This document shows positions 1 to 64,000 of a stretch of 64,000 nucleotides of DNA, in pieces. The position numbers were made by a program, and so were the translations under genes. The notes under the pieces were generated by a model. The model did not search any database and was not told where the DNA came from. It saw only the letters and a program-made list of their open reading frames with translations. How positions within the stretch are numbered: the stretch's first letter is position 1; the number at the start of each line of letters is the position of its first letter. The DNA lies in assembly GCA_045125595.1 (NCBI GenBank), contig JBGVNN010000010.1:43879-107878 (forward strand). Reading direction: 5' to 3'. Source of the stretch: Candidatus Egerieisoma sp. GTDB taxonomy: Bacteria; Bacillota; Clostridia; UBA1212; UBA1255.

Positions 1-7
1 AACCTCC

Positions 8-376
8 TTATTTCTTCTTGCCTGCTATAGGTCTAGCGGGACCTTTTCTCGTTCTGGCATTAGTTTTTGTTCTTTGTCCTCTAACGGGAAGTCCCATCTT
101 ATGACGTCTGCCTCTATAGCAACCAATTTCCATAAGACGCTTAATGTTGAGGGAAACTTCTCTACGAACGTCACCTTCAACAACATATTCTTTATCTATG
201 ATATCTCTTAACTTACCAACCTCATCGTCAGTTAAGTCTCTAACTCTTGTGTCTGGATTGATACCGGTTTTAACAAGGATTTCACTTGCTGTTGTTCTAC
301 CTATACCGTAAATGTATGTCAATCCGATTTCAACACGTTTCTCTCTCGGCAAGTCAACACCTGCAATACGAGCCAT
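8..376 (-). CDS. rpsM: 30S ribosomal protein S13; true start at [10 protein letters not shown], the upstream ORF-track extension is not coding
   Basis: Translation [27 protein letters not shown]...[23 protein letters not shown] is canonical S13; sits downstream of infA-rpmJ. Confidence 0.9.
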
Positions 377-565
377 TCGAAAATACACCTCCGTAAAATT
401 CAAGCTTAATTAATGTTTTAAGCTTACATAACTATAATAATAAAAATCTATATACAACACTTCAAGGCTCATGTTAATCATGCAGCCGCACCTCGAAATG
501 ATTATAATCGTTGCTTCTACGCTCTATCTTTGCTGAAGATTTATACGAGAAGCCCAATAGATAAA

Positions 566-682
566 TTAACCTTGCTTTTGCTTATGTTTCGGATAAGCAT
601 CGCAAATAACCATTACTTTACCTTTTCTTTTAATAACTTTGCACTTATCGCAAATTGGTTTAACTGACGGTCTAACTTTCAT
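566..682 (-). CDS. rpmJ: 50S ribosomal protein L36 (38 aa, Zn-binding C+ form); absent from ORF track because it is under 60 aa
   Basis: Manual translation of minus strand: [38 protein letters not shown], canonical L36 with CxxC...C...H; located between infA and rpsM as expected. Confidence 0.85.
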
Positions 683-696
683 GGTACAATCCTCCT

Positions 697-912
697 TCAC
701 TTTCTCCACTTGATACGACCACGGTCTAAATCATATGGGGACAATTCCAGGGTAACACGGTCACCCTTAACAATTCTGATATAATTCGTTCTGAGCTTGC
801 CTGATATATGAGCAACTACCATATGTCCGTTTGGAAGCTCAACCTTGAAAACACAGTTGGGCAATACTTCGGCTATAACGCCTTCAACTTCAATTAAGTC
901 TTCTTTTGACAA
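697..912 (-). CDS. infA: translation initiation factor IF-1
   Basis: 71 aa, S1-like OB fold sequence ...[39 protein letters not shown]... Confidence 0.95.
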
Positions 913-925
913 AATGTCAACCTCC

Positions 926-1687
926 TTAAAGTGTTACGATTAATGGCTCGTCATCTGTCACAATTACAGTATTTTCATAATGTGCAGACAACTTACCGTC
1001 CTTCGTATAAACTGTCCATTTATTGCCTGCAAGGGATATTTCATCTGTGCCTTGATTAACCATAGGCTCAATTGCAATAGCCATACCTGCAGCAAGTCGG
1101 TGTCCTCGCCTGTTTGTCCTGTAATTCGGAACCTCAGGATTCTCGTGGAGTTCTCTTCCAATACCATGTCCTGTATATTCCTTTACAACCGAATAACCAA
1201 AAGATACAACATAATCTTCAATTGCTCCTGAAATATCAGAAACTCTATTATTCGGTTTAACAAACTTCAGCCCTTCAAAAAAGCTCTGCTTTGTAACTTC
1301 AATAAGCTTTGAAGCTTCATCGGAAACTTTACCCACAGGAAATGTCCTGGCGGCATCTCCATGAAAACCGTTATAATATGCGCCGACATCGACACTTATT
1401 ATATCGCCTTCTTTAAGAACCCTGCCGTCCGGTATACCGTGAATAACTTCTCCGTTGACTGAAGCACAAATAGCTCCGGGGAACTTAATACCGCCGTAAT
1501 AATTAGGCACACCTAAAAACGACGGAAAAGCGCCACTCCTTATTATATAGTTTGTGGCGATTCTGTCAAGCTCTTTTGTAGAAATTCCCGGAAAAATATT
1601 TTTTTCTATTTCTTCGAGAACTCCTGCTACAATCTTACCGGATGCTTTCATCTTTTCGATTTCCGATTTTGATTTAATATTTATCAT
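926..1687 (-). CDS. map: methionine aminopeptidase type I
   Basis: 253 aa, pita-bread fold motifs ([31 protein letters not shown]). Confidence 0.9.
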
Positions 1688-1691
1688 ATTT

Positions 1692-2342
1692 TTAGATTCC
1701 TTTTAAACCTAACGCATACAGTGTATTCTGTAAAGATTCGTCAATTGAATTTTCACTGAGTACATTCATAAGTTTGCCTTTTTCTCTGTAAAATTCTACA
1801 AGAGGCTCAGTTTTTTTATGATAAGCAGCAATTCTGTTTCTGATTACATCAGGCTTGTCGTCATCTCGTTGCACCAATTGTGCACCGCATTTCTTACATT
1901 TATTATCTTCTACCGGATTAAACTCCAAGTGATAAGTTTCACCGCATGCCGGACAAACAATTCTGTTTGACAAACGCTTAACAACCGCCTCGTCATCAAT
2001 TACAATATTAACAACTTTGTCAATTTTCTTATTCTCCGCTGCCAAAATCATTTCAAGCATTTCTGCCTGTACTAATGTTCTGGGAAAGCCATCAAGAATA
2101 AAACCATTTAAACAATCAGCTTGTTGAATGCGATCCTTAACGATTTGCACCGTTACTTCATCGGGAACTAATTCACCTTTTGAAATATATGAATCAGCTA
2201 ATATACCTAACTCTGTATTTCTGCGGATATTATCTCTGAAGATTTCACCGGTGGAGATATGAGGAATTTTTAATATTTCTGATAAACCGGCAGCCTGCGT
2301 ACCTTTACCGGCACCCGGCGCGCCCAATAATATTAAGTTCAT
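1692..2342 (-). CDS. adk: adenylate kinase with Cys4 zinc lid
   Basis: P-loop GAPGAGKGTQA, lid CPACGETY...CKKCG; position between secY and map is conserved. Confidence 0.95.
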   Translation of the reverse strand: MNLILLGAPGAGKGTQAAGLSEILKIPHISTGEIFRDNIRRNTELGILADSYISKGELVPDEVTVQIVKDRIQQADCLNGFILDGFPRTLVQAEMLEMILAAENKKIDKVVNIVIDDEAVVKRLSNRIVCPACGETYHLEFNPVEDNKCKKCGAQLVQRDDDKPDVIRNRIAAYHKKTEPLVEFYREKGKLMNVLSENSIDESLQNTLYALGLKGI

Positions 2343-2365
2343 CTCATTACCTCCACCAAGTGTTA

Positions 2366-3700
2366 TTAATCCAAGAAACCTTTGTAGTTTCTCATAAGGA
2401 GCTGTGACTCCAACTGACGAACAGTTTCAAGAGCAACACCTACGAGAATGAGCACTGTTGTGCCTCCAAACCAAAGATTGATACTTGCTATATCAGCACT
2501 GAAGTAAGAAATAATCTTTTGAAGGAAAGACGGGAATACTGCAAGTATTGCCAAGAAAATTGCACCGAACCAAGTAATTCTTGTAGATGCTTTCTTAATA
2601 TATTCAGCAGTAGGAGCACCCGGTCTGAGTCCGGGAACAAAGCCACCGTTTTTCTTCAAGTTGTTAGATATATCTACCGGATCAAAGTAAACAATATTAT
2701 AGAAGAATGTAAATCCTACAATAAGAAGTGCATATACTATAATATATCCCCAACCTTGTCCTTGTGAGAAGCTGTTAATAAAACCGGTGAAACCTGTTGT
2801 GCTTCCTGACTTACCAATGAATGCTACGATTGTTGCAGGGAACTGTAACATTGACATAGCAAAGATAATAGGAAGTACTCCCGAAGAGTTTACTTTAATC
2901 GGAATATGTGTACTTTGGCCACCGTAAATCTTTCTGCCAACAACTCTCTTTGCATATTGAACAGGTATACGACGCTCGCCGCCCTCAACCCAAACAACTG
3001 CAAAAATTACTGCAAGGAATACAGCAAGAATTGCTATAACATAAATTATTCTTACAGGCAATACTGCTGTCATACCGTTACCGGCAATTATTTCGTACAA
3101 CATCAAAGCTGCACTGGGAGCACCGGCTACAATACCTGCAAAGATAATCATTGATATACCGTTACCAATTCCTGTCTCAGTAATCTTTTCACCTAACCAC
3201 ATAAGTACTGATGTACCTGCTGTAAATGAAAGAACTACAATGAAGAATGTGAAAACATCAAAGCTACCTTGTGCAGCGAAAATGTTGTTAGTGCTTCCTT
3301 GAATGTTAAAATACATCATTATTGATTGGAACAATGCCAATGCAAGTGTTGTAAGCTTTGTAACTTTGCTGAGTTTTTTTCTTCCCTCAGGACCTTCTTT
3401 TTGCCATCTCTCAAATACAGGGATAGCAACAGTAAGAAGCTGAACGATAATTGAAGCGTTGATATAAGGGCTGATTGTCATTGCAAACAGAGAAACCTGT
3501 TGGAAAGCACCGCCTGAAAGCATATCATACAACTTAAACATACCGTTGTTAGCCAACTGACTGAACGCATTCTCAGAAAGTCCGGGAACAGGAATAAAAC
3601 ATCCTATTCTGAAGATGATTATAAGCAAAAGTGTCATGAACATTTTCTTTCTTAATTCTTTTACACGAAAAGCATTAAGGATAATGTCTTTAAACTTCAT
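2366..3700 (-). CDS. secY: preprotein translocase subunit SecY
   Basis: 444 aa polytopic membrane protein, SecY signature; follows rplO in spc operon. Confidence 0.95.
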   Translation of the reverse strand: MKFKDIILNAFRVKELRKKMFMTLLLIIIFRIGCFIPVPGLSENAFSQLANNGMFKLYDMLSGGAFQQVSLFAMTISPYINASIIVQLLTVAIPVFERWQKEGPEGRKKLSKVTKLTTLALALFQSIMMYFNIQGSTNNIFAAQGSFDVFTFFIVVLSFTAGTSVLMWLGEKITETGIGNGISMIIFAGIVAGAPSAALMLYEIIAGNGMTAVLPVRIIYVIAILAVFLAVIFAVVWVEGGERRIPVQYAKRVVGRKIYGGQSTHIPIKVNSSGVLPIIFAMSMLQFPATIVAFIGKSGSTTGFTGFINSFSQGQGWGYIIVYALLIVGFTFFYNIVYFDPVDISNNLKKNGGFVPGLRPGAPTAEYIKKASTRITWFGAIFLAILAVFPSFLQKIISYFSADIASINLWFGGTTVLILVGVALETVRQLESQLLMRNYKGFLD

Positions 3701-3701
3701 C

Positions 3702-4145
3702 TTAGATCACCTCAGCCTTTCCTCCTGCTTTTTCTATTTTTTCAGATGCACTCTTTGTAAAGCAAGTAGCTTTTACTGTAAGGTTCTTTGTCAATTCGCC
3801 ATTACCGAGAATTTTAACTCCGTCATAGAGCTTATTGATAAGACCTGCTTCTGCTAAAGCAGCAGCATCAACTACGGCACCATCTTCAAAAACGTCAAGA
3901 GCAGAAACATTAACTTCAGCATAAACATTTGCAAAGTTTTTGTTGTTAAAACCTCTCTTTGGCATTCTTCTGTATAAAGGTGTCTGTCCACCTTCAAAGC
4001 CCGGTCTTACTCCGCCGCCTGAACGAGCTTTCTGACCTTTGTGTCCTCTACCGGCCGTTTTACCGTTACCGGATCCGTGACCTCTGCCTTTTCTGTATGC
4101 TTCGCGACTTGAACCAGCCGCAGGACGTAATTCGAAAAGCTTCAT
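3702..4145 (-). CDS. rplO: 50S ribosomal protein L15; start at [14 protein letters not shown]-track N-terminal extension not coding
   Basis: [43 protein letters not shown]...; upstream extension would overlap rpmD. Confidence 0.9.
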
Positions 4146-4158
4146 GGTAACACCTCCG

Positions 4159-4338
4159 TTATATTTCTTCAACATTAACGAGATGAGCAACAACCTTAAT
4201 CATACCTCTGACTGCAGGTGTGTCATCACGCTCTACAGAGCTGCCGATCTTTTTAAGACCTAAAGCAGCAACTGTAGCTTTTTGATTTTTAATTACACTG
4301 TTCGTACTTTTTGTAAGAGTAATTTTCAATTTAGCCAT
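4159..4338 (-). CDS. rpmD: 50S ribosomal protein L30 (59 aa), not in ORF track
   Basis: Manual translation [59 protein letters not shown]; fills the gap between rpsE and rplO. Confidence 0.85.
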
Positions 4339-4352
4339 TGTTAATTTCCTCC

Positions 4353-4856
4353 TTATTCAAGTATCTCGTCAACAGGTTTGCCACGTAATTTAGCAACTTT
4401 CTCTGCTGTAGTAAGAGAGCTGAGTGCATCGATTGTAGCACGTACCATGTTGATAGGATTGTTTGAACGAAGTGACTTTGTTCTGATATCACGAATTCCT
4501 GAAAGCTCGATAACGGCTCTTACAGGACCACCTGCGATAACACCGGTACCTTCTGCAGCCGGCTTAAGAAGAACTTCGCCTGCACCGAATTTACCAACGA
4601 TTTCGTGGGGAATTGTTGTGCCAACCATAGGAACAGTGATGATATTTTTCTTCGCATCCTCAACGCCTTTTCTGATAGCTTCTGTTACTTCGGCAGCTTT
4701 ACCGAGTCCAACGCCAACCTGTCCGTTTTCATTACCTACAACTACCAAAGCGCTCCATCTAAAGTTACGTCCGCCTTTTACAACCTTTGTAACTTTGCCG
4801 AGGTTTACGACTTTCTCTTTAAACTCTGATGTATTGGAATTATTATGTTCCATCAT
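4353..4856 (-). CDS. rpsE: 30S ribosomal protein S5
   Basis: 167 aa, ...[33 protein letters not shown]... Confidence 0.95.
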
Positions 4857-4873
4857 TATATCCTCCTTACGCC

Positions 4874-5242
4874 TTAGAAATTGAGGCCTGCTTCACGAGC
4901 AGCTTCAGCAAGTTCTTTTACTCTACCGTGATATCCGTAACCACCGCGGTCAAATACCACTGTTGTGATTCCTGCAGCAAGAGCTTTCTCAGCTACGAGC
5001 TTACCAACCTCTTTAGCAGCCTCGATGTTTCCGCCAAATGCAATTTTCTCTTTAATTGCACTGTCGAGCGAAGACGCAGACACCAAAGTATTTCCTGTTG
5101 TATCATCTATAACTTGAGCATAGATGTTGGAAAGACTTCTGAATACATTCAATCTTGGACGTTCAGGTGTTCCGCTGATATGCTTTCTGACACGGATGTG
5201 TCTTCTCTGTCGAATTTGATTTTTACTTAATTTCTTTGCCAT
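4874..5242 (-). CDS. rplR: 50S ribosomal protein L18
   Basis: 122 aa, ...[18 protein letters not shown]...[20 protein letters not shown]. Confidence 0.95.
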
Positions 5243-5260
5243 ATTGCGTCACTCCCTTTC

Positions 5261-5806
5261 TTACTTCTTAGCACCGGTCTTGCCTTCTTTACGTCTGACA
5301 ACTTCGTCAACGTACTTAATACCTTTGCCCTTATATGGCTCCGGCGGCTTCTTGCTTCTAACTTTAGCAGCAAATTCTCCAACCATTTGCTTGTTGATAC
5401 CTTTGATGATGATTTTTGTCTGAGCAGGAACTTCAACTGTAATTCCCTCAGGAGGAACCATATCAATTTGATGTGAAAAACCAACGTTCAATACGAGAGT
5501 TTTGCCTTGAAGAGCTGCTCTGTAACCAACACCGTTGATTTCAAGCTCTTTAACGTAGCCTTTTGTTACACCGTCAACCATGTTTTGAATGAGAGATCTT
5601 GTAAGACCGTGAAGAGAACGATACTCTTTCTCATCTGACTCACGTGAAACAACTACTTGACCTGCCTCGACACTGATGCCGATTTTTGAATTAAATTTTT
5701 CAACAAGGGTACCTTTTTCACCCTTTACCTGTAATGTGTTATCATCAAGAAGTTCAACTGTAACTCCTGCAGGGATAACAACAGGTTTTTTACCAATTCT
5801 GGACAT
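5261..5806 (-). CDS. rplF: 50S ribosomal protein L6
   Basis: 181 aa, [17 protein letters not shown]... Confidence 0.95.
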
Positions 5807-5875
5807 TACTTTTTTCCTCCAATCTTAAGATTCTGTACGGCTTTTTACAAGCCGTACTTTTCAGATTTATTTTTA

Positions 5876-6274
5876 TTACCAAATGTAAGCCATTACTTCT
5901 CCGCCAACGCCGAGTTTTCTAGCCTTCTTATCAGTCATGATGCCTTTTGAAGTAGAAATAACTGCAACGCCGAGTCCGCCGAGAACCTTCGGAAGCTCAT
6001 CTTTAGATGCATAAATACGAAGACCGGGCTTAGAAATTCTCTTGATTCCTGAAATAACAGGTTTCTTATTCTCTGTATATTTCAAGAAGAGTCTGATAAC
6101 GCCCTGTTTGCCGTCATCTATTGTTTGTACTTCCTTAACATAACCTTCTTCTACAAGAATTTGAGCAATCGCATTCTTAACATTTGAAGCCGGAACATCA
6201 ACTGTTTCGTGTTTTGCTGTGCCCGCATTTCTTATACGTGTTAACATATCTGCTATAACGTCAGTAATTTGCAT
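5876..6274 (-). CDS. rpsH: 30S ribosomal protein S8
   Basis: 132 aa, [17 protein letters not shown]... Confidence 0.95.
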
Positions 6275-6300
6275 TGTGCCAACCTCCTTTAATTATTCCA

Positions 6301-6486
6301 TTACCAGCTGGCTTTCTTTACACCGGGAATTTGTCCCTTGTAAGCCAATTCTCTGAAGCAAATACGGCATATACCGTACTTTCTGATATATGCATGAGGA
6401 CGTCCACAGATTTTACATCTGTTATATGCTCTCGTAGAAAACTTAGGTGTCCTTTGTTGCTTAACCTTCATTGAAACCTTTGCCAT
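6301..6486 (-). CDS. rpsN: 30S ribosomal protein S14 type Z (61 aa, Zn-ribbon CxxC...CxxC)
   Basis: [61 protein letters not shown]. Confidence 0.9.
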
Positions 6487-6500
6487 GGTCTACCTCCTTA

Positions 6501-7040
6501 TTACGAGTTGAAGGGCATACCCATCAATTTGAGCAGCGCTTTTGCTTCTTCGTCTGTTTTTGCAGTAGTTACGAATATAACATCCATACCTCTTACCTTA
6601 TCGATTTTATCATATTCGATCTCAGGGAAAATAATCTGCTCTTTGATACCCATTGCATAGTTACCTCTGCCGTCAAAAGAGTTTCCGGGAATACCGTGGA
6701 AGTCTCTGATACGGGGCAATGTGAGGTTGATGAGTTTATCAGCAAAAGCGTACATATTTGTACCTCTGAGTGTAACTTTACATCCAATGTTCATACCTTC
6801 ACGAAGTTTAAATGCAGCAACAGATTTTTTTGCTTTTGTTACAACGGGCTTTTGACCTGTGATTAAAGTAAGATCGTTTACAGCATTTTCGATTGCTTTA
6901 GGATTCTCTTTAACTTCGCCCAATCCCATGTTGATAACAATTTTCTCAAGCTTCGGGATTTCCATAACGCTCTTGTACTTGAACTGTTCCATAAGAGCGG
7001 GTGCTATTTCCTTGTCATACTTTTCTTTTAATCTTAACAT
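6501..7040 (-). CDS. rplE: 50S ribosomal protein L5
   Basis: 179 aa, [42 protein letters not shown]... Confidence 0.95.
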
Positions 7041-7059
7041 TATTATAGCCTCCCTCTAA

Positions 7060-7434
7060 TTATTTTGTGAAATCCACTGTTGAGATAACAGCACCGCAAT
7101 TTTCACGTTTACAAACACGTACTTTAATTGATTTGCCGTTTTCTTCAATTGTCTTGTGGCCTGTTCTTGTAGGCTGTCCGCATTTGGGGCAAACTACCAT
7201 AACATTTGAAACATGGATAGGAGCTTCTGTCTTAACAATACCGCCCTGCTCTGTACGACCCTTGGGTTTCTTGTGCTTGCTGACCATGTTATAACCCTCT
7301 ACGATTACTTGCTCCTTCTCAGGAATAACCGCGAGTACTTTTCCGGTAACAGTCTTAGGTTTACCGTTTTTGTCTTTTTGGCGGCGAGTATTGAGAACAA
7401 CTACTTTGTCGCCTTTTTTAATATTCATACTCAT
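7060..7434 (-). CDS. rplX: 50S ribosomal protein L24, 124 aa, carrying a Cys4 zinc-ribbon-like motif in its C-terminal half
   Basis: KOW region KKGDKVVVLNTRR...; C-terminal CPKCGQPTR...VCKRENCG where the B. subtilis protein has no cysteines. Confidence 0.9.
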   Translation of the reverse strand: MSMNIKKGDKVVVLNTRRQKDKNGKPKTVTGKVLAVIPEKEQVIVEGYNMVSKHKKPKGRTEQGGIVKTEAPIHVSNVMVVCPKCGQPTRTGHKTIEENGKSIKVRVCKRENCGAVISTVDFTK

Positions 7435-7449
7435 AATATTATCCTCCGA

Positions 7450-7818
7450 TCAAAGTACTTCGGGAGCAAGTGATACGATCTTCATAAAGTCGTTATCTCT
7501 AAGCTCTCTTGCTACAGGTCCAAAAATACGTGTACCTCTTGGATTGAGGTCATCTTTAATAAGAACAGCTGCATTTTCGTCGAATCTGATATATGTGCCG
7601 TCTTCGCGACGTACGCCTCTTTTTGTACGTACGATAACGCATTTAACAACGTCACCTTTCTTTACTATACCGCCCGGAGCAGCAGCCTTAACGGAGCAGA
7701 TGATAATATCACCGATATTAGCATAACGACGCTTACTGCCGCCGATAACCTTAATACACATCAATTCTTTAGCACCGGTATTGTCTGCTACTTTGAGTCT
7801 AGTTTGTACTTGTACCAT
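7450..7818 (-). CDS. rplN: 50S ribosomal protein L14
   Basis: 122 aa, [24 protein letters not shown]... Confidence 0.95.
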
Positions 7819-7838
7819 AACTTTTACCTCCTATGTGC

Positions 7839-8096
7839 TTAACGAGCCTTCTCGATGATTGAAGCAAGTCTCCAGCGTTTATCTTTACTTAAAGGTCTTG
7901 TTTCCATAACCTCTACAATATCGCCTACTTTAGCTTCGTTTGCTTCGTCGTGAGCCTTTAATTTATATGTGGTTTTAACAACTTTCTTATAAAGAGGATG
8001 CTTTACGCTGTCAACAACTGCAACAACGATTGTCTTATCCATCTTATCGCTGATAACCTTACCAACTCTGGTTTTTCTTAAGTTTCTCTCTACCAA
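7839..8096 (-). CDS. rpsQ: 30S ribosomal protein S17
   Basis: 85 aa, ...[21 protein letters not shown]... Confidence 0.9.
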
Positions 8097-8122
8097 ATTA
8101 AACTACCTCCTTCCGAAGCCTA

Positions 8123-8338
8123 TCACTGCTGGCCTTCAGCAATCTCTTTAGCTCTGATTGCTGTCTTAACTCTTGCAATATCACGCTTTAAGAATCTCAA
8201 CTTCATAGGGTTTTCGATTGGGCTTGTTGCGTTCTTAAAACGAAGTCTGAAGAGCTCCTCTTTCAAGTTAGCTTCTTCTTTTTTCAATTCTTCAAGTGAC
8301 ATTTTATTTAAGTTTTCCTTAAATTCTTTAGCCTTCAT
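8123..8338 (-). CDS. rpmC: 50S ribosomal protein L29
   Basis: 71 aa, [35 protein letters not shown]...; overlaps rplP stop. Confidence 0.9.
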
Positions 8339-8768
8339 TTACATCACCCTCCGTTTCAACTATCTCGCGTGCAATTACTTTACACTTAACGGGCAATTTA
8401 TGCATTGCGAGACGAAGCGCCTCTCTGCATGCCTCTTCACTAACACCTGCTACTTCGAAAAGTACTCTGCCGGGTTTAACAACTGCTACCCAGAACTCAG
8501 GTGAACCTTTACCGGAACCCATTCGAACCTCAGCAGGTTTCTTTGTTACCGGCTTATCAGGGAAGATTTTAATCCAAACCTTACCGCCTCTTTTAATAGA
8601 ACGTGTAAGTGCGATACGGGCAGCCTCGATTTGGTTACTTGTAATCCAGCCGCATTCTGTAGCCTGGAGACCAAACTCACCATGTGAAATAGTATTGCCT
8701 CTTGTAGCAGTACCTTTCATTCTGCCTCTTTGCACTTTTCTGTGCTTAACTCTTTTAGGCATTAACAT
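8328..8768 (-). CDS. rplP: 50S ribosomal protein L16
   Basis: 146 aa, [19 protein letters not shown]... Confidence 0.95.
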
Positions 8769-8770
8769 AA

Positions 8771-9448
8771 TTATTTCTCGCTCCCTTCTGAATTCGCCTT
8801 ATCAGCTTTGATAGCAGGAAGTACTTCTCCTTTATAAATCCAAACTTTAACACCGATTTTACCGTATGTTGTATTTGCCTCTGCAAAACCATAATCAATA
8901 TCGGCTCTGATTGTCTGGAGCGGAATTGTTCCCTCATGATAGTGCTCTGTACGTGCGATTTCTGCACCGCCGAGTCTGCCGCTACATGCAGTTTTGATAC
9001 CCAAAGCGCCTGAACGCATTGTACGCTGCATAACTTGCTTCATTGCTCTACGGAAAGTTACACGCTTTTCGAGCTGGCTTGCAATGTTCTCTGCACAAAG
9101 TTGTGCATCCATATCTTGATTTTTGATTTCGAGAACGTTGATAGAAACAATTTTGCCTGTCATCTTCTCGAGTTCAGCCTTAAGCTCATCTTTGATTACT
9201 CCGCCTTTGCCGATTACAAAACCGGGTTTAGCTGTTTCAATGTTGAGAAGAAGCTTGTTAGCTGTTCTTTCGATTTTAATTTTTGAAATTCCTGCGCTGT
9301 AAAGTTTATTCTTTACATAAGTTCTTACTTTGTTATCTTCGATAAGAAAATCAGCAAAGTTTTTCTTATTTGCGTACCACTTGGAATCCCAATCTTTAAT
9401 AACTCCGACTCTAAGTCCGTGAGGATTAACTTTTTGTCCCATGTTCAA
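8771..9448 (-). CDS. rpsC: 30S ribosomal protein S3
   Basis: 225 aa, [24 protein letters not shown]... KH domain. Confidence 0.95.
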
Positions 9449-9457
9449 CCTCCTCCA

Positions 9458-9934
9458 TTAATCTCTTTCTTTCAATACTACCGTAATGTGGCTTGTTTTC
9501 TTGTTAATGCGAGTGCCGCGGCCTCTAGCAACTGCGCGCATTCTCTTGAGGGTAGGACCCTGATTTGCATAACAATCAGCTACATAAAGCTTTTCGCTGT
9601 TAAGCTCAAAGTTGTTTACTGCATTTGCTTCTGCTGAATGGAGCAACTTATAAATAAGCTCAGAAGCAGCCTTAGGTGTAAACTTAACGATAGCATATGC
9701 TTCAGCGAGATCTTTACCTTTGATAAGATCAAGAACGATCTTAACTTTTCTGGGGGAAATTCTTGCATGATTTAATGTTGCTTTTCCCTGATCTCTTCCG
9801 ATACCCAGCACTTTACGTTCACGCTTTGAAAGAATGAACGGTTTGTTACTCTGACGTGACTGGGAGTTGTATTTTTCGATGAGCTCTTCTCTTCTTGAGA
9901 GAAGCTCTGATTCACTCATAATTTTTCTTTCCAA
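9458..9934 (-). CDS. rplV: 50S ribosomal protein L22 (with N-terminal extension)
   Basis: ...ATLNHARISPRKVKIVLDLIKGKDLAEAYAIVKFTPKAASELIYKLLHSAEANAVNN... Confidence 0.9.
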   Translation of the reverse strand: MERKIMSESELLSRREELIEKYNSQSRQSNKPFILSKRERKVLGIGRDQGKATLNHARISPRKVKIVLDLIKGKDLAEAYAIVKFTPKAASELIYKLLHSAEANAVNNFELNSEKLYVADCYANQGPTLKRMRAVARGRGTRINKKTSHITVVLKERD

Positions 9935-9953
9935 GAGAAATACCTCCTTTTCA

Positions 9954-10238
9954 TCAGCGCTTAACAGAGCTGGATTTTTCGCTCTTTACATGACCTTTGT
10001 AAGTTCTTGTAGGAGCAAATTCGCCGAGTTTGTGACCAACCATTTCCTCAGTAACATATACCGGAACATGCTTTCTACCGTCATGAACAGCGATTGTATG
10101 ACCAACCATCTGAGGGAAAATTGTTGAAGCTCTTGACCATGTTTTAATAACGACTTTCTCATTTTTAGCATTCATTGCTTCGATTCTCTTCAAAAGTCTT
10201 TCTTGGACGAAAGGTCCTTTTTTTACTGATCTACTCAT
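9954..10238 (-). CDS. rpsS: 30S ribosomal protein S19
   Basis: 94 aa, [23 protein letters not shown]... Confidence 0.95.
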
Positions 10239-10255
10239 TTTGAACCTCCTTAAGA

Positions 10256-11089
10256 TTACTTACCGTTACGTCTTCTGACAATCATCTTATCAGAAGCTTT
10301 ATTTTTCTTTCTTGTCTTGTATCCGAGAGTAGGTTTACCCCAAGGAGTCACAGGTGAAGGCATACCAACTGGAGATTTTCCTTCGCCACCGCCGTGAGGG
10401 TGATCGCATGGGTTCATTACAACACCGCGAACTGTAGGACGGATACCCATCCATCTCTTACGACCTGCTTTACCAAGTGATATATTCTCGTGATCAAGAT
10501 TTCCTACTTGACCGATTGTAGCTTTACAAGCGATCGGAACCATACGAACCTCGCCTGAGCCGAGACGAACTTGTGCGAATTCGCCTTCTTTAGCCATAAG
10601 CTGTGCAGAAGCACCTGCTGATCTTGCAAGTTGTGCGCCTTTGCCGGGTTTCATCTCAATGTTGTGAATTACTGTACCTACAGGAATGTCAGCAAGTTTG
10701 AGTGCGTTACCGGGAAGGATATCAGCCTCAGAACCGGACATGATTTTGTGTCCTACTTTGATGCCATCGGGATGAAGAATGTATCTCTTCTCACCATCTG
10801 CATAAACCAAGAGAGCGATGTTTGCTGATCTGTTAGGATCGTACTCGATTGAAACAACCTTTGCGGGGATACCGTCTTTCTCTCTCTTGAAGTCGATCAT
10901 TCTGAATTGTCTTTTAACTCCGCCTCCGCGATGACGAACAGTGATTCTACCATATGAGTTTCTTCCTGAATTTTTCTTTACAGGAGCCATCAATGATTTG
11001 ATTTCGCTCTTACCTGTAATTTCCTCGAAAGCTGACACTGTCATCGTTCTTCTTGAAGGGGTTGTCGGATTATACTTTTTTATAGCCAT
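10256..11089 (-). CDS. rplB: 50S ribosomal protein L2
   Basis: 277 aa, [18 protein letters not shown]... [10 protein letters not shown]. Confidence 0.95.
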
Positions 11090-11104
11090 TTTCCTGTCCT
11101 CCTA

Positions 11105-11458
11105 TTACTGAGCGAAGCCGAAGTCTTCGATTGAATTCTTGTACTTCTTTGTCTTCTTCTCGCCGTTTACCGTATATTCAACGGGCTTAGGATCGAGGTC
11201 AATCTTAACAATTGCCTTTTTCCATTTTGCTGTATAGCCAACTGCCATACCTGATGCCTGTCTACGGCTTCTCTTTTTGCCGTCGTAACGCATTGTGTTA
11301 ACTGACAAAACTTTAACGTCGAAAATCTTCTCAATTGCTTTTTTAACATCAACTTTAGTAGCGTTTATATCTACAACGAAAGTATATTTACCTTCTGCAA
11401 CTGCTGATGTACTTTTTTCTGTTATATGGGGACGAACTATAATATCAAATTCGTTCAT
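11105..11458 (-). CDS. rplW: 50S ribosomal protein L23 (117 aa, C-terminal extension of about 25 aa)
   Basis: MNEFDIIVRPHITEKSTS...; overlaps rplD stop. Confidence 0.9.
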   Translation of the reverse strand: MNEFDIIVRPHITEKSTSAVAEGKYTFVVDINATKVDVKKAIEKIFDVKVLSVNTMRYDGKKRSRRQASGMAVGYTAKWKKAIVKIDLDPKPVEYTVNGEKKTKKYKNSIEDFGFAQ

Positions 11459-12105
11459 TATGCGTACACCTCCGAGATTTTGCTTAAAGCGTCTTTTGTT
11501 ACGATAAATTTGTTGTGGTTCAATATATCGTATACATTGATTGTGTTAACGTAAGCTGTATCAACGCCCTTAATGTTACTTGCTGATTTAACAACGTTAA
11601 TATCCTTCTCAGGAATTACAACAAGTGCTGTGCTGTCTACACCAATGTTTTTGAGTACGTTAACCATGTTCTTTGTTTTGATCTCATCAAAGCTGAGCTT
11701 TTCAAGTACGATGATATCGTTGTCATTAGCTTTGCTTGTAAGAGATGATTTAAGAGCAAGTCTCTTTACTTTCTTAGGGATTGTGTAGCTGTAATCTCTG
11801 GGCTTAGGTCCGAACACGATACCGCCGTGAATCCACTGTGCAGATCTTGTGCTTCCCTGTCTTGCACGGCCTGTACCCTTTTGTCTGTAAGGTTTCTTAC
11901 CGCCGCCGCTTACTTCGCTTTTTACCAAAGTGGAGTGTGTTCCTTGACGTTTGTTAGCCAAGTTGTTAACAACTGCCATGTGCATGCAGTGTGTGTTAAC
12001 TTCAACTCCGAATATATTGCTGTCGAGCTCGATTTCCTCGACTACTTTACCTTGCATGTTTAATACATTAACTTTTGGCATAATTTCTTCCTCCTCCTGC
12101 GTCAA
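11458..12105 (-). CDS. rplD: 50S ribosomal protein L4
   Basis: 215 aa, position and sequence (…GTGRARQGSTRSAQWIHGGIVFGPKPRDYS…). Confidence 0.9.
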   Translation of the reverse strand: MTQEEEEIMPKVNVLNMQGKVVEEIELDSNIFGVEVNTHCMHMAVVNNLANKRQGTHSTLVKSEVSGGGKKPYRQKGTGRARQGSTRSAQWIHGGIVFGPKPRDYSYTIPKKVKRLALKSSLTSKANDNDIIVLEKLSFDEIKTKNMVNVLKNIGVDSTALVVIPEKDINVVKSASNIKGVDTAYVNTINVYDILNHNKFIVTKDALSKISEVYA

Positions 12106-12734
12106 GCTTTAACAGATTCTCTGATCTCAAGCAATCCGCCCTTAGGTCCCGGAATTGCGCCTTTGACAAGAAGAAGATTCCTCTCGCCGTCAACTTTAAC
12201 TACTGTAAGATTCTGAACAGTGACTCTTTCTGAACCCATATGACCAGGCATTTTCTTTCCCTTGAAAACCTTGCCCGGATCAGTGTTGGCACCCATAGAA
12301 CCTACGCCTCTGTGATACTTAGAACCGTGTGTCTTCGGTCCAATCTTTTGGCCGTGTCTCTTGATAGCACCCTGATAGCCTTTACCTTTAGATGTACCGC
12401 TTACATCTATGCTATCGCCATCTTTAAACATATCGGCAACATTGATTGTTTGACCGATTTCAAATGCTTCAACATCCTCAGGTTTAAATTCTTTAAGGTG
12501 TTTGAAGCCACCCATTTCCAATTTGTCGAAAACGCCTTTTTCGGGTTTGTTAAGCTTCTTCTTATCAACTTCCCCATAAGCAAGCTTAACTGCGCAGTAG
12601 CTGTCAGTTTCCTGTGTCTTCTTCTGTACAACAGTGCAGGGACCTGCAAGAACAACAGTAACCGGCGTACATTTGCCGTCTTCGTCAAAAATCTGGGTCA
12701 TACCGACTTTTGTTCCTAAAATAAAATTCTTCAT
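12102..12734 (-). CDS. rplC: 50S ribosomal protein L3
   Basis: 210 aa, MKNFILGTKVGMTQIFDEDGK... Confidence 0.95.
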   Translation of the reverse strand: MKNFILGTKVGMTQIFDEDGKCTPVTVVLAGPCTVVQKKTQETDSYCAVKLAYGEVDKKKLNKPEKGVFDKLEMGGFKHLKEFKPEDVEAFEIGQTINVADMFKDGDSIDVSGTSKGKGYQGAIKRHGQKIGPKTHGSKYHRGVGSMGANTDPGKVFKGKKMPGHMGSERVTVQNLTVVKVDGERNLLLVKGAIPGPKGGLLEIRESVKA

Positions 12735-12831
12735 TTTTAAGCTTTACCTCCTAATTGGTTATTGGTTCCCCCTTCGGGAACGTGACCGGTTTCTCATCAA
12801 TATTTAAGAAACCAGGGTAATGCGATCAGCA

Positions 12832-13149
12832 TTATTGTTTAACTTTGATTTCTATATCAACGCCTGCGGGAAGATCAAGGCGCATCAATGCATCTACTGT
12901 TTTCGGAGAAGGCATAAGGATGTCGATTAATCTCTTATGTGTTCTCATCTCGAACTGTTCTCTTGAGTCCTTATATTTATGAGGAGCTCTGAGGATAGTA
13001 ACGATTTCCTTCTCTGTGGGCAGCGGAATAGGTCCTGAAACTACTGCGTCTGTACGCTTAGCTGTGTCAACGATCTTTTGAGCTGCCTGATCCAACAATT
13101 GGAAATCATAAGCTTTCAATTTGATTCTGATCTTTTGTTTGTTTGCCAT
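12832..13149 (-). CDS. rpsJ: 30S ribosomal protein S10
   Basis: 105 aa, [45 protein letters not shown]... Confidence 0.95.
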
Positions 13150-13464
13150 ACTTTTGAAACCTCTTTCTTTTAATTAGATGTTTTTCGTTACGTATAACAG
13201 CTCGCACCCGTTTTCTTGTCACCCCGTCGTGTGTTTCATGTTCATCTCAATAAAAAAACCAAATTGAAATATCCTTCTCTTGAAGGATTTCAACCTGGGC
13301 ATAGATAAACACTTTACATACAACATGATACAATATTCAAGTGCATGACTTGTCGCCCGGTTTCACGAATCGGACATTCTCCACATGAGTTACCTGCCAT
13401 TCACGCGATCAAACGTGGGGCAGCAATCTCCTGCTTCTCAGTCTGTCAAGTCGCAACAGACAAA

Positions 13465-13492
13465 TTATACCTCTTATGTATAACATTGGCAA
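13465..13492 (-). promoter_or_regulatory. sigmaA-type promoter of the S10 operon on the minus strand: -35 TTGCCA (13487-13492), 17-nt spacer, -10 TATAAT (13465-13470); about 300-nt leader to rpsJ
   Basis: Read directly: minus strand aaaaaagcTTGCCAatgttatacataagaggTATAATttg. Confidence 0.5.
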
Positions 13493-13728
13493 GCTTTTTT
13501 TTAACTTTTACAGGGTTTTAAATATAAACTTTTTGTGAACAAAATAGTGATAAAAAATAAAAAAAAGAAGGAAGCAACGAAGCGCTCATCTGTGAATTAT
13601 TAGGGGAGAGATTCACAATCGGTTAAAGAAAAGAGAACGCCTTCAATTGCCCCCGACTCGTACATAATACAATTATTTTGTGAATAATTCTTCTCTAAAT
13701 TATTATCAAATTGTTAACAAAACTTTCA

Positions 13729-14568
13729 TCAATCCCACAGTCCTTTTGTTTCTCTGACTTCTTTTACTGTTACAAAAGCTCCAGGATCGTATTTATCTAC
13801 AATTCGTCTTACATCAGACACTTGTCTGTTATATACTACGCATATTAACATAAATCTCTTATTTCCCGTATACATGCCTTCCGCTTCTAGTTTTGTCACA
13901 CCTCTATCCAATTTATGCATTATTTCGTCTGCAATTTCCGTAGGTTTATCGGTAAATACAGATATTTCTTTAGAATAATTAATTCCTGCTTCTACAAAGT
14001 CTACTACCTTGGACGAAACGAATACTGCCACTCCTGTATACAGTGCCGACTCAAATGATTTATATACAATAGCGACTATTATTAAAAATATAATATCAAA
14101 CCACAATACTGCTTGTCCTATAGTGAGGAGACTGATTTTCCGTTGCAGCAATCGCGCTGCAATATCAGTACCGCCGGTACTCGCCCCGCCACGGAAAATC
14201 ATTCCGAAGCCGAAACCTATTGCGGCACCTCCGCAAATAGCATATAATAGCACATCTTCTCCATTCAACTTTCCTGACAAACCTGCCGTAACATCAACGG
14301 CAATCGAAAAAGCAACCGTACCTACAATGCTTTTTAAAATAAATTCCTTTCCTATATATTTATATCCGGGGATAAATAAGGGAATATTAAATATAAAAGT
14401 CAACAAACCTATCGGTAATCCCCCGCCGGCAAGATGAGAAATTATTACAGCAATACCTGACAAGCCTCCGGGCGCAATTCCTTTTGGTTCCAAGAATAAA
14501 TTTAATCCTGCTGCTGCCACAAACGAACCTGATATTAACAATATTATATTTATTATTTTCTTTTTCAC
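13729..14568 (-). CDS. YitT-like integral membrane protein (DUF161/DUF2179 architecture)
   Basis: 279 aa, N-terminal glycine-rich TM helices (GGLSGIAVI, GGASTGGTDIA) plus C-terminal soluble domain typical of YitT/YqfU proteins. Confidence 0.7.
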   Translation of the reverse strand: MKKKIINIILLISGSFVAAAGLNLFLEPKGIAPGGLSGIAVIISHLAGGGLPIGLLTFIFNIPLFIPGYKYIGKEFILKSIVGTVAFSIAVDVTAGLSGKLNGEDVLLYAICGGAAIGFGFGMIFRGGASTGGTDIAARLLQRKISLLTIGQAVLWFDIIFLIIVAIVYKSFESALYTGVAVFVSSKVVDFVEAGINYSKEISVFTDKPTEIADEIMHKLDRGVTKLEAEGMYTGNKRFMLICVVYNRQVSDVRRIVDKYDPGAFVTVKEVRETKGLWD

Positions 14569-15140
14569 AAAAATACCTGCCTTCTGTCAGAATATAATAT
14601 ATTCTATCATATTTTTCATGATTTAAAAAATAATCCTTGCAAAACTCCCTGTGAAATATAAAAAAGCGTAGAAACTCTGTGCTTTTAGTAAGTAGTTGAA
14701 ACAAGATGGTTTGTGTTGTTGGAATTTTCGTACTTTTTTACTACCAAAAGGGACGAAAATTTCAATACAAGCTCACTGCGGAGTCCACCGTACGCGATTT
14801 TCGTACTTTTTACCCCGAAAAATTGTCAACGATTTTTTGTTGACTTGTTGCGCAGAAAAATTTCTTCACAATAAATGCGTTTTTGTGGGAGAAAAGAGAA
14901 ATGTTTCTCCCCAAAACAGGCATTTTTTGTGAGAAAACACTACTTCAAGCCTCTTTAATGCAACTTCAAACGACTTCTAGAGAGTTTTTCTCTACAAATC
15001 CCGGCTTTTTGTGGGAGAAAATTCACAAAGCTGTCAACGAATATAAAATTCCCAAGTCAACCGCTATAAAATTCTCAAGAAAGTTTGACATTGAACGCAA
15101 AGAAGTGTATTCTTTATATATTCTTTTATGAGGTGGAAAT

Positions 15141-16361
15141 ATGGCAAATAATAATGAAAAAAACGAAAATGCTAAAAACAAGAAAAAGCCAAAGTACAAA
15201 TTGCAAGTAATGGATATCATTACAATTGTTTTTACCGCTATAATATTAGGTATTATGGGTTTTGTTATTTATGATCATTTTGCAGATGATACAGTTAACC
15301 CGATCGTTCCCAATCAATCACAGAGTCCAAGCTCTGCTTCTCCGACAAAGGAACCTACCCTATCAGACATAGGCAATATTTACGGAAATATCACGAACGA
15401 TGCCAATGTAGTTCTTATTGACAATCGCGAATATTTTATTTCTGCTGATAATAACGGAGATAAGCACATTTATGTTACCGAAAACAATGTGACCAAAGAT
15501 CTTATTAAAACTGACGCATCTTGTTTAAATGTAGTAACTGATTATGTTACTTATGCCGGAAAAACTTCAATTTTGCCTTATTATGTTTTCTATATAAACG
15601 GAGACGGCAAGATTTGCTATTATTATGATTATACAGGAAGCGACGGTGTCGTAGATGAGAAACTTTTTTCAGAGAATGTTTTTCTTGACGGCTCATACGT
15701 TACAATTGATGTAAGTGGCGAATATGTTTATCACTTAAATTCAGAGGGCGTTATCGCTAAAACAGATATTATAAAAAAGACTACCGAAGTTTTGAGCTCT
15801 GAAAATTCATATAAAGATTTTGTGCTTTATTACGGTACAATATTCGCGTTGAGCGATGACAATAAAATTTACTCAATGGCGTCTACAGTAGAAACGAGCG
15901 ACCAACTTTCCGACGGAAATGCGACGGCTACTCCCACTGCAACAGCAGCTACGGCTACAGCTACACCTGAGCCGGCACCCAAAGAGGTACTTACTGTCAG
16001 CGACAATGTTGTTTCGTTTGCAATAGATAAGGACTGGATATATACGGTTAGTGAGAATGGTATTTGCAGGTATATGGTCGATGGCAACAATGCGAGAGAT
16101 ACTTTGTCAGATGTTAAAGCGCAGAGCATAAATGTGTATAATGATATGATATTCTATTATGCTGATGGTCAGGTGTACACGGCAAACGCAACTGAATTAC
16201 TCTCAGGCACGACAAAAAAAGTCGGCGTTGAGATATCGTCGACTAAGGGCATTAACATCAGCAAAGATGGTATTTATGTAGTTAATGAGAATGGCAAGCT
16301 GTGCAAAACATCATATGATTCTGAAATTGAAGATTATACAGCTTTTAAAGAAATGAACTAA
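15141..16361 (+). CDS. hypothetical membrane-anchored protein with a single N-terminal TM, Tyr/Asp/Gly-rich repeats (DUF5050-like beta-propeller?) and a TATPTATAATATATPEPAP linker
   Basis: 406 aa ORF with RBS (gaggtgg) 7 nt upstream of ATG; one hydrophobic segment IITIVFTAIILGIMGFVIY; no catalytic motif recognised. Confidence 0.6.
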   Translation: MANNNEKNENAKNKKKPKYKLQVMDIITIVFTAIILGIMGFVIYDHFADDTVNPIVPNQSQSPSSASPTKEPTLSDIGNIYGNITNDANVVLIDNREYFISADNNGDKHIYVTENNVTKDLIKTDASCLNVVTDYVTYAGKTSILPYYVFYINGDGKICYYYDYTGSDGVVDEKLFSENVFLDGSYVTIDVSGEYVYHLNSEGVIAKTDIIKKTTEVLSSENSYKDFVLYYGTIFALSDDNKIYSMASTVETSDQLSDGNATATPTATAATATATPEPAPKEVLTVSDNVVSFAIDKDWIYTVSENGICRYMVDGNNARDTLSDVKAQSINVYNDMIFYYADGQVYTANATELLSGTTKKVGVEISSTKGINISKDGIYVVNENGKLCKTSYDSEIEDYTAFKEMN

Positions 16362-16371
16362 TTCGGATTTA

Positions 16372-17028
16372 TTAAAAATTGATAATTTCATTTGTGGCGG
16401 AGGCGCTGTAATCGGCGTTCTCCGCTTTTAATTTATCTTTATCGCCGTATCCATACAGAATGGCACATGTGTGCATACCGGCAGCTTTTCCTGCCTGAAT
16501 GTCTGTAAAAGAGTCACCTACCATTATGGAGTTTTCGGCAGAAGCCCCCATTGCGTCAAGACACAAAAGAAGTCCCTCCGGGTCGGGTTTCATTTTAGAA
16601 ACTGATTCGGGTCCTATGATTTTTGTGAAATATTTCGCAATGCCTAATTGCTCTACAACAAGGAGAGTAATTGCTTCGGGTTTGTTGGATACTATGCTCA
16701 TTGAGATGCCACGTTCTGCAAGTTGTGCAACAACATTTTCAAAACCGTCATAAAGACTTGTTTTATCGCAGGGGTGGTTTTTATAATAATCTTTATACCA
16801 CTTGAGAGCTTCGGCGCAATCATCTTGAGAAAGTTGCTTCATCGAACAGTCAATGAGATATTTCGCACCATGACCTACATATGACATAATGGTAGTGTAA
16901 TCAAGCTCAGGTAAGTTGTAATGTTTCTGTGTTGCTTGCACAGAGGCAACAATATCTTTTCCCGTATCGGCTATAACGCCGTCAAAGTCAAAAATAACCG
17001 ATTCAATATTATTAAATAATTTACTCAT
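16372..17028 (-). CDS. HAD-IA family hydrolase (phosphoglycolate phosphatase-like)
   Basis: 218 aa, motif I FDFDGVIADT, later SNKP and GDSFTD motifs. Confidence 0.8.
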   Translation of the reverse strand: MSKLFNNIESVIFDFDGVIADTGKDIVASVQATQKHYNLPELDYTTIMSYVGHGAKYLIDCSMKQLSQDDCAEALKWYKDYYKNHPCDKTSLYDGFENVVAQLAERGISMSIVSNKPEAITLLVVEQLGIAKYFTKIIGPESVSKMKPDPEGLLLCLDAMGASAENSIMVGDSFTDIQAGKAAGMHTCAILYGYGDKDKLKAENADYSASATNEIINF

Positions 17029-17030
17029 AA

Positions 17031-17987
17031 TTAAAACATCTTCTTTTTATATAATATTATTAATACAATTAAGCAAAGCAATGCTGTGCCACCTAAAATT
17101 AGGTAGAATGCCCACGCTAAACCGGCAAGCGGCAAAGGCACATTCATACCGAAGAAGCCGGAAACCATAGTCGGTATGGCCATTACAATCGTTATTGCCG
17201 CGAGCAATTTCATGACATTATTTTGATTGTTTGAAATAATAGACGAAAAGGCATCCATTGTGCCACTTAAAATGTTGCTGTAGATATAAGCCATTTCAAT
17301 AGCCTGTTTGTTTTCTATAATAACATCTTCAAGTAAGTCCTCGTCATCTTCGTATTTCCTGATACTGAGATTGGTATAGTTGTACTTAAGAAGTTTTTCC
17401 AGTACAATTTGGTTAGATTTCAATGATGTTGAAAAGTACACCAAAGATTTTTCTAACGACAAGAGCAAAATGAGCTCTTTATTCTTCATTGACTTGTGTA
17501 CTTCATTTTCTATATTGTGGCTGATTTTTTCAATTTGACGCAAATACTGCAAGTAGTATTTTGCATTTCTGTACATCAGTTGCAGTATAAAGCGATTTTT
17601 CTTATATGTCGCGAAAGTCTTTACTCTATTATCCAAAAAATCCTTAATCAACTGGCTCTTTTTCAAGCACACAGTGATTACGCACTCTTTGCATACAACA
17701 ATACCCATAGGCATTGTAGAAAACATAAAACTGTACGAACTGTCAGTGGTAGACTCCACTACAGGTATATCTGTAAGTACAAGAGTACAGCCGTCTTCTG
17801 ATTCAATACGCGGACGCTCTTCCTCGTCCAAAGCCGCAGTAAGTAAATCTACATCGGCTTGTGCGAGTTTACTGATTTGTTCTATTTCGTCTTTAGTCGG
17901 ATCAAGCATATTAATCCAACATCCCGGCTGCGGCTCATTAAGCATAACGAGCTTGCCTTGAGTATCTGTCATGAATATCTCAAACAT
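17031..17987 (-). CDS. corA: CorA-family magnesium/cobalt transporter
   Basis: 318 aa, two C-terminal TM helices with GMN signature (FFGMNVPLP). Confidence 0.85.
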   Translation of the reverse strand: MFEIFMTDTQGKLVMLNEPQPGCWINMLDPTKDEIEQISKLAQADVDLLTAALDEEERPRIESEDGCTLVLTDIPVVESTTDSSYSFMFSTMPMGIVVCKECVITVCLKKSQLIKDFLDNRVKTFATYKKNRFILQLMYRNAKYYLQYLRQIEKISHNIENEVHKSMKNKELILLLSLEKSLVYFSTSLKSNQIVLEKLLKYNYTNLSIRKYEDDEDLLEDVIIENKQAIEMAYIYSNILSGTMDAFSSIISNNQNNVMKLLAAITIVMAIPTMVSGFFGMNVPLPLAGLAWAFYLILGGTALLCLIVLIILYKKKMF

Positions 17988-17989
17988 AA

Positions 17990-18325
17990 TTATCTACCGT
18001 CTTTCCACAATCTTTCAATGTTATAGAATTCTCTTTCTGATTCCAAGAATATGTGAACAACCACATCAAGGTAATCCATCAAAATCCAACTTGCCGTGTC
18101 ATATCCTTCAAGATGTGCGCAATTAAGTCCTTTTTCCTCGAGTCTCTCTTCTACCAAGTCAGCAATACCACGCAAATGTGTAGATGATGTACCGCTGCAT
18201 ATTACGAAATAATCAGTAACCGCCTCAAGTCTGGGAGACTGAATGATTTCTATATTTTTAGCCTTTCTGTCTTCAAGAGCTTTAACTATATCTTCCGCAA
18301 GTTTTTTGCTTTCTTCTAATGTCAT
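17990..18325 (-). CDS. rsfS: ribosomal silencing factor RsfS (Iojap)
   Basis: 111 aa, ...AVTDYFVICSGTSSTHLRGIADLVEERL...WILMDYLDVVVHIF...; position downstream of nadD/yqeK as in the Bacillus yqe cluster. Confidence 0.85.
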   Translation of the reverse strand: MTLEESKKLAEDIVKALEDRKAKNIEIIQSPRLEAVTDYFVICSGTSSTHLRGIADLVEERLEEKGLNCAHLEGYDTASWILMDYLDVVVHIFLESEREFYNIERLWKDGR

Positions 18326-18326
18326 T

Positions 18327-19508
18327 TTACTTCTTCTCCTTAATTTTACTTACAATCCAATTTCTCGTTCTTACCGTTTGAGTACACAATTGAAGCATAT
18401 CTCTTTTAATATTATATATCAAAGTCGCATCACATTCTTCTAACATTGCCTCATAAATTTTACCTTCTGCGATTTTTTCTCTCACATCATCGTGTGTAGT
18501 GCCTTCCCTGTCAGAAGATGTATAGTCTGCTAAAAAAAGCACTTGTGATATTAAGCTCATCTGTGGCTTGCCGGTAATATGACATCTTATCGCCTCAAGA
18601 ACCTCGCTGTCACAAACACCATAGCGTTCTTTCGCAAGTATAGCACCTGCTTCGGCATGTAGCAATACCTGTTTACCATCAAAATCATCTTCACAATCAG
18701 GTTTTAATCCTATCCAAAAATATTGCTTCTGAGTCAACTCCTTTGCGCAATCATGTAAAATACCTGCCAAGCGACATTTTTCAGCATCTGCTCCGAAAAT
18801 TTCCGCCAATCTCACACACTCCGCAGCAACACACACGCAATGGTAATATCTTTTGTCACTAAGCAACTTTTTGAGATCTTTGCATATCTCCTCAAATGTC
18901 ATCTTTCCCGGATGATACAAATTATTAGCTTTTATATACTCTGCAACAGCCGTTGGTACATATTCACTTAAATCTTCATTTTTTGATATTGCTTCACGGA
19001 TTTTTGTAGAAGATATATCAAACTGCGGTATCTCTGCTGTATGAACTACAGCGCCTGCCGCACGTGCTCTTTTTAGATTATTCTCATATATCTCGTTGTC
19101 GGAACCAGGGCGCTTCATTGCTACGAAAGAGCACATTTTAAAAACATCCTCACTTCTGTACCAATTAAAAACATCTGCAAGAGTATCTGCTCCTATTATC
19201 ATAAAAAACTCTTCATCAGGCTGAGCTTTTTCATTTAATTCTTTAAGAGTATCATAAGTATAGGTATAATTATTTCTCCTGCACTCAATGTCACTTACCT
19301 CAAAATTTTCGTTGTCCTCAACAGCAAGCTTCACCATAGCCAGCCTGTCCTCCGAAGGAGTAACTCTTCTTGCCACTTTGTGCGGAGGCTCACCGGTTGG
19401 AATGAAAACTATCTTATCAAGCTTCAAAACATCTTTAATTGCTGCAGCCGATAACAAATGCCCGTTGTGTATAGGATCAAATGTACCGCCGAAAATTCCT
19501 GTGCGCAT
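18327..19508 (-). CDS. nadD: nicotinate-nucleotide adenylyltransferase fused to YqeK-type HD phosphohydrolase (start at MRTGIFGGTFDP)
   Basis: N-terminal GIFGGTFDPIHNGHL cytidylyltransferase motif; C-terminal HD domain (HCVCVAAE...ILHDCAKE...LFLADYT); single uninterrupted ORF. Confidence 0.85.
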   Translation of the reverse strand: MRTGIFGGTFDPIHNGHLLSAAAIKDVLKLDKIVFIPTGEPPHKVARRVTPSEDRLAMVKLAVEDNENFEVSDIECRRNNYTYTYDTLKELNEKAQPDEEFFMIIGADTLADVFNWYRSEDVFKMCSFVAMKRPGSDNEIYENNLKRARAAGAVVHTAEIPQFDISSTKIREAISKNEDLSEYVPTAVAEYIKANNLYHPGKMTFEEICKDLKKLLSDKRYYHCVCVAAECVRLAEIFGADAEKCRLAGILHDCAKELTQKQYFWIGLKPDCEDDFDGKQVLLHAEAGAILAKERYGVCDSEVLEAIRCHITGKPQMSLISQVLFLADYTSSDREGTTHDDVREKIAEGKIYEAMLEECDATLIYNIKRDMLQLCTQTVRTRNWIVSKIKEKK

Positions 19509-19591
19509 CTTTTTACCTCTCGCTCTTATAATATAAAAATCCCGTGCCACTTCACAGCACGGGATTTTAGGGAATGTACACTATCCGCACA

Positions 19592-19948
19592 TCAGTTGCG
19601 CGGAACTTTTTTATCCATTGCTTTACCGTAGCTGTACCAAGAATTGCGCAATTTATGTCGCAAATCCACATCAAAGACCCACTCAATAGCTTCGTATAAC
19701 TGTTTTCTCATATTCATATAAACAACTCTGTCAAAGCCCTCTTGTTCAAGAAGCTCCTCCATATCTCCAAGCCAAGTGAGTACACGGTCAATACCTGCCG
19801 CATCGGGATCAACCTTTTTCTTTAAATGCATAACAACCAACTTAACTGATTTCTTTTGTAAATCAGCATCGGTCATTTCTTTTTTCTTTTTTACAACTTT
19901 ACTTTCGGTTACTTTTTCGGTAACACCGTCCGCACCATGAGAGTTCAT
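19592..19948 (-). CDS. hypothetical protein (118 aa, Lys-rich N-terminus)
   Basis: ORF only; no recognisable motif. Confidence 0.4.
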   Translation of the reverse strand: MNSHGADGVTEKVTESKVVKKKKEMTDADLQKKSVKLVVMHLKKKVDPDAAGIDRVLTWLGDMEELLEQEGFDRVVYMNMRKQLYEAIEWVFDVDLRHKLRNSWYSYGKAMDKKVPRN

Positions 19949-20024
19949 GGCAGTACCTCCGTTTCTCTTTTATTTATTGCCTTGATTGGAGTATACCACC
20001 TATTCTCTTCAAAAGCAAACGTTT

Positions 20025-21383
20025 TTAATTTTTTAAACTGAATAACGGTGCCGGTATTCTACCGCCTCGGTTTATAAAGTTGCTACAATCATATTGCCTT
20101 ACTGCCATTACCGGACCGCTTCCCAACAAACCGCCAAACTCTACCGTATCACCTACAACTTTACCCGGTGCAGGTATAATTCTCACAGCCGTCGTCTTTG
20201 TATTAACCATGCCTATTGCCGCTTCGTCAGCTATTATTGCGGAAATTGTCGCTGCATCCGTGCTTCCCGGTACAACTATCATATCAAGTCCCACAGAGCA
20301 AACACAAGTCATAGCCTCTAACTTTTCAATGCAAAGAGCTCCGTTTCTGACAGCCTCTATCATACCCTCATCTTCACTTACAGGAATGAACGCACCGCTC
20401 AAGCCGCCCACGTGAGATGAAGCCATAACGCCACCCTTCTTCACCGCATCATTAAGAAGTGCCAACGCAGCTGTTGTACCCGGGCCTCCGCAATGTTCGA
20501 GTCCCATTCCTTCTAAAATTCTCGCTACGCTGTCGCCCACCGCAGGTGTAGGTGCTAACGAAAGGTCTACTATGCCAAACGGCACTCCCAATCTATCGCT
20601 TGCTTCTTTAGCCACAAGCTGACCCATTCTTGTTATCTTGAAGGCAGTCTTCTTTATTGTCTCTGCAAGAACCGAAAAGTCACTGTTTTTTACATTATCT
20701 ATCGCACATTTTACAACACCCGGACCGCTAACGCCTACATTAATAACACATTCAGGCTCACCAACACCATGGAACGCACCTGCCATAAACGGGTTGTCCT
20801 CCGGGGCATTTGCAAAAACAACAAGTCTTGCACAATCTGAGCCGCCTGTTTCTGCAGAAAGCTCAGCCGCTTTTTTTATAAGAATACCCATATCACGCAC
20901 AGCATCCATATTAATACCGGCCTTTGTGGTACCTACATTTACGCTTGAGCAAACTTTAGTTGTAGCGTGAAGTGCATATGGTATTGATTCAATGAGTTTT
21001 CTCTCACTTTCGGTATATCCTTTGTGTACAAGTGCCGAAAAACCACCTATAAAGTTAACTCCTACAGCATTTGCAGCTTTTTCAAGTGTTTCGGCTATTT
21101 TCACGCAGCCGTCAACATCTGTATTCGATATCAATCCTATTGGTGTGACGGAAATACGCTTGTTTACTATCGGAATACCGTATTCGTTTTCTATGTCACA
21201 CGCTGTTTTTACAAGATTACCGGCTCTTTTGGTTATCTTGTCATAAATTTTACGGCATTTAACATCTATATCGTCAGAAGCACAATCGAGTAAGCTTATA
21301 CCCATTGTGACTGTACGGATGTCCAAATGCTCTTTCTGTATCATTCTGATTGTTTGAGCAATCTCATCTGCAGATATGAACAT
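20025..21383 (-). CDS. UPF0210 family protein (DUF711, PFL-like fold)
   Basis: 452 aa; N-terminus ...[22 protein letters not shown] is characteristic of UPF0210; partnered with a UPF0237 ACT gene immediately upstream. Confidence 0.8.
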
Positions 21384-21398
21384 TATTCCACCGCCTTA

Positions 21399-21671
21399 TT
21401 AAATTTTATGCATTGAGTTAAATATGTCTACGTGCTGAAGCTGCATTTGAAGACCCATTTCCGTACCGAGTTTTTTAAAGTACGCAGCAAGCTCGCTGAA
21501 ACTCTCTGTAGCACCGCTGACATCTACAAGCATTACCATCGTGAATATTTCGTCCATTGTTGTTTGGCTTATATCCAATATATTCACATTAACTTTTGCA
21601 AAATAACCTGAAACCGCAGCAATAATACCTACGCGGTCACATCCTATAACCGATAAAACAGCTTTTACCAT
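21399..21671 (-). CDS. ACT domain protein, UPF0237 family
   Basis: 90 aa, MVKAVLSVIGCDRVGIIAAVSGYFAKVNVNILDISQTTM...; conserved pairing with UPF0210. Confidence 0.8.
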   Translation of the reverse strand: MVKAVLSVIGCDRVGIIAAVSGYFAKVNVNILDISQTTMDEIFTMVMLVDVSGATESFSELAAYFKKLGTEMGLQMQLQHVDIFNSMHKI

Positions 21672-21687
21672 ATTGAACTCTCCTTTT

Positions 21688-22581
21688 TTATTTCGTAAAT
21701 CCTTTGAATGTGTATCCTTGTGACATTGCCCACTCTACATAGCTTGTTACTTGCGTAACCAATTTATCAGATATGTCACTTGACTCATATTGTATACCGT
21801 TATAAATTTCGTCACGTGAACCGGCATCTGTAACGAAGTTACCGCGTTTAAAAGTAACTGTATATCCCATAAGTGATGCAAGTTTAGCATTTCTTTGTGA
21901 TATCTCATCGGGAGCATAGAATTTAATCTTCGCACTGTCTCCTACTATAGCTTGGAGTCTTTTCTCCATACTTTCAAGTGAATCTTTTAATGCGCTTGCT
22001 GAAACAGCAAGTTGGTCTATGGATTTATCTCCTCTTGAGCCTATTGTATGACCTTCGTTATATATTCTCTTTATAATCTCAACATTTGCGTCTTCGTTGA
22101 GATACATTGAAGAAAGATAGAAATTGAACTTAATATTTTTACTCTTTGCCAAATCGAGAAGTTTCTCTACTTTCGGGTTGACGTCAGACCAATGGAGCAT
22201 AAATGACAAATAGATGTCATTGGTTCCCTGTCCGGGATTTGAAAGCAAATATGTACATTGCTCAAGAGCAGACTTGGTTTCACTATTCATGAAGTCCTTC
22301 GTGTCATTTGAAAAAGCAATATCGAGCTTGCTTGTATTAAGTCCCTCAAGCTGTGTAAGATCTACTTCCTGTACGGGCGGATTTGTAGGCGCTGCTGTAG
22401 CACTTGGCTCCGGTGTGTTATTTCCTGTAGCAGGAGCAGTAGCCGTAGCCACCGGTTTTTTATTTATATTTTCATTACCGGTCGGAACCTCGTCGCTCTT
22501 ATCGCTTAAAGCTCCTATCCATATAAATAAACTTACTGCAACAAACAGTATAATTAATGTAATCAATTGACTTTTTTTCAT
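21688..22581 (-). CDS. hypothetical exported/membrane-anchored protein with Pro/Thr/Ala-rich linker (start likely MKKSQLITLIILF)
   Basis: N-terminal TM/signal anchor, low-complexity ATATAPATGNNTPEPSATAAPTNPP linker, about 220-aa C-terminal domain of unknown function. Confidence 0.55.
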   Translation of the reverse strand: MKKSQLITLIILFVAVSLFIWIGALSDKSDEVPTGNENINKKPVATATAPATGNNTPEPSATAAPTNPPVQEVDLTQLEGLNTSKLDIAFSNDTKDFMNSETKSALEQCTYLLSNPGQGTNDIYLSFMLHWSDVNPKVEKLLDLAKSKNIKFNFYLSSMYLNEDANVEIIKRIYNEGHTIGSRGDKSIDQLAVSASALKDSLESMEKRLQAIVGDSAKIKFYAPDEISQRNAKLASLMGYTVTFKRGNFVTDAGSRDEIYNGIQYESSDISDKLVTQVTSYVEWAMSQGYTFKGFTK

Positions 22582-22806
22582 TTGTCTTCGCACCTCACTG
22601 TGAGTGATAAAAATACTTATTAATCTTACCAAAACATCCGACGTTTTGCAAGATTGTTAAAAATACAATTATCAACTGCAAATAATTCTTAATAATTAAT
22701 TTCTACTCCCCATTCATCGTTAATTTATACTCATAAAAAAATTCGTACTTTTCAGACCCATCCCGGTACGAAAAAAAACAAAATCGAGGCATCAGCGAGG
22801 AGCTTC

Positions 22807-24090
22807 TCATTCTCCCGCAACACTTATATCACTTAATTTTATAGCATAAGGTCCTTCGTAGCTATCATCTTTATAGCGTTCTTTTGAGAACACCATATTT
22901 TTTTGTGCCTCAAAAATACTGCCGTTAACAGAACCGCCCGTAAATTTCTTAACATACGGCTTGCCGTCTTTTTCATCTACCAAATAAGCAAGACGAATTT
23001 CCCCTCCGAATTGTCCTGTAAAGGAGTCCATCTGAAAATCAGAGAAAACAGCTATATACAGAGTACCTTTTTTCATATCCTCAAAACTTTCACTGCCGCA
23101 AGTACATTCAAATGCACTGTAATCGCCCGTCGCTTCAATACCAAGATAATGCGCAAATCTGGCACCTGAGTGTATAGTTTTTAATATGCCGTCTTGCGCT
23201 AAAACTTTATCTGTCATAGCAATACCCTCTGCACTGTACGGTTGTGTAGCTTTTAATGTCAAATTCAAACGCTCGCCTTTGATTTCGTTATCATCACCTT
23301 GCAAAAAGCACCCCTCTTTATATGATGAATACCCTGCATAAATCATTGCACCCTGCGTTCTTGAAGTATAATATTCAAGCACCGTAGCAAGATTTGTTCC
23401 CGTGAGTATGATGTCATATTTGCCTGCAGGCGCAGGTCCTACAGCTTCTGCCCTGTCATATACAGTTTTAAGAGCTTCTTCCACTTTTGCCTTTAACTGC
23501 ATATACTCAGGAGCGTTGTACGAAAATTCTGTATGAATTTCCACATCTTGCCCATTTGCAATTGCTTGTGTCACAAATTCTCCGTTGAAATTATATTTAA
23601 CAAACTCCGCATCTACACCGTTTGAGTTAACAACTCTCGATATTCTCTTTTTAGCAAATATTTCAGCTGAATTAATAAAGCTCTTGCCCGCTTCACCATC
23701 TGCAGAAAACAACGCTTCGGCAAGTTTAAACGCCTCTTCTTTAATATTATAATCTATGCTTTCAACCGACTTTGCTTCACACGGCTTCGGTATATCATAA
23801 TATTTGTTTTTCACAAAAGACGCTGCGTAATACGCATTGTTAAGTGCCTTGGCAATTTCTTCATCTGTCATATCAGGGAACAAAAGAGCCGTAGCGTGGC
23901 CGCGCATTTCCGTATTATTAAACGAAAAATCTCTGTAAACCGTCACGGAATACTCCGTCACATCTGTACTGCGCACCATATCTGTTTCTTTTTTCACAAA
24001 AAACAGCTCGAAAGATTTGCTTTCGGTGCAATTGATTCTGTACGCCTTTATATTGTTTTTTTCTAATATTGTTTTAATTTTATTTATCAT
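22807..24090 (-). CDS. pmbA: TldE/PmbA-family protein (peptidase U62 non-catalytic partner)
   Basis: 427 aa, TldD/PmbA fold, lacks HExxxH; immediately downstream of tldD. Confidence 0.75.
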   Translation of the reverse strand: MINKIKTILEKNNIKAYRINCTESKSFELFFVKKETDMVRSTDVTEYSVTVYRDFSFNNTEMRGHATALLFPDMTDEEIAKALNNAYYAASFVKNKYYDIPKPCEAKSVESIDYNIKEEAFKLAEALFSADGEAGKSFINSAEIFAKKRISRVVNSNGVDAEFVKYNFNGEFVTQAIANGQDVEIHTEFSYNAPEYMQLKAKVEEALKTVYDRAEAVGPAPAGKYDIILTGTNLATVLEYYTSRTQGAMIYAGYSSYKEGCFLQGDDNEIKGERLNLTLKATQPYSAEGIAMTDKVLAQDGILKTIHSGARFAHYLGIEATGDYSAFECTCGSESFEDMKKGTLYIAVFSDFQMDSFTGQFGGEIRLAYLVDEKDGKPYVKKFTGGSVNGSIFEAQKNMVFSKERYKDDSYEGPYAIKLSDISVAGE

Positions 24091-24108
24091 AGTGTGCGGT
24101 CTCCTTAA

Positions 24109-25551
24109 TCAGCCTAATCTAATTTTCGCTTTAATATACGGGCCTCCGTCGGAAACCTTTACCCACTCTTTATATCCTTTGCCGCAATATCCGCCGCCAC
24201 CCAAAACAACTTCATCGGACACCATTGTAATAGACTTCAGCAAATCGGGCACATAACCTGTCAACACGATGGGCGAGAAAATTTTACCCGTAAGTTTACC
24301 GTCTTTTATCTCTTTAGCAATATTTACCATGCATTGTATGCCCCAGTTTTTAGGATCCTCCATACCGCTGCTGGCATTTTCAAGCAAAAATCCGTATTTA
24401 ACTGACGCAATCATATCCTCGGGTTTATCTTTTCCCGCTTCAAAGAAAGTGTTCGTCATTCGTGTATACGCTTTTCTCTTGTAGCTTTCGCGTCTGCCAT
24501 TGCCTGTCGGCTCGGTTTTAGTTTGGTATGCGCTTCTTAAATCGCTTATACCTCTTTTTAAGATACCCTTTTCTATTATGATTGTATCTTGGCCATCCGC
24601 GCCCTCATCGTCAAAATAATATGTTGCTGTTTGTTCTGCCGCCGTTGCTCCATCATGCATTGTAACTAAAGGAGACGCCACATATTTGCCTATATACTCC
24701 TCCGCAAGAGCTCTATTTTTAACAAACATATCCATCTCAACACCGTGACCAAAAGCCTCATGCACTATCATACCCGTCACATCAGGTGCGCAAATACACT
24801 CATACTCACCCGGCTCAATCTGATTACTGTCAAGCAAAGCCACCACACTCTGCGCAATACTTTCGCAATCATTCTCCATATCATCCAAAACTTCCGCACC
24901 GCCAAGATTCGAATAGCCCTTGTAATAATCCTTTATTTCATCGCCACGCGACGCCATAACACTTACGCCACCCGTCATCCAAAGCAAATTTTGCTCCTTT
25001 TGTACAAGCTTGTCAGCCGTTTTCTTCACAAAAAGCTTCGCCGAACCTGCATAGCTGCAAAACACATTACAGTCCATCACCTTGCTGTCACACGCAAGCG
25101 TCTTGCTTCTCACCTTCTCCAAGCACGCCAATATTGCCTCGTCACCCATTTCCTCAGGGTGCAGCACATACTCCGTGAAGTTTGCGGTATCCTTCTCGTC
25201 TTTCTCTACGGAAAGTCGGTCGCACGCCATAACATTTGTGCTTGATTGCATATTATCTCTAAGCTGTGCGCCGATTGCTTCACAATCGGCAGAATTTATG
25301 CTGTTGCAAGAATGCTCTGCCCATTTCTCGCCTTTGATTACTCTTATAACAAAGCCTCTTGCACAAAGCAACGAATCATCCGCAACATTCATACCGGCTT
25401 TTGAAATACTGTATCTTTTGCCCGTAGAATTTACGGCAAGCACCGAAACTTCTTCGTATCCGTCTTTAAACAAATATTCTGCAAGATTGATTATATCCTG
25501 CTTTTTGTCTGATAAATATTTATCGGGTGTTAAAGTTTTTTTATTTGCCAT
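24109..25551 (-). CDS. tldD: TldD-family metalloprotease (peptidase U62)
   Basis: 480 aa, HEAFGHGVEMD (HExxxH) motif and GGGY C-terminal region. Confidence 0.8.
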   Translation of the reverse strand: MANKKTLTPDKYLSDKKQDIINLAEYLFKDGYEEVSVLAVNSTGKRYSISKAGMNVADDSLLCARGFVIRVIKGEKWAEHSCNSINSADCEAIGAQLRDNMQSSTNVMACDRLSVEKDEKDTANFTEYVLHPEEMGDEAILACLEKVRSKTLACDSKVMDCNVFCSYAGSAKLFVKKTADKLVQKEQNLLWMTGGVSVMASRGDEIKDYYKGYSNLGGAEVLDDMENDCESIAQSVVALLDSNQIEPGEYECICAPDVTGMIVHEAFGHGVEMDMFVKNRALAEEYIGKYVASPLVTMHDGATAAEQTATYYFDDEGADGQDTIIIEKGILKRGISDLRSAYQTKTEPTGNGRRESYKRKAYTRMTNTFFEAGKDKPEDMIASVKYGFLLENASSGMEDPKNWGIQCMVNIAKEIKDGKLTGKIFSPIVLTGYVPDLLKSITMVSDEVVLGGGGYCGKGYKEWVKVSDGGPYIKAKIRLG

Positions 25552-25581
25552 TTTTTACCTCTTTTAACAAATTTCATTTAA

Positions 25582-26670
25582 TCAGCTGATTTTCAAAAAC
25601 AAGCCCGGGCTTACTTTTTTTATTATTTTAATCAGTTTAGCAATTGCTAAACAAGTAGTCGTTCTTTTATTTTTGAGACTTTTCGCCATAATACCCGAAA
25701 CGCCGCCCCAAGTCATATAGGGAGAAAGCTTTCCGTACAGGTCAGTCTTATAAATTTCTTGCAAAAAGGCTTTTCGTTGTTTGCCTTTCATATTAGCTCT
25801 TTTGTCATTATTGCGTTCCAATGCAGAAAATACATATCGCACATATCTTTGTGCAATGACTGTGAGTATGTCGTCTGTGAGCATATCCCAACTTTCGAAT
25901 TGCTCATACAGCCTTTTTATTTTTAACATTATGTCGTCATAATATGTGGGTATAAATCTGCTTGTTGTACTACTGTCAACTCTTTTCAAATAGTGATATG
26001 GGGCAAAATCTATGACTTCTAATGTTTGTGCATGGTTGAAAAAGTCGATATTGAATATTATATCTTCGTTAAACTTCATTATTATAAACTGTACATTATT
26101 TTTCTTAATTATTTCTGATTTATACAGTTTATTTGTGGAATAACCATAAAGATTTGTTTTCTCCATCTCTATGACATACGCTCTGAGTTCTTTTTCGTTT
26201 TTGAGAGATTCTCTTTTTGGACAAACGAGTACGGTATTTCTAAGGTCGCCTTTTGCATCATAATGTTCTTCTAATAAACCGAACATAACTGCATCTGCTG
26301 ATGTTTCTTTTGCAACTTTTACAGTTTTTTCAAGCATATCGCTGTCAAATTTATCATCGCCGTCCAAAAAAAGTATATATTCTCCTTGTGATATTTGTAT
26401 ACCTTGATTTCTGGCATTACTCGCGCCACCGTTTTGAGGTAAATGAATCGTTGTAATTCTCGAATCTTTCTTTGCCAGCTCGTCGCACAAAGCGCCGCTG
26501 CCGTCAGGAGAGCAATCGTCGACAAGTATGAGCTCAAAATCGGTGAATGTTTGATTAAGCACATCCTCAACTGCCGCCTCTAAGACTTTTTCTACCCTAT
26601 ATACAGGCATTACTATGCTCAAAAACGGATTTTGTTTATTTATGTTATTTTTTGGTATTTCATTTGACAT
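25582..26670 (-). CDS. family 2 glycosyltransferase
   Basis: 362 aa, LSIVMPVYRVE...DDCSPDGS...LDGDD motifs (GT-A DxD). Confidence 0.8.
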   Translation of the reverse strand: MSNEIPKNNINKQNPFLSIVMPVYRVEKVLEAAVEDVLNQTFTDFELILVDDCSPDGSGALCDELAKKDSRITTIHLPQNGGASNARNQGIQISQGEYILFLDGDDKFDSDMLEKTVKVAKETSADAVMFGLLEEHYDAKGDLRNTVLVCPKRESLKNEKELRAYVIEMEKTNLYGYSTNKLYKSEIIKKNNVQFIIMKFNEDIIFNIDFFNHAQTLEVIDFAPYHYLKRVDSSTTSRFIPTYYDDIMLKIKRLYEQFESWDMLTDDILTVIAQRYVRYVFSALERNNDKRANMKGKQRKAFLQEIYKTDLYGKLSPYMTWGGVSGIMAKSLKNKRTTTCLAIAKLIKIIKKVSPGLFLKIS

Positions 26671-26801
26671 TTCAGTTAGCCTCCGAAGCTATTATATCGC
26701 CCATATATTAACACAAAAGCGCACTGCTTTCAACAAAAGCGGAGTTACACCAGGCATTTTCGCAAGCACTTTTTCATATATTTATCATGAGGTGACAAAG
26801 T

Positions 26802-27044
26802 ATGAATTTGTTAGAACGTTTCAATTTGCGCAAAGCGCAGTACGGTGACGCAAAACGAAATCAAAAGGATTTAGACGAGCTTATGCGCGAGATTGATGAT
26901 GTAAAAAAAGAAATCGATACTGCGCGTTGTAACTTTAATAATGTTACGGATGCTGACAGTATCGATTACTATACATACATGTTAAAGGCATATCAGGTGA
27001 AACACGATATGCTCATCAAGCAGCTCAAATCAAACTTTACTTAA
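26802..27044 (+). CDS. small hypothetical protein (80 aa, coiled-coil; DUF2508/YaaL-like?)
   Basis: ORF with plausible RBS; family assignment by length and pattern only. Confidence 0.4.
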   Translation: MNLLERFNLRKAQYGDAKRNQKDLDELMREIDDVKKEIDTARCNFNNVTDADSIDYYTYMLKAYQVKHDMLIKQLKSNFT

Positions 27045-27055
27045 TTAATATTAAT

Positions 27056-28447
27056 TTATCCCACTTCGCAAATTCGAATTACTGACGATAATCCGCCGTA
27101 AGATTCTTCGCACACGACACGGCCGCCGGGTGCGTGGATGATATAATGAGTATTGTTGATATTTCCCAAATAAATCATTGCATGGCCGGAAATGTAAATC
27201 ACTACCGGTGCGTCTGCAGCAGATAATAGCGACACCTTTTCCGTAACAGAAAATCCATCTACATTAGTGGCGGTGCCGACAGTTTTATTTTGCTGACTTG
27301 TGTTGCGTGGGAATACAAAACCGAATGTTTTGAACACGCTGAGCACGTAGCTTGAGCAGTCGACGTTGTCGTGCATGCCGCCCCAGCCGTACGGTGTGCC
27401 CACATACTTGAAGGCTTGTATGTAGAAATTACGCAAATTATATTCGGCGTAGCCTACGCAGGCTGATTTCACAGGAATGTCAAACTCCAAACAAACGAGT
27501 TCTCGGGCTGTGTTTGAATTAGGCAAAACAACTCGGTATACATCGTTGCCCGGTTGATTTTGCGCACTTGCCAGCGGAAGTGCCGTGCCCATATCGAGTT
27601 TAATGCCGTTTACGGTGAGCTGCGAGTCCGTAATGACTACGAAATTCATGTTCGCTGTGACATTTTCGGACATATTCAAAAGTTTTGCATAAGTTGTCCA
27701 ATCAGCTTGTGTTGCATCGGTTGCTATCGCTAAATTTGCGGCATCAACCCAACCGGTGTAATAATAAGATTGTATGAAATAAAACTTTCCGTCAAGGCTT
27801 GTGTGCAAAATAAGCACAGCACTTGCCGCAGCGAGTTCAGACTCTTGCATTCTGTCATGGTCTTGCTTGTTAGAGTTGTTATAGAACTCAATTTCGGTAG
27901 GCAAAGCTCTTATATCAGTACGCTGCACAGTAACAGCACGCTTAAGAGTTACAGTACCCGATAAAGCACCGATGTTTCTGTTGTTTTTAATCTCACTAAA
28001 AACATCTTGCGATATAGAATTGCCATTTTCGTCATATTTTGGCAAACTCGGACCCTTAGACGCCTCTATGAGCGATTTGACTTCAGCCGCACTCATAGTC
28101 ATTTTGTGATTTTCTATATCCACCAAAGCAGAGCACTTACCACGCATTTGCTTGTTCATCGCCTGAATTTCCGCATACGACATCAAAACGCCCGACGGGT
28201 TTTGCACCTTGTCAATCCACTTTTGCGCCCCGCTCGGCACATTGTCAAACGCCTTGCTCACCGGCAGTTTTGCGTCATCCGAAGGTTTTTGCGTCGAATT
28301 CGGGTTTGGCGTTGTTTTTGTTTCTTCGGAAAGTTGGTCGGTTGGTACTGCTGTATTATTAGGCAAATTGCCGCCTGCACATGCAGCTAAAAGCAATGTG
28401 CAAACGGCAATCATAATAGACAAAATAATTTTCGTTAATCTTTTCAT
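27056..28447 (-). CDS. lipoprotein cell-wall hydrolase, NlpC/P60 (C40) family, YkfC-like
   Basis: Lipobox LLLAAC; C-terminal catalytic triad context DCSSYVLSVF...GHAMIYLG...H. Confidence 0.8.
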   Translation of the reverse strand: MKRLTKIILSIMIAVCTLLLAACAGGNLPNNTAVPTDQLSEETKTTPNPNSTQKPSDDAKLPVSKAFDNVPSGAQKWIDKVQNPSGVLMSYAEIQAMNKQMRGKCSALVDIENHKMTMSAAEVKSLIEASKGPSLPKYDENGNSISQDVFSEIKNNRNIGALSGTVTLKRAVTVQRTDIRALPTEIEFYNNSNKQDHDRMQESELAAASAVLILHTSLDGKFYFIQSYYYTGWVDAANLAIATDATQADWTTYAKLLNMSENVTANMNFVVITDSQLTVNGIKLDMGTALPLASAQNQPGNDVYRVVLPNSNTARELVCLEFDIPVKSACVGYAEYNLRNFYIQAFKYVGTPYGWGGMHDNVDCSSYVLSVFKTFGFVFPRNTSQQNKTVGTATNVDGFSVTEKVSLLSAADAPVVIYISGHAMIYLGNINNTHYIIHAPGGRVVCEESYGGLSSVIRICEVG

Positions 28448-28456
28448 ATTATTCTC

Positions 28457-30013
28457 TTATTTAATATCAATTCTCGGGAAGAGAACTTCGCCCTTTGAAA
28501 CCTCTGTGCCGTCAGGATATAATCCCCACTCACCGGCATTTTCCCATTTGAGAATATCAGCGTTGCCAGCAAGACCGAGTTGCGCTTGAATTTTCTTGGG
28601 TGTCTCAGGCATGAAAGGTTCAATAAGAATTGATGCAATTCTCAAGCCTTCGAGAAGAGTGTACATAACGCCGGCAAGACGTTTCTTATCCTCAGGATCT
28701 TCACTCTTAGCAAGTACCCAAGGAGCTGTCTCGTCAATGTATTTGTTCATACGAGAAATGCCCTTCCAAATTTCTGTCAAAGCTGTCGGGAATTGGAGAG
28801 CATCCATAAGCTCGTCAACACGCTTTGTATTACCTGCTGTCAAAGCCTTAATGTCATCAACAGGGCCAAATTCAGCTCTGTCTTCTGCCGCGGGCATTTT
28901 GCCGCCGAAGTATTTAATCTGCATTGAAACTGTTCTTGATACGAGATTACCAAGGTCGTTTGCAAGGTCTGCATTTATACGGTTAATGAGTGCCTCGTGT
29001 GTAAATTGTCCGTCAGAGCCGAAAGGTACTTCTCTCAAAAGGAAGTATCTGATGGCATCAGCGCCGTACATATCAACGAGTTTAACGGGGTCAACAACAT
29101 TTCCGACTGATTTTGACATTTTACCGCCATCAATCAAGAGCCAGCCATGGCCGTAAACTTGTTCAGGAAGCGGCAAATCAAGCGCCATAAGAATTGCCGG
29201 CCAGATAATTGTGTGGAATCTCACAATCTCTTTACCTACAAGGTGAACTTGTGCAGGCCAGTATTTCTTGTAATCAGCCTCGTCATCGCTGCCGTAACCC
29301 ATTGCTGTAATATAGTTTGAAAGCGCATCTACCCATACATAAACAACGTGCTTATCATCGAATGTTACGGGAATACCCCAGTCAAAAGTCGTTCTCGATA
29401 CACACAAATCCTCAAGTCCCGGACGAAGGAAGTTATTGAGCATCTCGTTCTTACGCGATACAGGCTGAATAAAATCAGGATGACTTTCTATATATTCTAT
29501 AAGTCTGTCTTGGTATTTTGAAAGTCTGAAGAAATAGCTTTCTTCTTTTGCATTCTCTACAGGTCTGCCGCAGTCGGGGCATTTGCCGTCTTTGAGCTGT
29601 GTTTCTGTCCAGAAAGACTCACAAGGTGTACAATACCAACCCTCATAGCTACTCTTATAAATATCGCCTTGATCATAGAGCTGCTTGAAAATCTTTTGTA
29701 CTGCCTCAACATGATAGTCGTCCGTTGTACGAATGAATCTGTCATTGGAAATGTTCATAATTTTCCATAATTCTTTGATGCCGGCTACTATCTCGTCAAC
29801 ATATTGCTGAGGCGTAACGCCTTTTGCTTCTGCTTTTCTTTGAATTTTAAGTCCATGCTCGTCTGTACCTGTTAAGAACATAACGTCATAGCCTTTAAGT
29901 CTTCTATATCTTGCCTCTGCGTCTGCTGCCACTGTTGTATATGAGTGACCTATATGCAAATTATCGCTGGGGTAATAAATCGGTGTTGTTATATAATACG
30001 TAGGTTTTGACAT
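28457..30013 (-). CDS. metG: methionine--tRNA ligase (short form)
   Basis: HIGH (NLHIGHSYT) and KMSKS (GGKMSKSVGN) motifs, Zn knuckle CTPCESF...CPDCG. Confidence 0.9.
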   Translation of the reverse strand: MSKPTYYITTPIYYPSDNLHIGHSYTTVAADAEARYRRLKGYDVMFLTGTDEHGLKIQRKAEAKGVTPQQYVDEIVAGIKELWKIMNISNDRFIRTTDDYHVEAVQKIFKQLYDQGDIYKSSYEGWYCTPCESFWTETQLKDGKCPDCGRPVENAKEESYFFRLSKYQDRLIEYIESHPDFIQPVSRKNEMLNNFLRPGLEDLCVSRTTFDWGIPVTFDDKHVVYVWVDALSNYITAMGYGSDDEADYKKYWPAQVHLVGKEIVRFHTIIWPAILMALDLPLPEQVYGHGWLLIDGGKMSKSVGNVVDPVKLVDMYGADAIRYFLLREVPFGSDGQFTHEALINRINADLANDLGNLVSRTVSMQIKYFGGKMPAAEDRAEFGPVDDIKALTAGNTKRVDELMDALQFPTALTEIWKGISRMNKYIDETAPWVLAKSEDPEDKKRLAGVMYTLLEGLRIASILIEPFMPETPKKIQAQLGLAGNADILKWENAGEWGLYPDGTEVSKGEVLFPRIDIK

Positions 30014-30072
30014 AAAATTCCTCCTTTATGTTTCTGCTTATTATAGCACGGTTTGTTTTGATTTACAAACTT

Positions 30073-30744
30073 TTACCTCTGTGGCAAATACGCCTCTAAT
30101 CTATGTATCGGTTGTCCAAGCTCCATAAATCTGTTTTCATATTCTGTTATAACATTTGCCGCTAAGATTTCCGCAGGCGTTTCGTCACTGTGAAGATTGT
30201 ACGTAACATTCTCAAGACGCCAGCCATTTTCCGTAAAACTTTCAACAGAATAATCAAACAAACCTCTGTTGTCTGTTTTTTGAACAATACATCCGTTGGG
30301 TGCGAGAATCTTCTCATATCTTTTAAGGTAATTTTCGTGAGTAAGACGATACTTCGCATGTTTATTTCTCGGCCACGGGTCGCTGAAATTCAAATAAATC
30401 TTGTCAACCTCACCCTCTTCAAAGTAGTCGCACAGAAAATCAGCGTTATTATTTATAAAAATTATATTTTTATAGCCCAACGCCTCTGTTTTCTCCATAG
30501 CCGTTACGATTACGTTTTTCACACACTCCATCGCTATGAACGATACATCAGGATTTTTCTGCGCCATTCCGGTAACGAACGCACCTTTTCCGCAGCCTAT
30601 TTCCAAGTGAAGCGGCGACACTTTCCCCTCTTCGGAAACAAACACGCTCCTCCACTTTCCTTTTAAATCTGCCGGATCAGCTATTACAATATTGCTGCAT
30701 TTTTCAAATCGTTCTTCTAAATGTTTTTTGTTTCTTGGGCGCAT
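30073..30744 (-). CDS. trmB: tRNA (guanine46-N7)-methyltransferase
   Basis: 223 aa, LEIGCGKGAF SAM motif, NFSDPWPR motif. Confidence 0.85.
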   Translation of the reverse strand: MRPRNKKHLEERFEKCSNIVIADPADLKGKWRSVFVSEEGKVSPLHLEIGCGKGAFVTGMAQKNPDVSFIAMECVKNVIVTAMEKTEALGYKNIIFINNNADFLCDYFEEGEVDKIYLNFSDPWPRNKHAKYRLTHENYLKRYEKILAPNGCIVQKTDNRGLFDYSVESFTENGWRLENVTYNLHSDETPAEILAANVITEYENRFMELGQPIHRLEAYLPQR

Positions 30745-30905
30745 TTTCGTGGCTCCTTGCTAAAAAATTTTCGTATAGTATTGTATCACGAAAAGGTAAA
30801 ATCACAAATAGAAAATTAATCGACAAAATTCCCCCTTTAAAAACCTGCCAAAAAATGTTATCATACTACTGTGTATACGATATTATGGGAGGCTTCGTTG
30901 AAACA

Positions 30906-31835
30906 ATGGCAAATGTAACAAATACCTTTTGTACAATTTATAAAGATTCAGAATTAACACATGAGGTCAATTACATTACCACTGCGGTCAAATTTCAGGA
31001 CAAGTGGCTTTTCTTGAAATCCGAATACCCCTCAGGATATATGATGATAAGCGGTATGATAAAACGCTCAGAAGCACCCGAGTTAACGGTCAGACGCGAA
31101 TTATACAATAAAGCAGGCATCGTAGCCGGCAGAGTTTACGAAGTAGCCACATATTCACTATCCACAGGCTACGGCAAAGTCGGGAAGCTTGGTCGCACCA
31201 CCTCATACGGCAAGCTGTATTACACCGAGTGCGTATGTTTAGGCAAATTACCTCAAGAAAATTCAAAAAAAATTGAACTTCTCGACGAAATTCCTGCAGA
31301 TCAACTCTTTTTAAATCCCAATGCTTGCGGTCCACTTATGAAAAAAATCAAAAATTGGTTAGCCTCGGGAGAAGACGAAAAACAGCTCCCCTACGCATTT
31401 GAGAAACTTTGCGGCGCAGTTACATATTGTAATGACGGCGGCGTGATAAAATATATATTAATCAAGAATCTTTCAGGTCATATAGGTTTTCCGAAAGGTC
31501 ACGCAGAAAATAACGAGTCAGAATTAGACACAGCCACAAGAGAAGTATTTGAAGAAACAGGACTCAAGCCACATATATATACAAAATTCCGTCACAGCTT
31601 CGGCTATGCCGCTCCCGGCGAACAGCTTTCAAACGGCAGAAAACCACTTTTGCATAAAACAGCAGTATATTTTGTCGCAGGATTTCCGCAAAGCGACATA
31701 CCAAATATAAAAATTCAAGAAGAAGAAGTGCTCAATTGGTGGCTTGTACCATATCAAGAAGCAATAAGATTACTCAACAAAAACACCGATAAGCGTATGT
31801 TAGAGCTTGCAAATCGTTGGATTGAGCAGAATTAA
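30906..31835 (+). CDS. tandem NUDIX hydrolase domain protein (start at MANVTNT after gggagg RBS; ORF-track start 30735 overlaps trmB and is unlikely)
   Basis: Clear Nudix box GHAENNESELDTATREVFEETGL in the second half; degenerate Nudix-like segment in the first half. Confidence 0.7.
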   Translation: MANVTNTFCTIYKDSELTHEVNYITTAVKFQDKWLFLKSEYPSGYMMISGMIKRSEAPELTVRRELYNKAGIVAGRVYEVATYSLSTGYGKVGKLGRTTSYGKLYYTECVCLGKLPQENSKKIELLDEIPADQLFLNPNACGPLMKKIKNWLASGEDEKQLPYAFEKLCGAVTYCNDGGVIKYILIKNLSGHIGFPKGHAENNESELDTATREVFEETGLKPHIYTKFRHSFGYAAPGEQLSNGRKPLLHKTAVYFVAGFPQSDIPNIKIQEEEVLNWWLVPYQEAIRLLNKNTDKRMLELANRWIEQN

Positions 31836-31841
31836 AAAGAA

Positions 31842-33986
31842 TCAAACACCTAATTTTCTTAAAACAATATTTTCAAGATTTTGAGCAGTTTTCATAGGAA
31901 AGCTGTTCTCTTCAAGTGTTTTTCCGTAAAAATACGCTTCAAAAACTCTGCCTGCAAGAGCAAGTGAATTTGCACCTCTTGCACCATGTTCCACTACAAC
32001 AGAAACAGCTATTTCAGGATCGTTTACAGGAGCATAACAAATAAGAACAGAGTGCGAGCTTTGTCCGAAAGCCTCAAGACCCGTCTCAGGTGTTCCAGTT
32101 TTTGCTGCCACAAAGCCGGCAGGAAACGCAGAAAAAGCACTTTTCGCCTCTTCGCTACCCTTCGCCATCTCTATCATACCTTCTTTAACACTGTCAAGAA
32201 TGTATTGAGAAACTTCAAGCTTTGTGGAATTTTCGTTTTTATTTGAATTATCAAGAACTACTTTACCGCTTGATGTTTTAACACTGCCAATAAGATACGG
32301 TGTATTCAAATAACCACCATTACCGAGTGCAGAAGTATAACGAGCAAGCTGCAAAGGCGTAAAAAGCGTATACAACTGACCGATTGCCGTCTGTGCAGTA
32401 TCAGAATCAGTCCATTTGTGATATATGTCTGTTTCTTTAATTTTCATCGTTTCTTCGTTACTTCTATAACCGGCATATTCATTAATTTCTATGCCTGTTT
32501 TCTCGCCCAAGCCGAATTGTTTTGCCCAATAATCAATCGTTTCCACACCAGTCTCAACGCCGATTTGCTGAAAATAAACATTACAAGACTTAGCAATCGC
32601 AGTTTTCAGAGCAATATTACTGTGATAACCCATGCAAGCATGAGAGTGATTGTTAATCATAAGAAAACCGTTACATTTAATCTCACGATAAACATTTGTT
32701 TTTCCCGACTCCATTGCCGCAATGGCTGTCAAAGGTTTAAAAGTAGAACCAACAGGATATAAACCTTGCGTTGCTCTGTTCAAGCTCGGCGATGTAGGGT
32801 CAGTAAACAATCCGGAAATCGCCTGCTGCGCGTCTTTATCAGACGACGGTTTCAAAAATATACTGTTGTCATAATTGGGATAATTTGCCATAGCAATAGT
32901 CTCGCCCGATTTGATATTAAGTACAACTATCGAACCCGCCTCGGCATCACCGAAATTCTTGACATCATCCTTCATAGCCTTAATTTCAGCAATACCTTCT
33001 TCAAGAATCTGCACACATTTTTGCTGAAAAGCATAATCTATCGTCAGGTATACATCATTTCCCGGTATAGGCTCCTTATACGAATACTCGCGAAGCACAC
33101 CGTTGTCATCCAGATATACCTCTCTTATACCCTCAACACCTCTTAAGTATCCCTCAGCCACTTGTTCAATACCGATTTTACCTATAATAGAAGTGTTCGA
33201 ATAACCTTGATCCTTCATAAGAGCGTATTCTTCTTCACTGATAGCCCTTACATAGCCAAGTATGTGGCTTACTTCTTCGGCATCAATGTACTCACGAAAA
33301 TACGTTTCCTCCGTCGAAATGCCGGGGAATGCCAAATATCGAGCCTCTATTTCCTGCATCGTTTCGTCGCAACAATCAGAAGCAAGAACAGACGGCTTTA
33401 TATAACTGAGACCGTACATAAAAGTCTCATATCTTATAATCATTATCCTGTACGCTTCTTCGTCAGTATACTTCTCGTCAATTTTAAATCTTTCATTTCT
33501 GAGATAATCAAATATCTCCCTCGGCGTATTAAGCCTGTCTCTGTCAGATTTTCTTATAGCAATTTTATTAACCCAATTTTTGCGTTCCGCGCCTTTATCC
33601 TCTCCCGAAAGAGATGTGCCCCAATCAATAGGATACGCAAGATACTTAGAAAGCGTATTTGTATAAACATCACCGTTTTTAATAAACAAATTTATAAGCT
33701 CAAGATACATTTGATTGCGCTCTTCTTGAGGATTGTCAATATTAACCATTTGCACCTTGTACGACTGTCTCGTTGTTGCCAAAAGCAGTCCGTTACGGTC
33801 ATAAATGTTGCCTCTCGGTGCGTCTACGGAAACTTTGGTCGTACTTTCAATCACATGATGCGCTTGTTCTCTGTGTGTATCGCCCTCTACTATTTGAAGT
33901 TCGTAAAGTCTGCCTATTATTACAAACATAACAATAAACAAACCGACACCTACATAAAAACATCTGTTTTTCAAAAGCTTTTTCAC
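31842..33986 (-). CDS. mrdA: penicillin-binding protein 2 (elongasome transpeptidase)
   Basis: 714 aa, N-terminal TM, SxxK (GSTFKP), KTG (AAKTGTPE); directly downstream of mreBCD. Confidence 0.85.
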   Translation of the reverse strand: MKKLLKNRCFYVGVGLFIVMFVIIGRLYELQIVEGDTHREQAHHVIESTTKVSVDAPRGNIYDRNGLLLATTRQSYKVQMVNIDNPQEERNQMYLELINLFIKNGDVYTNTLSKYLAYPIDWGTSLSGEDKGAERKNWVNKIAIRKSDRDRLNTPREIFDYLRNERFKIDEKYTDEEAYRIMIIRYETFMYGLSYIKPSVLASDCCDETMQEIEARYLAFPGISTEETYFREYIDAEEVSHILGYVRAISEEEYALMKDQGYSNTSIIGKIGIEQVAEGYLRGVEGIREVYLDDNGVLREYSYKEPIPGNDVYLTIDYAFQQKCVQILEEGIAEIKAMKDDVKNFGDAEAGSIVVLNIKSGETIAMANYPNYDNSIFLKPSSDKDAQQAISGLFTDPTSPSLNRATQGLYPVGSTFKPLTAIAAMESGKTNVYREIKCNGFLMINNHSHACMGYHSNIALKTAIAKSCNVYFQQIGVETGVETIDYWAKQFGLGEKTGIEINEYAGYRSNEETMKIKETDIYHKWTDSDTAQTAIGQLYTLFTPLQLARYTSALGNGGYLNTPYLIGSVKTSSGKVVLDNSNKNENSTKLEVSQYILDSVKEGMIEMAKGSEEAKSAFSAFPAGFVAAKTGTPETGLEAFGQSSHSVLICYAPVNDPEIAVSVVVEHGARGANSLALAGRVFEAYFYGKTLEENSFPMKTAQNLENIVLRKLGV

Positions 33987-34520
33987 TTAAAAACCGCCCT
34001 TTTTCCAATCCAAAAACTTAATCACCGGCAAACACAGCACTGCTATACAAATAGAATTATACAGTAAAACAGGTAAAATACGTTGTACTACATGATACCA
34101 AAAACCGCTTGTGTATAAAACTTGCGCCCCTCCTGCATATACAGACATCAGACGCACTATAAAGCTCTCCACTATACCATATAACAAAAGAGGCAACGGA
34201 GAAACAGCAATCGGCCACCATATTTTTTCAGAATAACTGATTTGCTGTGTAGCAAAACATATAGCCAATGCTATATACATGTACAAAAGTCCGTATAAAC
34301 CTATATATCTACCGTAAACTATGTCAACAAACAATCCTGTTGACACGCCGTAAATCACAGCCTCCATATAACTCATTCTTGTTGCCGTGATACAAATAAA
34401 AACCAAAGTCAGATTAGGCTTGACACCCAATATACGAAGATCATTAAAAAACGCTTCTTGTACAAGTGCAAGTAATATAGCCGATAATACATAAAATATT
34501 ATATGCTTTTTGCTTTTCAC
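33987..34520 (-). CDS. mreD: rod shape-determining protein MreD
   Basis: 177 aa polytopic membrane protein following mreC. Confidence 0.7.
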   Translation of the reverse strand: MKSKKHIIFYVLSAILLALVQEAFFNDLRILGVKPNLTLVFICITATRMSYMEAVIYGVSTGLFVDIVYGRYIGLYGLLYMYIALAICFATQQISYSEKIWWPIAVSPLPLLLYGIVESFIVRLMSVYAGGAQVLYTSGFWYHVVQRILPVLLYNSICIAVLCLPVIKFLDWKKGGF

Positions 34521-34546
34521 GCCGTTCTCCTCTTTGATTTTTTATA

Positions 34547-35371
34547 TTATTGAGGCATCAAGATGTACACATGGCTCACTGCAGTAAAATCAACTGCGGG
34601 TTCAACATATGCTGTTCTTGTGCCCGTTTCTTTATTCTCTTGAATATCAATTACCGTACCTATAACAAGACCCTTTGGGTATACTCCGCCGCTTTCTGCC
34701 GTAATTAAGGTATCACCCTCATACAGAGTCGTTTGATCGGCAATTCTGTCAAGTTTCAACATATGCGTATAATTTTCGTTAGACATACCTTTAAGTCTAA
34801 CAAGAGCATTGTTTCTTGAAATCCTCGCCATAAGTACATTTTGGTCATCCACAACGCAGCGCACTTTCGATGATACAGGGCCTGCATTGTAAACGACACC
34901 GACAAGGCCTTTTGATGTTATAACAATGCAACCGTTAGTAATACCATCTGCAGTACCGCAGTCAACGGTAAATTCATTAAACCAATCGGTAACATCCTCC
35001 GCAATTACATTTGCCGCTACCATGTCATAATTTTCAAAATAGCCCTTGAGCTCCAAAAGTTCTCGAAGCTCTACATTCTCCTCTTTCAGCTTGTCATTCT
35101 CATTTTCAAGATTCTTTAATGTATCATTTTCTTCTTTAAGCTTCTCTATCTCATCTTTAATTTCAGAATAGTCACCTACAACCGAAAATGCACTTTTAAT
35201 ATTTTGTCCGAGAGAAGTAAGGCCTTTTTGCGCATACCTAAACGGAGTGCCTATTACTTTATACACAGAATGAAATCCACTGCTAGGATTACTCGAAACT
35301 GCAATAAACACCACCAATAAAACAGTTATTGTCGCCAATATAAAAATAACGCGTTTAGTTTTCTTTTGCAC
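34547..35371 (-). CDS. mreC: rod shape-determining protein MreC
   Basis: 274 aa, N-terminal TM, coiled-coil (LKNLENENDKLKEENVELRELL), beta-rich C-terminus. Confidence 0.8.
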   Translation of the reverse strand: MQKKTKRVIFILATITVLLVVFIAVSSNPSSGFHSVYKVIGTPFRYAQKGLTSLGQNIKSAFSVVGDYSEIKDEIEKLKEENDTLKNLENENDKLKEENVELRELLELKGYFENYDMVAANVIAEDVTDWFNEFTVDCGTADGITNGCIVITSKGLVGVVYNAGPVSSKVRCVVDDQNVLMARISRNNALVRLKGMSNENYTHMLKLDRIADQTTLYEGDTLITAESGGVYPKGLVIGTVIDIQENKETGTRTAYVEPAVDFTAVSHVYILMPQ

Positions 35372-35398
35372 GGTAAATCAATTCCTTAAAAATGTTTG

Positions 35399-36415
35399 TT
35401 AAAATCCCGTCGTTCTGTTTTGATACAACGTTCTGCGTAAATTGCCTTCTTCAAGGCATTTGCCTGTGCCCAAAGCAACACAATCAAGAGGATTCTCCGC
35501 AATACATACAGGCATCCCTGTCTCAATTTTTATTATCTTATCCAAACCACTGAGAAGAGCACCGCCACCTGTCAACATTATGCCTTTTTCCATTATATCT
35601 GCGGCAAGCTCCGGCGGAGTTTCTTCAAGTGCCTCTTTAATGGCATCAACAATTGCTGTTACAGGTTCACGAATAGCCTCAACTACTTCAGATGAAGAAA
35701 TTCTGACATTTTTAGGCAATCCTGTCAAAAGGTCACGACCTTTTATCTCCATATATTCTTCTTGCGGTTTCGGATGTGCGGCACCGATAGTAAGTTTAAT
35801 ATCTTCTGCCGTTCTTTCTCCGATAACCATATTGTGTTCTCTCTTGGTATATGTTGCTATATACTCATCAATCTTGTCGCCGGCTACTCTCAAAGACTTT
35901 GAGTTAACAATGCCGCCCATAGAAATAACGGCTACCTCGCTCGTTCCGCCGCCGATATCAACAACCATGCAACCGGTAGCATCCTCAATCGGAAGTCCCG
36001 CGCCAATCGCCGCAAGCAACGGTTCTTCAAAAAGAAGCGGTTTCTTCTTGGCACCCGCACGCTCCGCAGCTTCTTCAACAGCCATATATTCTACCTCCGT
36101 AACGCCGGAAGGTATACAAATAATTAAATTCGGTTTACCGAATCCTGCAGAAGCTGATGCTTTTTTTATGAAATATCTGAGCATTTGCTCTGTCATATCA
36201 AAATCTGCAATCACACCGTCTCTAAGCGGTCTTATTGCCACAACGCTGCCCGGTGTCCTGCCTATCATACGCTTTGCCGCGTCACCCACGGCAAGTACTT
36301 CGTTTGTATTTTTATTAATAGCCACAACAGAGGGCTCTCTTATGATAATGCCTTTGCCCTGTACGTGAACCAAAGTGTTGGCTGTACCTAAATCTATTCC
36401 TATCGCTCGTGCCAT
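35399..36415 (-). CDS. mreB: rod shape-determining protein MreB (start probably MARAIGIDLGT)
   Basis: Actin-like ATPase motifs GIDLGTANT, DIGGGTSE, AIGAGL. Confidence 0.9.
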   Translation of the reverse strand: MARAIGIDLGTANTLVHVQGKGIIIREPSVVAINKNTNEVLAVGDAAKRMIGRTPGSVVAIRPLRDGVIADFDMTEQMLRYFIKKASASAGFGKPNLIICIPSGVTEVEYMAVEEAAERAGAKKKPLLFEEPLLAAIGAGLPIEDATGCMVVDIGGGTSEVAVISMGGIVNSKSLRVAGDKIDEYIATYTKREHNMVIGERTAEDIKLTIGAAHPKPQEEYMEIKGRDLLTGLPKNVRISSSEVVEAIREPVTAIVDAIKEALEETPPELAADIMEKGIMLTGGGALLSGLDKIIKIETGMPVCIAENPLDCVALGTGKCLEEGNLRRTLYQNRTTGF

Positions 36416-36419
36416 AATA

Positions 36420-37124
36420 TCAATCCTCACTCAACGAACTTTTAATTATATTCATATCGCCTTTGCAATACATACTGTAACATTCCCCATTACCTACTAT
36501 AATATGGTCTGTAACATCAATTCCCATAACTCTGCCTGCGGCAACAATGCGCTTCGTTGTTTCCGTATCGGCGCGACTCGGCTTACAATCCCCTGACGGA
36601 TGATTATGTGCCAAAACAACAGCTGAAGCCATATTTTTGACTGCATGATAAAACACCTCTCTGGGATGCACCAGTGCTTGCTCCACCGTGCCTTCTGAAA
36701 TCCGCACAGTTTTTATATAATGCCACTTCTTATCAAAAAGCATAATAACAAAAATTTCTTGTCTTAATGCTTTCATATCAACCAGCAACATCATTTTAAG
36801 CTGCTCTAAATCTGTAATTTTCAGCGGAGTCTTTCTCTTACCAAAGGCAATTCTTTTCCCCAATTCGGCAGCGGCGAAAATCTCTATTGCTTTCACTCTG
36901 CCTATCCCTTTTTGCTCTTTTAAATCGTTCATCTCAGCCCGTCCCAAATCGACGAGGCTGCCGTACTTTAAAAGAAGTTCCTGTGCAATTACCAATGCAC
37001 TTTTTTCTTTAGTTCCCGACTTAATCAGTACGGAAAGAAGCTCTGCGTCGCTCAATGCCTGTGCGCCGTATTGCTCCAACCTTTCATAAGGTCTTATCCC
37101 TTCGGGAATTGTTTTCATTGTCAT
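36420..37124 (-). CDS. radC: RadC-like JAB-domain protein (UPF0758); start likely MTMKTIPEGIRPYERL, ORF-track N-terminal extension doubtful
   Basis: HhH N-terminal region and JAMM motif AHNHPSGD; classical radC-mreBCD arrangement. Confidence 0.8.
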   Translation of the reverse strand: MTMKTIPEGIRPYERLEQYGAQALSDAELLSVLIKSGTKEKSALVIAQELLLKYGSLVDLGRAEMNDLKEQKGIGRVKAIEIFAAAELGKRIAFGKRKTPLKITDLEQLKMMLLVDMKALRQEIFVIMLFDKKWHYIKTVRISEGTVEQALVHPREVFYHAVKNMASAVVLAHNHPSGDCKPSRADTETTKRIVAAGRVMGIDVTDHIIVGNGECYSMYCKGDMNIIKSSLSED

Positions 37125-37219
37125 ACACTTTCCTCCATAACCAAACGAAAATGCTGACAAAGCCACAGATACCGCAACCTTTAGTATACCTATATTTATT
37201 CCAAAAAACAAGAATTAAT

Positions 37220-38524
37220 TCAGCGAATTCCGCGAAGCAAAAATGCTTCGATTATATATTTTGTATTCATTCTTGTTTCTTTATAAAAAAGCGGTGTTAT
37301 AAGTGAAGTGAATATTTGTGTTATAAGTGTAGCAAGTGCTGCACCATTTATTCCCATAACAGGTATCAATAAATAATTCAATGCAAAATTAAGAATAACA
37401 CCCCATAAAACGAGTCTGCCGGTATACTTGTTTTTATTTTCACACACTATCCACACACCTCTGGCAGTGCCGAGTGTGGAGAAAGTAGTGTACCATATGA
37501 CTACAGCAAGTGCCACCGACGCGCTTAAATATACGGTATCGTAAAGAATATCCAAAATAAGCTTTGATGATACGGAAATCACTGTTGACACCGCGATGCC
37601 TACCCAAATAAGAATGGCATAAAGCTGTTTTAATCTTTTAATATATAATTCTTCATTACCTTCTTTTTTTATCTCCATAATTGTCGGTCTTACGGCATTA
37701 ATAATTGCAACAGGTATCAACAGCCAATAATTGCTTATTACCGTCGCCGCAGAATATAAACCGACATCAGCCTCCGTCATCATTTGACCCAACATTATCT
37801 TGTCCATCTGTACATATATGGTTATTATAAGTCCCGATATCATAAAATGATATCCTTGTGATACAAGTCTCTTTGCCATATTCCACGAAAAGCGCAATCG
37901 CCTGCCGCCTTTTGCGAAGTACGCTATCACTATCATTACAGCAATGAGTAAAAAGTCCAACGAGGTAGAAAACGCAAACCAAGCGACCGACTTTCCGGCA
38001 AATAAAATGTAAAACTTATACGCAGCAACAAATACATATGACACAGATTTTAATATAGCGACATATTTTGATTGCAGTTTGGATTGAAACCAATAATCTA
38101 TAAGTTCAAAGGCTTTAAAAATCATCACAAGAGATTGCAAAAAGCCGACCTTGAGTACAAGAGGATTTCCGTCTTTAAGTACAAATAAAAGTACGAATAT
38201 AATGCCTGTCGACAGCGTACCCGCCATCAATCTGAGACCTATTCCCGTACCTACAACAGTGCTGTCATCGTCACGGTTGTTTACCATTTCTTTTATAGAA
38301 ACTGCCTCAAGACCAAGAGTAACAACATTAGAAAAAAATATAACAAACGCCGCGGTATAATTAATAACGCCGTAATTTGACGGGCCGAGATAGCGCGCGG
38401 TAAGCACTCCGAGAATTACATTAATTCCCATCTGAACAAGTTGCTCTGCTACCATCCATTTGGCATTTTTTATCGTTTTATTTCTTAAAAGTTCTTTTAT
38501 CTTACTCATTATTTTCGTCTTCAA
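37220..38524 (-). CDS. polysaccharide biosynthesis protein, Wzx-type flippase (MOP/PST family)
   Basis: 434 aa, about 12 predicted TM segments, typical N-terminus ...NAKWMVAEQLVQMGINVILGVLTARYLGPSNYG. Confidence 0.75.
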   Translation of the reverse strand: MKTKIMSKIKELLRNKTIKNAKWMVAEQLVQMGINVILGVLTARYLGPSNYGVINYTAAFVIFFSNVVTLGLEAVSIKEMVNNRDDDSTVVGTGIGLRLMAGTLSTGIIFVLLFVLKDGNPLVLKVGFLQSLVMIFKAFELIDYWFQSKLQSKYVAILKSVSYVFVAAYKFYILFAGKSVAWFAFSTSLDFLLIAVMIVIAYFAKGGRRLRFSWNMAKRLVSQGYHFMISGLIITIYVQMDKIMLGQMMTEADVGLYSAATVISNYWLLIPVAIINAVRPTIMEIKKEGNEELYIKRLKQLYAILIWVGIAVSTVISVSSKLILDILYDTVYLSASVALAVVIWYTTFSTLGTARGVWIVCENKNKYTGRLVLWGVILNFALNYLLIPVMGINGAALATLITQIFTSLITPLFYKETRMNTKYIIEAFLLRGIR

Positions 38525-39929
38525 ACTTCGCTAATTTATACATATAGCCACAATATATCCAGAATATTACACTAAAAGTGCTTACTTGGAAAAGAATCCT
38601 TGCTTCTACAAACTCTGTGACAAAAAACATTATACACAGTAAAGTTGCTCCCAAAAACCAATAATTTATTTTATTATACTTTTTAACGATAACCTTAAAT
38701 GATTTCAGCAATATGATAACAGCAAAAGCACCTATTATCAAAAAGCCCACAACTCCCGATGACACCAAGAGACATACATAAATATTATGCGTGCCACCTT
38801 GTCTGAAGTGGTTTTTCCACTTATCGTCATCTAAATTATCAATAGATCTTTCAATTACATTTTCTTTGCCTATACCAAAAACAGGAGATTTTGCAAACTC
38901 CTTTAAACAGGCACCCCAAATTTCCGTACGACCGTTAAAAAAGCCAACATCCAAGTTTTCAACTTCTTCTATTCTGTCAAGCTCGGTTTTTTCAAACACA
39001 GGAGGTTCTTGATTCTCAGAAGAACCTGTAATAGTCGAGATATTATATAAAACATTACTTGTAATGCCGGGTAAATACGAAAGCCCTGCTTTTAAAATAT
39101 TACCGCCGAATACGAAAATACACACTACAGCCACTACACTCACAAGTGATTTACTGATTGACAAAAAACTTACTGTTTTCATTTTTTGCAGAGCTGCAAA
39201 GACCACTAAAAGCGCAAGTATTATTAAAACTGCATAATAAGCCGCTCTTGAACCTGTAAGTAAAAGCACCATGTATTGCAATACCACATTGATAATGTTT
39301 AGCACTCTTGTTTTTCTGCTGTTCGTATCGACAATGAAAATACTTGATATAATAATAGATATACAATTTAAAGTAGAGCCGGTATTAGGGTTATAGAGCC
39401 CCCAAAGACGGTTTTCGAACATTCCGAAAAATACGGCAACTCCCTCGTTATTTAAATAACTGCCCGAAAAAGAGAACATGTACATTATAAAAGAAGCAAA
39501 GCTCATTAAGAATGTACATACAATAACAACCGTAGAAATAAGCTTAATTTCTTTCAATATGTCTTCTTTGGTATTATCCTCAGTAAACATAAAAAACAGT
39601 GCGAAGAAAACTGCGGAATACGCCAAATTTTTAATATCTCCCGTAAAATTACCGCTCAAGTTTATTAAAACAGTCACCGCGTATGATACGCAAAAGCCTA
39701 TGAGTAGCCATCCGGTTTTATCGCGAAGTGCTGTTTTAAATTTGCCTGTCACCAATTCATAGCCTACTATTAAGAAACCATACAGCAAAATTATCTTGAT
39801 ATAGCCGCCTATTAATGTATGAAGATACGGGACTGCTGTAAGCATGACCGCAATTATCATAAGAATCTTAAACAAACGCCTGTCAAAAATGAATTTGTCT
39901 GCTATATTTTTAATGTCATTTTTCTTCAT
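38502..39929 (-). CDS. O-antigen ligase/polymerase-like (Wzy_C domain) membrane protein
   Basis: 475 aa polytopic; LTGSRAAYYAV motif typical of O-antigen ligase family. Confidence 0.7.
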   Translation of the reverse strand: MKKNDIKNIADKFIFDRRLFKILMIIAVMLTAVPYLHTLIGGYIKIILLYGFLIVGYELVTGKFKTALRDKTGWLLIGFCVSYAVTVLINLSGNFTGDIKNLAYSAVFFALFFMFTEDNTKEDILKEIKLISTVVIVCTFLMSFASFIMYMFSFSGSYLNNEGVAVFFGMFENRLWGLYNPNTGSTLNCISIIISSIFIVDTNSRKTRVLNIINVVLQYMVLLLTGSRAAYYAVLIILALLVVFAALQKMKTVSFLSISKSLVSVVAVVCIFVFGGNILKAGLSYLPGITSNVLYNISTITGSSENQEPPVFEKTELDRIEEVENLDVGFFNGRTEIWGACLKEFAKSPVFGIGKENVIERSIDNLDDDKWKNHFRQGGTHNIYVCLLVSSGVVGFLIIGAFAVIILLKSFKVIVKKYNKINYWFLGATLLCIMFFVTEFVEARILFQVSTFSVIFWIYCGYMYKLAKFEDENNE

Positions 39930-40993
39930 TTGTTATTACCTCTTTTGAAAAAATAAAATAATTTTTTCATTCTCAACTTCACAAAAAGCTTCGTTTTTAC
40001 TGTAAAGTCCAAAATTCTGTACTGTTTTTTGTTCAAACGCTTTACAATAAAATCTCTGTACCTGCCCAAGTTGACATTTGCATCTTTGAGTATTTCCTTA
40101 AAAAACGCATCTTCGGAAACACTTTCATAGTACCCTCTTCTGGCTGTTTTGTCCATATTCCACAATGGAGAAAATGTATTTTCTATACATGAACCCAACT
40201 CATTGAGAAAGAACACTGTAATTTTATCATTTACATTGTTTCTTTGTATAGACCACTCTTTTCTTTTTTCAATAAAGCTTTGTGAAAATTGTTTTATCAA
40301 ATCATAATAATTATTTGGCAACTTTCTGAACATATCCGTCTGTGCATTCAGCCTATAGTGATATAAGACATTATCGATAGTACAGCAAGATGCGGCGTAA
40401 CCGAAAAACTCAACATTAAACACGCCGTCCTGCAATCTCCTCATATCAGGAAAACGAATATTATTCTTATGAATTATATCAGCTTTATATAATTTATTCC
40501 ACAAATATCCCACTATACCTTCAGGGAAATATTCCGCAAAAAGCGCTTTTACTTCATTATCGAGATATAGCTTTTTCTCAGGAGAAAAAACATTATTTTC
40601 TCCGTTTTCAACATCTTCAACGTACGTTTCATATCCGCAAATTGCAACATCGCAATTATTATCAAGAGCAGCGGTTAAGAGTTTATCCACCATATTAGGC
40701 TCAATTCTGTCATCACAGTCAAGAAACATTATATACTCACCGCACGATGCATCAATACCATCATTACGAGCCGGACCGGCTCCTTCGCTTTTTGGTTTAT
40801 TGATAATTTTCACTCTGCTGTCTTGGCTTGCAATTTCTTTGCAAATCTCATATGAGCAGTCTGTAGAGCCGTCATTTACAAGTATCAGCTCTATATTTTT
40901 GTATGTTTGAGTCAAAATATCTCCCATTGATGTTTTGAGATATTTCTCGCAATTATAAACCGGTACTATAACTGATACTTTTATGTCATTCAT
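39926..40993 (-). CDS. family 2 glycosyltransferase
   Basis: VSVIVPVYNCEKYL...NDGSTDCS...LDCDD. Confidence 0.8.
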   Translation of the reverse strand: MNDIKVSVIVPVYNCEKYLKTSMGDILTQTYKNIELILVNDGSTDCSYEICKEIASQDSRVKIINKPKSEGAGPARNDGIDASCGEYIMFLDCDDRIEPNMVDKLLTAALDNNCDVAICGYETYVEDVENGENNVFSPEKKLYLDNEVKALFAEYFPEGIVGYLWNKLYKADIIHKNNIRFPDMRRLQDGVFNVEFFGYAASCCTIDNVLYHYRLNAQTDMFRKLPNNYYDLIKQFSQSFIEKRKEWSIQRNNVNDKITVFFLNELGSCIENTFSPLWNMDKTARRGYYESVSEDAFFKEILKDANVNLGRYRDFIVKRLNKKQYRILDFTVKTKLFVKLRMKKLFYFFKRGNNK

Positions 40994-42009
40994 TTTCCTT
41001 TACCTTTTAACTTTTGAAGTTTATCGTAATCCACACCGAAGAAGTGCAAAATTCTAGTCAAAATATATCTTTTTTTAGTTTTTGATGCGTACGACGGCAT
41101 AGTCTCTTTTAAGAACTTTCTGAAATCTTTCGCTTGTACAAGTCCTTCTTTGCGATTTTTATTATATATAAGCGAAATTGTCATATGAGTATTAATTAGA
41201 AGGCATACTCTCACATCAAGATATTCTTTCATTATGCCTGTTGCCTGACTTAAAGAAGCATATCTAACAAGTTCTCTCGTCACCTTTGAATGATGAGAAA
41301 ACCGTTTAACATAGTTTTGATTGTTTACACTTTGATTGACATTACCGACAAGATATTGATATATTTCCAAGTCTGCAAACTGAACCGTTTTAGCCTCCAT
41401 CGTAGCTTTTATGATGTACTCTATATCAACATAAAAAATATGTTCTTGCAATCTTATATTGTGCTTTTTTAAAAGTTCTGTCTTATATGACAATGTATGA
41501 AGCGTTATATATGTTGACATTTCATATTTTGCACAAATATCCTCAAACGGCATCACACAATCAAAGCGTATCTGCGTCGGCAACGGAAAATATTCCGTAT
41601 CTCCGGTAACCATGTGCACTTCGCGTTTTTGGTCAACAAACATATCTGCGTCAGTTTCGGCGAGTTTCTCCAAGAGCAACACCATATTCTCTGTGTGCAC
41701 CCAGTCGTCGCCGTCTACTATACGGAAATATTTGCCTGTCGCATTTTTTATGCCTGCATTTACAGCGGAGCCATGTCCTCCGTTTTCTTTATTAATCAAC
41801 TTAAATATCGAAGGAAATTGTTTAACATATCCTTCGGCAATTTCTTGTGTACGGTCTTTAGAACCATCGTTTACAACGATAACTTCTAACTTATTGTTGA
41901 AGCGTTCATCAGAAAACGATGTCAGACATTTATCTAAATATTGCTCTACATTATAACAAGGAACTGCTATTGATAATAACGCACCCAAAAATAACACCTC
42001 TAATCGCAA
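40990..42009 (-). CDS. family 2 glycosyltransferase
   Basis: LSIAVPCYNVEQYL...NDGSKDRT...VDGDD. Confidence 0.8.
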   Translation of the reverse strand: MRLEVLFLGALLSIAVPCYNVEQYLDKCLTSFSDERFNNKLEVIVVNDGSKDRTQEIAEGYVKQFPSIFKLINKENGGHGSAVNAGIKNATGKYFRIVDGDDWVHTENMVLLLEKLAETDADMFVDQKREVHMVTGDTEYFPLPTQIRFDCVMPFEDICAKYEMSTYITLHTLSYKTELLKKHNIRLQEHIFYVDIEYIIKATMEAKTVQFADLEIYQYLVGNVNQSVNNQNYVKRFSHHSKVTRELVRYASLSQATGIMKEYLDVRVCLLINTHMTISLIYNKNRKEGLVQAKDFRKFLKETMPSYASKTKKRYILTRILHFFGVDYDKLQKLKGKGK

Positions 42010-42020
42010 AAATACTGTGC

Positions 42021-42359
42021 TTAAATTTCAAACTCTGCTTCGTCCTGGCCATGAATAAAGTCTTTATAAATCTCGCCTACTTTTCTGTTCATGGCAGCTA
42101 TATTTTCATGTGCGCAAAATTCTTTATATTTACATTTATCGCAACTTTTATAATCACACTTTAACAGGAACTCATCAAAAGGAGTTTTACCGTTATCTAA
42201 GCAATTATATAATTTTTCAGACGCGCTTTGCTTGTTGAATTTGTAAATTATTGATTTGATTTTTGCATCTTCTAGGCCGATATTTTTTAAAATACTGCGT
42301 ATTATCTCAACCGTCTTTATCGGATCATTATCTTTGAACTTTTCATCAATGTATTGCAT
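42021..42359 (-). CDS. hypothetical protein with C-terminal Cys cluster (CDYKSCDKCKYKEFC); start at MQYIDEKF with AGGAGA RBS
   Basis: RBS aggaga 8 nt upstream of the internal ATG; first gene of the glycosyltransferase operon. Confidence 0.5.
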   Translation of the reverse strand: MQYIDEKFKDNDPIKTVEIIRSILKNIGLEDAKIKSIIYKFNKQSASEKLYNCLDNGKTPFDEFLLKCDYKSCDKCKYKEFCAHENIAAMNRKVGEIYKDFIHGQDEAEFEI

Positions 42360-42542
42360 CCCTAAATCTCCTATAAAAAGCAAACTCCATAATTTATGTA
42401 CCACTATGGAGTCTAACATAAACACTATGTTTTTTCAACTCATTTCAACTTTTCAAATATTTTATTATTCTGTTGTAATGTTTTTGCCTTTTGCAAGGTT
42501 ATATAAGTATAAAGACAACAAAATCCAAAGGAGTCATGCTTT

Positions 42543-43433
42543 ATGAAAAACAATTTATTTAAAAAATTAGCTATTACAATTTGTACTATCGGAATGGTTG
42601 CACTATTATTCGGTTGCAGTGCAAACGAAAGTTTGTCAATCGACAACTTCACCGGAGAAGATTACAGTCAAAATTCTTCTGCAGAAATCGGAAGCACTTC
42701 CAATATCATAGAAGAGATAAGCAACGAGCGAAAAATCATCGAAACAGTCGAGCTTGGTGTGCAGACAACAAAATTCGAAGAATTACTTGAAAATACCAAA
42801 AATAAAATCAAAGAGCTTAACGGATATGTTGAGAGCAGCAATATTTCCGGCAGAGAAATAGGCACTTACAACAACAGATGGGCAGAAATGAAAGTAAAAA
42901 TACCGGCAAAAAACAGCGAGTATTTTAAAGGATTTATTTCCGAAAGCAGTGTTATAATCAGAGAATCCGTTACAACAGAGGACATCACATTAAAATATGT
43001 AGACATAGAAAGTCGTATACTTGCACTGCGTTCCGAACAAGCTTCACTTGAAAAGTTGCTCGAAAACGCCAAAAGTACCTCTGACATAGTAACCATACGC
43101 CAGCAACTGACAGATGTTATATACAAAATTGAATCTTATGAATCACAGCTCAGAACTTTTGATAATCTGGTAGATTATTGCACAATTACTCTGTATATAG
43201 ATGAAGTTGAGCGTACTACCATTGTTGAAGATCAAAGCACATGGGAAGAAATAGGCACAAATTTATCAAGGAATTTTGAAAAAGTATGGGACGGCATAGT
43301 TGCTTTGTTTATCTTCTTTGTAAGTATCATACCTTATATGATTCCTTTTGCAATTATAGGAATTATAGTTCTTGTGATTATTAGACTTTGTACTAAATCG
43401 CGTAACAAAAAATCCAACAAACATAACCCATAA
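42543..43433 (+). CDS. DUF4349-like lipoprotein with C-terminal TM anchor
   Basis: Lipobox LLFGCS, coiled-coil middle, C-terminal hydrophobic helix. Confidence 0.6.
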   Translation: MKNNLFKKLAITICTIGMVALLFGCSANESLSIDNFTGEDYSQNSSAEIGSTSNIIEEISNERKIIETVELGVQTTKFEELLENTKNKIKELNGYVESSNISGREIGTYNNRWAEMKVKIPAKNSEYFKGFISESSVIIRESVTTEDITLKYVDIESRILALRSEQASLEKLLENAKSTSDIVTIRQQLTDVIYKIESYESQLRTFDNLVDYCTITLYIDEVERTTIVEDQSTWEEIGTNLSRNFEKVWDGIVALFIFFVSIIPYMIPFAIIGIIVLVIIRLCTKSRNKKSNKHNP

Positions 43434-43441
43434 CAAAAAGA

Positions 43442-43480
43442 AACAAGGATGTTTCAAAGTGCATCCTTGTTTCTCTTTCT
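43442..43480. terminator. bidirectional rho-independent terminator between convergent genes
   Basis: Perfect 10-bp inverted repeat aacaaggatg / catccttgtt with 10-nt loop; T-rich on plus side, A-rich on minus side. Confidence 0.75.
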
Positions 43481-43491
43481 TTTATTATATT

Positions 43492-45513
43492 TTATTTCAA
43501 TTCAGCTTTGCCTGTATACAGACTGTAATATCTACCCTTTTGCTCAAGCAAATCATCATGGTCTCCGCGTTCGATTATTACTCCGTTTTCAAGCACCATT
43601 ATTGCATTTGAGTTACGAACAGTAGACAAACGATGTGCAATTACAAAAGTGGTTCTGCCCTGCATAAGCTTATCCATACCGTCCTCAATTAAGTGCTCTG
43701 TTCTCGTATCGACAGACGATGTGGCTTCATCAAGAATAATAACCGGCGGATCTGCAACGGCAGCACGCGCAATAGACAAGAGCTGTCTCTGACCCTGCGA
43801 CAAATTCATACCATCAGCAGTAAGCATCGTATCATATCCGTCAGGCAGTTTCTTAATAAAAGAATGTGCATTTGCAATTTTTGCCGCACGCACTATTTCA
43901 TCATCAGTAGCATTTAACTTGCCGTAACGAATATTATCACGAATCGTGCCTTTAAAAAGATGAACATCTTGCAAAACAATGCCGAGCGTACGCCTCAAAT
44001 CATCTTTGCTTATTTCTTTTATGTCAATACCGTCATATGTTATTTTACCTTCTTGTATTTCATAAAATCTATTTATCAAGTTTGTTATCGTTGTTTTACC
44101 TGCACCCGTCGAGCCTACAAAAGCAATCTTTTGTCCCGGTTTTGCATACAATGAAACATCTTTAAGGATAACATGCTCAGGCACATACGAAAATACAACA
44201 TTTTCAAATCTTATATCACCTTTAAGCTCAACGAGTTCCTCTCCCGATTTTCCCTTTGCCGGCTTTTTCCACGCCAAGCACAATGCATTGTCTTCATTAA
44301 ATGTCTTCGCAAAATTCTCAAACGGATCTCCTTCAACTTCACGAAGTTTTCCATCTGACTTTTCTGCAAGCACAAGCCTTACATCTCCGCAATTTTCCTC
44401 AGTTTTCTCTTCGATAATATCAAAAATACGCTCAGCGCCTGCAAGTGCCGACAACAGCATATTTGTCTGATTCGAAATCTGCGTAATAGGTTGCGAAAAT
44501 TGTCTCGTATATTGCAAAAATGAGCCCAAATCACCAAGAGATATAACGAACATTCCGCTCCAACCAAAAGGATTTGCAATCATTATCGCGCCCAAAGTCG
44601 CCGTTACAGCATAGTGAAAATACGACAAATTTCCCATTATAGGCATCAAAATATTTGCAAAAGTCTGGGCTCTCGTTGCCGCTCCCTTTAGATTGTTATT
44701 TTTCTCTGCAAACTCTTTTATCGCCGCATTCTCGTGGTTAAACACTTTAACAACTTTTTGACCTTGCAGCATTTCTTCTATATAACCGTCAAGGTCTCCC
44801 AATGCCGCTTGCTGGCTACGGAAATTTTTCGCACTCTTACCGCCTACTGTTTTTACTATAAACATCATAAGGATTACCATTATTACTGCAACAAAAGCAA
44901 GTACGGGACTGAGTACGACCATCATTATAAATGTACCGACAACCGAAATAAGCGATGTAATTGTCTGCGACAAGCTTTGCTCCAATGCCATTGCAACGCT
45001 ATCCATATCATTCGTAAAGCGACTCATTACCTCTCCGTGAGGATGTTTATCAAAATAGCTTACCGGCAAATCCTGTAAATGTTCAAAGAGCTCTTTACGC
45101 ATTTTATTAGCTGTCTTTTGTGCAACGGAAACCATAAGTCTGCTCGAAAGGTATGTTCCGAAGGCACCGCATACATATACTACAGCCATTTTAAATATAT
45201 CAACCATCAAATCCGCGAAAACCTTATTGCGTGCAGCTTCGCTTGTGAGACCGCTGTCGATATATTCTTTAAGATTTGTCGTTAAGTTGTTAATAATAGG
45301 TTTCAACAAGTATGTTGCCAGTACTCCGGCAAGTGCGCTCATTATTACCATAACGAGTGCCAATATCAAAACAGGTGTATTTCCCGATAAATACGAGAAC
45401 ATTCTTGCTAAAGTTTTAACCGGGTTTTTAGGTTTACGGAAACCGTGTCTGCCCGGACCGCCTCCCGGTCCGTGACCGGGGCCTTGGTTTATTTTTTTAG
45501 GCTCATTACTCAT
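43492..45513 (-). CDS. ABC transporter permease/ATP-binding protein (type I exporter half-transporter)
   Basis: 673 aa, 6 TM segments plus Walker A GSTGAGKTT, signature LSQGQRQLLSIARA, Walker B ILDEATS. Confidence 0.85.
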   Translation of the reverse strand: MSNEPKKINQGPGHGPGGGPGRHGFRKPKNPVKTLARMFSYLSGNTPVLILALVMVIMSALAGVLATYLLKPIINNLTTNLKEYIDSGLTSEAARNKVFADLMVDIFKMAVVYVCGAFGTYLSSRLMVSVAQKTANKMRKELFEHLQDLPVSYFDKHPHGEVMSRFTNDMDSVAMALEQSLSQTITSLISVVGTFIMMVVLSPVLAFVAVIMVILMMFIVKTVGGKSAKNFRSQQAALGDLDGYIEEMLQGQKVVKVFNHENAAIKEFAEKNNNLKGAATRAQTFANILMPIMGNLSYFHYAVTATLGAIMIANPFGWSGMFVISLGDLGSFLQYTRQFSQPITQISNQTNMLLSALAGAERIFDIIEEKTEENCGDVRLVLAEKSDGKLREVEGDPFENFAKTFNEDNALCLAWKKPAKGKSGEELVELKGDIRFENVVFSYVPEHVILKDVSLYAKPGQKIAFVGSTGAGKTTITNLINRFYEIQEGKITYDGIDIKEISKDDLRRTLGIVLQDVHLFKGTIRDNIRYGKLNATDDEIVRAAKIANAHSFIKKLPDGYDTMLTADGMNLSQGQRQLLSIARAAVADPPVIILDEATSSVDTRTEHLIEDGMDKLMQGRTTFVIAHRLSTVRNSNAIMVLENGVIIERGDHDDLLEQKGRYYSLYTGKAELK

Positions 45514-47282
45514 TCGGAAATCACTCCTTCCTGTTGTGATGTGTATACTTCTTTATAAATCTCGCAAGTTTGCAAAAGTTCTTCGTGTGTGCCGACTGCG
45601 TTTATCTTGCCGTCATCCAACACTACAATCCTGTCAGCGTGTGAAATTGAATTAATACGCTGTGCTATTATAATTGTTGTAATGCCTTTGAGTTCTTTGG
45701 CAAAAGCCTCTCGTATCTTGGCATCCGTTGCGGTATCGACTGCGCTCGTGGAGTCATCAAGTATAATAATTTTCGGTTTTTTAAGAAGTGCCCTTGCGAT
45801 ACAAAGTCTCTGTTTTTGTCCTCCCGAGAAGTTTGCTCCGCCTTGGCTTACTTCGCTGTCAAGTGCCCCGGGCTTTTTACTTATAAAGTCCCATGCCTGT
45901 GCCTGCTTGCAAGCTTCAATTATTTCTTCATCTGTGGCGTCGGGATTACCCCATTTCATGTTATCTCTGACTGTACCTGAGAAAAGTGTATTTTTTTGAA
46001 GCACCATGGCGACCGCATCATGCAGCGGCTCCAGACCGTATTTCCGTACATTATGACCGCCGACTTTTACTTCACCGCCTGTAGTGTCATAAAGTCTGGG
46101 TATAAGCTGTACCAATGTTGTTTTCGCCGAGCCCGTCGACCCTATAATACCTATTGTCTCGCCTGCATTTATGTGCAAGTTTATATTGCTGAGCACATCT
46201 TCTATATTTCCGCTTTTATAACGGAAAGACGCATTCACAAAGTCTACTGAGCCGTCCGTAACTTCTGTAATCGGCTGCTCGGGATCTTTAATATCCACTT
46301 CGGTATCGAGCACTTCCAATACGCGCTGGCCTGAGGCTCTTGCTCTTGTAAATTGCAAAAAGAGCATAGAAAGCATCATGAGCGACATCAAAATTTGACT
46401 TACATATGTAATAAAACTGAGCAAGTCACCGGGTTCGAGTCCTACATCTTTCGCAATATTTCCAAGAGTGGTATCAACGACAATTCTTCCTCCGAAGAAC
46501 ACAATAGCGAGTATGCAAGTATACATTATGAGTTGCATTATAGGCATATTCATAATTACAATTTTTATTGCATTTATACCTGTATCAGTTAATTTATCGT
46601 TTGCTTTTTTGAATTTTTCTTTTTCTTGTTTTTCGCGTACAAATGATTTAACTACTCTGATATTCGTTAAGTTTTCTTGTACCGATGTATTGAGGTCATC
46701 TATTCTTTCATGAAATGCCATGAATCTGGGATGAACTGTTTTCATTATTAATATAATTGCTGTTGCCAAAATCGGTATTGCTACAATAAAAACCAGCGCT
46801 AATTGTTTATGTATAGAAAGTGCCATAATAAGTGCAAAAATCAACATAAAAGGAGAACGCACAAGCATTCTTAAGCACATCATTCCTGTTTGTTGCAAAT
46901 TATTAACGTCTGTTGTCATTCTTGTTATCAATGACGGCACGCTGAAATAATCTATATTTGAAAACGAAAATGTTTGTATTTTAGTAAACAAGTCATCTCT
47001 TAACTCTGCACCTGCGCCCATTGATGCTTTTGATGCCAGATAACTGCTGAAAGCTCCGCAAAACATCGCTGCGAGGGCAACAAGTACCATAAGACCTCCT
47101 GTCTTCAAAATATAATAAATATCTGTGTTTGTGAATACCCTATCTACTGATACTTTGTTTACTATCTTTGCCATAAACATCGGCATCGCTACATCGCCCA
47201 ATACTTCCAAAAGCATTAAAATCGGACAAAGTATCGCATAAATCTTATAATTTTTAAAATAAGACAACAATCTTTTTATCAT
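45510..47282 (-). CDS. ABC transporter permease/ATP-binding protein (partner half-transporter)
   Basis: 590 aa, Walker A GSTGSAKTT, signature FSGGQKQRLCIARA; 4-nt overlap with downstream partner. Confidence 0.85.
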   Translation of the reverse strand: MIKRLLSYFKNYKIYAILCPILMLLEVLGDVAMPMFMAKIVNKVSVDRVFTNTDIYYILKTGGLMVLVALAAMFCGAFSSYLASKASMGAGAELRDDLFTKIQTFSFSNIDYFSVPSLITRMTTDVNNLQQTGMMCLRMLVRSPFMLIFALIMALSIHKQLALVFIVAIPILATAIILIMKTVHPRFMAFHERIDDLNTSVQENLTNIRVVKSFVREKQEKEKFKKANDKLTDTGINAIKIVIMNMPIMQLIMYTCILAIVFFGGRIVVDTTLGNIAKDVGLEPGDLLSFITYVSQILMSLMMLSMLFLQFTRARASGQRVLEVLDTEVDIKDPEQPITEVTDGSVDFVNASFRYKSGNIEDVLSNINLHINAGETIGIIGSTGSAKTTLVQLIPRLYDTTGGEVKVGGHNVRKYGLEPLHDAVAMVLQKNTLFSGTVRDNMKWGNPDATDEEIIEACKQAQAWDFISKKPGALDSEVSQGGANFSGGQKQRLCIARALLKKPKIIILDDSTSAVDTATDAKIREAFAKELKGITTIIIAQRINSISHADRIVVLDDGKINAVGTHEELLQTCEIYKEVYTSQQEGVISE

Positions 47283-47771
47283 AATTCTATTCCTTTCTTT
47301 ATTTCGTCAACATTTGCTTGTATTCTATCCAAATAGGCAAACAGTTGCTTTGTTTCTTTATCTGAAAATCCTTTTAGCATCGCTTTGTCTATCTCCATTG
47401 TCTTGCCAAATGTATCTTCATGTATATTTCTGCCTTTTTCTGTAAGCTTGATTTTGTTTTTGCGCGTATCTTCTTCTAAAGAAATTCTTTGTATAAGTCC
47501 GGCCTTTTCTAACCTTTTAAGCGTAGCCGACATCGCTGCTGCCGATGTGTTCATAGCTTCTGCCAATTCTTTTTGCGTTGGTTCGTCCATTCTGTCAATC
47601 ATACCCAACACAGGAGGCTGTGTATAATGCAATTTATAATCCTCCAGCATTTCTGTTATCGCAATCATTCTGCTATGTTTTATATTACGGATTTTCCAAA
47701 AAAATGCCGCCCCACTGTTATCCTTCGCAAATGCAGGCATCTTTGATTCATCAAATTTTATATTTTTTGCC
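47279..47771 (-). CDS. MarR-family transcriptional regulator (start at MAKNIKFDE; the longer ORF-track N-terminus runs into the tandem repeat and promoter)
   Basis: wHTH region ...TQKELAEAMNTSAAAMSATLKRLEKAGLIQRISLEEDTRKNKIKLTEKG...; overlaps the ABC gene start. Confidence 0.8.
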
Positions 47772-47807
47772 ATACGATGTGCACCTTTCTTGTTTAATGC
47801 CTTGTGA

Positions 47808-47839
47808 AGTATAATGCTAAACCGATTAATTGTCAATCG
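47808..47839 (-). promoter_or_regulatory. sigmaA promoter for the marR-ABC operon (-35 TTGACA 47831-47836, -10 TATACT 47808-47813, 17-nt spacer) overlapped by the pseudo-palindrome CGATTAATTGTCAATCG (47823-47839), a candidate MarR operator
   Basis: Read directly on the minus strand: cgaTTGACAattaatcggtttagcatTATACTtc. Confidence 0.5.
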
Positions 47840-47848
47840 ATTAACTAT

Positions 47849-48120
47849 TTTTTCGTACTTTTTTATAGCCTTTTGGGACGAAATTCTCACCCCGACACCT
47901 CGCTATCACGTTCAAATCATATTTTTCGTACTTTTTCATAGGCTTTTGGGACGAAATTCTCACCCCGGCACCTCGCTATCACGTTCAAATCATAATTTTC
48001 GTACTTTTTCATGGCCTTTTGGGACGAAATTCTCACCCCGATACCTCGCTATCACGTTCAAATCATATTTTTCGTGCATTTTCATGGCCTTTTGGGACGA
48101 AATTCTCACCCCAATACCTC
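47849..48120. repeat. tandem direct repeat, 73-bp unit, about 3.7 copies, about 93 percent identity
   Basis: Unit ttttcgtactttttcatggccttttgggacgaaattctcaccccgatacctcgctatcacgttcaaatcata begins at 47849, 47922, 47995 and 48068 (truncated). Confidence 0.9.
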
Positions 48121-48130
48121 TCGCACCTGT

Positions 48131-48159
48131 AACAGCAAGGCGACCTTCTTCATAATATA
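48131..48159 (+). promoter_or_regulatory. candidate sigmaK-type promoter for spoVFA: -35 AC (48132-48133), -10 CATAATATA (48151-48159)
   Basis: gtAACAgcaaggcgaccttcttCATAataTA matches AC-N16/17-CATANNNTA. Confidence 0.35.
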
Positions 48160-48201
48160 TAAATGTATTGTTAATACATGGTATTAAGGAAGGCAAAACA
48201 T

Positions 48202-49074
48202 ATGAAGCAATACAGAATTACTGTTTTAGGCGGAGATATGAGAAATGTTAAGCTCAGCGAGCTTTTAGCTAAAGACGGGCACAACGTACACACGTTTGCA
48301 TTGGATAATACGGGTAATATTGCGCAAAGATGCTCTGAACTCAGCGAAGCATTTGCAATTTCTGATATAATCGTAGGCCCCATACCTTTTTCAGTCGGCA
48401 ACGGAATATATTTAAATGCTCCCTTTCACCCTGAAAAGATAGAGATTTCAAAAATTGCCGAGGCAGCCTACGAGACACAAAAGTATAGCACAAAATTGTT
48501 GATAGGCGGAAATATTCCGGCACAACTTAAAAGCGAAGTAACAAATTGTGAGGATTTGCTAAAAAGAGACGATTTGGCAATATTAAATTCTGTACCAACA
48601 GCCGAAGGTGCCCTGCAAATCGCAATGGAAGAGCTTCCCTACACGATTCGCGGCACAAAAGTGTTGGTTTGCGGAAACGGGCGCGTCGGCTCCACTTTGG
48701 CACATTTATTGAGAAATGTAGGTGCGGAAGTTACTGTAGCCGCCAGAAAAAGCCGCGATTTTGCACTTTGTGAAGCAGAAGGGCTTAATTATTGTTCATA
48801 TGATGACATTTATGATGTACTGTCTGATACGACGCTTATTTACAACACGGTACCGGCTAAAATATTTGACATAAAATTGCTTGATGCGGTAAGACGTGAT
48901 GCCTTGATTATCGACCTTGCTTCAATGCCGGGCGGAATAGATTTTGACTATGCCAATGCTAATCATATAAGAACAATACATGCGCTCTCTTTGCCGGGAA
49001 AAGTTGCCCCGGTAGGTGCCGCACTCATTATACAAAAGGTTGTTTACAATATACTGAGCGAAAAGAATATCTGA
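48202..49074 (+). CDS. spoVFA: dipicolinate synthase subunit A (start at MKQYRITVLGGD)
   Basis: Rossmann fold GNGRVGSTLAHLLRNVGAEVTV, DpaA-like overall sequence, followed by dpaB. Confidence 0.85.
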   Translation: MKQYRITVLGGDMRNVKLSELLAKDGHNVHTFALDNTGNIAQRCSELSEAFAISDIIVGPIPFSVGNGIYLNAPFHPEKIEISKIAEAAYETQKYSTKLLIGGNIPAQLKSEVTNCEDLLKRDDLAILNSVPTAEGALQIAMEELPYTIRGTKVLVCGNGRVGSTLAHLLRNVGAEVTVAARKSRDFALCEAEGLNYCSYDDIYDVLSDTTLIYNTVPAKIFDIKLLDAVRRDALIIDLASMPGGIDFDYANANHIRTIHALSLPGKVAPVGAALIIQKVVYNILSEKNI

Positions 49075-49098
49075 ATTTTATTTAAAGGAGTTGGTAAA

Positions 49099-49683
49099 AT
49101 GTTTGAATGCTTCGATGGACTGCGCGTCGGTCTGGCTGTGACCGGCTCTTTCTGCACCCATAGGAACATTGCTGCCGTTGCTGACAATCTTGTGAAGCGC
49201 GGCGCTATTGTTTATCCCATATTATCATATGCCGTCTCGGAAACTTCAACGAGATTTATGGCGAGAGAAGAGCTTTATGAGACTTTGCAGAGAATCACCG
49301 GTCACGAACCGATTTGTACTATAAAAGAGGCTGAACCTATAGGTCCAAAAAAGCTGCTTGATGTTGTAGTCGTCGTTCCTTGTACAGGAAACACCATATC
49401 AAAGCTTGCTAATGCTATCACAGACACGCCTGTGCTTATGGCGTGCAAATCACATTTAAGAAATAACCGTCCTGTTGTCATTGCCGTTTCGACGAACGAT
49501 GGCCTTGCCGGAAATGCTAAAAACATCGGTACCTTGTTAGGTATGAAAAATTATTATTTTGTGCCTTTCAGACAAGACGACAGCGCCAAAAAGCCTTTTT
49601 CATTGGTTGCCGACTTTTCTTTGGTGAATGAAACTGTCGCTTGCGCTCTTGACGGTATACAAATACAGCCCATACTGTTGTAA
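49099..49683 (+). CDS. spoVFB: dipicolinate synthase subunit B (flavoprotein family)
   Basis: 194 aa, GLAVTGSFCTHRNIAAVADNL...VVVVPCTGNTISKLANAITDTPV typical DpaB/HFCD-like flavoprotein. Confidence 0.85.
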   Translation: MFECFDGLRVGLAVTGSFCTHRNIAAVADNLVKRGAIVYPILSYAVSETSTRFMAREELYETLQRITGHEPICTIKEAEPIGPKKLLDVVVVVPCTGNTISKLANAITDTPVLMACKSHLRNNRPVVIAVSTNDGLAGNAKNIGTLLGMKNYYFVPFRQDDSAKKPFSLVADFSLVNETVACALDGIQIQPILL

Positions 49684-49735
49684 GTACGGGCTGCGTCTAA
49701 ATCAAACCATGTTTTTTTGACAATCGGGGTCGGTA

Positions 49736-50476
49736 TTAACGGCCCTGAATTTGTTCATATGCACATTTCATGAAGTATTCAAAAAGTTTGTCGCTGCAAT
49801 CGTGCTGTTCTCTTATAAGCTCGGGATGCCATTGCACCGCAAATACATGCGGACGATCTTTCATATAAATTGCCTCTACTATGCCATCCTCGCCGTATGC
49901 ACCGATTGTAAAACCGGGTGCAATATCTTTTAATGATTGATGATGATATGTATTTACGTAAGTCTTATCAACACCAAAAAGTTCATGGAACAATGTACCT
50001 TTTACTATATCAACATTATGACCACCCTCGGGATAGCCAACCTTTTGACTGTGAACGTGAGCATTTGGCGCAGTGTTTTGTACCGGCAAATCCTGATAAA
50101 GTGTGCCACCGAGAGTAGCATTGATAATTTGTATTCCTCTGCAAACGCCCATTATAGGCTTATTTTGAGCCATTGCCATCCTGACAACAGGTGCTTCGAG
50201 GTGGTCTCTTTCAACAGACCAGTCTACTGTATCGTTGAATTTTTCCTCTCCGTAAAGTGCGGGGTTTACGTCTACACCGCCTACGAAAAGAAATGCGTCG
50301 CACATATCAACCATTTGCTGTATATCTGCTTCATCTTCTACAAAAGTAAAAATCATTGGTATGCCGCCATGCTTAATAATACCGTTTGTATATCCATAGT
50401 TAACTTTTGTCATTTTATTTGTAGGCTCTACCGATGGTAAAATGCCTATGATAGGTTTTCTTTTTGTTTCATTACT
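49736..50476 (-). CDS. class I glutamine amidotransferase-like / peptidase C26 (gamma-glutamyl hydrolase family); start at MSNETKRKP
   Basis: Catalytic MGVCRGIQ Cys, HH motif (NTYHHQS), PuuD-like. Confidence 0.75.
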   Translation of the reverse strand, partial: SNETKRKPIIGILPSVEPTNKMTKVNYGYTNGIIKHGGIPMIFTFVEDEADIQQMVDMCDAFLFVGGVDVNPALYGEEKFNDTVDWSVERDHLEAPVVRMAMAQNKPIMGVCRGIQIINATLGGTLYQDLPVQNTAPNAHVHSQKVGYPEGGHNVDIVKGTLFHELFGVDKTYVNTYHHQSLKDIAPGFTIGAYGEDGIVEAIYMKDRPHVFAVQWHPELIREQHDCSDKLFEYFMKCAYEQIQGR

Positions 50477-50638
50477 CATATAAATCAAGTGCCTTTCTGT
50501 AATTTCTATATATTATTAATATTCATGATTCCTTTTTGAATGATAGCACACGTACATTGAAAAATCAACGAGTTGCAAGTTTAATTTTATTGCCGATAAA
50601 AAATTTTGTGATAAAATACGTATTCGGAGTGATTAATA

Positions 50639-51412
50639 ATGTTTAAAATTATAATTTATATAATAGCCGGCTTGGGCGCCGGTGTAGGTACAGGCCTTGC
50701 AGGATTATCTGCGGCTGCTGTCATATCGCCTATGCTTATAACATTTTGTGGATTTGAAGCTTATGAAGCCGTAGGCATTGCACTTGCCTCAGATGTGTTG
50801 GCTTCGGCCATTTCCGCATACACATACGGTAAGAACAAGAAGCTTGATATCAAAAATGGATTAGTAATGTTAGCGGCAGTATTATTTTTTACCGTAATCG
50901 GAAGCTTCCTGGCATCTTTAATTCCCAACACCGCAATGGGCAATTTCTCTGTGTTTACAACATTTTTTCTTGGAATCAAATTTATTATAAAGCCCGTAAT
51001 GACAGAAAAAAACAAAATCGATACAAAAACAACGCGTGAGAAAGTCACTCAGTCTATACTTTGCGGCGCTGTGATTGGTATGATTTGCGGCTTTATCGGT
51101 GCAGGCGGCGGCATGATGATGCTTTTGATTTTGACTTCTGTGCTTGGATATGAGCTCAAAACAGCTGTGGGCACCAGCGTTTTTATTATGACTTTTACTG
51201 CTCTTACCGGTGCAGTTTCACACTTTGTCATTGACGGAAAGCCTGACTTCGGCGCTCTGCTTGTGTGTGTTATCGCTACTTTTCTCGGTGCAAGAATTGC
51301 CGCTTTGTTTGCAAATAAAGCAACAGCGAAAACTCTTAACCGTGCAACGGGTGTAGTTCTCGCTGTATTAGGTGCTGCAATGATCATTGTAACCATCGTG
51401 CAGAAGTTTTAA
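50639..51412 (+). CDS. TauE/SafE (DUF81) family anion exporter
   Basis: 257 aa, two internal repeats with Gly-rich TM (GLGAGVGTGLAGLSAAAV..., GFIGAGGGMMML). Confidence 0.75.
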   Translation: MFKIIIYIIAGLGAGVGTGLAGLSAAAVISPMLITFCGFEAYEAVGIALASDVLASAISAYTYGKNKKLDIKNGLVMLAAVLFFTVIGSFLASLIPNTAMGNFSVFTTFFLGIKFIIKPVMTEKNKIDTKTTREKVTQSILCGAVIGMICGFIGAGGGMMMLLILTSVLGYELKTAVGTSVFIMTFTALTGAVSHFVIDGKPDFGALLVCVIATFLGARIAALFANKATAKTLNRATGVVLAVLGAAMIIVTIVQKF

Positions 51413-51427
51413 TTTATTTTATCTTAA

Positions 51428-52234
51428 TTAATCAGAATATCCGGGCACGATATATCCTACGCCTTTAAGTATATGTTTAGGGCAATAAGGATAGTCATTA
51501 ATATTTTCACAGTTTGTTACGCCGGAAAGTACGAGCACTGTATCAAGGCCCGTTTCTATACCTGCGATGATATCTGTGTCCATACGATCACCTATCATGA
51601 CTGCATCTTGTGAGTGGACACCCAGTATTTGAAGACCTGTTCTCATCATAAGCGGATTAGGCTTGCCTACATAATACGCAAGCTTTCCTGTAGTCATTTC
51701 TATGGGTGCCACAAGTGCACGGCAAGCGGGCACCATTCCGTGTTCTAACGGAGCATACAAATCTGTATTTGTACCAATGAGTTTAGCGCCGTTGTTAACG
51801 AGTGTAACAGCTTTACAAATGCTGTCATAATTGTAATTACTTGTTTCTCCGATAATAACGTAGTCGGGATCTATATTATTGAGCGCCACGCCCACATCGT
51901 GAAGTGCATTGTACAAACCGGGTTCACCTATAACATAGGCACTGCAACCGGGTTTTTGTGTACTTACAAACTTAGCTGTAGCGAGCGCACTTGTATAAAA
52001 GTGACTCTCGTCTACGTCAAGACCCATGCGTTTCAATCTTAACTGGAGCTCTTTAGGCGTATATCCGCTACCGTTTGTCAAAAAAAGGAATTTTTTATTT
52101 TCTTTATACAGCCAATCGACAAATTCTTTAACACCGGGGAGCAATCTGTTACCATGATAAAGCACACCGTCCATGTCGCATATAAAGCCTTGTTTATTTC
52201 TTATTTTATCCATATTGTATTCTCCTTGTTTCAA
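51428..52234 (-). CDS. HAD-IIA family hydrolase (NagD/YutF-like sugar phosphatase)
   Basis: FICDMDGVLYHG motif I, LTNGS motif II, GDRMDTDI motif IV. Confidence 0.8.
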   Translation of the reverse strand: MKQGEYNMDKIRNKQGFICDMDGVLYHGNRLLPGVKEFVDWLYKENKKFLFLTNGSGYTPKELQLRLKRMGLDVDESHFYTSALATAKFVSTQKPGCSAYVIGEPGLYNALHDVGVALNNIDPDYVIIGETSNYNYDSICKAVTLVNNGAKLIGTNTDLYAPLEHGMVPACRALVAPIEMTTGKLAYYVGKPNPLMMRTGLQILGVHSQDAVMIGDRMDTDIIAGIETGLDTVLVLSGVTNCENINDYPYCPKHILKGVGYIVPGYSD

Positions 52235-52305
52235 AAGAAATTCAACGTGATTAATATAGCATAATAATTGAATTTAAACAAGAATTGACATTTCGGAAAT
52301 TGTAT

Positions 52306-52944
52306 TTATTTATCCTCATCTGTTTTAATAATGTTTCTCAACGTAATTGATACGCATTCTTTATTATCAAAAGAATTAAAAAGAAAATAAGCACCGTTAT
52401 ACTTGTCATTTATTTCATGTTTATAATTTATTGATTCAGTAAAACTACAAGAATATTTCTCTCGACCATCGGGAGCACCAAAAGCTTTTTCAACAGTATT
52501 TTCGCCCGATTTGAGTTTTATTCCTTTTGCTATGACAAAATCATTTTGCCAATTATCGTTCACCTTAATTTCACCAATCTTGCAATCTTTGAGCATCTTA
52601 GCATTTTCGCTCATATTGTACGCCTCTACAAAAATCTTGTTGTTACCTTTAGAAAAGTGAAAATATACGTTTTTATCGTAGTGAACCATTGTATCTTCTG
52701 CAACTTCATCTAAAGAAGAAATCGACCAACCATTTTCCGTAAAATCTTTAAAATCGCACGGAAGTTGATAAACTACACCGTCAAGTTTAAAAGTGAAATC
52801 AAATAAATCATCTGACATAACAGGAGTAAATATAAAATATCTTGCAAGCAAAAACACAAGCACAGCCACAACAGCAGTAACCGCAACAGAAACAATTGCA
52901 ATTGTCACTGTTTTAAATTTTCTTTGATTAGCACATTCATCCAT
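52306..52944 (-). CDS. hypothetical membrane-anchored protein (212 aa)
   Basis: N-terminal TM VTIAIVSVAVTAVVAVLVFLL; last gene of the ECF sigma cluster. Confidence 0.5.
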   Translation of the reverse strand: MDECANQRKFKTVTIAIVSVAVTAVVAVLVFLLARYFIFTPVMSDDLFDFTFKLDGVVYQLPCDFKDFTENGWSISSLDEVAEDTMVHYDKNVYFHFSKGNNKIFVEAYNMSENAKMLKDCKIGEIKVNDNWQNDFVIAKGIKLKSGENTVEKAFGAPDGREKYSCSFTESINYKHEINDKYNGAYFLFNSFDNKECVSITLRNIIKTDEDK

Positions 52945-53158
52945 GATTACACCCTCCTTATCAAAAAGAAAAACATACCAAAAAGTAAAATTCTTAAATT
53001 GTCGTTATCTTGGTTTTATATTATCATTTCAATTGTGAAGACTCAAGGCATAACATGCAAACATTTCATGAACAATAATCTGCATTTTTCCGGCTTATTG
53101 CTGTTATCTGTGAAGGATAGGAATCAATAAATTTTTCTTATGTTAGAGCATTCTTCAT

Positions 53159-53683
53159 TTAATCATAGAAAAATTCATATTCAGGAAGTTTCTTCCATTC
53201 ATTTGTTCCTGTTAATATTTCTTCTATGCCCCTGCATACATCAAGAAATTTACGTGCTTTTTCATCGCTACTAAAGTACAGGGTATTTTCGTATACTGCT
53301 ACTTTCTTATCTATCCCTTCTGCCTTTACTGACAAAATCAAAGTTTCATACGGTGTCACCCAAATATTACGGTTTGGATCATAGACATCGGGATAGGACT
53401 CAATATCCAAATCTTCAATTAATTCCCATATTGCAGCGTACTGTTCTTCAGAAAGTTGAAGAAATGTAATATATCTATTAGGTTCGGTAGCATCTTTTGT
53501 TTTTATCAATTTTCCTGTTTTACTGTCGTACGAACTAATGCCGTAAGTATTCCATACTAAAGAGAAAGAGTAATTCGGTTCATTTTTACTTTGATTGATG
53601 ACAAATGAAACAATACTGAAAACAGCAACAAAAATGAGCGCTACCGTACAAATTATATACAAAAATCGAACATTATTTTTCAT
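53159..53683 (-). CDS. hypothetical membrane-anchored protein (start MKNNVRFLY)
   Basis: N-terminal TM, overlaps the upstream gene stop. Confidence 0.5.
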   Translation of the reverse strand: MKNNVRFLYIICTVALIFVAVFSIVSFVINQSKNEPNYSFSLVWNTYGISSYDSKTGKLIKTKDATEPNRYITFLQLSEEQYAAIWELIEDLDIESYPDVYDPNRNIWVTPYETLILSVKAEGIDKKVAVYENTLYFSSDEKARKFLDVCRGIEEILTGTNEWKKLPEYEFFYD

Positions 53684-54155
53684 TGAATATGAGCTCCTTA
53701 AGCAGGTCAATTTGTGCCTGCGTCAGTTCTGCTTGACCTTTGTCACAACGAGCATATCCCGCTGAAAAATTTATACCATAAACAATACCTAACTCGGTTT
53801 TAACATCGTATTCAGCCATACACTTGCACATTTTGTTTTTATCATATTGCAAATTTTCAAGAATATCTATCATGGTCGCAGCCGAGCTTTCTGATATAAC
53901 CATGTAAGTATTTTCATTTTTGAAATAAATGGTTGTCTGTACGTCGCTATCCGGCACTTTCTCTGTCGGTTGTTGAATAGTTGTCTGCACATCGCTATCT
54001 AACAATTCCCCGGTCGGTTGCTGACATACATCAGCAACGATCGAGGCACTATTTTCTTTATCACTCGGCATTTCCCCAAAAACCAAAACAGAGGCAGCAA
54101 CGAAAACAGCAGCAATACCTATAACGCATACCAATAAAATCCATGTTTTTTTCAT
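53673..54155 (-). CDS. hypothetical secreted/membrane-anchored protein with internal DSDVQTTI duplication
   Basis: Signal-anchor MKKTWILLVCVIGIAAVFVAA; internal repeat is also visible at DNA level. Confidence 0.5.
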   Translation of the reverse strand: MKKTWILLVCVIGIAAVFVAASVLVFGEMPSDKENSASIVADVCQQPTGELLDSDVQTTIQQPTEKVPDSDVQTTIYFKNENTYMVISESSAATMIDILENLQYDKNKMCKCMAEYDVKTELGIVYGINFSAGYARCDKGQAELTQAQIDLLKELIFNEK

Positions 54156-54177
54156 AAAACCACACCCTTTCAGTATA

Positions 54178-54747
54178 TCAGTTCAAAATCACCAAAAGCT
54201 CCTCTATTTGTTTTTTAGAAAGACGTATCCGAGTATCATTCTCCGTATTGCATAATATATTTTTTCTTAATACAAATTGAATTTCAGAACCATCTGCAGT
54301 ATTAAAACAAATTCTGTACTCTTTTTTTATGTCTATATCTAAAATTACCAAGCTGTTGCCATCATTCTTTGTCCCTGATGACTCTGAGCCATAGCTATCG
54401 CCTTTTATTGCTCCACCCTCTTGCGTATTGTTGCCCCCAAGAGAAGTTCCTGCATCTGAAGTTTTATACAAATTTAAAATCGCAGAATAGATTTCATTCA
54501 CTTTGGCGGAATCGGTAACAGTTTCGGTCCGAGCACCATTGTCATCAACACCTGTTATATCAACAGATACAAAACTATCCGTTTCCGTAGGGAACACTGC
54601 CGGCAGAATCGTCACCGACAATATGGTTAGAATAAAACAAAAAGTAATACAAACAACCAAGATGTGATTGCGCTTTGCTTTACGTTCTTTTATTCTTTCC
54701 TCACTGCGACGAAAAATTTCCGCTTTTCTTTCTTCAAAATTTTTCAT
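54178..54747 (-). CDS. putative membrane anti-sigma factor (non-ZAS): short cytoplasmic N-terminus, one TM, extracytoplasmic domain
   Basis: ATGA overlap with the upstream ECF sigma gene; topology of about 30 aa charged N-terminus plus TM; no HxxxCxxC motif. Confidence 0.5.
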   Translation of the reverse strand: MKNFEERKAEIFRRSEERIKERKAKRNHILVVCITFCFILTILSVTILPAVFPTETDSFVSVDITGVDDNGARTETVTDSAKVNEIYSAILNLYKTSDAGTSLGGNNTQEGGAIKGDSYGSESSGTKNDGNSLVILDIDIKKEYRICFNTADGSEIQFVLRKNILCNTENDTRIRLSKKQIEELLVILN

Positions 54748-55337
54748 AATAACAGCTCACCATCCTCTCCAAGAATGATGCGAAGTTCCTTTTTAGCACG
54801 ATATAAAAGATTGTCTATCTGTTTGTGATTTTTCTTCATAACCCTCGCTGCCTCTTTATAAGACAAATTTTCAAAATAAACTAAGTGTATGACAATACGC
54901 ATATCATCCGAAAGTAAGCAAAGGGCATTGTTTATTACTCGTTTCCGCTCGTCTGTAAGAACAGTTTCTTCAAGTGTTTCCTCCTCCGGAAACGCATTGT
55001 CGGCTTCTTCGAGTTCTACTAAATCAATAACCTTACGGTGTTTTATGTAGTTTAAAGCGCGACTCCGTCCGAGCATAAACAGATAAGTTTTCAATGTAAC
55101 CTTGAAATTATACCGATGCTTATTAACTATCAAATCTGAAAAAGCATCAATAGCAATATCTTCGGCTGCGTGTATATCATGCACATAACGATTAATAAAG
55201 AACACAAGATTATCAAACAATTCTTTCATTATATCGTCAAAGGCACTCTCGTCACCATCAAGGAAACGGCGGTAGCTACTTGCACCGTTGTCCATATGGT
55301 TTCCTCCTAATTTCCGGAGCATACTCGTCTCCTTCAC
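54744..55337 (-). CDS. ECF-subfamily RNA polymerase sigma-70 factor
   Basis: Region 2 (...FDNLVFFINRYVHDIHAAEDIAIDAFSDLI...) and region 4 (LSYKEAARVMKKNHKQIDNLLYRAKKELR). Confidence 0.8.
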   Translation of the reverse strand: MKETSMLRKLGGNHMDNGASSYRRFLDGDESAFDDIMKELFDNLVFFINRYVHDIHAAEDIAIDAFSDLIVNKHRYNFKVTLKTYLFMLGRSRALNYIKHRKVIDLVELEEADNAFPEEETLEETVLTDERKRVINNALCLLSDDMRIVIHLVYFENLSYKEAARVMKKNHKQIDNLLYRAKKELRIILGEDGELLL

Positions 55338-55382
55338 CTATTATACAACTAAGCAGACCTGATATCCTTATATTAAAATAAA

Positions 55383-56252
55383 CTATTTCTGTCTTGCCAA
55401 AGCAAAAACGGCGCCGAGAATCAAAACCATACCTATTACAAGTGGAGCAGTCAAGTTTTCTCCCAAAAACGCAACACTAAAAACAGTAGCAGAAAGCGGC
55501 TCTATAATTCCGAGCGCAGTTGCCGTTCCTGCAGGGACATCTTTAAGTCCCATTGTATAGAAAACATATGGTAAAACGCAAGTAAACACACCTATGCCAA
55601 CAATAAGCGGAATAATTGAAAGCGGCTGTTTGCTTGTTATTGTTACGATTTCAATAGGATTTGATACTGCAAGACCTATAATACTCATAATAATAAAATT
55701 ATAGCTGGTTACAGTAAGAGTATCCACCTTGTGCATTGTGAGAATTTTCGTAAATATGTTATAAGCACTGTAAGAAATGCCCGCCGCAATTCCGAAAAGG
55801 ATTCCTGCAAGGCTGAACTTCATTCCACCAACTATGCCGGAAACGAGAGCGCAACCAAGTATCATTAAAAACACAGAAATACTTTTTACTGTATTCAACT
55901 TTTCGCCAAGAAACATTACTGAATATATGAGGACAAAAACGGGTGCGGTATACATCAATATAACTGCAGTTGAAACAGAAGACGCAGCCATCGAGGCATA
56001 GTATGTATATGCTGTTAAGAACAGACCAACACCGCTACCGATAATAAAGAAAATTTCCTTTTTAGGCACTTTTAACAACTTGGGATTTTTAAAAAGTATA
56101 AATGGCACAATCAAAACCATTGATACAAACCCACGCATTGTTGTCATTTGAACAGGCTTAAATCCAAAGGGGGTAAGCCAATAAGAGAAAAGACCACTTG
56201 TTCCCCAAAGAACACCAGCGAGAGCAATATAAAAAAAAGCACTTTTTTTCAA
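55383..56252 (-). CDS. EamA/DMT-family transporter (TTG start)
   Basis: 289 aa, 10 TM, two EamA repeats; RBS AGAGGTG then TTG. Confidence 0.7.
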   Translation of the reverse strand: MKKSAFFYIALAGVLWGTSGLFSYWLTPFGFKPVQMTTMRGFVSMVLIVPFILFKNPKLLKVPKKEIFFIIGSGVGLFLTAYTYYASMAASSVSTAVILMYTAPVFVLIYSVMFLGEKLNTVKSISVFLMILGCALVSGIVGGMKFSLAGILFGIAAGISYSAYNIFTKILTMHKVDTLTVTSYNFIIMSIIGLAVSNPIEIVTITSKQPLSIIPLIVGIGVFTCVLPYVFYTMGLKDVPAGTATALGIIEPLSATVFSVAFLGENLTAPLVIGMVLILGAVFALARQK

Positions 56253-56278
56253 CTCGTTTCACCTCTAACGGCGGCAAT

Positions 56279-56307
56279 TATAGCATACCGACAACTCATT
56301 TGCAAAC
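56279..56307 (-). promoter_or_regulatory. sigmaA promoter for the EamA gene: -35 TTGCAA (56302-56307), 17 nt, -10 TATAAT (56279-56284)
   Basis: Minus strand tTTGCAAatgagttgtcggtatgcTATAATtgcc. Confidence 0.5.
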
Positions 56308-56397
56308 CTGCTTATTCACTTCTCTGCAATTTCAAAAAGTATCGTATTGCCTTTACTTATATTTACATATCCCGTTTCCAAAAAAGAAATAAAAATT

Positions 56398-57846
56398 TTA
56401 AGTATTTACTGAATACTCTTTTTTAAACCCATGTGCACCGAATATTTGCCACTGGCCAACACCAAGACGACTAATAATAGCTTTACGCTCAATCGCACAG
56501 AGCTTATGATCGGTGTCAACAGAGGTCATTAAAATCGGTGCATATTGATTATATTCTGCTTGTGCAGGTGTAAGTCCATGTATATTGATATACACATCTC
56601 CTGTCAGAGCAATATGGTGTGTGTAGTCAATCAATATGATTTCCCCCGGCAAGTGTCCGCCTTTGCCTTCATACACCTCAAAATGCAACTCTCCGAAATC
56701 AAAAAAACCGATTTGTGTAAGTGGCTCTGTTAATTCTTCAATACTATTTCCTACAACTTTAATCTTATCAGGATTTACAGGTTTATATGAGGTAAGAATT
56801 TTACAGATATTAATATACGGCTTGTGCAAAGGATTTTTTTCTCTGTATCCATCATTTCCGAGAAATTCATCCTTTAAACAAAGAGCAGTTCTGGGACTGG
56901 CTATAATCTCATCGAATATTGGAAGCAAACCGCAATGGTCAACATCTGCGTGTGTCACAAGGATGGTTTTCTTTATCTCATCAAAATTCGGGAGAATTCT
57001 CCGAATAACATCAAGCATTTCACTGTTAAAACAAGCATATCCGCTATCCACAAACATTATTTGCTCATCGCTTTTAATGATAATGGTATTACTGCCGCAA
57101 GGTGGTTCTATAAGAATAATTTCTGTACAGTCTGTTATTTTGTGGTTACTTACCCTTGGCATGAAGGCTTTACCTTTAGATGCACCCAGTAATTCCGCAA
57201 ACTTACTTATACTGTCAAAAGTTCTGTATGGAGATAACCCTTGTTCATCAAGTGTTTGCATAGCAAGATTAACATGAACCAAAAGTTCACGACTAACCTC
57301 GTCAGAAAGCCCCATTGTTTGAGACAATCCCATAACATATGTGTTATAGAAAATACTATTGTCGTAAACCTTTTCTGAACTGTTGTAATTTATTACGCGA
57401 ACCTTACAAAACGTTTCTGCTTCTGCAAGGAATTCTGAAATTTTACCTGCATCTTCTACATACAACCCCATTTTAAAGTATTGATAATTCGTACCGTTTT
57501 CTTGAGAGCTGATATATGAAATATTAAAATTAAAATCGCTGATTAAAGACAATATATTAGTAACACTTCCCGGAACATCTTCAAGGCAAAACTCAATCAA
57601 CACCACGCTCGTTTTGCTTGTATTATTTTGCAGATATCCGATTTTTTCAAGCTCGCTATCAGCTTTGTCTAATTGTTCTTTTGTGCCTTCTGCATCTATA
57701 AACAGCGTATGAGAGTCAACCGCCTTATTATAACTTACACGAGTAATATTAATTCCCAAGGCAGAAAAACATCTGCTCGCTTTAAGGAATGCACCTATAT
57801 CATCAGGCATTGATGTCACATATGTTTTTTTCATCTTTACCTCCAA
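56398..57846 (-). CDS. ACT-ACT-metallo-beta-lactamase-fold fusion protein
   Basis: Two N-terminal ACT-like ligand-binding modules followed by an MBL domain with THADVDHCG (HxHxDH), downstream His/Asp ligands; co-oriented with DAHP synthase, 30-nt gap. Confidence 0.65.
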   Translation of the reverse strand: MEVKMKKTYVTSMPDDIGAFLKASRCFSALGINITRVSYNKAVDSHTLFIDAEGTKEQLDKADSELEKIGYLQNNTSKTSVVLIEFCLEDVPGSVTNILSLISDFNFNISYISSQENGTNYQYFKMGLYVEDAGKISEFLAEAETFCKVRVINYNSSEKVYDNSIFYNTYVMGLSQTMGLSDEVSRELLVHVNLAMQTLDEQGLSPYRTFDSISKFAELLGASKGKAFMPRVSNHKITDCTEIILIEPPCGSNTIIIKSDEQIMFVDSGYACFNSEMLDVIRRILPNFDEIKKTILVTHADVDHCGLLPIFDEIIASPRTALCLKDEFLGNDGYREKNPLHKPYINICKILTSYKPVNPDKIKVVGNSIEELTEPLTQIGFFDFGELHFEVYEGKGGHLPGEIILIDYTHHIALTGDVYINIHGLTPAQAEYNQYAPILMTSVDTDHKLCAIERKAIISRLGVGQWQIFGAHGFKKEYSVNT

Positions 57847-57876
57847 AGTATTAACAAAATATTATCTCACTTTCAA

Positions 57877-58905
57877 TCAAAGTTTATCAGCTATATCAAG
57901 AATAAGTCTTTCGGTCTTTTCCCAACCAAGACAAGGATCTGTTATTGATTTGCCAAAAATATGCTCGCCCATGCTTTGAGCACCATCCTCAATGTAACTT
58001 TCAATCATCAATCCCTTAACAAGACGTTTGATAACTGAATTTTCATTGCGGCTGTGAACAATATCCTTTGCAATACGAATTTGTTCAAGATACTGTTTAC
58101 CTGAATTGTTATGATTTGTATCTACTATTACAGACGGATTTACCAGATTCGATTGCTCATAAAGCTCTTCTACTCTCAAAAGATCCTCATAATGATAATT
58201 TGAAGTACTTCTTCCCGCATAATCAATATAGCCGCGAAGTATGGCATGTGTACATGGATTGCCCTCGCTCGTAACCTCCCAGCCTCTGTAAATAAAAGTG
58301 TGACTTGACTGCGCTGCAACTATAGAGTTCATCATAACGCTAAGGTCTCCACTCGTAGGATTCTTCATTCCCACAGGTACGCTGATTCCGCTTGCTGTGA
58401 GTCGGTGTTGTTGATTTTCTACGGAACGTGCGCCAATCGCAACATACGCAAGCAAGTCGGAAAGGTAGTGGTAATTTTCCGGATAGAGCATTTCGTCGGC
58501 ACACGAGAAACCGTAATCTCGCAATGCCGCCAAATGCAGCTCTCGAATCGAAACAAGACCTTTATACATGTCCGGTTTAGCCTCTGGATCAGGTTGATGC
58601 AACATACCTTTGTATCCTTGCCCGGTAGTTCTCGGTTTATTTGTGTAAACCCTCGGAATAATAACTATTTTATCTGATACTTGTTCTTCAATTCTGCGAA
58701 GCCTTGAAATATATTCAAGCACCGGTTCACTATGGTCTGCGGAGCATGGTCCGATTATAAGAATAAATTTATCTGAGTGGCCATCAAAAACAGCTTTGAT
58801 ACTCTCGTCACGCTCTGCTTTAATTTTTCTCATTTTTTCTGTCAATGGATATTCTCCCATGACTTCTTCCGGTAACGGAAGTCTCCTATGAAAATTCATT
58901 CTCAT
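57877..58905 (-). CDS. aroG: 3-deoxy-7-phosphoheptulonate (DAHP) synthase class I-alpha; start at MRMNFHRR, ORF-track extension to 59013 runs through the T-box leader
   Basis: GPCS, KPRTT, AIGARSVENQ and SITDPCLGWE motifs match AroG/AroF. Confidence 0.85.
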   Translation of the reverse strand: MRMNFHRRLPLPEEVMGEYPLTEKMRKIKAERDESIKAVFDGHSDKFILIIGPCSADHSEPVLEYISRLRRIEEQVSDKIVIIPRVYTNKPRTTGQGYKGMLHQPDPEAKPDMYKGLVSIRELHLAALRDYGFSCADEMLYPENYHYLSDLLAYVAIGARSVENQQHRLTASGISVPVGMKNPTSGDLSVMMNSIVAAQSSHTFIYRGWEVTSEGNPCTHAILRGYIDYAGRSTSNYHYEDLLRVEELYEQSNLVNPSVIVDTNHNNSGKQYLEQIRIAKDIVHSRNENSVIKRLVKGLMIESYIEDGAQSMGEHIFGKSITDPCLGWEKTERLILDIADKL

Positions 58906-58984
58906 TAAAAAACACCCTTTCTTTTTGTCAGATACAATACTTTCGAATTGTGGAAGGGTAAACAAAAACGCCCTCCGCATTCCG

Positions 58985-59265
58985 ATAAAGAATACAGAGG
59001 ACGAGAAAATCAATAATCCCGTGGTACCACCTCAGTTCGTCGCTACCTCACGATAGTGACCTTTTCAAGTACTAACATACCTTAGTTCTATAACGGGAAC
59101 GCCCGTTGCCTCCTACTAAAGATTTTTATCTTATTCAGTGCACTGCTAGCAGAATGAATTCAGAAGGGCGTCCGCTTTGCCTCGCACCAACCGGCAACTC
59201 TCTCAAGATTCTTCCCAACCTACTGGTTTCTGATCTTCGCATTTAGTGTTACAACATATTTAATT
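58985..59265 (-). promoter_or_regulatory. T-box riboswitch leader, probable Phe (UUC) specifier
   Basis: Minus-strand leader contains AGAGAG box (59198-59204), distal hairpin ttgcc-ggttggtgcga-ggcaa, specifier-loop candidate GAA-UUC-A (about 59155-59162) and the conserved T-box sequence aactGAGGTGGTACCACGGG (59018-59037). Confidence 0.65.
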
Positions 59266-59300
59266 GTCGTTTGTTGTTATAACATAATGGTTTCAAAAAA

Positions 59301-60206
59301 TCAAGACTTTATTTTAATCTCTGTACCTCCCCATTCGACTACGGTGAATCCTTTGCGCTCCGGTGCAGTAAACTCTTGTTGCGGTATTTCTACAAACTCA
59401 TCTGACTTTTGCCAAGCCATAAATACACGGATCAAAGTGTCGGGTGCAGGCGTGACATCGAGCTGTGCCGCATCTGTATATATTTCACCTTGAAAAGAAA
59501 TGATGTTATATGGATTTTGCTCCATGAGAGGCAACCAATAAACAATAAATTCATTGGCTTCGCGGCGCGTAAGTCCGAGTTTATCGAGCGCCGCCTCAAG
59601 AAAGGTTGCGGTGTTCTCTCCTTTTATACAAAAACCTTTGGAGAGATCATACTGTGCAAAAGTTTCTCCTTCCCAATAAAGATAATTATATGTTTTTCCT
59701 TTATTGTCAATTAAAGTGCCGTCCGGGAAAGCCGTAACTTCCCACCCTTTTCCGTATTTGGGGTATGTGCAAGTCAATCTGCCGTCGAGCATGAGACTGA
59801 CGGAAACTTGCGTTTCTTTTTCGGGGTAGAGATAAATAACAGGTTTGTAGTCTTTGAGAGAATCATCCTGTTCACAGTCGCTTGCTTTTTCCCAGCTTAT
59901 TGCTGTTATCTGTGCGGGATAGGACAACATAACATAGCCGCTGTATGTTATTTGTACCACATCACCCACTTTAGCGCCTATTTTTTCTAATTTTGTGATA
60001 TTAAAGGAAATTTTGGCATTGTTTGTTCTTTCGGGTTCACCCTCGATAGGTTCAACCAAAACAGAAGTGTCATTTATTTCTATAACTTTAGCGTAAAATG
60101 TCTGTTCATTATTATCTTTCTTAATAAAGAAAAACAACACAATCAATAATACAGCAAGCAACGCGACAACTATAGTAATAGGTATCCAAATTTTCTTTTT
60201 CAGCAT
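59301..60206 (-). CDS. hypothetical membrane-anchored protein (301 aa)
   Basis: N-terminal TM IPITIVVALLAVLLIVLFFFI, two beta-rich extracytoplasmic domains; a remnant paralog copy lies at 53060-53128. Confidence 0.55.
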   Translation of the reverse strand: MLKKKIWIPITIVVALLAVLLIVLFFFIKKDNNEQTFYAKVIEINDTSVLVEPIEGEPERTNNAKISFNITKLEKIGAKVGDVVQITYSGYVMLSYPAQITAISWEKASDCEQDDSLKDYKPVIYLYPEKETQVSVSLMLDGRLTCTYPKYGKGWEVTAFPDGTLIDNKGKTYNYLYWEGETFAQYDLSKGFCIKGENTATFLEAALDKLGLTRREANEFIVYWLPLMEQNPYNIISFQGEIYTDAAQLDVTPAPDTLIRVFMAWQKSDEFVEIPQQEFTAPERKGFTVVEWGGTEIKIKS

Positions 60207-60295
60207 AAGTAAACCTCCTATTCACCTATTATACAATCAACCGGCTGTATGTTCCTTATGGATATATTTTTCAAGGTCTAATATTGTTCTTTCAA

Positions 60296-60895
60296 TCAAT
60301 ATCCAACAAATTTCTTTAGCACTTCTTCTCTGTTATACTCATAAACCAAAAAGTGTTTTTCTTTTTTAGCCAGTTCCCTATTTTCGGTAGAATCTGCATC
60401 GAATAAAACAATGGCATTGTCACAAATTTTATATCCTGCAAGTTCATTTGCTTCGGCAATTTCCGTTTGCAAATAATCCTCAAGTGACATTATAACTCTT
60501 TTTTCCGTACCATCGTCACCTTCCTTATCACACGAATACACCCATTTTTCACTTTCGGTATCATATTCAAGAGGAAAAGCTTCCGGAATTATAAGTATAT
60601 TATCAAAAACAAACCAGCCGCATTCCAACGAATCGTTAGTAGGATTAAAAATATATTTTATCGGCAGATTGTTTTTAGCAATTTCGTTATATAAATCAAA
60701 ATATATACCGCTGCCTGCAAAAAGTTTATACTTTTTATGTTCGGTTTTATAAAAATAAGAACGCTTATATTTAATATAATCAAACGGCAACATAAAAACA
60801 AAGCATATTCCAAGAATCAGCAAAAGAAACACACATAAGAGTGTTAAGAAAAATTTCCCGATTTTGCTTAATATTTTTTTCATGTGTTTCATCAC
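60296..60895 (-). CDS. hypothetical membrane-anchored protein (199 aa)
   Basis: N-terminal TM; no motif. Confidence 0.45.
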   Translation of the reverse strand: MMKHMKKILSKIGKFFLTLLCVFLLLILGICFVFMLPFDYIKYKRSYFYKTEHKKYKLFAGSGIYFDLYNEIAKNNLPIKYIFNPTNDSLECGWFVFDNILIIPEAFPLEYDTESEKWVYSCDKEGDDGTEKRVIMSLEDYLQTEIAEANELAGYKICDNAIVLFDADSTENRELAKKEKHFLVYEYNREEVLKKFVGY

Positions 60896-61008
60896 CTTGA
60901 AATTAATTTTTTAAAAATTCAAAAACTGATTTTTTGTTAATAAAAACTATTGTCGCTAATACAACTATGGTTATCAATAATATCAAACCAAAAACATATA
61001 AATAACAT

Positions 61009-61941
61009 CTATTTAAGTACGTCATCAAATAGTTCTCGAACCCGTTCCCAATCAACACCGTTTTTCGCACGCCAAAATCTTACAGGGTATCCATAATCAT
61101 TTCTATGTTCATCAGGTTCTCTCATATCTTTAGTTCGAATAAAATATTTCGTCACTCCGCGACATTCGTCTGAATGCAAGATATCTAAATATCCTAAAAT
61201 GTCTAAATATGCCTTATACTCTCTTGATTTGAACGCAAGAAGTTTGCTTTTTTGCAAAATTTCCTTATAAGCCCCTATCTTTTTTTCACTCTGCAATTGC
61301 TCTGTAAGCATCAACGAATCTACAAAAAGCTGATAATCTTCTTTTGTTGCTATTACCTTCGGCATCTTTATAAATTCACGTAATAAAAAAGAAGAAGTTG
61401 TCAGATTTTGCCCCCAAGGATAACCGCCTTCATAGATTCGGCAATATTGCATATAGTTTATCCACATAAAACTCATTTTAGTTTCAACAGATGCAGCACA
61501 GTAATCACAAAAATCACAGTATGGCGATGTATGTAAATCATCGGGGCGTAAATAGTCTTCACTATGTTCAGGAATATTCTTTATGTGTAAAAAAGCAGGC
61601 AAAGCGGTTCTGTAAGCAGGGATTCCCCTTGAGACTCCGTAAATAAATGCGTGAACAACATCTTTGTAAGATACATTTTCAACACGTTGTCTTGCGATTT
61701 TGTTTGCCTCTGTATGTTCAAAAACTTCTTCTCCTAAAAACATGGTTCCTTCCGCAACCGCGGGCAAATATTTTCCAACCGAGTTCGGCCAAAAATTTTT
61801 TCCAAAATCATTAGAATCACATTGAAATTCCCTAAGCAATTTCAATGCAGAGCCATGATCGCAAGCAGGTATATGGTCCTTATAAAATTGTATTACTTCA
61901 TCATCAAATTGTTTGTTAATCATCTCACTGTAATCTGACAT
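61009..61941 (-). CDS. hypothetical cytoplasmic protein, Cys/His-rich (CDHG, CDFCDYC)
   Basis: 310 aa ORF, tightly spaced after upstream gene. Confidence 0.5.
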   Translation of the reverse strand: MSDYSEMINKQFDDEVIQFYKDHIPACDHGSALKLLREFQCDSNDFGKNFWPNSVGKYLPAVAEGTMFLGEEVFEHTEANKIARQRVENVSYKDVVHAFIYGVSRGIPAYRTALPAFLHIKNIPEHSEDYLRPDDLHTSPYCDFCDYCAASVETKMSFMWINYMQYCRIYEGGYPWGQNLTTSSFLLREFIKMPKVIATKEDYQLFVDSLMLTEQLQSEKKIGAYKEILQKSKLLAFKSREYKAYLDILGYLDILHSDECRGVTKYFIRTKDMREPDEHRNDYGYPVRFWRAKNGVDWERVRELFDDVLK

Positions 61942-61945
61942 AATC

Positions 61946-62305
61946 TTACCACCTTGAATTAACCTTTTCCTTCAATGTACGAATAAAATTTTCCACGTTA
62001 TCCGCACCATCACTCGTCAAAGCAGTTGAAAAATCTTTGATATCATTAACGAGTAAATGATATTTCTTGTCGGCATTTAAGCGAATATGAAAAGAGCGTT
62101 TAAACAATCCCCTTTTGATAGATAATTTTGTTATATCTTTAAGCCGAATTTCCGTAATGTAGGCACTACTCGCAGTATATAGAATGCCGTCATTTGTTAG
62201 ATAAAAATAGAGATTTTGAAAACGACTTGAAATCAAAAGTTTTTTAAAACTATCTCTCCAACCCAATGTCATCACCACTTTAATTACTCTTCTTTGCTTT
62301 ATCAA
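61946..62305 (-). CDS. hypothetical small protein (119 aa), possibly PH-like fold
   Basis: ORF overlapping the upstream membrane protein gene by 26 nt. Confidence 0.4.
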   Translation of the reverse strand: MIKQRRVIKVVMTLGWRDSFKKLLISSRFQNLYFYLTNDGILYTASSAYITEIRLKDITKLSIKRGLFKRSFHIRLNADKKYHLLVNDIKDFSTALTSDGADNVENFIRTLKEKVNSRW

Positions 62306-62684
62306 GCGTTGCTATAATCAACCCTTCACAAGCACCAAGTGTCGGAGATAATCCATTCGGAAAGTCTATTATGAACCCCACTGTCATAACAATCGTACCA
62401 ATTGTTCCTACGATTAAGAAAAAATAAAAGAAAAAGCTCATTACTTTAGAAGGAGCATTAATACTCACTATTTTATACATCAATCTAACAAATCCGTATA
62501 TGACAAAGGGTAAAATCAATGACAAAATAAGAATCTTCACCTTTTCTTCTCCGTTGCCGAAAATCAAAGTTAATGTCCAAAATACAAGCAAAATAGCAGT
62601 GCAAATAATTAAAACAATATTTTTCTTTTGAATCAATTTATTGAGCATGTACGATTCCCCCATTAAATAATCGACTTCAACCAA
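62280..62684 (-). CDS. small integral membrane protein (134 aa, 3-4 TM)
   Basis: Overlaps the NSS transporter gene end by 22 nt and the downstream gene start. Confidence 0.5.
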   Translation of the reverse strand: MVEVDYLMGESYMLNKLIQKKNIVLIICTAILLVFWTLTLIFGNGEEKVKILILSLILPFVIYGFVRLMYKIVSINAPSKVMSFFFYFFLIVGTIGTIVMTVGFIIDFPNGLSPTLGACEGLIIATLDKAKKSN

Positions 62685-64000
62685 CCCATTATTGTAAAGT
62701 TATCCGAAAATTCAAAATTAAGTATACCAATGATAAACACAAAAACAATTACCGCAGGCAAAACAAACTTCAAATAATATCGTGTCCATCTTTTTAATTT
62801 CAAGCCTTTACCGGCGTTGGCTTCGTTCAAAAAGTTATCAAAGCCCCAGCCGTATTTACTAACGCAAAACAGCACATAACACAATGCGCCAATCGGAAGC
62901 ATGATGTTGCTTACCAAGAAATCTTCCAAATCCAATATAGAGGAACCACTTGTAAAGGGAGTAATTTCCGACAAAACATTAAAACCAAGTGCACACGGCA
63001 GCGACAAAATAAAAATCGACACACCACAGATTATACAAGTCTTAGCCCTTTTCCAAGATGTAATTTCGCTGACACAGGCAAGTATGTTTTGAAAAACAGC
63101 AATAATCGTAGACATCGCCGCAAAAAACATAAACAAGAAGAAAAGGCTTCCCCACCATCTGCCACCATTCATATTGTTGAAAACACTTGCCATAGCACCA
63201 AACAGAAGTTCAGGACCTTTTGTAGGTTCTACATTGAATGTAAAACACGCCGGAAAAATTATCAAACCTGACATAATCGCCACAAAAGTATCAAGCACAA
63301 GCACATTAATTGATTCTCCCGCAAGAGAACGTTCTTTACCTATGTAGCTTCCAAATATTGCCATAGAGCCAATACCAAGGCTCAATGTAAAGAACGCCTG
63401 ATTCATTGCTGCAACAATAACACTACCATTAATTTTGCCAAAATCAGGTTTTAAGTAAAATGTTAATCCTTCTTTTGCTCCGGAAAGTGTAAAACTGTTA
63501 ACAGCCATAACTATCATAAGAAAAACCAACGCAATCATCATATATTTCGTTACTTTTTCAACACCATTTTGAAGTCCGAAAGAAAGAATCAAAAAGCCAA
63601 GCAAAACAATAATTGCAACAAAGCCCACACCAATTAAAGGACTGGAAAGCATATCTCCAAATAAGTTTTTAGATGCAGTTTCAGTTATACCGGTCATATT
63701 ACCCATCAAAAAGTTGATAAAATAATACAAAACCCAGCCTGACACAGATGTATAAAACATAACAAGCAGGACATTGGCAATCAATGCTCCATATCCGTGC
63801 AGATGCCATTTTTGACCCTTCTTTTCAAGCTTCTGATAAAGCCTAACAGGGCTTGCCTGGCTTGCTCTACCAAGAGAAAACTCCATAATCAATATTGGAA
63901 ATCCCAAAAGCAAGAGAAAAATCAAATAAATTAATACAAAAATACCTCCACCGTTTTCTCCCACCATCCACGGAAATTTCCACACATTTCCGACGCCGAT
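62663..64000 (-). CDS. sodium-dependent transporter, NSS (SNF) family, 5'-truncated by the window edge
   Basis: ...GNVWKFPWMVGENGGGIFVLIYLIFLLLLGFPILIMEFSLGRAS... matches the NSS TM1 signature; reading frame stays open to position 64000. Confidence 0.8.
   Translation of the reverse strand: MGVGNVWKFPWMVGENGGGIFVLIYLIFLLLLGFPILIMEFSLGRASQASPVRLYQKLEKKGQKWHLHGYGALIANVLLVMFYTSVSGWVLYYFINFLMGNMTGITETASKNLFGDMLSSPLIGVGFVAIIVLLGFLILSFGLQNGVEKVTKYMMIALVFLMIVMAVNSFTLSGAKEGLTFYLKPDFGKINGSVIVAAMNQAFFTLSLGIGSMAIFGSYIGKERSLAGESINVLVLDTFVAIMSGLIIFPACFTFNVEPTKGPELLFGAMASVFNNMNGGRWWGSLFFLFMFFAAMSTIIAVFQNILACVSEITSWKRAKTCIICGVSIFILSLPCALGFNVLSEITPFTSGSSILDLEDFLVSNIMLPIGALCYVLFCVSKYGWGFDNFLNEANAGKGLKLKRWTRYYLKFVLPAVIVFVFIIGILNFEFSDNFTIMGWLKSII

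What the first reader, a model, noticed from the sequence alone, without database searches (positions are those of the whole stretch)
14720..14825. Dispersed family of imperfect palindromic TTTTCGTAC-N(11-21)-G(T/G)ACGAAA(A) elements, always intergenic
The same hairpin-forming motif occurs at 14726-14760 (ttttcgtacttttttactaccaaaagggacgaaaa), 14796-14820 (ttttcgtactttttaccccgaaaa), 22741-22775 (ttcgtacttttcagacccatcccggtacgaa) and at the head of each 73-bp tandem unit at 47849-48120. That makes at least seven copies in 64 kb, all in non-coding DNA. This looks like a REP/BOX-like small repeat family or a shared regulator site.
Basis: seen in the sequence. Interest (0 to 1): 0.55.

Follow-up and report, generated by a model that had tools for sequence, protein, structure and literature searches.

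The report
Lineage-specific 36-bp palindromic intergenic repeat family
A real but lineage-restricted family of about 36-bp imperfect palindromes sits at three non-coding sites of this gut Clostridia genome, once amplified into a 73-bp tandem array. It behaves like REP/REPIN-type "junk or selfish" intergenic repeats rather than a conserved regulatory site.

Summary
TTTCGTMC-N17-GKACGAAA (at most 1 mismatch, spacer always 17 nt) occurs six times (14726, 22741, 47851, 47924, 47997, 48070). A seventh, internally shortened copy lies at 14797-14823. All are non-coding. Dinucleotide shuffles gave 0 matches.

The unit is about 36 nt. Its ends are nearly invariant between loci (19-21 of 21 positions) and its middle is unrelated (1-5 of 12).

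- **Folding:** only the 14.7-kb copy folds into a convincing hairpin.
- **Distribution:** the family is present in the same species and one sister species (DpaA 88% identical). It is absent from the orthologous intergenic sites of more distant relatives, where the flanking promoters are conserved. No array or cluster was found in scans of GTDB species genomes, JGI metagenomes or IMG/VR.
- **Databases:** no Rfam match. No cas or transposase gene in the window.

Best reading (confidence about 0.5): a new REP/REPIN/BOX-class dispersed palindromic repeat, amplified locally by unequal recombination.

Two oddities give it a CRISPR-like look. Both multi-copy loci have a 36-nt repeat plus 37-nt spacer (73-bp period). 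One spacer is 29/32 identical to a gut phage tail gene, but that phage lineage infects Bacteroidota, the spacers in the array are identical, and the array is static. I rate CRISPR low. A shared operator site is the other rival.

The parts
14724..14759 (+). Unit R_A1, a full 36-nt copy: ATTTTCGTACTTTTTTACTACCAAAAGGGACGAAAA. The palindrome extends to 20-nt arms (14719-14738 / 14746-14765).
   Evidence: (I2). The only copy with a strong fold.
14760..14796 (+). 37-nt unique sequence between R_A1 and R_A2. It is unrelated to the tandem array's inter-unit sequence.
   Evidence: no similarity, p 0.6-0.8. Viral scans gave only a 19-nt chance hit.
14797..14823 (+). Unit R_A2, a shortened copy. Its first 15 nt are identical to R_A1, about 10 nt of the middle are missing, and both arms are kept (ATTTTCG...CGAAAAAT). 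It starts exactly 73 bp after R_A1.
   Evidence: (D5). The same-species contig L051 begins right after it, at window 14823.
22739..22775 (.). Unit R_S, a solitary copy with symmetric half-sites: AAATTCGTAC-N17-GTACGAAAAA. Its middle is unrelated to the other copies, and it is flanked by A-runs.
   Evidence: Relatives carry a PNP_UDP_1 gene at this position instead.
47849..48120 (+). Tandem array of 3.7 x 73 bp. It holds four 36-nt units (47849-47884, 47922-47957, 47995-48030, 48068-48103). Three near-identical 37-nt inter-unit segments separate them, and the first 17-18 nt of a fourth follow the last unit.
   Evidence: The array is an insertion relative to L043/L049. It is present in the same species (L002, L028) and the sister species (L029).
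47887..47918 (+). 32-nt stretch of the inter-unit segment that is 29/32 identical (23 nt exact) to a tail-protein gene of IMG/VR phage contigs. It repeats at 47960-47991 and 48033-48064.
   Evidence: The phage lineage is Bacteroidota-associated. Treated as a probable coincidence.
47808..47836 (-). Context: sigma-70-type marR promoter (TTGACA-17-TATACT) within the conserved CGATTAATTGTCAATCGATTAAC region, immediately left of the array.
   Evidence: Conserved in L043 and L049.
48129..48159 (+). Context: conserved sigmaK-like dpaA promoter (GTAACAGC...N...CATAATATA), immediately right of the array.
   Evidence: Read from the sequence. Conserved in L029, L030, L043 and L049. The sigma-factor assignment is inference from the B. 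subtilis consensus AC-N17-CATAnnnTA (my own knowledge).

Best explanation
The motif defines a young, lineage-restricted family of miniature palindromic extragenic repeats of the REP/REPIN/BOX class.

Each unit is about 36 bp. It has two short inverted end-blocks (TTCGTACTTTT and GKACGAAA) held 17 nt apart (TTTCGTMC to GKACGAAA), around a middle that is free to vary.

Units were inserted into AT-rich spacers where they are tolerated, two of them between divergent promoters. This happened in the common ancestor of this species and its sister species.

At the marR-dpaA spacer, a unit-spacer-unit doublet was then expanded to four units by unequal recombination or slippage between units. That carried the flanking 37 bp along.

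What is shown: that the family is real, the unit anatomy, the conserved ends against the free middle, the empty orthologous sites, and the tandem amplification including flanks.

What is inferred: that the units spread by a trans-acting enzyme that recognises the end-blocks or hairpin (a RAYT or IS200/IS605-type transposase, or a similar enzyme encoded elsewhere). It is also inferred that the copies have no dedicated regulatory role. At most they passively increase the distance between the marR and dpaA promoters from about 25-50 bp to about 300 bp.
For: 1. **Real family at three independent non-coding loci.** 6 motif matches against 0 in the shuffles.
2. **Conserved ends, free middle.** Between loci the ends are 19-21/21 identical and the middle 12 nt only 1-5/12 (Fisher p 2e-4 to 4e-6). 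Homology between loci stops at a core of about 37-41 bp. The REPIN paper describes the same layout: two highly conserved inverted regions, a less conserved spacer whose length matters, and preferred next-neighbour distances (PMC3116915).
3. **Tandem cluster that includes flanking sequence**. This is the commonest higher-order REPIN arrangement (PMC3116915).
4. **The shortened copy R_A2 keeps both arms** despite losing its middle. So the arms are the unit's defining part.
5. **Empty orthologous sites.**
   - L043 (DpaA 83%) and L049 (78%) keep the marR promoter/operator and the dpaA promoter but have 0-25 bp where the window has the roughly 277-bp array.
   - L034 has a 198-bp yitT/DUF5050 spacer against 572 bp in the window.
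   - L012-L021 and L033-L037 have no copy at all.
6. **Vertical persistence in a narrow clade.** The array is present in the same species (L002, L028) and the sister species (L029).
7. **Same-species and sister-species contigs break inside or right at the units** (L002, L028, L029, L051). That would fit repeated or length-polymorphic DNA, although these are short, probably low-coverage contigs.
8. **No match to any known family.** No Rfam hit. No cluster of the motif in any other genome, metagenome or viral contig.
Against: - No transposase or RAYT is seen in the 64 kb.
- Genome-wide copy number is unknown, because only this window and short same-species contigs are available.
- Most copies are poor hairpins, whereas REP/REPIN units fold well.
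- The unit is much smaller than a REPIN. It lacks a GTAG-type 5' motif (my recollection of REP features, not tested).
- No target-site duplication or clean insertion boundary is visible at any site.
- Near-perfect ends next to a saturated middle could also mean in-situ purifying selection on a protein-binding site.
- The identical 73-bp period at two loci with unrelated spacers is not predicted by this model beyond 'preferred distances'.
Confidence: 0.5

Rival explanations
1. Operator sites of a lineage-specific dimeric (or higher-order) DNA-binding protein. Two inverted 8-nt half-sites lie 25 bp centre to centre. They occur upstream of dpaAB (four phased sites, 73 bp or about 7 helical turns apart), upstream of a polysaccharide deacetylase, and in the yitT/DUF5050 divergent region. 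This could be a sporulation-linked regulon.
For: The spacing is a fixed 17 nt in all six full copies. Half-sites are invariant while the spacer is saturated, which is the classic pattern for an operator. Most copies do not need a hairpin. Two of three loci adjoin sporulation-type genes (dpaA/dpaB and a polysaccharide deacetylase). Long-spaced palindromic operators exist, for example BirA and Bacillus PurR (my own knowledge, not tested).
Against: The sites are absent upstream of the orthologous dpaA, DUF5050-like and deacetylase genes in relatives, which keep the promoters themselves. R_A2 has a different spacing yet keeps both arms. The tandem units carry 37 bp of hitch-hiking flank, which points to duplication rather than site selection. 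The adjacent MarR's likely operator is the separate conserved CGATTAATTGTCAATCG block. No candidate regulator was identified.
Confidence: 0.2
2. Degenerate, cas-distant mini-CRISPR arrays plus a solitary repeat unit. A 36-nt partly palindromic repeat is paired with 37-nt spacers. Locus A is repeat-spacer-truncated repeat. Locus T is one repeat-spacer unit later multiplied by unequal recombination.
For: The geometry is identical (36 + 37 = 73 bp) at two loci with unrelated spacers. The downstream-most repeat is degenerate in both (R_A2 and the 48070 unit). 'Complete repeat + spacer + truncated repeat' is the described form of mini-arrays (PMC8616872). The array spacer is 29/32 identical (23 nt exact) to a tail-protein gene in five gut IMG/VR contigs; I estimate the chance expectation at about 1e-3. 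The repeat's 3' end GGGACGAAA resembles type III-A repeat ends (my recollection, not tested).
Against: The spacers within the array are the same sequence, which is the 'false-CRISPR / tandem repeat' criterion of PMC5294841. The array continues 17-18 nt into a fourth 'spacer' before native DNA. There is no shared leader, and the left flank of the array is native conserved promoter DNA. No cas gene lies in the 64 kb. No Rfam CRISPR-DR hit appears even at E<=10. No genome, metagenome or viral contig holds an array with this repeat. The same spacer is kept in a sister species, so the array is static. The matching phage's tail protein has homologues only in Bacteroidota genomes and phages, the wrong host phylum. 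The second spacer has no credible target. The middle of the repeat differs completely between loci.
Confidence: 0.13
3. Ordinary RNA hairpins: intrinsic terminators or mRNA-stabilising stem-loops.
For: The 22741 copy lies just after the tldD/pmbA stop codon and is followed by a T-run on the transcribed (minus) strand. The 14726 copy is a strong hairpin.
Against: The terminator scan finds none at 22741 or in the array. The stems are AT-rich with 17-nt loops and weak energies. Two of three loci lie between divergent promoters, where no read-through transcript is expected.
Confidence: 0.04

Closest known systems
REP / REPIN elements (with RAYT transposases) of Pseudomonas and enterobacteria
   Same: Both are extragenic. 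Both have two highly conserved inverted blocks around a less conserved, length-constrained spacer. Both occur as singlets, doublets at preferred distances, and tandem clusters of near-identical units that include flanking sequence. Both are inherited vertically within a narrow lineage (PMC3116915).
   Different: The unit here is far smaller: about 36 bp, against roughly 70-110 bp for a REPIN made of two REPs. The stem is AT-rich and weak, and most copies barely fold. The host is a Clostridia. No RAYT was seen, and only 3 loci are known.
BOX, RUP and SPRITE elements of Streptococcus pneumoniae, and bcr repeats of the Bacillus cereus group (my own knowledge, not checked here)
   Same: These are Firmicutes-specific small dispersed intergenic repeats with dyad symmetry. 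They vary in copy number and modular structure and are often near promoters.
   Different: There is no sequence similarity. Those elements are 100-150 bp or more, or modular. Here a single 36-bp module is present.
STAR-like elements and 'false-CRISPR' tandem repeats (PMC5294841)
   Same: Short direct repeats are interspersed with spacers of similar size. They are dispersed at several intergenic loci, lie far from any cas gene, and lack spacer diversity within an array.
   Different: STAR repeats are GC-rich 14-mers with a defined signature (T[GAT]TGTTG[GT]GGCCC[CA]), which is absent here.
Orphan or mini-CRISPR arrays, such as the Listeria monocytogenes orphan locus and the mini-arrays and solitary repeat units of (pro)viruses (PMC8616872; PMC5294841)
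   Same: The repeat and spacer lengths fall in the CRISPR range. One locus has the form complete repeat + spacer + truncated repeat. The loci are cas-less and conserved at a fixed core-genome position. One spacer shows similarity to a phage.
   Different: The spacers in the array are identical. There is no leader. No related canonical array was found anywhere. The middle of the repeat is unrelated between loci. The phage match is to a phage lineage of another phylum.

Membership tests
REP/REPIN | Short palindromic units confined to extragenic space and over-represented against chance | tested here: met
   All 7 copies are non-coding. 6 motif matches against 0 in the shuffles.
REP/REPIN | Conserved inverted blocks with a less conserved spacer of constrained length | tested here: met
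   Ends 19-21/21 identical, middle 1-5/12 identical. The spacer is always 17 nt in full copies.
REP/REPIN | The unit folds into a stable hairpin in ssDNA or RNA | tested here: inconclusive
   The fold is strong only for 14726 (z -5 to -6). The other copies give -3 to -4 kcal/mol, z -1.4 to -2.6.
REP/REPIN | High copy number (tens to hundreds) across the genome | not testable with these tools
   Only 64 kb plus short same-species contigs are available. The species was not found in the GTDB or JGI scans.
REP/REPIN | A cognate RAYT (IS200/IS605-like Y1 transposase) encoded in the genome, often flanked by units | not testable with these tools
   None among the window's proteins. The rest of the genome is unseen.
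CRISPR array | Near-identical repeats of 23-47 nt, regularly spaced by spacers of similar size | tested here: met
   36-nt repeat plus 37-nt spacer, period 73, at two loci.
CRISPR array | Spacers within an array are different from each other | tested here: not met
   The three full spacers differ from each other by only 1-2 nt, and a fourth is the same sequence truncated.
CRISPR array | cas genes adjacent, or a canonical array with the same repeat elsewhere | tested here: not met
   No cas domain in the 64 kb. The exact-pattern scans of GTDB, JGI and IMG/VR gave only isolated chance hits. The rest of this genome is untested.
CRISPR array | The repeat belongs to a known CRISPR direct-repeat family | tested here: not met
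   No Rfam CRISPR-DR hit at E<=1 or E<=10.
CRISPR array | Spacers match mobile elements of the host | tested here: inconclusive
   There is one 29/32 match to a phage tail gene. That phage lineage is Bacteroidota-associated. The other spacer has no match.
Transcription-factor operator (regulon motif) | The site is conserved upstream of orthologous genes in related species | tested here: not met
   The motif is absent at all three orthologous positions in relatives that keep the promoters. It is present only in a sister species.
Intrinsic terminator | GC-rich stem, short loop and U-tract at the end of a transcription unit | tested here: not met
   The scans find none at the units, apart from an incidental 5-bp stem overlapping R_A2. 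The loops are 17 nt.

The most novel reading that the evidence does not exclude
The units may be products, or still substrates, of a CRISPR-type spacer-insertion process acting on dispersed solitary repeats far from any cas locus. A 36-nt repeat would have been duplicated around a 37-nt captured fragment at two separate core-genome sites. One fragment would derive from a gut phage tail gene. The array would then have been multiplied by recombination and retained across a speciation event. This would be a cas-less, scattered 'mini-CRISPR' system in a spore-forming gut Clostridia.
Probability: 0.12. Interest if true: 0.6.

Novelty: new member of a known kind. Interest (0 to 1): 0.3.

Why it matters
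Small dispersed palindromic repeats are well described in proteobacteria (REP/REPIN) and in a few Firmicutes (BOX, RUP, bcr). They are barely described in gut Clostridia.

A new, very small family with clear empty-site comparisons is useful in three ways. It can serve as a strain-typing and assembly-break marker. It is a natural case for studying how such elements arise and amplify. It is also a warning for CRISPR and regulon-motif predictors: the array would be called a CRISPR by geometry, and the motif would be called a 'regulon' by motif finders.

It also shows that about 280 bp can be inserted between the marR and dpaA promoters of a sporulation operon without disturbing the conserved promoter sequences. 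If the CRISPR-like reading were right, the finding would be considerably more interesting.

Tried and rejected
1. **Known RNA families.** Rfam at gathering threshold on the whole window, then at E-value threshold on the loci. The loci gave only sub-threshold generic-hairpin microRNA hits.
2. **Wider distribution.** Exact scans with TTTCGTACTTTT-N13-GKACGAAA found 9 singletons in GTDB species genomes, 6 in JGI metagenomes and 1 in IMG/VR. All were in unrelated phyla and are consistent with chance. The source species is evidently not in those collections.
3. **CRISPR spacer targets.**
   - BLAST of both spacers against GenBank phages found nothing.
   - IMG/VR exact scans gave a 23-nt hit for the array spacer.
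   - I first took that hit as strong support for CRISPR, then down-weighted it. The tail protein's homologues are exclusively in Bacteroidota genomes and phages.
   - The locus-A spacer gave only a 19-nt hit that does not extend.
4. **Repeat against plasmids and phages.** Only chance-level hits.
5. **Literature search for the sequence strings.** Only primers.
6. **Diverged copies in relatives.** An nhmmer profile of the six units against all 50 fetched loci found none.
7. **Homology of the inter-unit sequences between loci.** None.
8. **Promoter reading.** I compared the two blocks 17 nt apart by eye with sigma-70, ECF and sporulation sigma consensus sequences, and with Spo0A, LexA, PurR and BirA boxes. 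None fits convincingly. This rests on recollection and is not a test.
9. **MarR as the binder.** Rejected as the likely explanation, because a different block that is conserved across species overlaps the marR promoter.
10. **Protein-coding reading.** The ORFs over the array (47814-48155) and at 14883-15131 are not coding. For the second, the sister species carries an indel in that region that is not a multiple of 3.

Full report
**Context.** The window (38.7% G+C) comes from a spore-forming Clostridia.
- The S10/spc ribosomal-protein operon lies on the minus strand (1-13149), with an S10-Clostridia leader. A T-box leader sits at 58994-59246.
- The closest named relative by DpaA is 'Candidatus Egerieisoma faecipullorum', at 69% identity.
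- The genes around the finding are ordinary housekeeping and sporulation genes. They include yitT, a DUF5050-like protein, HAD, CorA, RsfS, tldD/pmbA, a polysaccharide deacetylase, mreBCD, PBP2, marR with two ABC exporters, and dpaA/dpaB.
- No cas, transposase or integrase domain is present in the 64 kb.

**Observation.**
- The motif is best written TTTCGTMC-N17-GKACGAAA. It occurs six times with at most one mismatch, always with a 17-nt spacer: 14726, 22741, 47851, 47924, 47997 and 48070.
- No match occurs in 60 dinucleotide-preserving shuffles. The sub-motifs are 3-4 fold enriched.
- The seventh copy (14797-14823) shares its first 15 nt with the 14724 copy. It has lost about 10 nt of its middle but keeps both arms.
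- All copies are non-coding. The stray half-motif hits at 3091, 4301 (inside rpmD), 23518 and 38187 are single blocks in coding sequence.

**Anatomy.** Aligning the loci gives a unit of about 36 nt (ATTTTCGTAC-TTTT...-GGGACGAAAT).
- Homology between loci stops at about 37-41 bp.
- The ends are almost invariant between loci (19-21 of 21 positions). The central 12 nt are at or near random identity (1-5 of 12; Fisher p 2e-4 to 4e-6).
- The palindrome is imperfect in a consistent way: GTAC on the left and GGAC on the right, except in the symmetric 22741 copy.
- Only the 14726 copy, whose arms extend to 20 nt, folds convincingly: RNA -19.5 kcal/mol, z -6.3; DNA -9.8, z -5.3. The others give -3 to -4 kcal/mol as DNA. 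As RNA, the tandem units do not use the palindrome in their minimum-energy fold.
- The units are not terminators and match no Rfam family.

**Arrangement.**
- Locus S (22.7 kb) is a singlet.
- Locus A (14.7 kb) is a full unit, 37 unique nt, then the shortened unit. Start-to-start distance is 73 bp.
- Locus T is 3.7 copies of a 73-bp unit: four 36-nt units, three near-identical 37-nt inter-unit segments, and the first 17-18 nt of a fourth.
- Because the array ends with a unit plus a partial spacer, its simplest ancestor is a unit-spacer-unit doublet like locus A, expanded by unequal recombination between units.

**Comparative evidence.**
- An exact look-up of the S10 protein gave ten syntenic 20-kb metagenome loci. 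They are 91% identical in the ribosomal operon and 70-76% elsewhere. None carries the motif.
- A relative with an 80%-identical DUF5050-like protein has a 198-bp yitT/DUF5050 spacer, against 572 bp here. It keeps the TTGACA-17-TATTCT promoter but has no unit. It also has a PNP_UDP_1 gene where the window has locus S.
- At locus T, relatives with DpaA 83% (L043) and 78% (L049) conserve two elements: the marR promoter/operator block (CGATTAATTGTCAATCG.TTAAC) and a sigmaK-like dpaA promoter (GTAACAGC...CATAATATA). They have 25 bp and 0 bp respectively between the T-run that follows the marR block and the GTAACAG of the dpaA promoter. The window has about 277 bp of array there.
- The array is present in same-species contigs (L002, L028) and in a sister species with DpaA 88% identical (L029). 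All of these contigs break inside it.
- Another same-species contig starts exactly after the shortened unit at locus A.
- The family therefore arose after the split from the 80-83% relatives and before the split from the 88-91% sister. It occupies positions that were previously empty.

**Wider searches.** Exact scans for TTTCGTACTTTT-N13-GKACGAAA found only isolated hits in unrelated phyla and no cluster. This covered 185,579 species genomes, the JGI metagenomes and IMG/VR. The family is not a widespread element, and the source species is not in those collections.

**Interpretation.** These features match what has been described for REP/REPIN elements (PMC3116915):
- two highly conserved inverted regions around a less conserved spacer whose length matters;
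- restriction to extragenic space;
- preferred next-neighbour distances;
- singlets as decayed forms;

I therefore take a new, miniature REP/REPIN/BOX-class repeat family as the best explanation (0.5). The points against it are stated plainly. No mobilising enzyme has been seen. The genome-wide copy number is unknown. The hairpins are weak. No insertion signature is visible.

**The CRISPR-like oddity.**
- Two loci share a 36+37-nt geometry with unrelated spacers. In both, the downstream repeat is degenerate, as in mini-arrays (PMC8616872).
- Scanning IMG/VR with a 23-mer from the array spacer gave an exact hit. It extends to 29/32, inside a 1222-aa tail gene conserved in five gut viral contigs. 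I estimate the chance expectation at about 1e-3.
- Every named homologue of that tail protein is from Bacteroidota genomes or Bacteroidota phages. So the phage almost certainly does not infect a Clostridia.
- The other spacer has no credible target.
- The array's spacers are copies of one sequence, which is the 'false-CRISPR' criterion (PMC5294841).
- The left flank of the array is native promoter DNA rather than a leader.
- The same spacer is kept in the sister species.
- No CRISPR-DR model matches.
- I keep this reading as a minority view (about 0.13) and record the phage match as unexplained and probably coincidental.

**The operator rival.** Fixed spacing with a free spacer sequence is also what an operator for a dimeric protein looks like, and two loci adjoin sporulation genes. 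Several points argue against a regulon motif (about 0.2):
- the motif is absent from orthologous promoters in relatives;
- the altered spacing in R_A2 still preserves both arms;
- the tandem duplication carries flanking sequence along.

**Verdict.** 'Hairpin-forming' and 'regulator site' are only weakly supported. It is a new member of a known kind, of modest interest. A small chance of something more unusual remains if the CRISPR-like geometry proves meaningful.

Noticed in passing
window 14854-15021 (units at 14861-14895, 14903-14937, 14987-15021): This is a second, different palindromic repeat next to locus A. It has three copies of TTTCTC(C/T)CCAAA...TTTTGTGGGAGAAAA, whose arms can pair in alternative ways, like the four segments of an attenuator. 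It is conserved in the sister species (L032) and in the same species (L051), and absent from the 80% relative (L034).
   Followed up: partly
window 15033-15078: A 23-bp direct repeat (GTCAACGAATATAAAATTCCCAA / GTCAACCGCTATAAAATTCTCAA) lies just upstream of the DUF5050-like gene promoter. The sister species L032 has a roughly 24-bp deletion that removes one copy.
   Followed up: partly
window 47820-47846: The block AACCGATTAATTGTCAATCGATTAAC (direct CGATTAA repeats and TTAAT/ATTAA dyads) overlaps the -35 of the marR promoter. It is conserved in L043 and L049. It is the probable MarR autoregulatory operator and is distinct from the finding's motif.
   Followed up: partly
window 48129-48159; L030 1655-1690; L043; L049: A sigmaK-like promoter (AC-N17-CATAATATA) is conserved upstream of dpaA across relatives at 78-88% DpaA identity. 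The assignment is by consensus only.
   Followed up: partly
L030 1500-1600: In a relative with DpaA 78% identical, the region upstream of the dpaA promoter carries a different long inverted repeat. It is built of AACAAG/CTTGTT units (CAAGGAACAAGGTAACAAGTAACAAG ... CTTGTTTCTTGTTTCTTGTTAC). The dpaA upstream spacer seems to collect lineage-specific repeats.
   Followed up: no
window 47887-47918 vs L038 1138-1169 (also L039-L042): The array's inter-unit segment is 29/32 identical (23 nt exact) to the coding sequence (…SPRYHVQI…) of a tail protein in Bacteroidota-type gut phages. I estimate the chance expectation at about 1e-3. There is no biological link to a Clostridia host, so it remains unexplained.
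   Followed up: yes
window 22633-22806 vs L018 997-1833 and L033 7793-8632: Relatives carry a PNP_UDP_1 (nucleoside phosphorylase) gene between tldD/pmbA and the polysaccharide deacetylase. The window has only 175 bp there, containing the solitary unit. Separately, relatives L012-L021 carry a melibiase gene between yitT and the DUF5050-like gene that the window lacks.
   Followed up: partly
window 53928-54024: A 48-bp tandem repeat (2.0 copies, 77% matches) lies inside the ORF 53673-54155. That ORF has no Pfam match and lies just downstream of an ECF-type sigma factor gene (54744-55337).
   Followed up: no
window 58994-59246 and 13350-13448: A T-box leader lies upstream of a DAHP synthase gene (57877-59013). 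An S10-Clostridia ribosomal leader lies upstream of rpsJ. Both are above the Rfam gathering score.
   Followed up: no

Follow-up and report, generated by a model that had tools for sequence, protein, structure and literature searches.

Lying between the divergent marR and dpaA genes of this DNA is a tandem array of 73-bp units that is probably a non-coding minisatellite (VNTR), seeded by a lineage-specific, REP-like palindrome that was amplified together with linker DNA. The organism belongs to the uncultured gut Clostridia near Candidatus Egerieisoma and Oscillospiraceae-like MAGs, and "the window" refers throughout to the complete 64,000-nucleotide stretch that was analyzed. The array varies in copy number between strains, its palindrome recurs at a second locus, and both homologous arrays and empty sites are found at the same position in relatives; no coding or known-RNA signal is associated with it. 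The impression is one of dispensable repeat DNA occupying a promoter-free stretch, and not of a novel regulatory or CRISPR-like system.

Anatomy of the marR-dpaA array

Listed below are the features of the array and its surroundings, with positions numbered as in the window.

47279-47773, minus strand: marR, 164 aa (Pfam; identical protein in other assemblies)
Beside marR, minus strand: two fused ABC exporters (Pfam)
47808-47836, minus strand: sigma-A-type promoter of the marR-ABC operon, TTGACA-17-TATACT (sequence; conservation in relatives)
47849-48120: tandem array, 3.7 x 73 bp (Tandem Repeats Finder, repeat search, unit table)
47848-47920, 47921-47993, 47994-48066, and partial 48067-48120: register of the units
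47851-47883, plus strand: palindrome copy 1, TTTCGTAC-N17-GGGACGAAA (pattern match; folds as a weak 6-bp stem)
47924-47956, plus strand: palindrome copy 2 (pattern match)
47997-48029, plus strand: palindrome copy 3 (pattern match)
48070-48102, plus strand: palindrome copy 4, its 5' arm with A-to-G and T-to-A variants (pattern match, variability profile)
47902-47920, 47975-47993, and 48048-48066: 19-nt linker GCTATCACGTTCAAATCAT (variability profile)
48132-48159, plus strand: candidate sigma-K-type promoter for dpaAB, AC-N17-CATAATATA (sequence of the window and relatives)
48202-49074, plus strand: dpaA (spoVFA), dipicolinate synthase (Pfam DpaA_N; DpaA_N/2-Hacid_dh)
49099-49683, plus strand: dpaB, dipicolinate synthase flavoprotein (Pfam Flavoprotein)

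The array stands out in the window. With Tandem Repeats Finder it is by far the strongest such feature (47849-48120, period 73, 3.7 copies), showing 93% matches, no indels, and a score of 467. A first-pass annotation of this DNA had reported about 3.7 head-to-tail copies of a 73-bp unit at about 93 percent identity, and that description holds. Moreover, a search for the 34-nt core that allowed up to two mismatches gave four occurrences, versus zero expected from 100 shuffles. A VNTR or minisatellite is marked by units of 10 bp or more that follow one another head-to-tail and are highly alike, and this is the arrangement observed here (73 bp x 3.7, 93%).

The marR-dpaA intergenic region, 428 bp in length, accommodates the marR promoter, the array, and the sigma-K-type motif of dpaA. 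The array begins 13 bp upstream of the marR -35 box, and the candidate sigma-K motif starts 12 bp beyond its other end. Both -35 boxes thus have the array on their upstream side, and transcription of either flanking operon should not run through it. The coordinates agree with the earlier placement of the repeats between the sigma-A promoter of marR and a candidate sigma-K promoter of spoVFA, and the Pfam assignments likewise support the earlier naming of the flanking genes (MarR, ABC exporters, DpaA, and DpaB). The AC-N17-CATAATATA motif, which we take to be of the sigma-K type from the Bacillus subtilis consensus, is kept in all the relatives that were compared, among them L004, L005, L113, and L114. 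Note that palindromes of the TTAAyCGrTTAA type at 47805-47845 overlap the marR -35 box and are conserved at the same position in every relative (L004-L012, L113, L114, and L118); they probably constitute the MarR operator.

The 73-bp unit is composed of a 33-37-nt imperfect palindrome, TTTTCGTAC-N17-GGGACGAAA, followed by a C-rich tail, TTCTCACCCCRRYACCTC, and the 19-nt linker, GCTATCACGTTCAAATCAT. The linker is found solely between units and is nearly invariant among strains; it bears no significant similarity to either flank, as a duplicate of one of them would. The order within the array is X-Y-X-Y-X-Y-X, such that the final linker is missing and the array ends with the fourth tail, 18 nt past palindrome copy 4. 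As DNA, the palindrome of the window array is the weakest of its family, with a 6-bp stem, a folding energy of -3.1 kcal/mol, and a z-score of -1.6.

The AA/TT dinucleotides within the 73-nt units display a peak at harmonic 7, corresponding to 10.43 bp or exactly one-seventh of the unit. This peak ranks first of 36 and was reached by 0-8 of 3000 dinucleotide-preserving shuffles. The tracts are thus phased, with every 73-nt unit in helical register, and such phasing predicts that the DNA is curved. A unit of 73 bp amounts to seven helical turns, and the 52-53-bp units of the relatives described below to five; A/T phasing was looked for in the 52/53-bp units and was not seen.

Long open reading frames do run across the array, namely one of 113 aa on the plus strand and a GTG-extended, 203-aa "MarR", and they change with copy number. 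Because 73 is not a multiple of 3, these frames pass through all three frames of the unit. No homologs of the translations from either strand were found among 5.8 billion proteins, in keeping with the first-pass view that the reading frames are repeat artefacts. The array therefore yields spurious gene calls, including that of the "extended MarR".

The Rfam 15 covariance models gave no match to the window array at the gathering threshold or at E<=10, and none to the related arrays of the relatives. The RNA of the array folds no better than shuffled sequences (z +0.21; z -0.25 for a single unit). With the fold at shuffle level and Rfam without a match, a structured RNA or riboswitch is rejected for now. 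Elsewhere in the window, Rfam identified a T-box leader at 58994-59246 (minus strand, 104 bits) and an S10-Clostridia ribosomal protein leader at 13350-13448 (minus strand, 37 bits), both of them ordinary features.

Variation within the species and a second locus

Assemblies of the same species were found via proteins identical to those of the window, and six of them span marR-dpaA. The array has 1.7 copies of the unit in L003, L099, and L100, 2.7 copies in L104, and 3.7 copies in the window and in L098, as counted in short-read assemblies, in which tandem repeats may be collapsed. The between-strain polymorphism in copy number that typifies a VNTR is thus present at marR-dpaA, and the second locus described below varies as well. 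Each assembly spanning the array has its own SNPs, and the variants of the two terminal copies are specific to their position, a pattern that gain and loss of internal units would produce. Among 20 unit copies, the variation is clustered in the loop (positions 17 and 20-22) and in the tail (41-51), with the arms and the linker almost invariant. In addition, two haplotypes occur at the junction of the array and the dpaA -35 element (window 48110-48135 versus L098, L099, L102, and L104); in one, ACATCTCTCGCAGATGT forms a 6-bp inverted repeat, in the other, ATACCTCTCGCACCTGT forms a direct repeat, and several linked positions differ.

Short-read assemblers often misbuild tandem repeats, and many contigs, including many from short-read (Logan) data, end inside the array. 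An assembly artefact is nevertheless extremely improbable as an explanation, as is a local duplication that arose by chance and has no broader meaning: the array is present in at least six independent assemblies produced with different assemblers and having distinct SNP patterns, and further arrays of its kind exist at a second locus and in four related lineages. The array itself explains the recurrent contig breaks in metagenome assemblies of the species, and the locus is a ready marker for strain typing.

The palindrome family has a second locus in the window, as follows.

14723-14837, plus strand: second locus of the palindrome family, between yitT (minus strand) and a DUF5050 gene (plus strand)
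14854-15021, plus strand: related palindromic repeats, TTTCTyCAC…GTGrGAGAAAA, three copies at 126-bp and 43-bp spacings

The 14723-14837 locus holds a single complete unit of 73 nt (14723-14795) along with a truncated one. Its palindrome arms are 100% identical to those of the marR-dpaA array, and the start-to-start spacing is likewise exactly 73 nt; the linkers and tails of the two loci, when compared, have no significant similarity (p = 0.88). This locus, too, is situated in a divergent promoter region, upstream of the -35 boxes, and in other strains it contains an additional 73-nt unit. In a sister species, in which the DUF5050 protein is 80% identical, the intergenic region of ~200 bp lacks the repeats of 14723-15021. 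The locus is therefore a secondary, species-specific acquisition, and the element has spread within the genome. The first-pass annotation had described the element as dispersed elsewhere in the window, which is correct for this one further locus and overstated otherwise, no other having been found in ~70 kb. Indeed, neither nhmmer nor regular-expression searches revealed further palindrome copies in the window, in an ~8 kb extension, or in 1.4 Mb of related loci. An exact-pattern scan for the palindrome (22 specified bases) gave zero matches in the GTDB species representatives, IMG/VR, and the JGI metagenomes, the L005 version likewise gave zero in the JGI metagenomes, and the array sequences had no matches to viruses, plasmids, or phages. 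The same annotation had proposed that a unit found only here and invariant in number would probably be a neutral duplication; the comparison between strains that it outlined gave 1.7, 2.7, and 3.7 copies, and together with the second locus these show the unit to be neither unique nor invariant.

The TTTCTyCAC…TTTTTGTGrGAGAAAA family directly adjoins the 14723-14837 array, and its 3' half resembles the 3' arm of the palindrome of the 73-bp unit. The 14854-15021 repeats are reduced to one copy in L091, L093, L095, and L096, and the whole block is deleted in L097. A 76-aa open reading frame called in some assemblies at 14901-15131 (plus strand), ending 9 nt before the DUF5050 gene, overlaps these repeats. 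Its start codon is lost in the single-copy strains and most of it is deleted in L097, and hence it is unlikely to be a real gene; in most strains the C-terminal 35 residues are conserved. Two other repeats in the window were recorded. One is a 48-bp x 2.0 tandem repeat (77% matches) at 53928-54024, inside an open reading frame at 53673-54155 (minus strand), that is also present in L002. The other is a 42-nt direct repeat, with 88% identity between 53081-53122 and 59883-59924, the copies of which are 6.8 kb apart and near the 5' regions of minus-strand genes of unknown function.

With a palindromic repeat of ~37 nt having complementary ends, a regular 73-nt period at both loci, intervening sequences that differ between the loci, and a degenerate terminal repeat at 14796, the arrangement resembles a degenerate or orphan CRISPR-like array in which 37-nt repeats alternate with 36-nt spacers. 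The resemblance does not extend to the "spacers", which are mutual copies: they are >90% identical within the marR-dpaA array and share their 3' 26 nt at the 14723-14837 locus. In the related arrays with 52-53-nt periods, the intervening sequence is only ~20 nt. No Cas-type gene lies beside either locus, the largest open reading frame of the window being 714 aa; the genes flanking the two loci encode, according to Pfam, MarR, ABC exporters, DpaA, DpaB, YitT, DUF5050, a HAD hydrolase, and CorA. Exact 23-24-mers of the intervening sequence are absent from viral contigs, and blastn found no protospacer match in phages or plasmids. A CRISPR array is thus effectively refuted and so improbable that it can be set aside, in accord with the earlier statement that the array has no spacers and is not CRISPR.

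The marR-dpaA site in relatives and the possible role of the array

The marR-dpaA arrangement is conserved in relatives, which the DpaA identities split into two clades, A and B. As had been suggested in the first-pass annotation, the unit was sought in these genomes, and homologous arrays were found at the same site, as were empty sites.

Clade A, window: 73-bp array, 3.7 copies
Clade A, L112 (DpaA 88% identical to the window): 73-type array; the contig breaks inside it
Clade A, L004 (DpaA 83% identical to the window): without palindrome; 29 nt at the site
Clade B, L005 (DpaA 78% identical to the window): 53-bp array x 4.7
Clade B, L114/L115 (DpaA 89% identical to L005): 52-bp array x 6.0
Clade B, L116 (DpaA the same as in L114): 52-bp array x 4.0
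Clade B, L113 (DpaA 94% identical to L005): empty site; marR-dpaA gap of only 111 nt

The palindromes of the window and its relatives can be aligned with hardly a gap, 13 columns of the alignment being invariant, and their arms form a graded series, from TTTTCGTAC/GGGACGAAA through TTTTCTGTCyC/GAGACGAAAA to TTTTGTCTC/GAGACAAAA. In the proposed stem register, 84.5% of the cells pair, as compared with 35-63% in slid registers, and compensatory changes are observed at two stem pairs (CG/UG/UA and CG/UA). The palindromic element was not found in more distant relatives (about 70% identity or less). One of these, L011, has a single hairpin followed by CCCC, similar in architecture and without significant sequence similarity; hairpin + CCCC motifs are rare, a background of ~13 having been counted over 2.8 Mb of strand, which is only a hint that the L011 motif may be related to the family. 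The simplest history would place the element in the ancestor of both clades, with at least two subsequent losses.

A 13-bp direct repeat, CGGTTAATTATTT, flanks the ~490-bp array-bearing insert of L114 (at about 2418-2430 and about 2903-2915) and is single at the empty site of L113. Duplication of a target site would produce this pattern, and so would a deletion between short repeats. Where the site is empty, as in L113, the putative MarR operator is within ~10 bp of the dpaA -35 motif, and MarR could therefore influence dpaA there.

In L005, a strong intrinsic terminator, GACGGGAG-GGC-CTCCCGTC followed by TTATTTT, is positioned at 9853-9870 (plus strand) between the 53-bp array and the dpaA promoter. 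No gene lies upstream of it on that strand, and it is conserved neither in L114 nor in the window. Type III antitoxin repeats and CsrB-type RNAs provide models for an independently transcribed repeat RNA, the reiterated hairpins of which would act as a protein sponge or be processed into units. The L005 terminator, the compensatory changes in the hairpins, and the likeness of repeats plus terminator to type III antitoxin loci would suit such an RNA. Its existence is rather improbable, for the arrays of the window and L114 are not followed by a terminator, no convincing promoter precedes the array, the window array and its single unit fold as shuffled sequences do and match nothing in Rfam, the downstream gene encodes DpaA and not a ToxN/AbiQ-type toxin, and the region is absent in close relatives.

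The promoters are conserved in L113 and L004 despite the loss of the array region. The array is accordingly dispensable, and its loss with the promoters intact, in L113 from a lineage whose DpaA is 94% identical to that of the array-bearing L005, argues against an essential regulatory role. Such a role could be envisaged if a dimeric or oligomeric sporulation or nucleoid-associated factor bound the inverted arms, the phased array loading several proteins on one face of curved DNA and tuning the dpaA and/or marR promoter by copy number. We regard a cis-regulatory platform of this type as possible but unlikely. Two loci whose linkers are unrelated share identical arms, variation falls on the loop and tail and hardly touches the arms and linker, stem pairing is kept among lineages, the A/T tracts are phased at 10.43 bp, both loci are upstream of -35 boxes in divergent promoter regions, and the unit periods all appear to be near whole helical turns, each of which is consistent with a bound factor. 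Set against these points are the fast turnover of unit length, linker sequence, and copy number, the absence of A/T phasing from the 52/53-bp units, and the absence of the second locus from the sister species. Known binding motifs were compared with the arms by eye (Spo0A, SpoIIID, GerE, CodY, parS, Noc, and the sigma-E consensus), and the comparison yielded only partial matches, none of them convincing or conserved among lineages. Were the array to affect the dpaA promoter, a hypervariable repeat would, hypothetically, be linked to the synthesis of spore dipicolinate.

In the minisatellite reading that we favor, an old palindrome with its C-rich tail, just upstream of the dpaA sigma-K promoter, would have been joined with ~19 nt of linker DNA to give the 73-bp head-to-tail unit. 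Whole units would then be gained, lost, and homogenized within the array, presumably by replication slippage or unequal sister-strand exchange, with the first and last copies staying orthologous between strains. The same palindrome would have spread to at least one other divergent-promoter region of the species. Between back-to-back promoters, as in few other parts of a compact genome, added DNA breaks up no transcript, which would explain why both loci are found there. The only likely effect of the array would be a physical one, namely the holding of the putative MarR operator and the sigma-A promoter 146-292 bp from the dpaA promoter, and changes in its length would separate the promoters in steps of seven helical turns. 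The array would be, at most, a curved, helically in-phase spacer between the back-to-back promoters, and we infer that it is near-neutral. Two of the functions offered in the first-pass annotation, an expanded miniature element and a spacer of variable length, fit the 1.7, 2.7, and 3.7 copies, the second locus, and the homologous arrays. The third, a multimerised platform for transcription factors, is weakened by the complete loss of the region in L113 and L004.

Against neutrality stands the persistence of the palindrome at the site, with compensatory changes, across lineages only 78% identical in DpaA, which hints at some constraint. Likewise, identical arms, unrelated linkers, and an exact 73-nt period at two loci are not predicted by pure neutrality. 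A trans-acting factor that recognizes the arms and fixes the period, giving rise to Cas-independent, regularly spaced palindromic repeats in gut Clostridia, is a quite improbable extension of these observations. If it existed, it would explain the identical arms and the 73 nt (7.0 turns) at two loci and the 52-53 nt (5.0 turns) in relatives, and the repeats would represent an undescribed class that builds phased, curved protein-DNA arrays or repeat RNA and tunes sporulation or efflux promoters by copy number.

Comparison with known repeat systems

The mycobacterial MIRU-VNTR loci and the staphylococcal STAR/SIRU elements consist of 40-100-bp tandem units at several intergenic loci and vary in copy number between strains. 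The array is like them in the size class of its unit, its intergenic tandem loci, and its strain-variable copy number, but it has no sequence relationship to them. MIRUs sit inside operons, often with short open reading frames that overlap the flanking genes. To our knowledge, none of these families has a palindrome comparable to that of the array.

Type III antitoxin arrays such as ToxI, CptI, and TenpI consist of direct repeats, each tens of nucleotides long, that stand in tandem ahead of a gene and are followed by a terminator. The present array differs in having longer units, no toxin gene, no promoter, and no conserved terminator, the only one being that of L005. A type III toxin-antitoxin locus was rejected on the basis of the downstream gene, which is DpaA and not ToxN, AbiQ, CptN, or TenpN, and of the lack of a terminator in the window.

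Phased A-tracts that curve the DNA upstream of promoters are exemplified by Clostridium perfringens plc. In the array, too, A/T tracts with a 10.4-bp period are placed directly upstream of -35 boxes; they differ from tracts of the plc type in lying within a repeated palindrome and in not being conserved in the 52/53-bp arrays.

The REP elements offer the closest parallel in architecture and several points of difference. Members of the GTAG and CGTC superfamilies are palindromes of 20-40 bp with an 8-9-bp stem and a 4-5-nt loop (PMC3733652). The array palindrome, by comparison, has a stem of 6-11 bp, a loop of 10-17 nt or more, and no conserved unpaired tag, CGTA/CGTC occurring only inside the paired arm; it is not a member of either superfamily. 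Its units are oriented head-to-tail rather than as the usual head-to-head dimers, and they lie between divergent genes rather than the convergent or co-directional genes typical of REP. Two loci are known, and no RAYT-type transposase was seen within the 64-kb window. The REP survey makes no mention of Firmicutes or Clostridia (PMC3733652), and neither it nor a full-text literature search yielded a description of such a family from this lineage, to which the array adds a REP-like, tandemly amplified palindromic repeat family. Clusters of REPs reiterated head-to-tail with flanking DNA have been described by Di Nocera et al. 2013 (PMC3733652). Like REP/BIME repeats, the array is built on a short, imperfect palindrome that is intergenic, present at more than one locus, and part of a species-specific family, and as in the REP clusters, it has been amplified in tandem with adjacent non-palindromic DNA, its stem pairing kept by compensatory change.

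Follow-up and report, generated by a model that had tools for sequence, protein, structure and literature searches.

Several well-described systems combine an ECF σ factor with a membrane-bound anti-σ factor. RsiW and RseA have a class I anti-σ domain and are subject to regulated intramembrane proteolysis. In the Cnr system, devoted to metal sensing, CnrX acts as a separate periplasmic sensor, and the ectodomain of RsiV is a lysozyme receptor. Among the ECF systems of Firmicutes, SigW, SigM, SigV and SigX respond to envelope damage. As for the serpins of gut bacteria (e.g., the siropins), they inhibit human elastase-type proteases and have been studied in inflammatory bowel disease. In structural terms, anti-σ domains are made up of four helices in class I, two in class II and three in class III (PMC6101532). 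The locus analysed here is likely to be a member of a conserved ECF σ/anti-σ family, widespread yet undescribed, in gut and rumen Clostridia.

The window (i.e., the whole stretch of 64 kb that was analysed) holds five minus-strand ORFs, encoding the σ factor and the proteins P2 to P5, all of them found with the ends given by the initial annotation (Table 1). They were compared with 80 related loci (81 loci in the case of the promoter, and 74 related loci in that of the σ/P2 pairing). The identity of the first product as an ECF, as originally proposed, is borne out by its scores of 78.4 bits against TIGR02937 (cut-off 42.9), 24.3 bits against Sigma70_r2 (PF04542; cut-off 24) and 34.4 bits against Sigma70_r4_2 (PF08281; cut-off 25.7), and its 183 aa comprise only the σ2 and σ4 domains, as in group 4 σ factors, which have no others and measure about 180-200 aa. 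Among the NCBIfam subfamilies, TIGR02985 ranks first with 90.7 bits, under its cut-off of 126.4. Translation had been placed at the GTG at 55337, and most likely starts instead at the ATG at 55295, which has an AGGAGG 7 nt upstream: the orthologues in the 80 loci (67-87% identity) are 176-183 aa long, nearly all of them 181-183, and begin with MDNG in almost every case, while a mere 4 nt separate the GTG from the conserved -10 element that precedes it (55341-55346), and transcription presumably starts at the GTG or downstream of it. With Rfam, the operon and its leader gave no matches, the only one being a T-box located upstream of both; a PHROGs search gave none at all.

Table 1. Features of the σ operon, its surroundings and its predicted unlinked target (positions in the window).
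Feature	Position	Strand	Basis
P5, orphan signal-anchored protein	52306..52944	-	no homologue in related loci
X-family gene remnant, presumably once behind P4	53093..53122	-	DNA match to X301 gene
P4, signal-anchored, α/β platform domain	53159..53683	-	predicted Mago-nashi-like fold
P3, signal-anchored, C-terminal CxC...C domain (residues about 70-157)	53673..54155	-	domain in relatives
P2, candidate anti-σ factor	54178..54747	-	4-bp overlap with σ; conserved N-terminus
ECF (group 4) σ factor, 183 aa	54744..55295	-	TIGR02937, Sigma70_r2, Sigma70_r4_2
Predicted autoregulatory σ-type promoter, AAGGA-N18-GTATAA, full TATAAGGATATCAGGTCTGCTTAGTTGTATAATAGGTGAA	55341..55369	-	conserved motif and PWM
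X301, predicted unlinked regulon member	59301..60206	-	second σ-type promoter upstream
Second σ-type promoter, CATAAGGAACATACAGCCGGTTGATTGTATAATAGGTGAA	60229..60257	-	only other motif match in 64 kb

The σ gene is preceded by a conserved -35/-10 promoter, as is characteristic of ECFs, and the σ factor itself would presumably use it. The motif AAGGAA-N16/17-GTATAA (or, more loosely, AAGGA-N17/18-GTATAA) appears in 80 of the 81 loci, with a fixed spacing of about 45 nt between it and the σ ATG; in locus L068 it is found about 280 nt upstream of the σ gene, next to a small unannotated ORF. Instead of the AAC-N17-CGT type initially suggested, the sequence conserved is AAGGAA(T)-N~15-(T/C)GTATAAT. 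The window has TTGTATAA as its -10 element, and many loci have TCGTATAA. A PWM trained on 62 other loci gave 44.5 bits to the σ promoter and 36.3 bits to the site upstream of X301, compared to 7.8 bits for the next best site and a maximum of 19.5 bits in shuffled sequences. None of 100 shuffles reached the two motif matches of the window, 0.14 matches would be expected by chance in 64 kb, and elsewhere, across about 2 Mb of sequence from related loci, the motif is confined to the region upstream of σ. This points to X301, 5 kb from the operon, as a predicted member of the regulon, with both promoters putatively transcribed by this σ factor. Since the -10 element holds a perfect TATAAT, the housekeeping σ factor could also read them, and since two paralogous σ operons sharing the motif are present in some genomes (L007/L063 and L010/L019), X301 could be driven by a paralogue encoded outside the window. 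The precision of the motif makes the regulon directly predictable and testable. A metagenome-wide scan is uninformative on unlinked regulon genes, with at least 120 matches, of which, among the matches listed, most were due to chance and six were σ operons.

The initial annotation saw no recognisable output enzymes in this operon, but in its relatives outputs can be recognised: the terminal gene encodes either a serpin (PF00079; 28 loci) or a protein of the X family (27 loci), and never both together. No serpin was detected by tblastn in the 64-kb window, no regulator of clostridial serpins was found in the literature searched, and the main text of the ECF classification paper (PMC7826278) does not mention serpins. 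X301 consists of a TM anchor, a putative YobA/DUF3221-like OB domain and a conserved C-terminal domain of 180 aa. The X domain, present in more than 7000 sequence clusters, has no Pfam family or PDB neighbour, has invariant residues that include three Glu (E179, E216 and E291) and many Tyr/Trp, and found no meaningful match in a PDB sequence search with its profile. For the N-terminal domain of X301, the OB-fold of DUF3221/YobA was considered, with a Pfam score over the threshold and an OB-fold as the hallmarks; the X model gave only generic OB-fold matches against the PDB (Foldseek). The gene remnant reported in the 214-nt gap between P4 and P5 turned out to be a piece of this same family: 28 of its 30 nt are identical to nt 283-312 of the X301 gene, on the same strand and in the same frame (blastn-short, E 1e-8), and its translation, SYPSQITAIS, corresponds to SYPAQITAIS in X301. 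At the protein level, a tblastn search of the gap for remains of a serpin or of X gave nothing, and the X profile gave only a weak match (E 0.06). In the closest relatives (L007 and L014), an X gene lies directly behind the P3+P4 gene. The ancestral operon was probably σ-P2-P3-P4-X, from which X would have been deleted, leaving a vestige of 30 nt.

Taken together, these data suggest a mechanism that is probable as a whole. The σ factor would be held at the membrane by the amphipathic N-terminal helix (27 residues) of P2, whose ectodomain, with the separately anchored P3 and P4, would form the extracytoplasmic sensing or accessory part, as the gene fusions of the relatives suggest. An envelope signal would inactivate P2, with regulated proteolysis, known from other single-pass anti-σ factors, as the likeliest route, and the freed σ factor would transcribe its own operon and the unlinked X301, the operon copy of X having been lost and P5 standing outside the system. 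With regard to the signal, extracellular attack by host or microbial proteases can be proposed speculatively, and is preferred because about half of the relatives have a serpin as the terminal gene and bifidobacterial serpins are protease-inducible. The idea of a protease signal draws entirely on the relatives, the window being devoid of a serpin. The signal might instead be a general envelope insult (cell-wall antibiotics, lysozyme, bile or membrane stress), serpin and X being two of several protective surface proteins. This is a possibility to be taken seriously, albeit not the expected one: it agrees with the response to envelope damage of most characterised ECF systems of Firmicutes, with the invariant Glu and Tyr/Trp residues of X, which would suit a wall protein that binds or acts on glycans, and with the serpin-less variant of the window. 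Against it, the serpin is terminal in 28 of the 55 loci bearing terminal cargo and always accompanies the fusion of the anti-σ N-terminus to P4, which argues for proteolysis stress at least in that branch, and the operons of the relatives show no conserved genes for wall synthesis, efflux or detoxification. Protease sensing could even be extended to the entire family, with a one-helix anti-σ module (a new structural class) joined to interchangeable P2c/P3/P4 ectodomains that serve as baits or receptors for serine proteases of the host or of microbes, and whose cleavage would free the σ factor to induce the serpin or, where a lineage lacks one (as here), the X surface protein as another countermeasure; this generalization is offered tentatively and is rather doubtful.

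The initial annotation regarded P3, P4 and P5 as three effectors in a tightly linked unit of five genes. The linkage stands from σ to P4 (the start of P4 at 53683 overlaps the stop of P3) and breaks down at P5, and the relatives assign another role to P3 and P4. Homologues of the P3 domain (38-62% identity) were aligned from 18 related loci, where it appears standalone or fused to P4, to the anti-σ N-terminus (L031) or to X (L042, L047), while about 17 loci, and 38 of the 111 protein clusters, have the anti-σ N-terminus fused to P4. Due to these fusions to the anti-σ N-terminus or to each other, P3 and P4 look like conserved extracytoplasmic sensor or accessory modules of the σ system rather than effectors. 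Structure prediction drew on database homologues. The predicted fold of P4 is Mago-nashi-like, with sequence-level homology and two helices packed against an antiparallel sheet taken as the hallmarks of that family; against DUF6438 (PF20033), P4 scores 19.4 bits, under the gathering threshold of 30. PDB sequence searches with the P3 and P4 profiles gave no meaningful matches. The ectodomains of P2, P3 and P4 share an “LT..Q...L” ending that prompted a search for paralogy among them, and no relationship was found (BLASTP; hhalign probabilities of 1-7%).

P5, for its part, is without homologues throughout the 80 related loci; among 5.8 billion sequences, just two 90% clusters are related to it, and a PDB sequence search gave no meaningful match. 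In its relative with 67% identity, the HAD gene downstream is retained, as is a promoter-like element upstream, ATGATA(A/G)TATAA. The ECF promoter anticipated upstream of 52944 was found neither with the motif nor with the PWM. P5 is thus probably a neighbour with an apparent promoter of its own and not a component of the system, with some read-through from the operon being conceivable because the interval between P4 and P5 showed no terminator. An envelope-stress operon of five genes with P3, P4 and P5 as novel effectors and no other output is, then, improbable: the common strand of the five genes, the interval lacking a terminator-like site and the co-conservation of P3 and P4 with σ speak in its favour, but P3 and P4 serve as anti-σ ectodomains in relatives, whose operons end in serpin or X, the second σ-type promoter lies at X301, and P5, missing from the related loci, is preceded by a conserved promoter-like element of its own.

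As for P2, a non-ZAS single-pass protein had been put forward as the anti-σ candidate, and comparative genomics strongly backs it. P2 consists of a basic, amphipathic cytoplasmic N-terminus of 27 aa (MKNFEERKAEIFRRSEERIKERKAKRN; 11 K/R, μH 0.49), one TM (about residues 28-52) and a variable ectodomain, with a positive-inside topology. Its translational coupling to σ, already pointed out, was confirmed as a 4-bp ATGA overlap, also seen in 59 of the 74 related loci; a P2 homologue lies right behind σ in about 70 of these 74, and the overlap indicates an adjacent, co-transcribed gene, as is typical of anti-σ factors. Within the family, residues 1-27 hardly vary; the ectodomain, by contrast, retains about 30% identity or is swapped for P3, P4 or other domains. 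P2 has no match in Pfam or NCBIfam at E<=1, nor to the class I anti-σ domain families (zf-HC2, RskA, DUF4179, RsgI_N and others), which are recognised by profile through a four-helix domain some 80 aa long. It is not a ZAS protein either, as had been noted, with no His or Cys in residues 1-27 and no cytoplasmic HxxxCxxC motif. The cytoplasmic segment of 27 residues is shorter than any structurally defined anti-σ domain, which counts against an anti-σ role. Nonetheless, P2 is very probably the anti-σ factor of the adjacent ECF, its putative binding and inhibition of σ being suggested by the conservation pattern. That P2 is just a co-transcribed membrane protein of the regulon, with σ activity set by transcription alone, would agree with the shortness of its cytoplasmic part and its lack of similarity to any anti-σ domain family, but is improbable given the near-universal 4-bp coupling directly behind σ and a cytoplasmic stretch that is as conserved as σ itself and the sole family-wide conserved part of a protein whose remainder is freely exchanged, a pattern expected of a σ-binding module and otherwise without obvious explanation.

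What had been taken as five unknown membrane proteins becomes a defined sensor module and one predicted output gene lying outside the original coordinates, and at the level of the family a dedicated ECF switch is tied to serpins in at least 28 species-level genomes. This also defines several unannotated building blocks, namely a putative minimal σ-binding module, the CxC...C domain of P3, the predicted bacterial Mago-like platform of P4 and the X domain.

As in SigW/RsiW from B. subtilis and RpoE/RseA from E. coli, an autoregulated ECF-type promoter (here a predicted one) precedes an ECF gene followed by that of a co-transcribed, N-in single-pass (candidate) anti-σ factor; unlike them, P2 has neither a class I domain nor a zinc motif, and its cytoplasmic part spans 27 residues instead of about 80-90. 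The arrangement shares with SigI/RsgI, from cellulolytic Clostridia, a conserved N-terminal module and TM joined to interchangeable ectodomains, and the existence of several paralogous systems per genome, but the σ factor here is a canonical σ2/σ4 ECF and does not resemble SigI, there is no RsgI_N match and the ectodomains are not carbohydrate-binding modules. With SigV/RsiV of Firmicutes the similarity would be conceptual, in that an anti-σ ectodomain directly senses a host-derived enzyme and triggers a specific countermeasure; RsiV, however, has a DUF4179-type domain and another ectodomain, and its output is peptidoglycan modification and not serpin or X. According to work cited in PMC8201313, the serpin operon of Bifidobacterium breve is protease-inducible and under the control of a two-component system, and in both cases a gut commensal serpin (here, that of the relatives) would be under dedicated envelope signalling, in B. 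breve through a histidine kinase and a response regulator, in another phylum, and here through an ECF pair, in a window without serpin. Finally, CnrH/CnrY/CnrX from Cupriavidus metallidurans differs in its sequence, which bears no similarity, in its two-helix class II domain (P2 has room for one helix only) and in belonging to Proteobacteria and not to Firmicutes, but it has in common with this locus a very short cytoplasmic σ-binding segment, putative in P2, and separate, anchored extracytoplasmic partners, CnrX being comparable to P3 and P4.

The five minus-strand ORFs of the initial annotation are present with the ends it gave them, and the first does encode an ECF σ factor, which exceeds the cut-offs of TIGR02937 (78.4 bits, cut-off 42.9), Pfam Sigma70_r2 (24.3, cut-off 24) and Sigma70_r4_2 (34.4, cut-off 25.7). 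Its start has to be moved from GTG 55337, which falls at the inferred transcription start or upstream of it, to an ATG preceded by AGGAGG. Relatives were gathered with a σ alignment by scanning one genome per species (n=144), and 80 loci were examined; by their record titles, nearly all of these belong to Clostridia sampled from gut or rumen (Acutalibacteraceae, Oscillospiraceae, Lachnospiraceae and Eubacteriales), and one to Paludibacteraceae. The σ orthologues show 67-87% identity, are almost all 181-183 aa long and nearly all begin with MDNG. A protein of the P2 type (P2 being the anti-σ candidate) is encoded directly behind σ in ~70 of 74 loci, with a 4-bp gene overlap in 59 of those; in the window, P2 overlaps the σ stop by 4 bp, and P4 overlaps the stop of P3. 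As it reads, the locus is a genuine σ-anti-σ module. The original observation was largely right; its interpretation fails in the role of P3 and P4, the membership of P5 and the supposed lack of outputs.

In 80 of 81 loci the σ ATG is preceded, at a distance of ~45 nt, by ATAAGGAA(T)-N~15-(T/C)GTATAAT(AAGTGAA), a motif found nowhere else in ~2 Mb of flanks of related loci, apart from L068, where it lies ~280 nt upstream of σ. The core pattern occurs exactly twice in the window, against 0.14 expected, and a PWM trained on the other loci only gives these sites 44.5 bits (before σ) and 36.3 bits (before X301, a full-length homologue of the uncharacterised surface-protein family X); no other site in the window exceeds 7.8, and the shuffle maximum is 19.5. 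This makes X301 a predicted, unlinked member of the regulon. An unchanged pattern also precedes a distant σ relative (L107, 48% identity; metagenome contig JABLTQ010078073.1), which suggests that the promoter specificity may reach beyond the closely related σ subfamily. In some genomes the entire system is present twice, as paralogues (L007 and L063 in MAG JAZSHI01, L010 and L019 in MAG JAXJQX01); since their σ factors are similar (~76-87% identical to that of the window) and share the unchanged motif, promoter-level cross-talk is likely, and specificity would have to reside in the anti-σ or sensor parts.

In most related loci the σ 5'UTR opens, between the -10 element and the RBS and after 'GTGAA', with a GC-rich hairpin, typically GGGTCAGACGTGACCC, showing compensatory stem changes between loci and an often conserved AGACGT loop; the window has only a weak stem of 4 bp here (GGAG...CTCC). 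The hairpin may stabilise the 5' end of the mRNA or act as a regulatory element. Two ORFs with no family match stand immediately before the X301 promoter, and just downstream of X301 a T-box leader (104 bits, gathering score 93) precedes a gene that, from its sequence, is taken to be DAHP-synthase-like.

Coordinates of the features discussed (in the window unless a related locus is named)
Feature	Position	Strand	Remark
σ start codon	55295	-	ATG
P2	54178-54747	-	anti-σ candidate
P3	53673-54155	-	
P4	53159-53683	-	
P5	52306-52944	-	
X301	59301-60206	-	X homologue
σ-type promoter site 1	55341-55369		upstream of σ gene; core-pattern match
σ-type promoter site 2	60229-60257		23 nt upstream of X301; core-pattern match
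5'UTR hairpin	55316-55332	-	
X301-like stretch	53093-53122		P4-P5 gap
ORF	60296-60895	-	199-aa membrane protein
ORF	61009-61941	-	
T-box leader	58994-59246	-	RF00230
DAHP-synthase-like gene	57877-59013		putative
-10-like element of HAD gene	52235-52305	-	by eye
u359/u520 gene	L010:10046-11608		
u359/u520 gene	L034:6382-7461		
u359/u520 gene	L053:7463-8134		

As for the outputs, which had been thought to be lacking, the operons of relatives end in a serpin in 28 loci (PF00079, E 1e-81) or in a signal-anchored X in 27 (272-495 aa, most often ~435), never in both among the loci examined; the 64-kb window has no serpin and carries X301. The serpin is always present with a fusion of the anti-σ N-terminus and the P4 domain. 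The X domain is very common (7239 clusters at 50% identity), has no Pfam family, and includes three Glu and many Tyr and Trp among its invariant residues. The gene remnant noticed earlier in the 214-nt gap between P4 and P5 proved to be a fragment of X, 30 nt long and identical at 28 positions to X301 codons 95-104, in frame (E 1e-8). Going by this fragment, the ancestral operon was σ-P2-P3-P4-X, an order retained in L007 and L014 (with P3 and P4 as one fused gene), and its X copy was deleted later.

P5 had been counted in the operon, but none of the related loci holds a homologue of it, a large protein database has only two related clusters, and no σ-type motif precedes it. P5 and its 67% relative have in common an upstream extended -10-like element, ATGATA(A/G)TATAA; the relative is preceded by a hairpin read from the alignment as terminator-like and followed, as in the window, by a HAD hydrolase gene. 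We conclude that P5 is probably part of the neighbouring block; since no terminator was detected between P4 and P5, read-through from P4 may occur. The HAD gene apparently has an extended -10-like element of its own (TGCTATATT), which would fit a small transcription unit for each of these two genes.

P2, P3 and P5 match nothing in Pfam or NCBIfam, and P4 only DUF6438, below threshold. P3 and P4 had been proposed as effectors, but their fusions in relatives would tie both to the sensing side, neither being marked as an output. The P4 domain is joined to the anti-σ N-terminus in ~17 loci and in 38 of 111 database clusters, and is otherwise a lipoprotein, a signal-anchored protein or a fusion to P3; the conserved CxC...C domain of P3 occurs standalone, with P4, with the anti-σ N-terminus (L031) or with X (L042, L047). 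The ectodomains of P2, P3 and P4 have no detectable mutual relationship. Another recurrent extracytoplasmic module ('u359/u520'), a Big_14 Ig-like domain plus an 'FGVCGTGLEEKxITxGxY...ADxWW' domain, stands between the anti-σ gene and X in many loci, is joined to the anti-σ N-terminus in L053, and is absent from the window.

The model with the best support is a classical membrane-tethered ECF switch that is unusual in three respects: a minimal one-helix σ-binding module, modular ectodomains with accessory proteins (the P2 ectodomain, P3 and P4), and a regulon divided between the operon and X301. Because relatives carry a serpin as their alternative cargo, and proteases induce bifidobacterial serpins via a two-component system (according to work cited in PMC8201313), protease attack on the ectodomains is our favoured, if rather doubtful, candidate for the signal, with general envelope stress as a serious rival. 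A literature search of incomplete coverage returned no paper tying an ECF σ factor to serpins, which is absence of evidence only.

The N-terminus of P2, with which the P2-type proteins behind σ also start, follows the motif M(K/R)x(F/L)xE..AE(I/V)FRRSE.RIKERK, then one TM segment. Its 27-residue cytoplasmic segment is nearly invariant among relatives, basic (11 K/R) and amphipathic (muH 0.49), and the extracytoplasmic part of P2-type proteins retains only ~30% identity or is another domain entirely. The segment can thus be read as a candidate σ-binding module carrying exchangeable sensor domains, which makes P2 a predicted anti-σ factor. The HxxxCxxC zinc motif is missing from it, as initially noted, and it matches no known anti-σ domain family in Pfam or NCBIfam. 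It has space for one helix only and is less long than the anti-σ domains of class I (four helices), class II (two) and class III (three) (PMC6101532).

Follow-up and report, generated by a model that had tools for sequence, protein, structure and literature searches.

An ACT-ACT-metallo-beta-lactamase protein family with recurrent placement in T-box operons for Phe, Ile and Leu in a clade of rumen Oscillospirales

Why should a protein that joins two small-molecule-binding domains to a metallo-hydrolase be encoded right behind the first enzyme of aromatic biosynthesis? The question is raised by a stretch of 64,000 nucleotides of Candidatus Egerieisoma sp., analysed here as a whole (the window), in which a gene for an ACT-ACT-metallo-beta-lactamase fusion (ACT-MBL) follows a DAHP synthase gene (aroG) and a T-box leader. 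The first-pass annotation, made from the sequence alone, read this pairing as the clue to function, suggesting an unusual allosteric or metabolite-damage-control role beside aroG for a gene that would not itself belong to the standard shikimate pathway.

The six-frame list of open reading frames contains the 482-aa frame originally described, at 56398..57846 on the minus strand, the strand of all the window features given below. Its TTG start at 57846 overlaps a GGAGG ribosome-binding site (57840..57844) that is read in the sequence from 57844 to 57840, 5 nt upstream of an ATG at 57834, and the close homologues are all 478 aa long with the N-terminus MKKTY. Because of the length and N-terminus of these homologues and the GGAGG in front of this ATG, we place the gene at 56398..57834, stop codon included, and judged from the sequence the ATG is most likely the better start. 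The frame and its ACT-ACT-MBL content, supported by the homologues and the domain matches, are thus kept, at a length of 478 instead of 482 aa.

Upstream of the two genes, a T-box leader was identified at 58994..59246 (Rfam RF00230, 104.1 bits, gathering score 93), with a specifier loop that reads GAA-UUC-A in the Rfam alignment, its UUC specifying Phe, in such a way that the Phe T-box proposed in the first-pass annotation is borne out. At its 3' end the Rfam match runs into the terminator hairpin of the leader (58969..59003, 15 pairs, followed by a T run with the tail TTTTTGTTT). The leader is followed by aroG at 57877..58905, whose 342-aa product is a DAHP synthase of the aroFGH type (type I-alpha), recognised by Pfam DAHP_synth_1 (E 3.7e-46) and by the NCBIfam models NF009395 (348 bits for a cutoff of 343, E 3.5e-104) and TIGR00034 (257 bits). 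Its likely start at ATG 58905 agrees with the 342 aa called for the same protein on contigs of the same species. The aroG stop ends at 57877, leaving a gap of 42 nt before the ATG of ACT-MBL, so the adjacency of the two genes was described correctly and its distance, given as 30 nt, was not. When this gap was scanned for signals, nothing resembling a terminator turned up, and two sites match a promoter weakly, at 9 of 12 positions. ACT-MBL therefore lies on the same strand as the T-box leader and 3' of it, with no terminator in between, and its co-transcription with aroG, as had been claimed, is likely on this sequence evidence. A T-box switches on the genes behind it when its cognate tRNA is not charged and, as the second gene behind the Phe T-box and aroG, ACT-MBL should consequently be induced by uncharged tRNA-Phe. 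On the other side, 145 nt 3' of ACT-MBL, lies a gene for an EamA-family transporter (55383..56252, Pfam EamA E 1.1e-40), which is also found behind ACT-MBL on the same-species contigs. Nothing convincing as a terminator was detected in the region after ACT-MBL, a promoter-like site (TTGCAA-17-TATAAT with TG, 56305-56277) precedes the transporter gene, and the transporter is a possible member of the same operon.

The architecture of the protein was studied with Pfam and with an AlphaFold2 model (pLDDT 86.5, pTM 0.80) built on a family alignment of 33 members with identities down to 22%. The Pfam match to ACT falls in two stretches and scores 33.6 bits, that to Lactamase_B scores 24.8 bits, each exceeding its gathering score, and the predicted structure agrees with the ACT-ACT-MBL order given in the first-pass annotation. 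Two beta-alpha-beta-beta-alpha-beta units are predicted at residues 2-64 and 76-147. The first ACT domain (residues 1-68, 57631..57834) is delimited by secondary structure, by invariant columns and by the Pfam ACT match, and has G14, R32, D40 and F45 conserved, and the second (residues 76-147, 57394..57609) carries the D-x-P-G loop EDVPGS, in such a way that profile, fold and a Gly-containing ligand loop all point to the ACT family (PF01842). After a poorly modelled hinge (150-158) comes a three-helix linker (residues 162-218, 57181..57351; helices 162-174, 178-198 and 202-218), which is also present in ACT-less relatives. The MBL-type alternation of strands and helices runs from around residue 227 to the C-terminus, and the MBL-fold domain was set at residues 227-478 (56401..57156) from the Lactamase_B match, the conservation of its ligands and a profile alignment with BcII and LACTB2.

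In this alignment the ligand positions of ACT-MBL coincide with the canonical MBL motifs, so that both profile and fold place the domain in the metallo-beta-lactamase superfamily (PF00753), with the five metal motifs present and one deviation among them. The metal ligands are H295, D297, D299, H300, H394, D413 and H468. At least 90% conservation among the 33 members was found for D263, T294-H295-x-D297-x-D299-H300, G392-G393-H394, D413 and H468, H394 being invariant in all 33, and N417, R450 and the LAPxLMTSVD segment are conserved as well. The only systematic departure is the replacement of the second His of HxHxDH by Asp across the family, seen in the window protein as THADVDHCG (residues 294-302, 56929..56955), the motif already picked out in the first-pass annotation. 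Having a complete binuclear ligand set (H-x-D-x-D-H, GGH, D, H), the domain is expected to be a working enzyme, and probably is catalytically active and not a pseudo-enzyme. A carboxylate at the position of the second His is typical of the di-iron flavodiiron proteins (HxExDH), for which reason the preferred metal may not be zinc, and the family-wide HxDxDH would make a useful case for the study of metal selectivity in the MBL fold.

ACT-MBL is a widespread, undescribed family that combines known ACT and MBL folds with an HxDxDH site and an association with T-box regulons. A word-indexed search returned 3,922 clusters at 90% identity (E <= 1e-3), whose source names were only "MBL fold metallo-hydrolase", "Zn-dependent hydrolase" and "hypothetical protein", and an exhaustive search of representatives at 50% identity returned 587 proteins at E <= 1e-3, 154 of them reaching E <= 1e-30. 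The family belongs mainly to gut and rumen Clostridia (Oscillospirales), with full-length ACT-ACT-MBL members down to around 24% identity and with ACT-less homologues of around 310 aa that begin at the three-helix linker (around residue 170). The contexts of two of these short homologues (P0168 and P0188) were examined and offered nothing informative. A second profile search of a large protein database yielded mostly the same clade. No NCBIfam model came near its cutoff with ACT-MBL, and structure comparison found no close solved structure for the family. In the literature searched, there was no description of the family as an ACT and MBL fusion, by the HxDxDH motif in this sense or by T-boxes with phenylacetate-CoA ligase, which is not proof of novelty.

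The genomic surroundings of the gene were then compared among relatives. A scan with one genome per GTDB species gave 355 relatives, of which the best 80, with 79-85% identity, were kept. Almost all of these loci come from MAGs, with labels such as Clostridia, Oscillospiraceae, Acutalibacteraceae and Ruminococcus, and where the name of a sample gives its source, this is the gut of goat, sheep, water deer, roe deer or water buffalo. The ORFs of the 80 loci were clustered, and the neighbours were identified by Pfam. The commonest neighbour on the same strand, in 30 of the 80 loci, is an acyl-CoA ligase of 766-848 aa in which HTH_3, Cupin_2 and AMP-binding domains are fused, followed by a MaoC-like hotdog protein (same strand in 21 of 80, usually directly upstream of ACT-MBL). 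Rarer neighbours are an HMGL-like protein with LeuA_dimer, a PaaK-type ligase (AMP-binding_C_2) together with a 143-aa ACT_8 "ACT pair" protein, GNAT proteins and class IV aminotransferases. In over half of the loci (45 of 80) at least one gene for a ligase, MaoC, GNAT, BCAT or an aro function lies no more than 3.5 kb away, and in most of the remaining loci the contig flanks are truncated.

T-boxes of three specificities are found at these loci, and in most of the T-box operons only 3-74 nt separate ACT-MBL from the preceding gene. Phe T-boxes closely resembling that of the window (105-117 bits in Rfam, GAA-UUC-A) lead PaaK and ACT_8 genes and then ACT-MBL, either directly (L012) or with GNAT and MaoC genes in some cases interposed (L002, L056), and in L033 the Phe T-box is adjacent to ACT-MBL, on its downstream side. 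An HMGL-like gene and a ligase gene stand behind Leu T-boxes (125-131 bits, CUC or CUG) in L017 and L063; the same HMGL-like and ligase string runs on the same strand into ACT-MBL in L017, through a MaoC gene, and in L036, where the Leu leader was found by nhmmer only. Ile T-boxes (around 96 bits, AUC) lead a ligase gene and then ACT-MBL in L039 and L063, and with an nhmmer profile an Ile-type leader was detected before the ligase in around 25 loci. In around nine of these, ACT-MBL comes after the ligase, at a distance of 32-140 nt or, in L051, past one extra ORF; in around 12 it lies just upstream of the Ile T-box and is therefore not controlled by it. The most direct case is L071, where an Ile T-box (90.3 bits, E 3e-20, slightly below the gathering score) has ACT-MBL as its next ORF, without a ligase in between. 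Thus the arrangement seen in the window, with ACT-MBL inside a T-box regulon, is shared by the orthologues of L002, L012, L056, L017, L036, L039, L063, L071 and others. When a neighbour-joining tree of 81 sequences was annotated by context, the Phe, Ile and Leu contexts appeared intermixed, supporting that the same orthologue has been placed in different regulons. The tree gave no evidence for a specialisation of paralogues for each amino acid.

Taken together, these data lead us to propose that ACT-MBL is an accessory enzyme of hydrophobic-amino-acid starvation regulons, gated by its ACT domains, a reading to which we give a probability of roughly 0.4. ACT domains usually bind end-product amino acids, and the ACT pair would here bind Phe, Ile or Leu and gate the hydrolase. 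The substrate would probably be an acyl-thioester or acyl-amide linked to the neighbouring ligases. The most economical guess is an acyl-thioester hydrolase, since acyl-CoA is what the ligase, MaoC and GNAT neighbours work on and since thioesterases are known within the MBL fold (PqsE, glyoxalase II), in such a way that the most likely chemistry would be hydrolysis of a thioester made by the ligase, for example phenylacetyl-, 2-methylbutyryl- or isovaleryl-CoA; thioesterase chemistry taken by itself is nevertheless a tentative and somewhat doubtful proposal. Such acyl-CoAs would be intermediates of known rumen routes from the corresponding acids to Phe, Ile and Leu. Besides the de novo routes, the microbes of the rumen form Leu out of isovalerate and Phe out of phenylacetate (PMC7356843). 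The enzyme would then serve as an amino-acid-controlled relief valve or feedback device, and its gene would move among Phe, Ile and Leu regulons, the position behind aroG being a single placement specific to this lineage.

Several points weigh against the reading of ACT-MBL as an accessory enzyme of these regulons. A search of the 64 kb of the window for genes of ligases, MaoC, GNAT, PaaK, ACT_8 and further aro functions found none. The MBL domain is remote from thioesterases, and to the same degree from lactamases, flavodiiron proteins, lactonases and phosphotriesterases. It would also seem self-defeating for an operon induced by starvation to encode a thioesterase that destroys a precursor, unless the enzyme is held off by the ACT pair. 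More distant family members stand in unrelated contexts, and in the around 12 loci mentioned above ACT-MBL precedes the Ile T-box instead of following it.

In its wider form, the proposal would make ACT-MBL an unrecognised class of amino-acid-gated thioesterases or deacylases controlling the ligase-dependent synthesis of Phe, Ile and Leu in rumen and gut Clostridia, which we regard as doubtful. If true, with phenylacetate, 2-methylbutyrate and isovalerate as precursors, a pathway with poorly defined genes would be found to have both Phe, Ile and Leu T-box wiring and a post-translational feedback. The recurrence behind the three T-boxes gives a concrete and testable hypothesis on function, and the genes beside ACT-MBL (acyl-CoA ligases, ACT proteins, MaoC, GNAT, aminotransferase) make of these loci a supply of candidates for the long-known, genetically ill-defined assimilation of phenylacetate and branched-chain acids in the rumen. 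If the ACT pair gates the MBL site, the protein would also add a new case to the metallo-hydrolases under end-product control.

Among the alternatives, the one that survives best, though still unlikely, is that ACT-MBL is a generic housekeeping hydrolase whose placement in T-box operons is an accident of the lineage without a functional link. Around 12 of the 80 loci, with complete flanks of 6 kb on either side, contain no amino-acid or acyl-CoA neighbour of those listed above, and recombinase genes flank ACT-MBL in some loci. Outside the close clade the contexts vary widely: a family member of a Methanocorpusculum MAG (47% identity) directly follows argC-argJ-argB, another distant member lies inside a hexuronate cluster (uxuA/uxuB/uxaC/eda/kdgK), and some have no evident functional partner nearby. 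As these contexts diverge, the association with T-boxes and ligases is solid for the rumen Oscillospirales clade and cannot be extended to the whole family. Within that clade, however, ACT-MBL is found behind three T-box classes and two ligase families, once directly behind a T-box, which makes descent from one ancestral arrangement hard to accept, and the short intergenic gaps likewise speak against an accident.

An amino-acid-gated phosphodiesterase or phosphatase, working on a phospho-metabolite or a signalling nucleotide with the logic that SerB2 would suggest by analogy, seems distinctly improbable. Many MBL-fold enzymes are phosphodiesterases, and distant family members adjoin or overlap phosphatase genes, with HAD hydrolases in two cases (L094, L095) and in L088 with a His_Phos_1 phosphatase, which the family member overlaps behind a thiamine pyrophosphokinase gene. 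The N-terminal MBL motifs also match weakly RNase J and aCPSF1, but only motifs 1-2 are covered (residues 251-340), the score with the beta-CASP ribonuclease model TIGR00649 is 18 bits against a cutoff of 400, a beta-CASP domain is lacking, and the close clade has no consistent phospho-metabolic neighbours.

The dedicated partnership with DAHP synthase, as an allosteric accessory or as a hydrolase controlling damage among shikimate or aromatic metabolites, is what the window itself suggests, and it becomes very unlikely once the relatives are considered. The DAHP synthase, the EamA transporter, the sigma factor and the flanking ORFs of the window were used as tblastn queries against the 80 loci. 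A DAHP synthase was found within 6 kb in only two of them (L020 and L058), on the opposite strand in both, and the order DAHP synthase, ACT-MBL, EamA recurs only on five metagenome contigs whose protein is 99% identical and which are therefore of the same species. The tie to aroG is thus seen only in this species, and a conserved pairing was rejected. In favour of the partnership, apart from the adjacency and the probable co-transcription behind the Phe T-box, ACT-MBL closes an aromatic operon in L048 (aroC-aroE/K-aroQ-aroA-tyrA-GNAT-ACT-MBL), in L058 it diverges from aroG-pheA-aroB-aroC and in L020 it converges with aroG-GNAT-MaoC, and its ACT region matches weakly the prephenate dehydrogenase, prephenate dehydratase and PAH regulatory domains. 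Against it, the pairings with Ile- and Leu-T-box ligases are far commoner, and the tree has no separate "aromatic" paralogue. With no conserved aroG or aroF neighbourhood among the 80 loci, the functional pairing put forward in the first-pass annotation is left unsupported, and the finding it had named beforehand as fatal to its reading, loss of that neighbourhood from the relatives, comes close to what is seen. Its view that this is not a standard shikimate-pathway gene is shared by us, and its amino-acid-sensing hydrolase holds in a broader sense, as a link to amino-acid supply through Phe, Ile and Leu T-box operons, ligases and one aro operon, without a specific partnership with aroG.

To the same low degree we credit a role as an amino-acid-gated lysine deacylase, that is, an amide hydrolase reactivating acyl-CoA ligases that had been acylated by a neighbouring GNAT, by analogy to the AcsA/AcuA/AcuC system of B. 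subtilis. Such a role would fit the ligases as commonest neighbours, MBL enzymes can hydrolyse amides, and for an activator it would be sensible to be induced by a T-box along with the ligase. A GNAT gene lies directly upstream of ACT-MBL in L004, L048 and L056 and nearby in L020, but these are only four of the 80 loci, the window has neither ligase nor GNAT, and we know of no MBL-fold protein deacylase.

The least probable of all is a di-iron redox or gas-sensing protein of the flavodiiron or ODP type, coupled to the ACT sensor and without hydrolase activity, since, in spite of the carboxylate in motif 2 and of structural matches to flavodiiron proteins and ODP, ACT-MBL differs from them in lacking a flavodoxin or other electron-transfer domain, in having Asp and not Glu, in its score with the NCBIfam flavorubredoxin model (NF008887, 13.7 bits against a cutoff of 635), and in a gene context of amino-acid and acyl-CoA metabolism and not of oxidative stress.

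Compared with the other known MBL proteins, ACT-MBL is also well separated. Its identity with glyoxalase II (GloB/YcbL) and PqsE is around 15%, and it differs from these enzymes, which have HxHxDH, in its HxDxDH, its three-helix N-terminal cap and its ACT pair; the glyoxalase II model TIGR03413 gave no match to the window protein at E up to 1, and 16-18 bits against 200.8 with the relatives. Scores were similarly low with the class B beta-lactamase models (NF012229, 17.3 bits against 100; NF033105, 12.8 against 240) and with the MBL of the defence protein Avs1a (15 bits for a cutoff of 420), too low to suggest a role in a defence system.

Regarding the sensory part, its fusion to an MBL domain sets the ACT pair of ACT-MBL apart from the regulatory ACT domains found in PheA/TyrA, PAH/TPH, the AHAS small subunit and IlvA. 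The ACT_8 "ACT domain pair" proteins associated with PaaK share the Phe-T-box operons of the relatives and also have tandem ACT domains, being presumed amino-acid sensors, whereas they are separate 143-aa proteins that lack a catalytic part and fall into another of the Pfam ACT families. The arrangement as a whole is most like that of the SerB2-type phosphoserine phosphatase, an ACT-ACT-HAD protein in which the end-product amino acid gates the hydrolase. Both proteins have two N-terminal ACT domains and a C-terminal hydrolase, and both are set in amino-acid metabolism, where the end-product gating proposed for ACT-MBL would follow the same logic, in such a way that the same design appears to be built on catalytic parts that are unrelated in sequence, a HAD domain in SerB2 and an MBL domain in ACT-MBL.

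Downstream of the ACT-MBL gene (coding for the ACT-ACT-metallo-beta-lactamase-fold protein) in the window, and on the same strand, lies a gene for an EamA-family transporter (55383-56252, minus strand; 145 nt downstream), which is retained beside ACT-MBL on same-species contigs. The EamA gene has a good promoter-like site of its own, TTGCAA-17-TATAAT with a TG (56305-56277), and no clear terminator was found ahead of it in the window. It is followed by an ECF-type sigma factor gene and a 189-aa ORF (54178-55337, minus strand), which overlap by 4 nt; the Sigma70_r2 and r4_2 domains were found in the same-species orthologue of the sigma factor. The 189-aa ORF has one hydrophobic segment, probably membrane-spanning judging from its sequence, and may encode an anti-sigma factor. 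This pair is followed by several small ORFs for membrane or secreted proteins (52306-54155). An S10-Clostridia ribosomal-protein leader (RF03136; 37.2 bits, gathering score 35.1) is found at 13350-13448 on the minus strand.

In some relatives, the ACT-MBL gene adjoins large ORFs that resemble serine recombinases in sequence (L076:870-5680, where three are consecutive, L029:228-1826 and L002:9034-10494), and such neighbours may explain its movement between operons. The MAG RGIG2110 holds two ACT-MBL copies on separate contigs (L039 and L079), 82% and 79% identical to the window protein, so paralogues may be present in some genomes.

Among the more distant family members, a homologue of 47% identity in a Methanocorpusculum MAG follows argC-argJ-argB at a distance of 8 nt (L081:2054-6540). 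Either the gene was acquired horizontally by an archaeon, or the contig was wrongly binned, or the protein is connected with arginine synthesis. Others, with 37-58% identity, adjoin or overlap genes for HAD-type or His_Phos_1 phosphatases (L094:472-2568, L095:1370-3407 and L088:5465-7416), which hints at phospho-ester chemistry in these lineages.

Phe T-boxes almost identical to that of the window control a PaaK-type ligase and an ACT_8 "ACT pair" protein (L002:2799-4925, L012:3809-5926, L056:2985-5066 and L033:7678-9789), an arrangement that fits phenylacetate assimilation into Phe during Phe starvation. Ile T-boxes (AUC, around 96 bits) precede a ligase fusion of unusual architecture, 766-848 aa long, in which an XRE-type HTH and a cupin are joined to an AMP-binding acyl-CoA ligase (L039:3335-5956 and L063:3325-5941, and also L040, L041, L061, L064 and L078). 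This T-box-controlled ligase, with its fused DNA-binding/sensor module, may mark the 2-methylbutyrate-to-isoleucine route. At L071:5495-7440, ACT-MBL itself is the first ORF after an Ile T-box (90.3 bits, slightly below the Rfam gathering score of 93), 262 nt downstream and without an intervening ligase.

Leu T-boxes (CUC/CUG) precede a gene for a 462-aa protein with HMGL-like and LeuA_dimer domains (L017:1394-3105, L063:8787-10496 and L036:2100-3488). The leaders score 125-131 bits in L017 and L063, while that of L036 was detected by nhmmer only. Compared by eye, its N-terminus reads VTDITLKKLAEE versus the TTLRDGEQ of isopropylmalate synthases, and the protein may be a Leu-sensing relative without catalytic activity.
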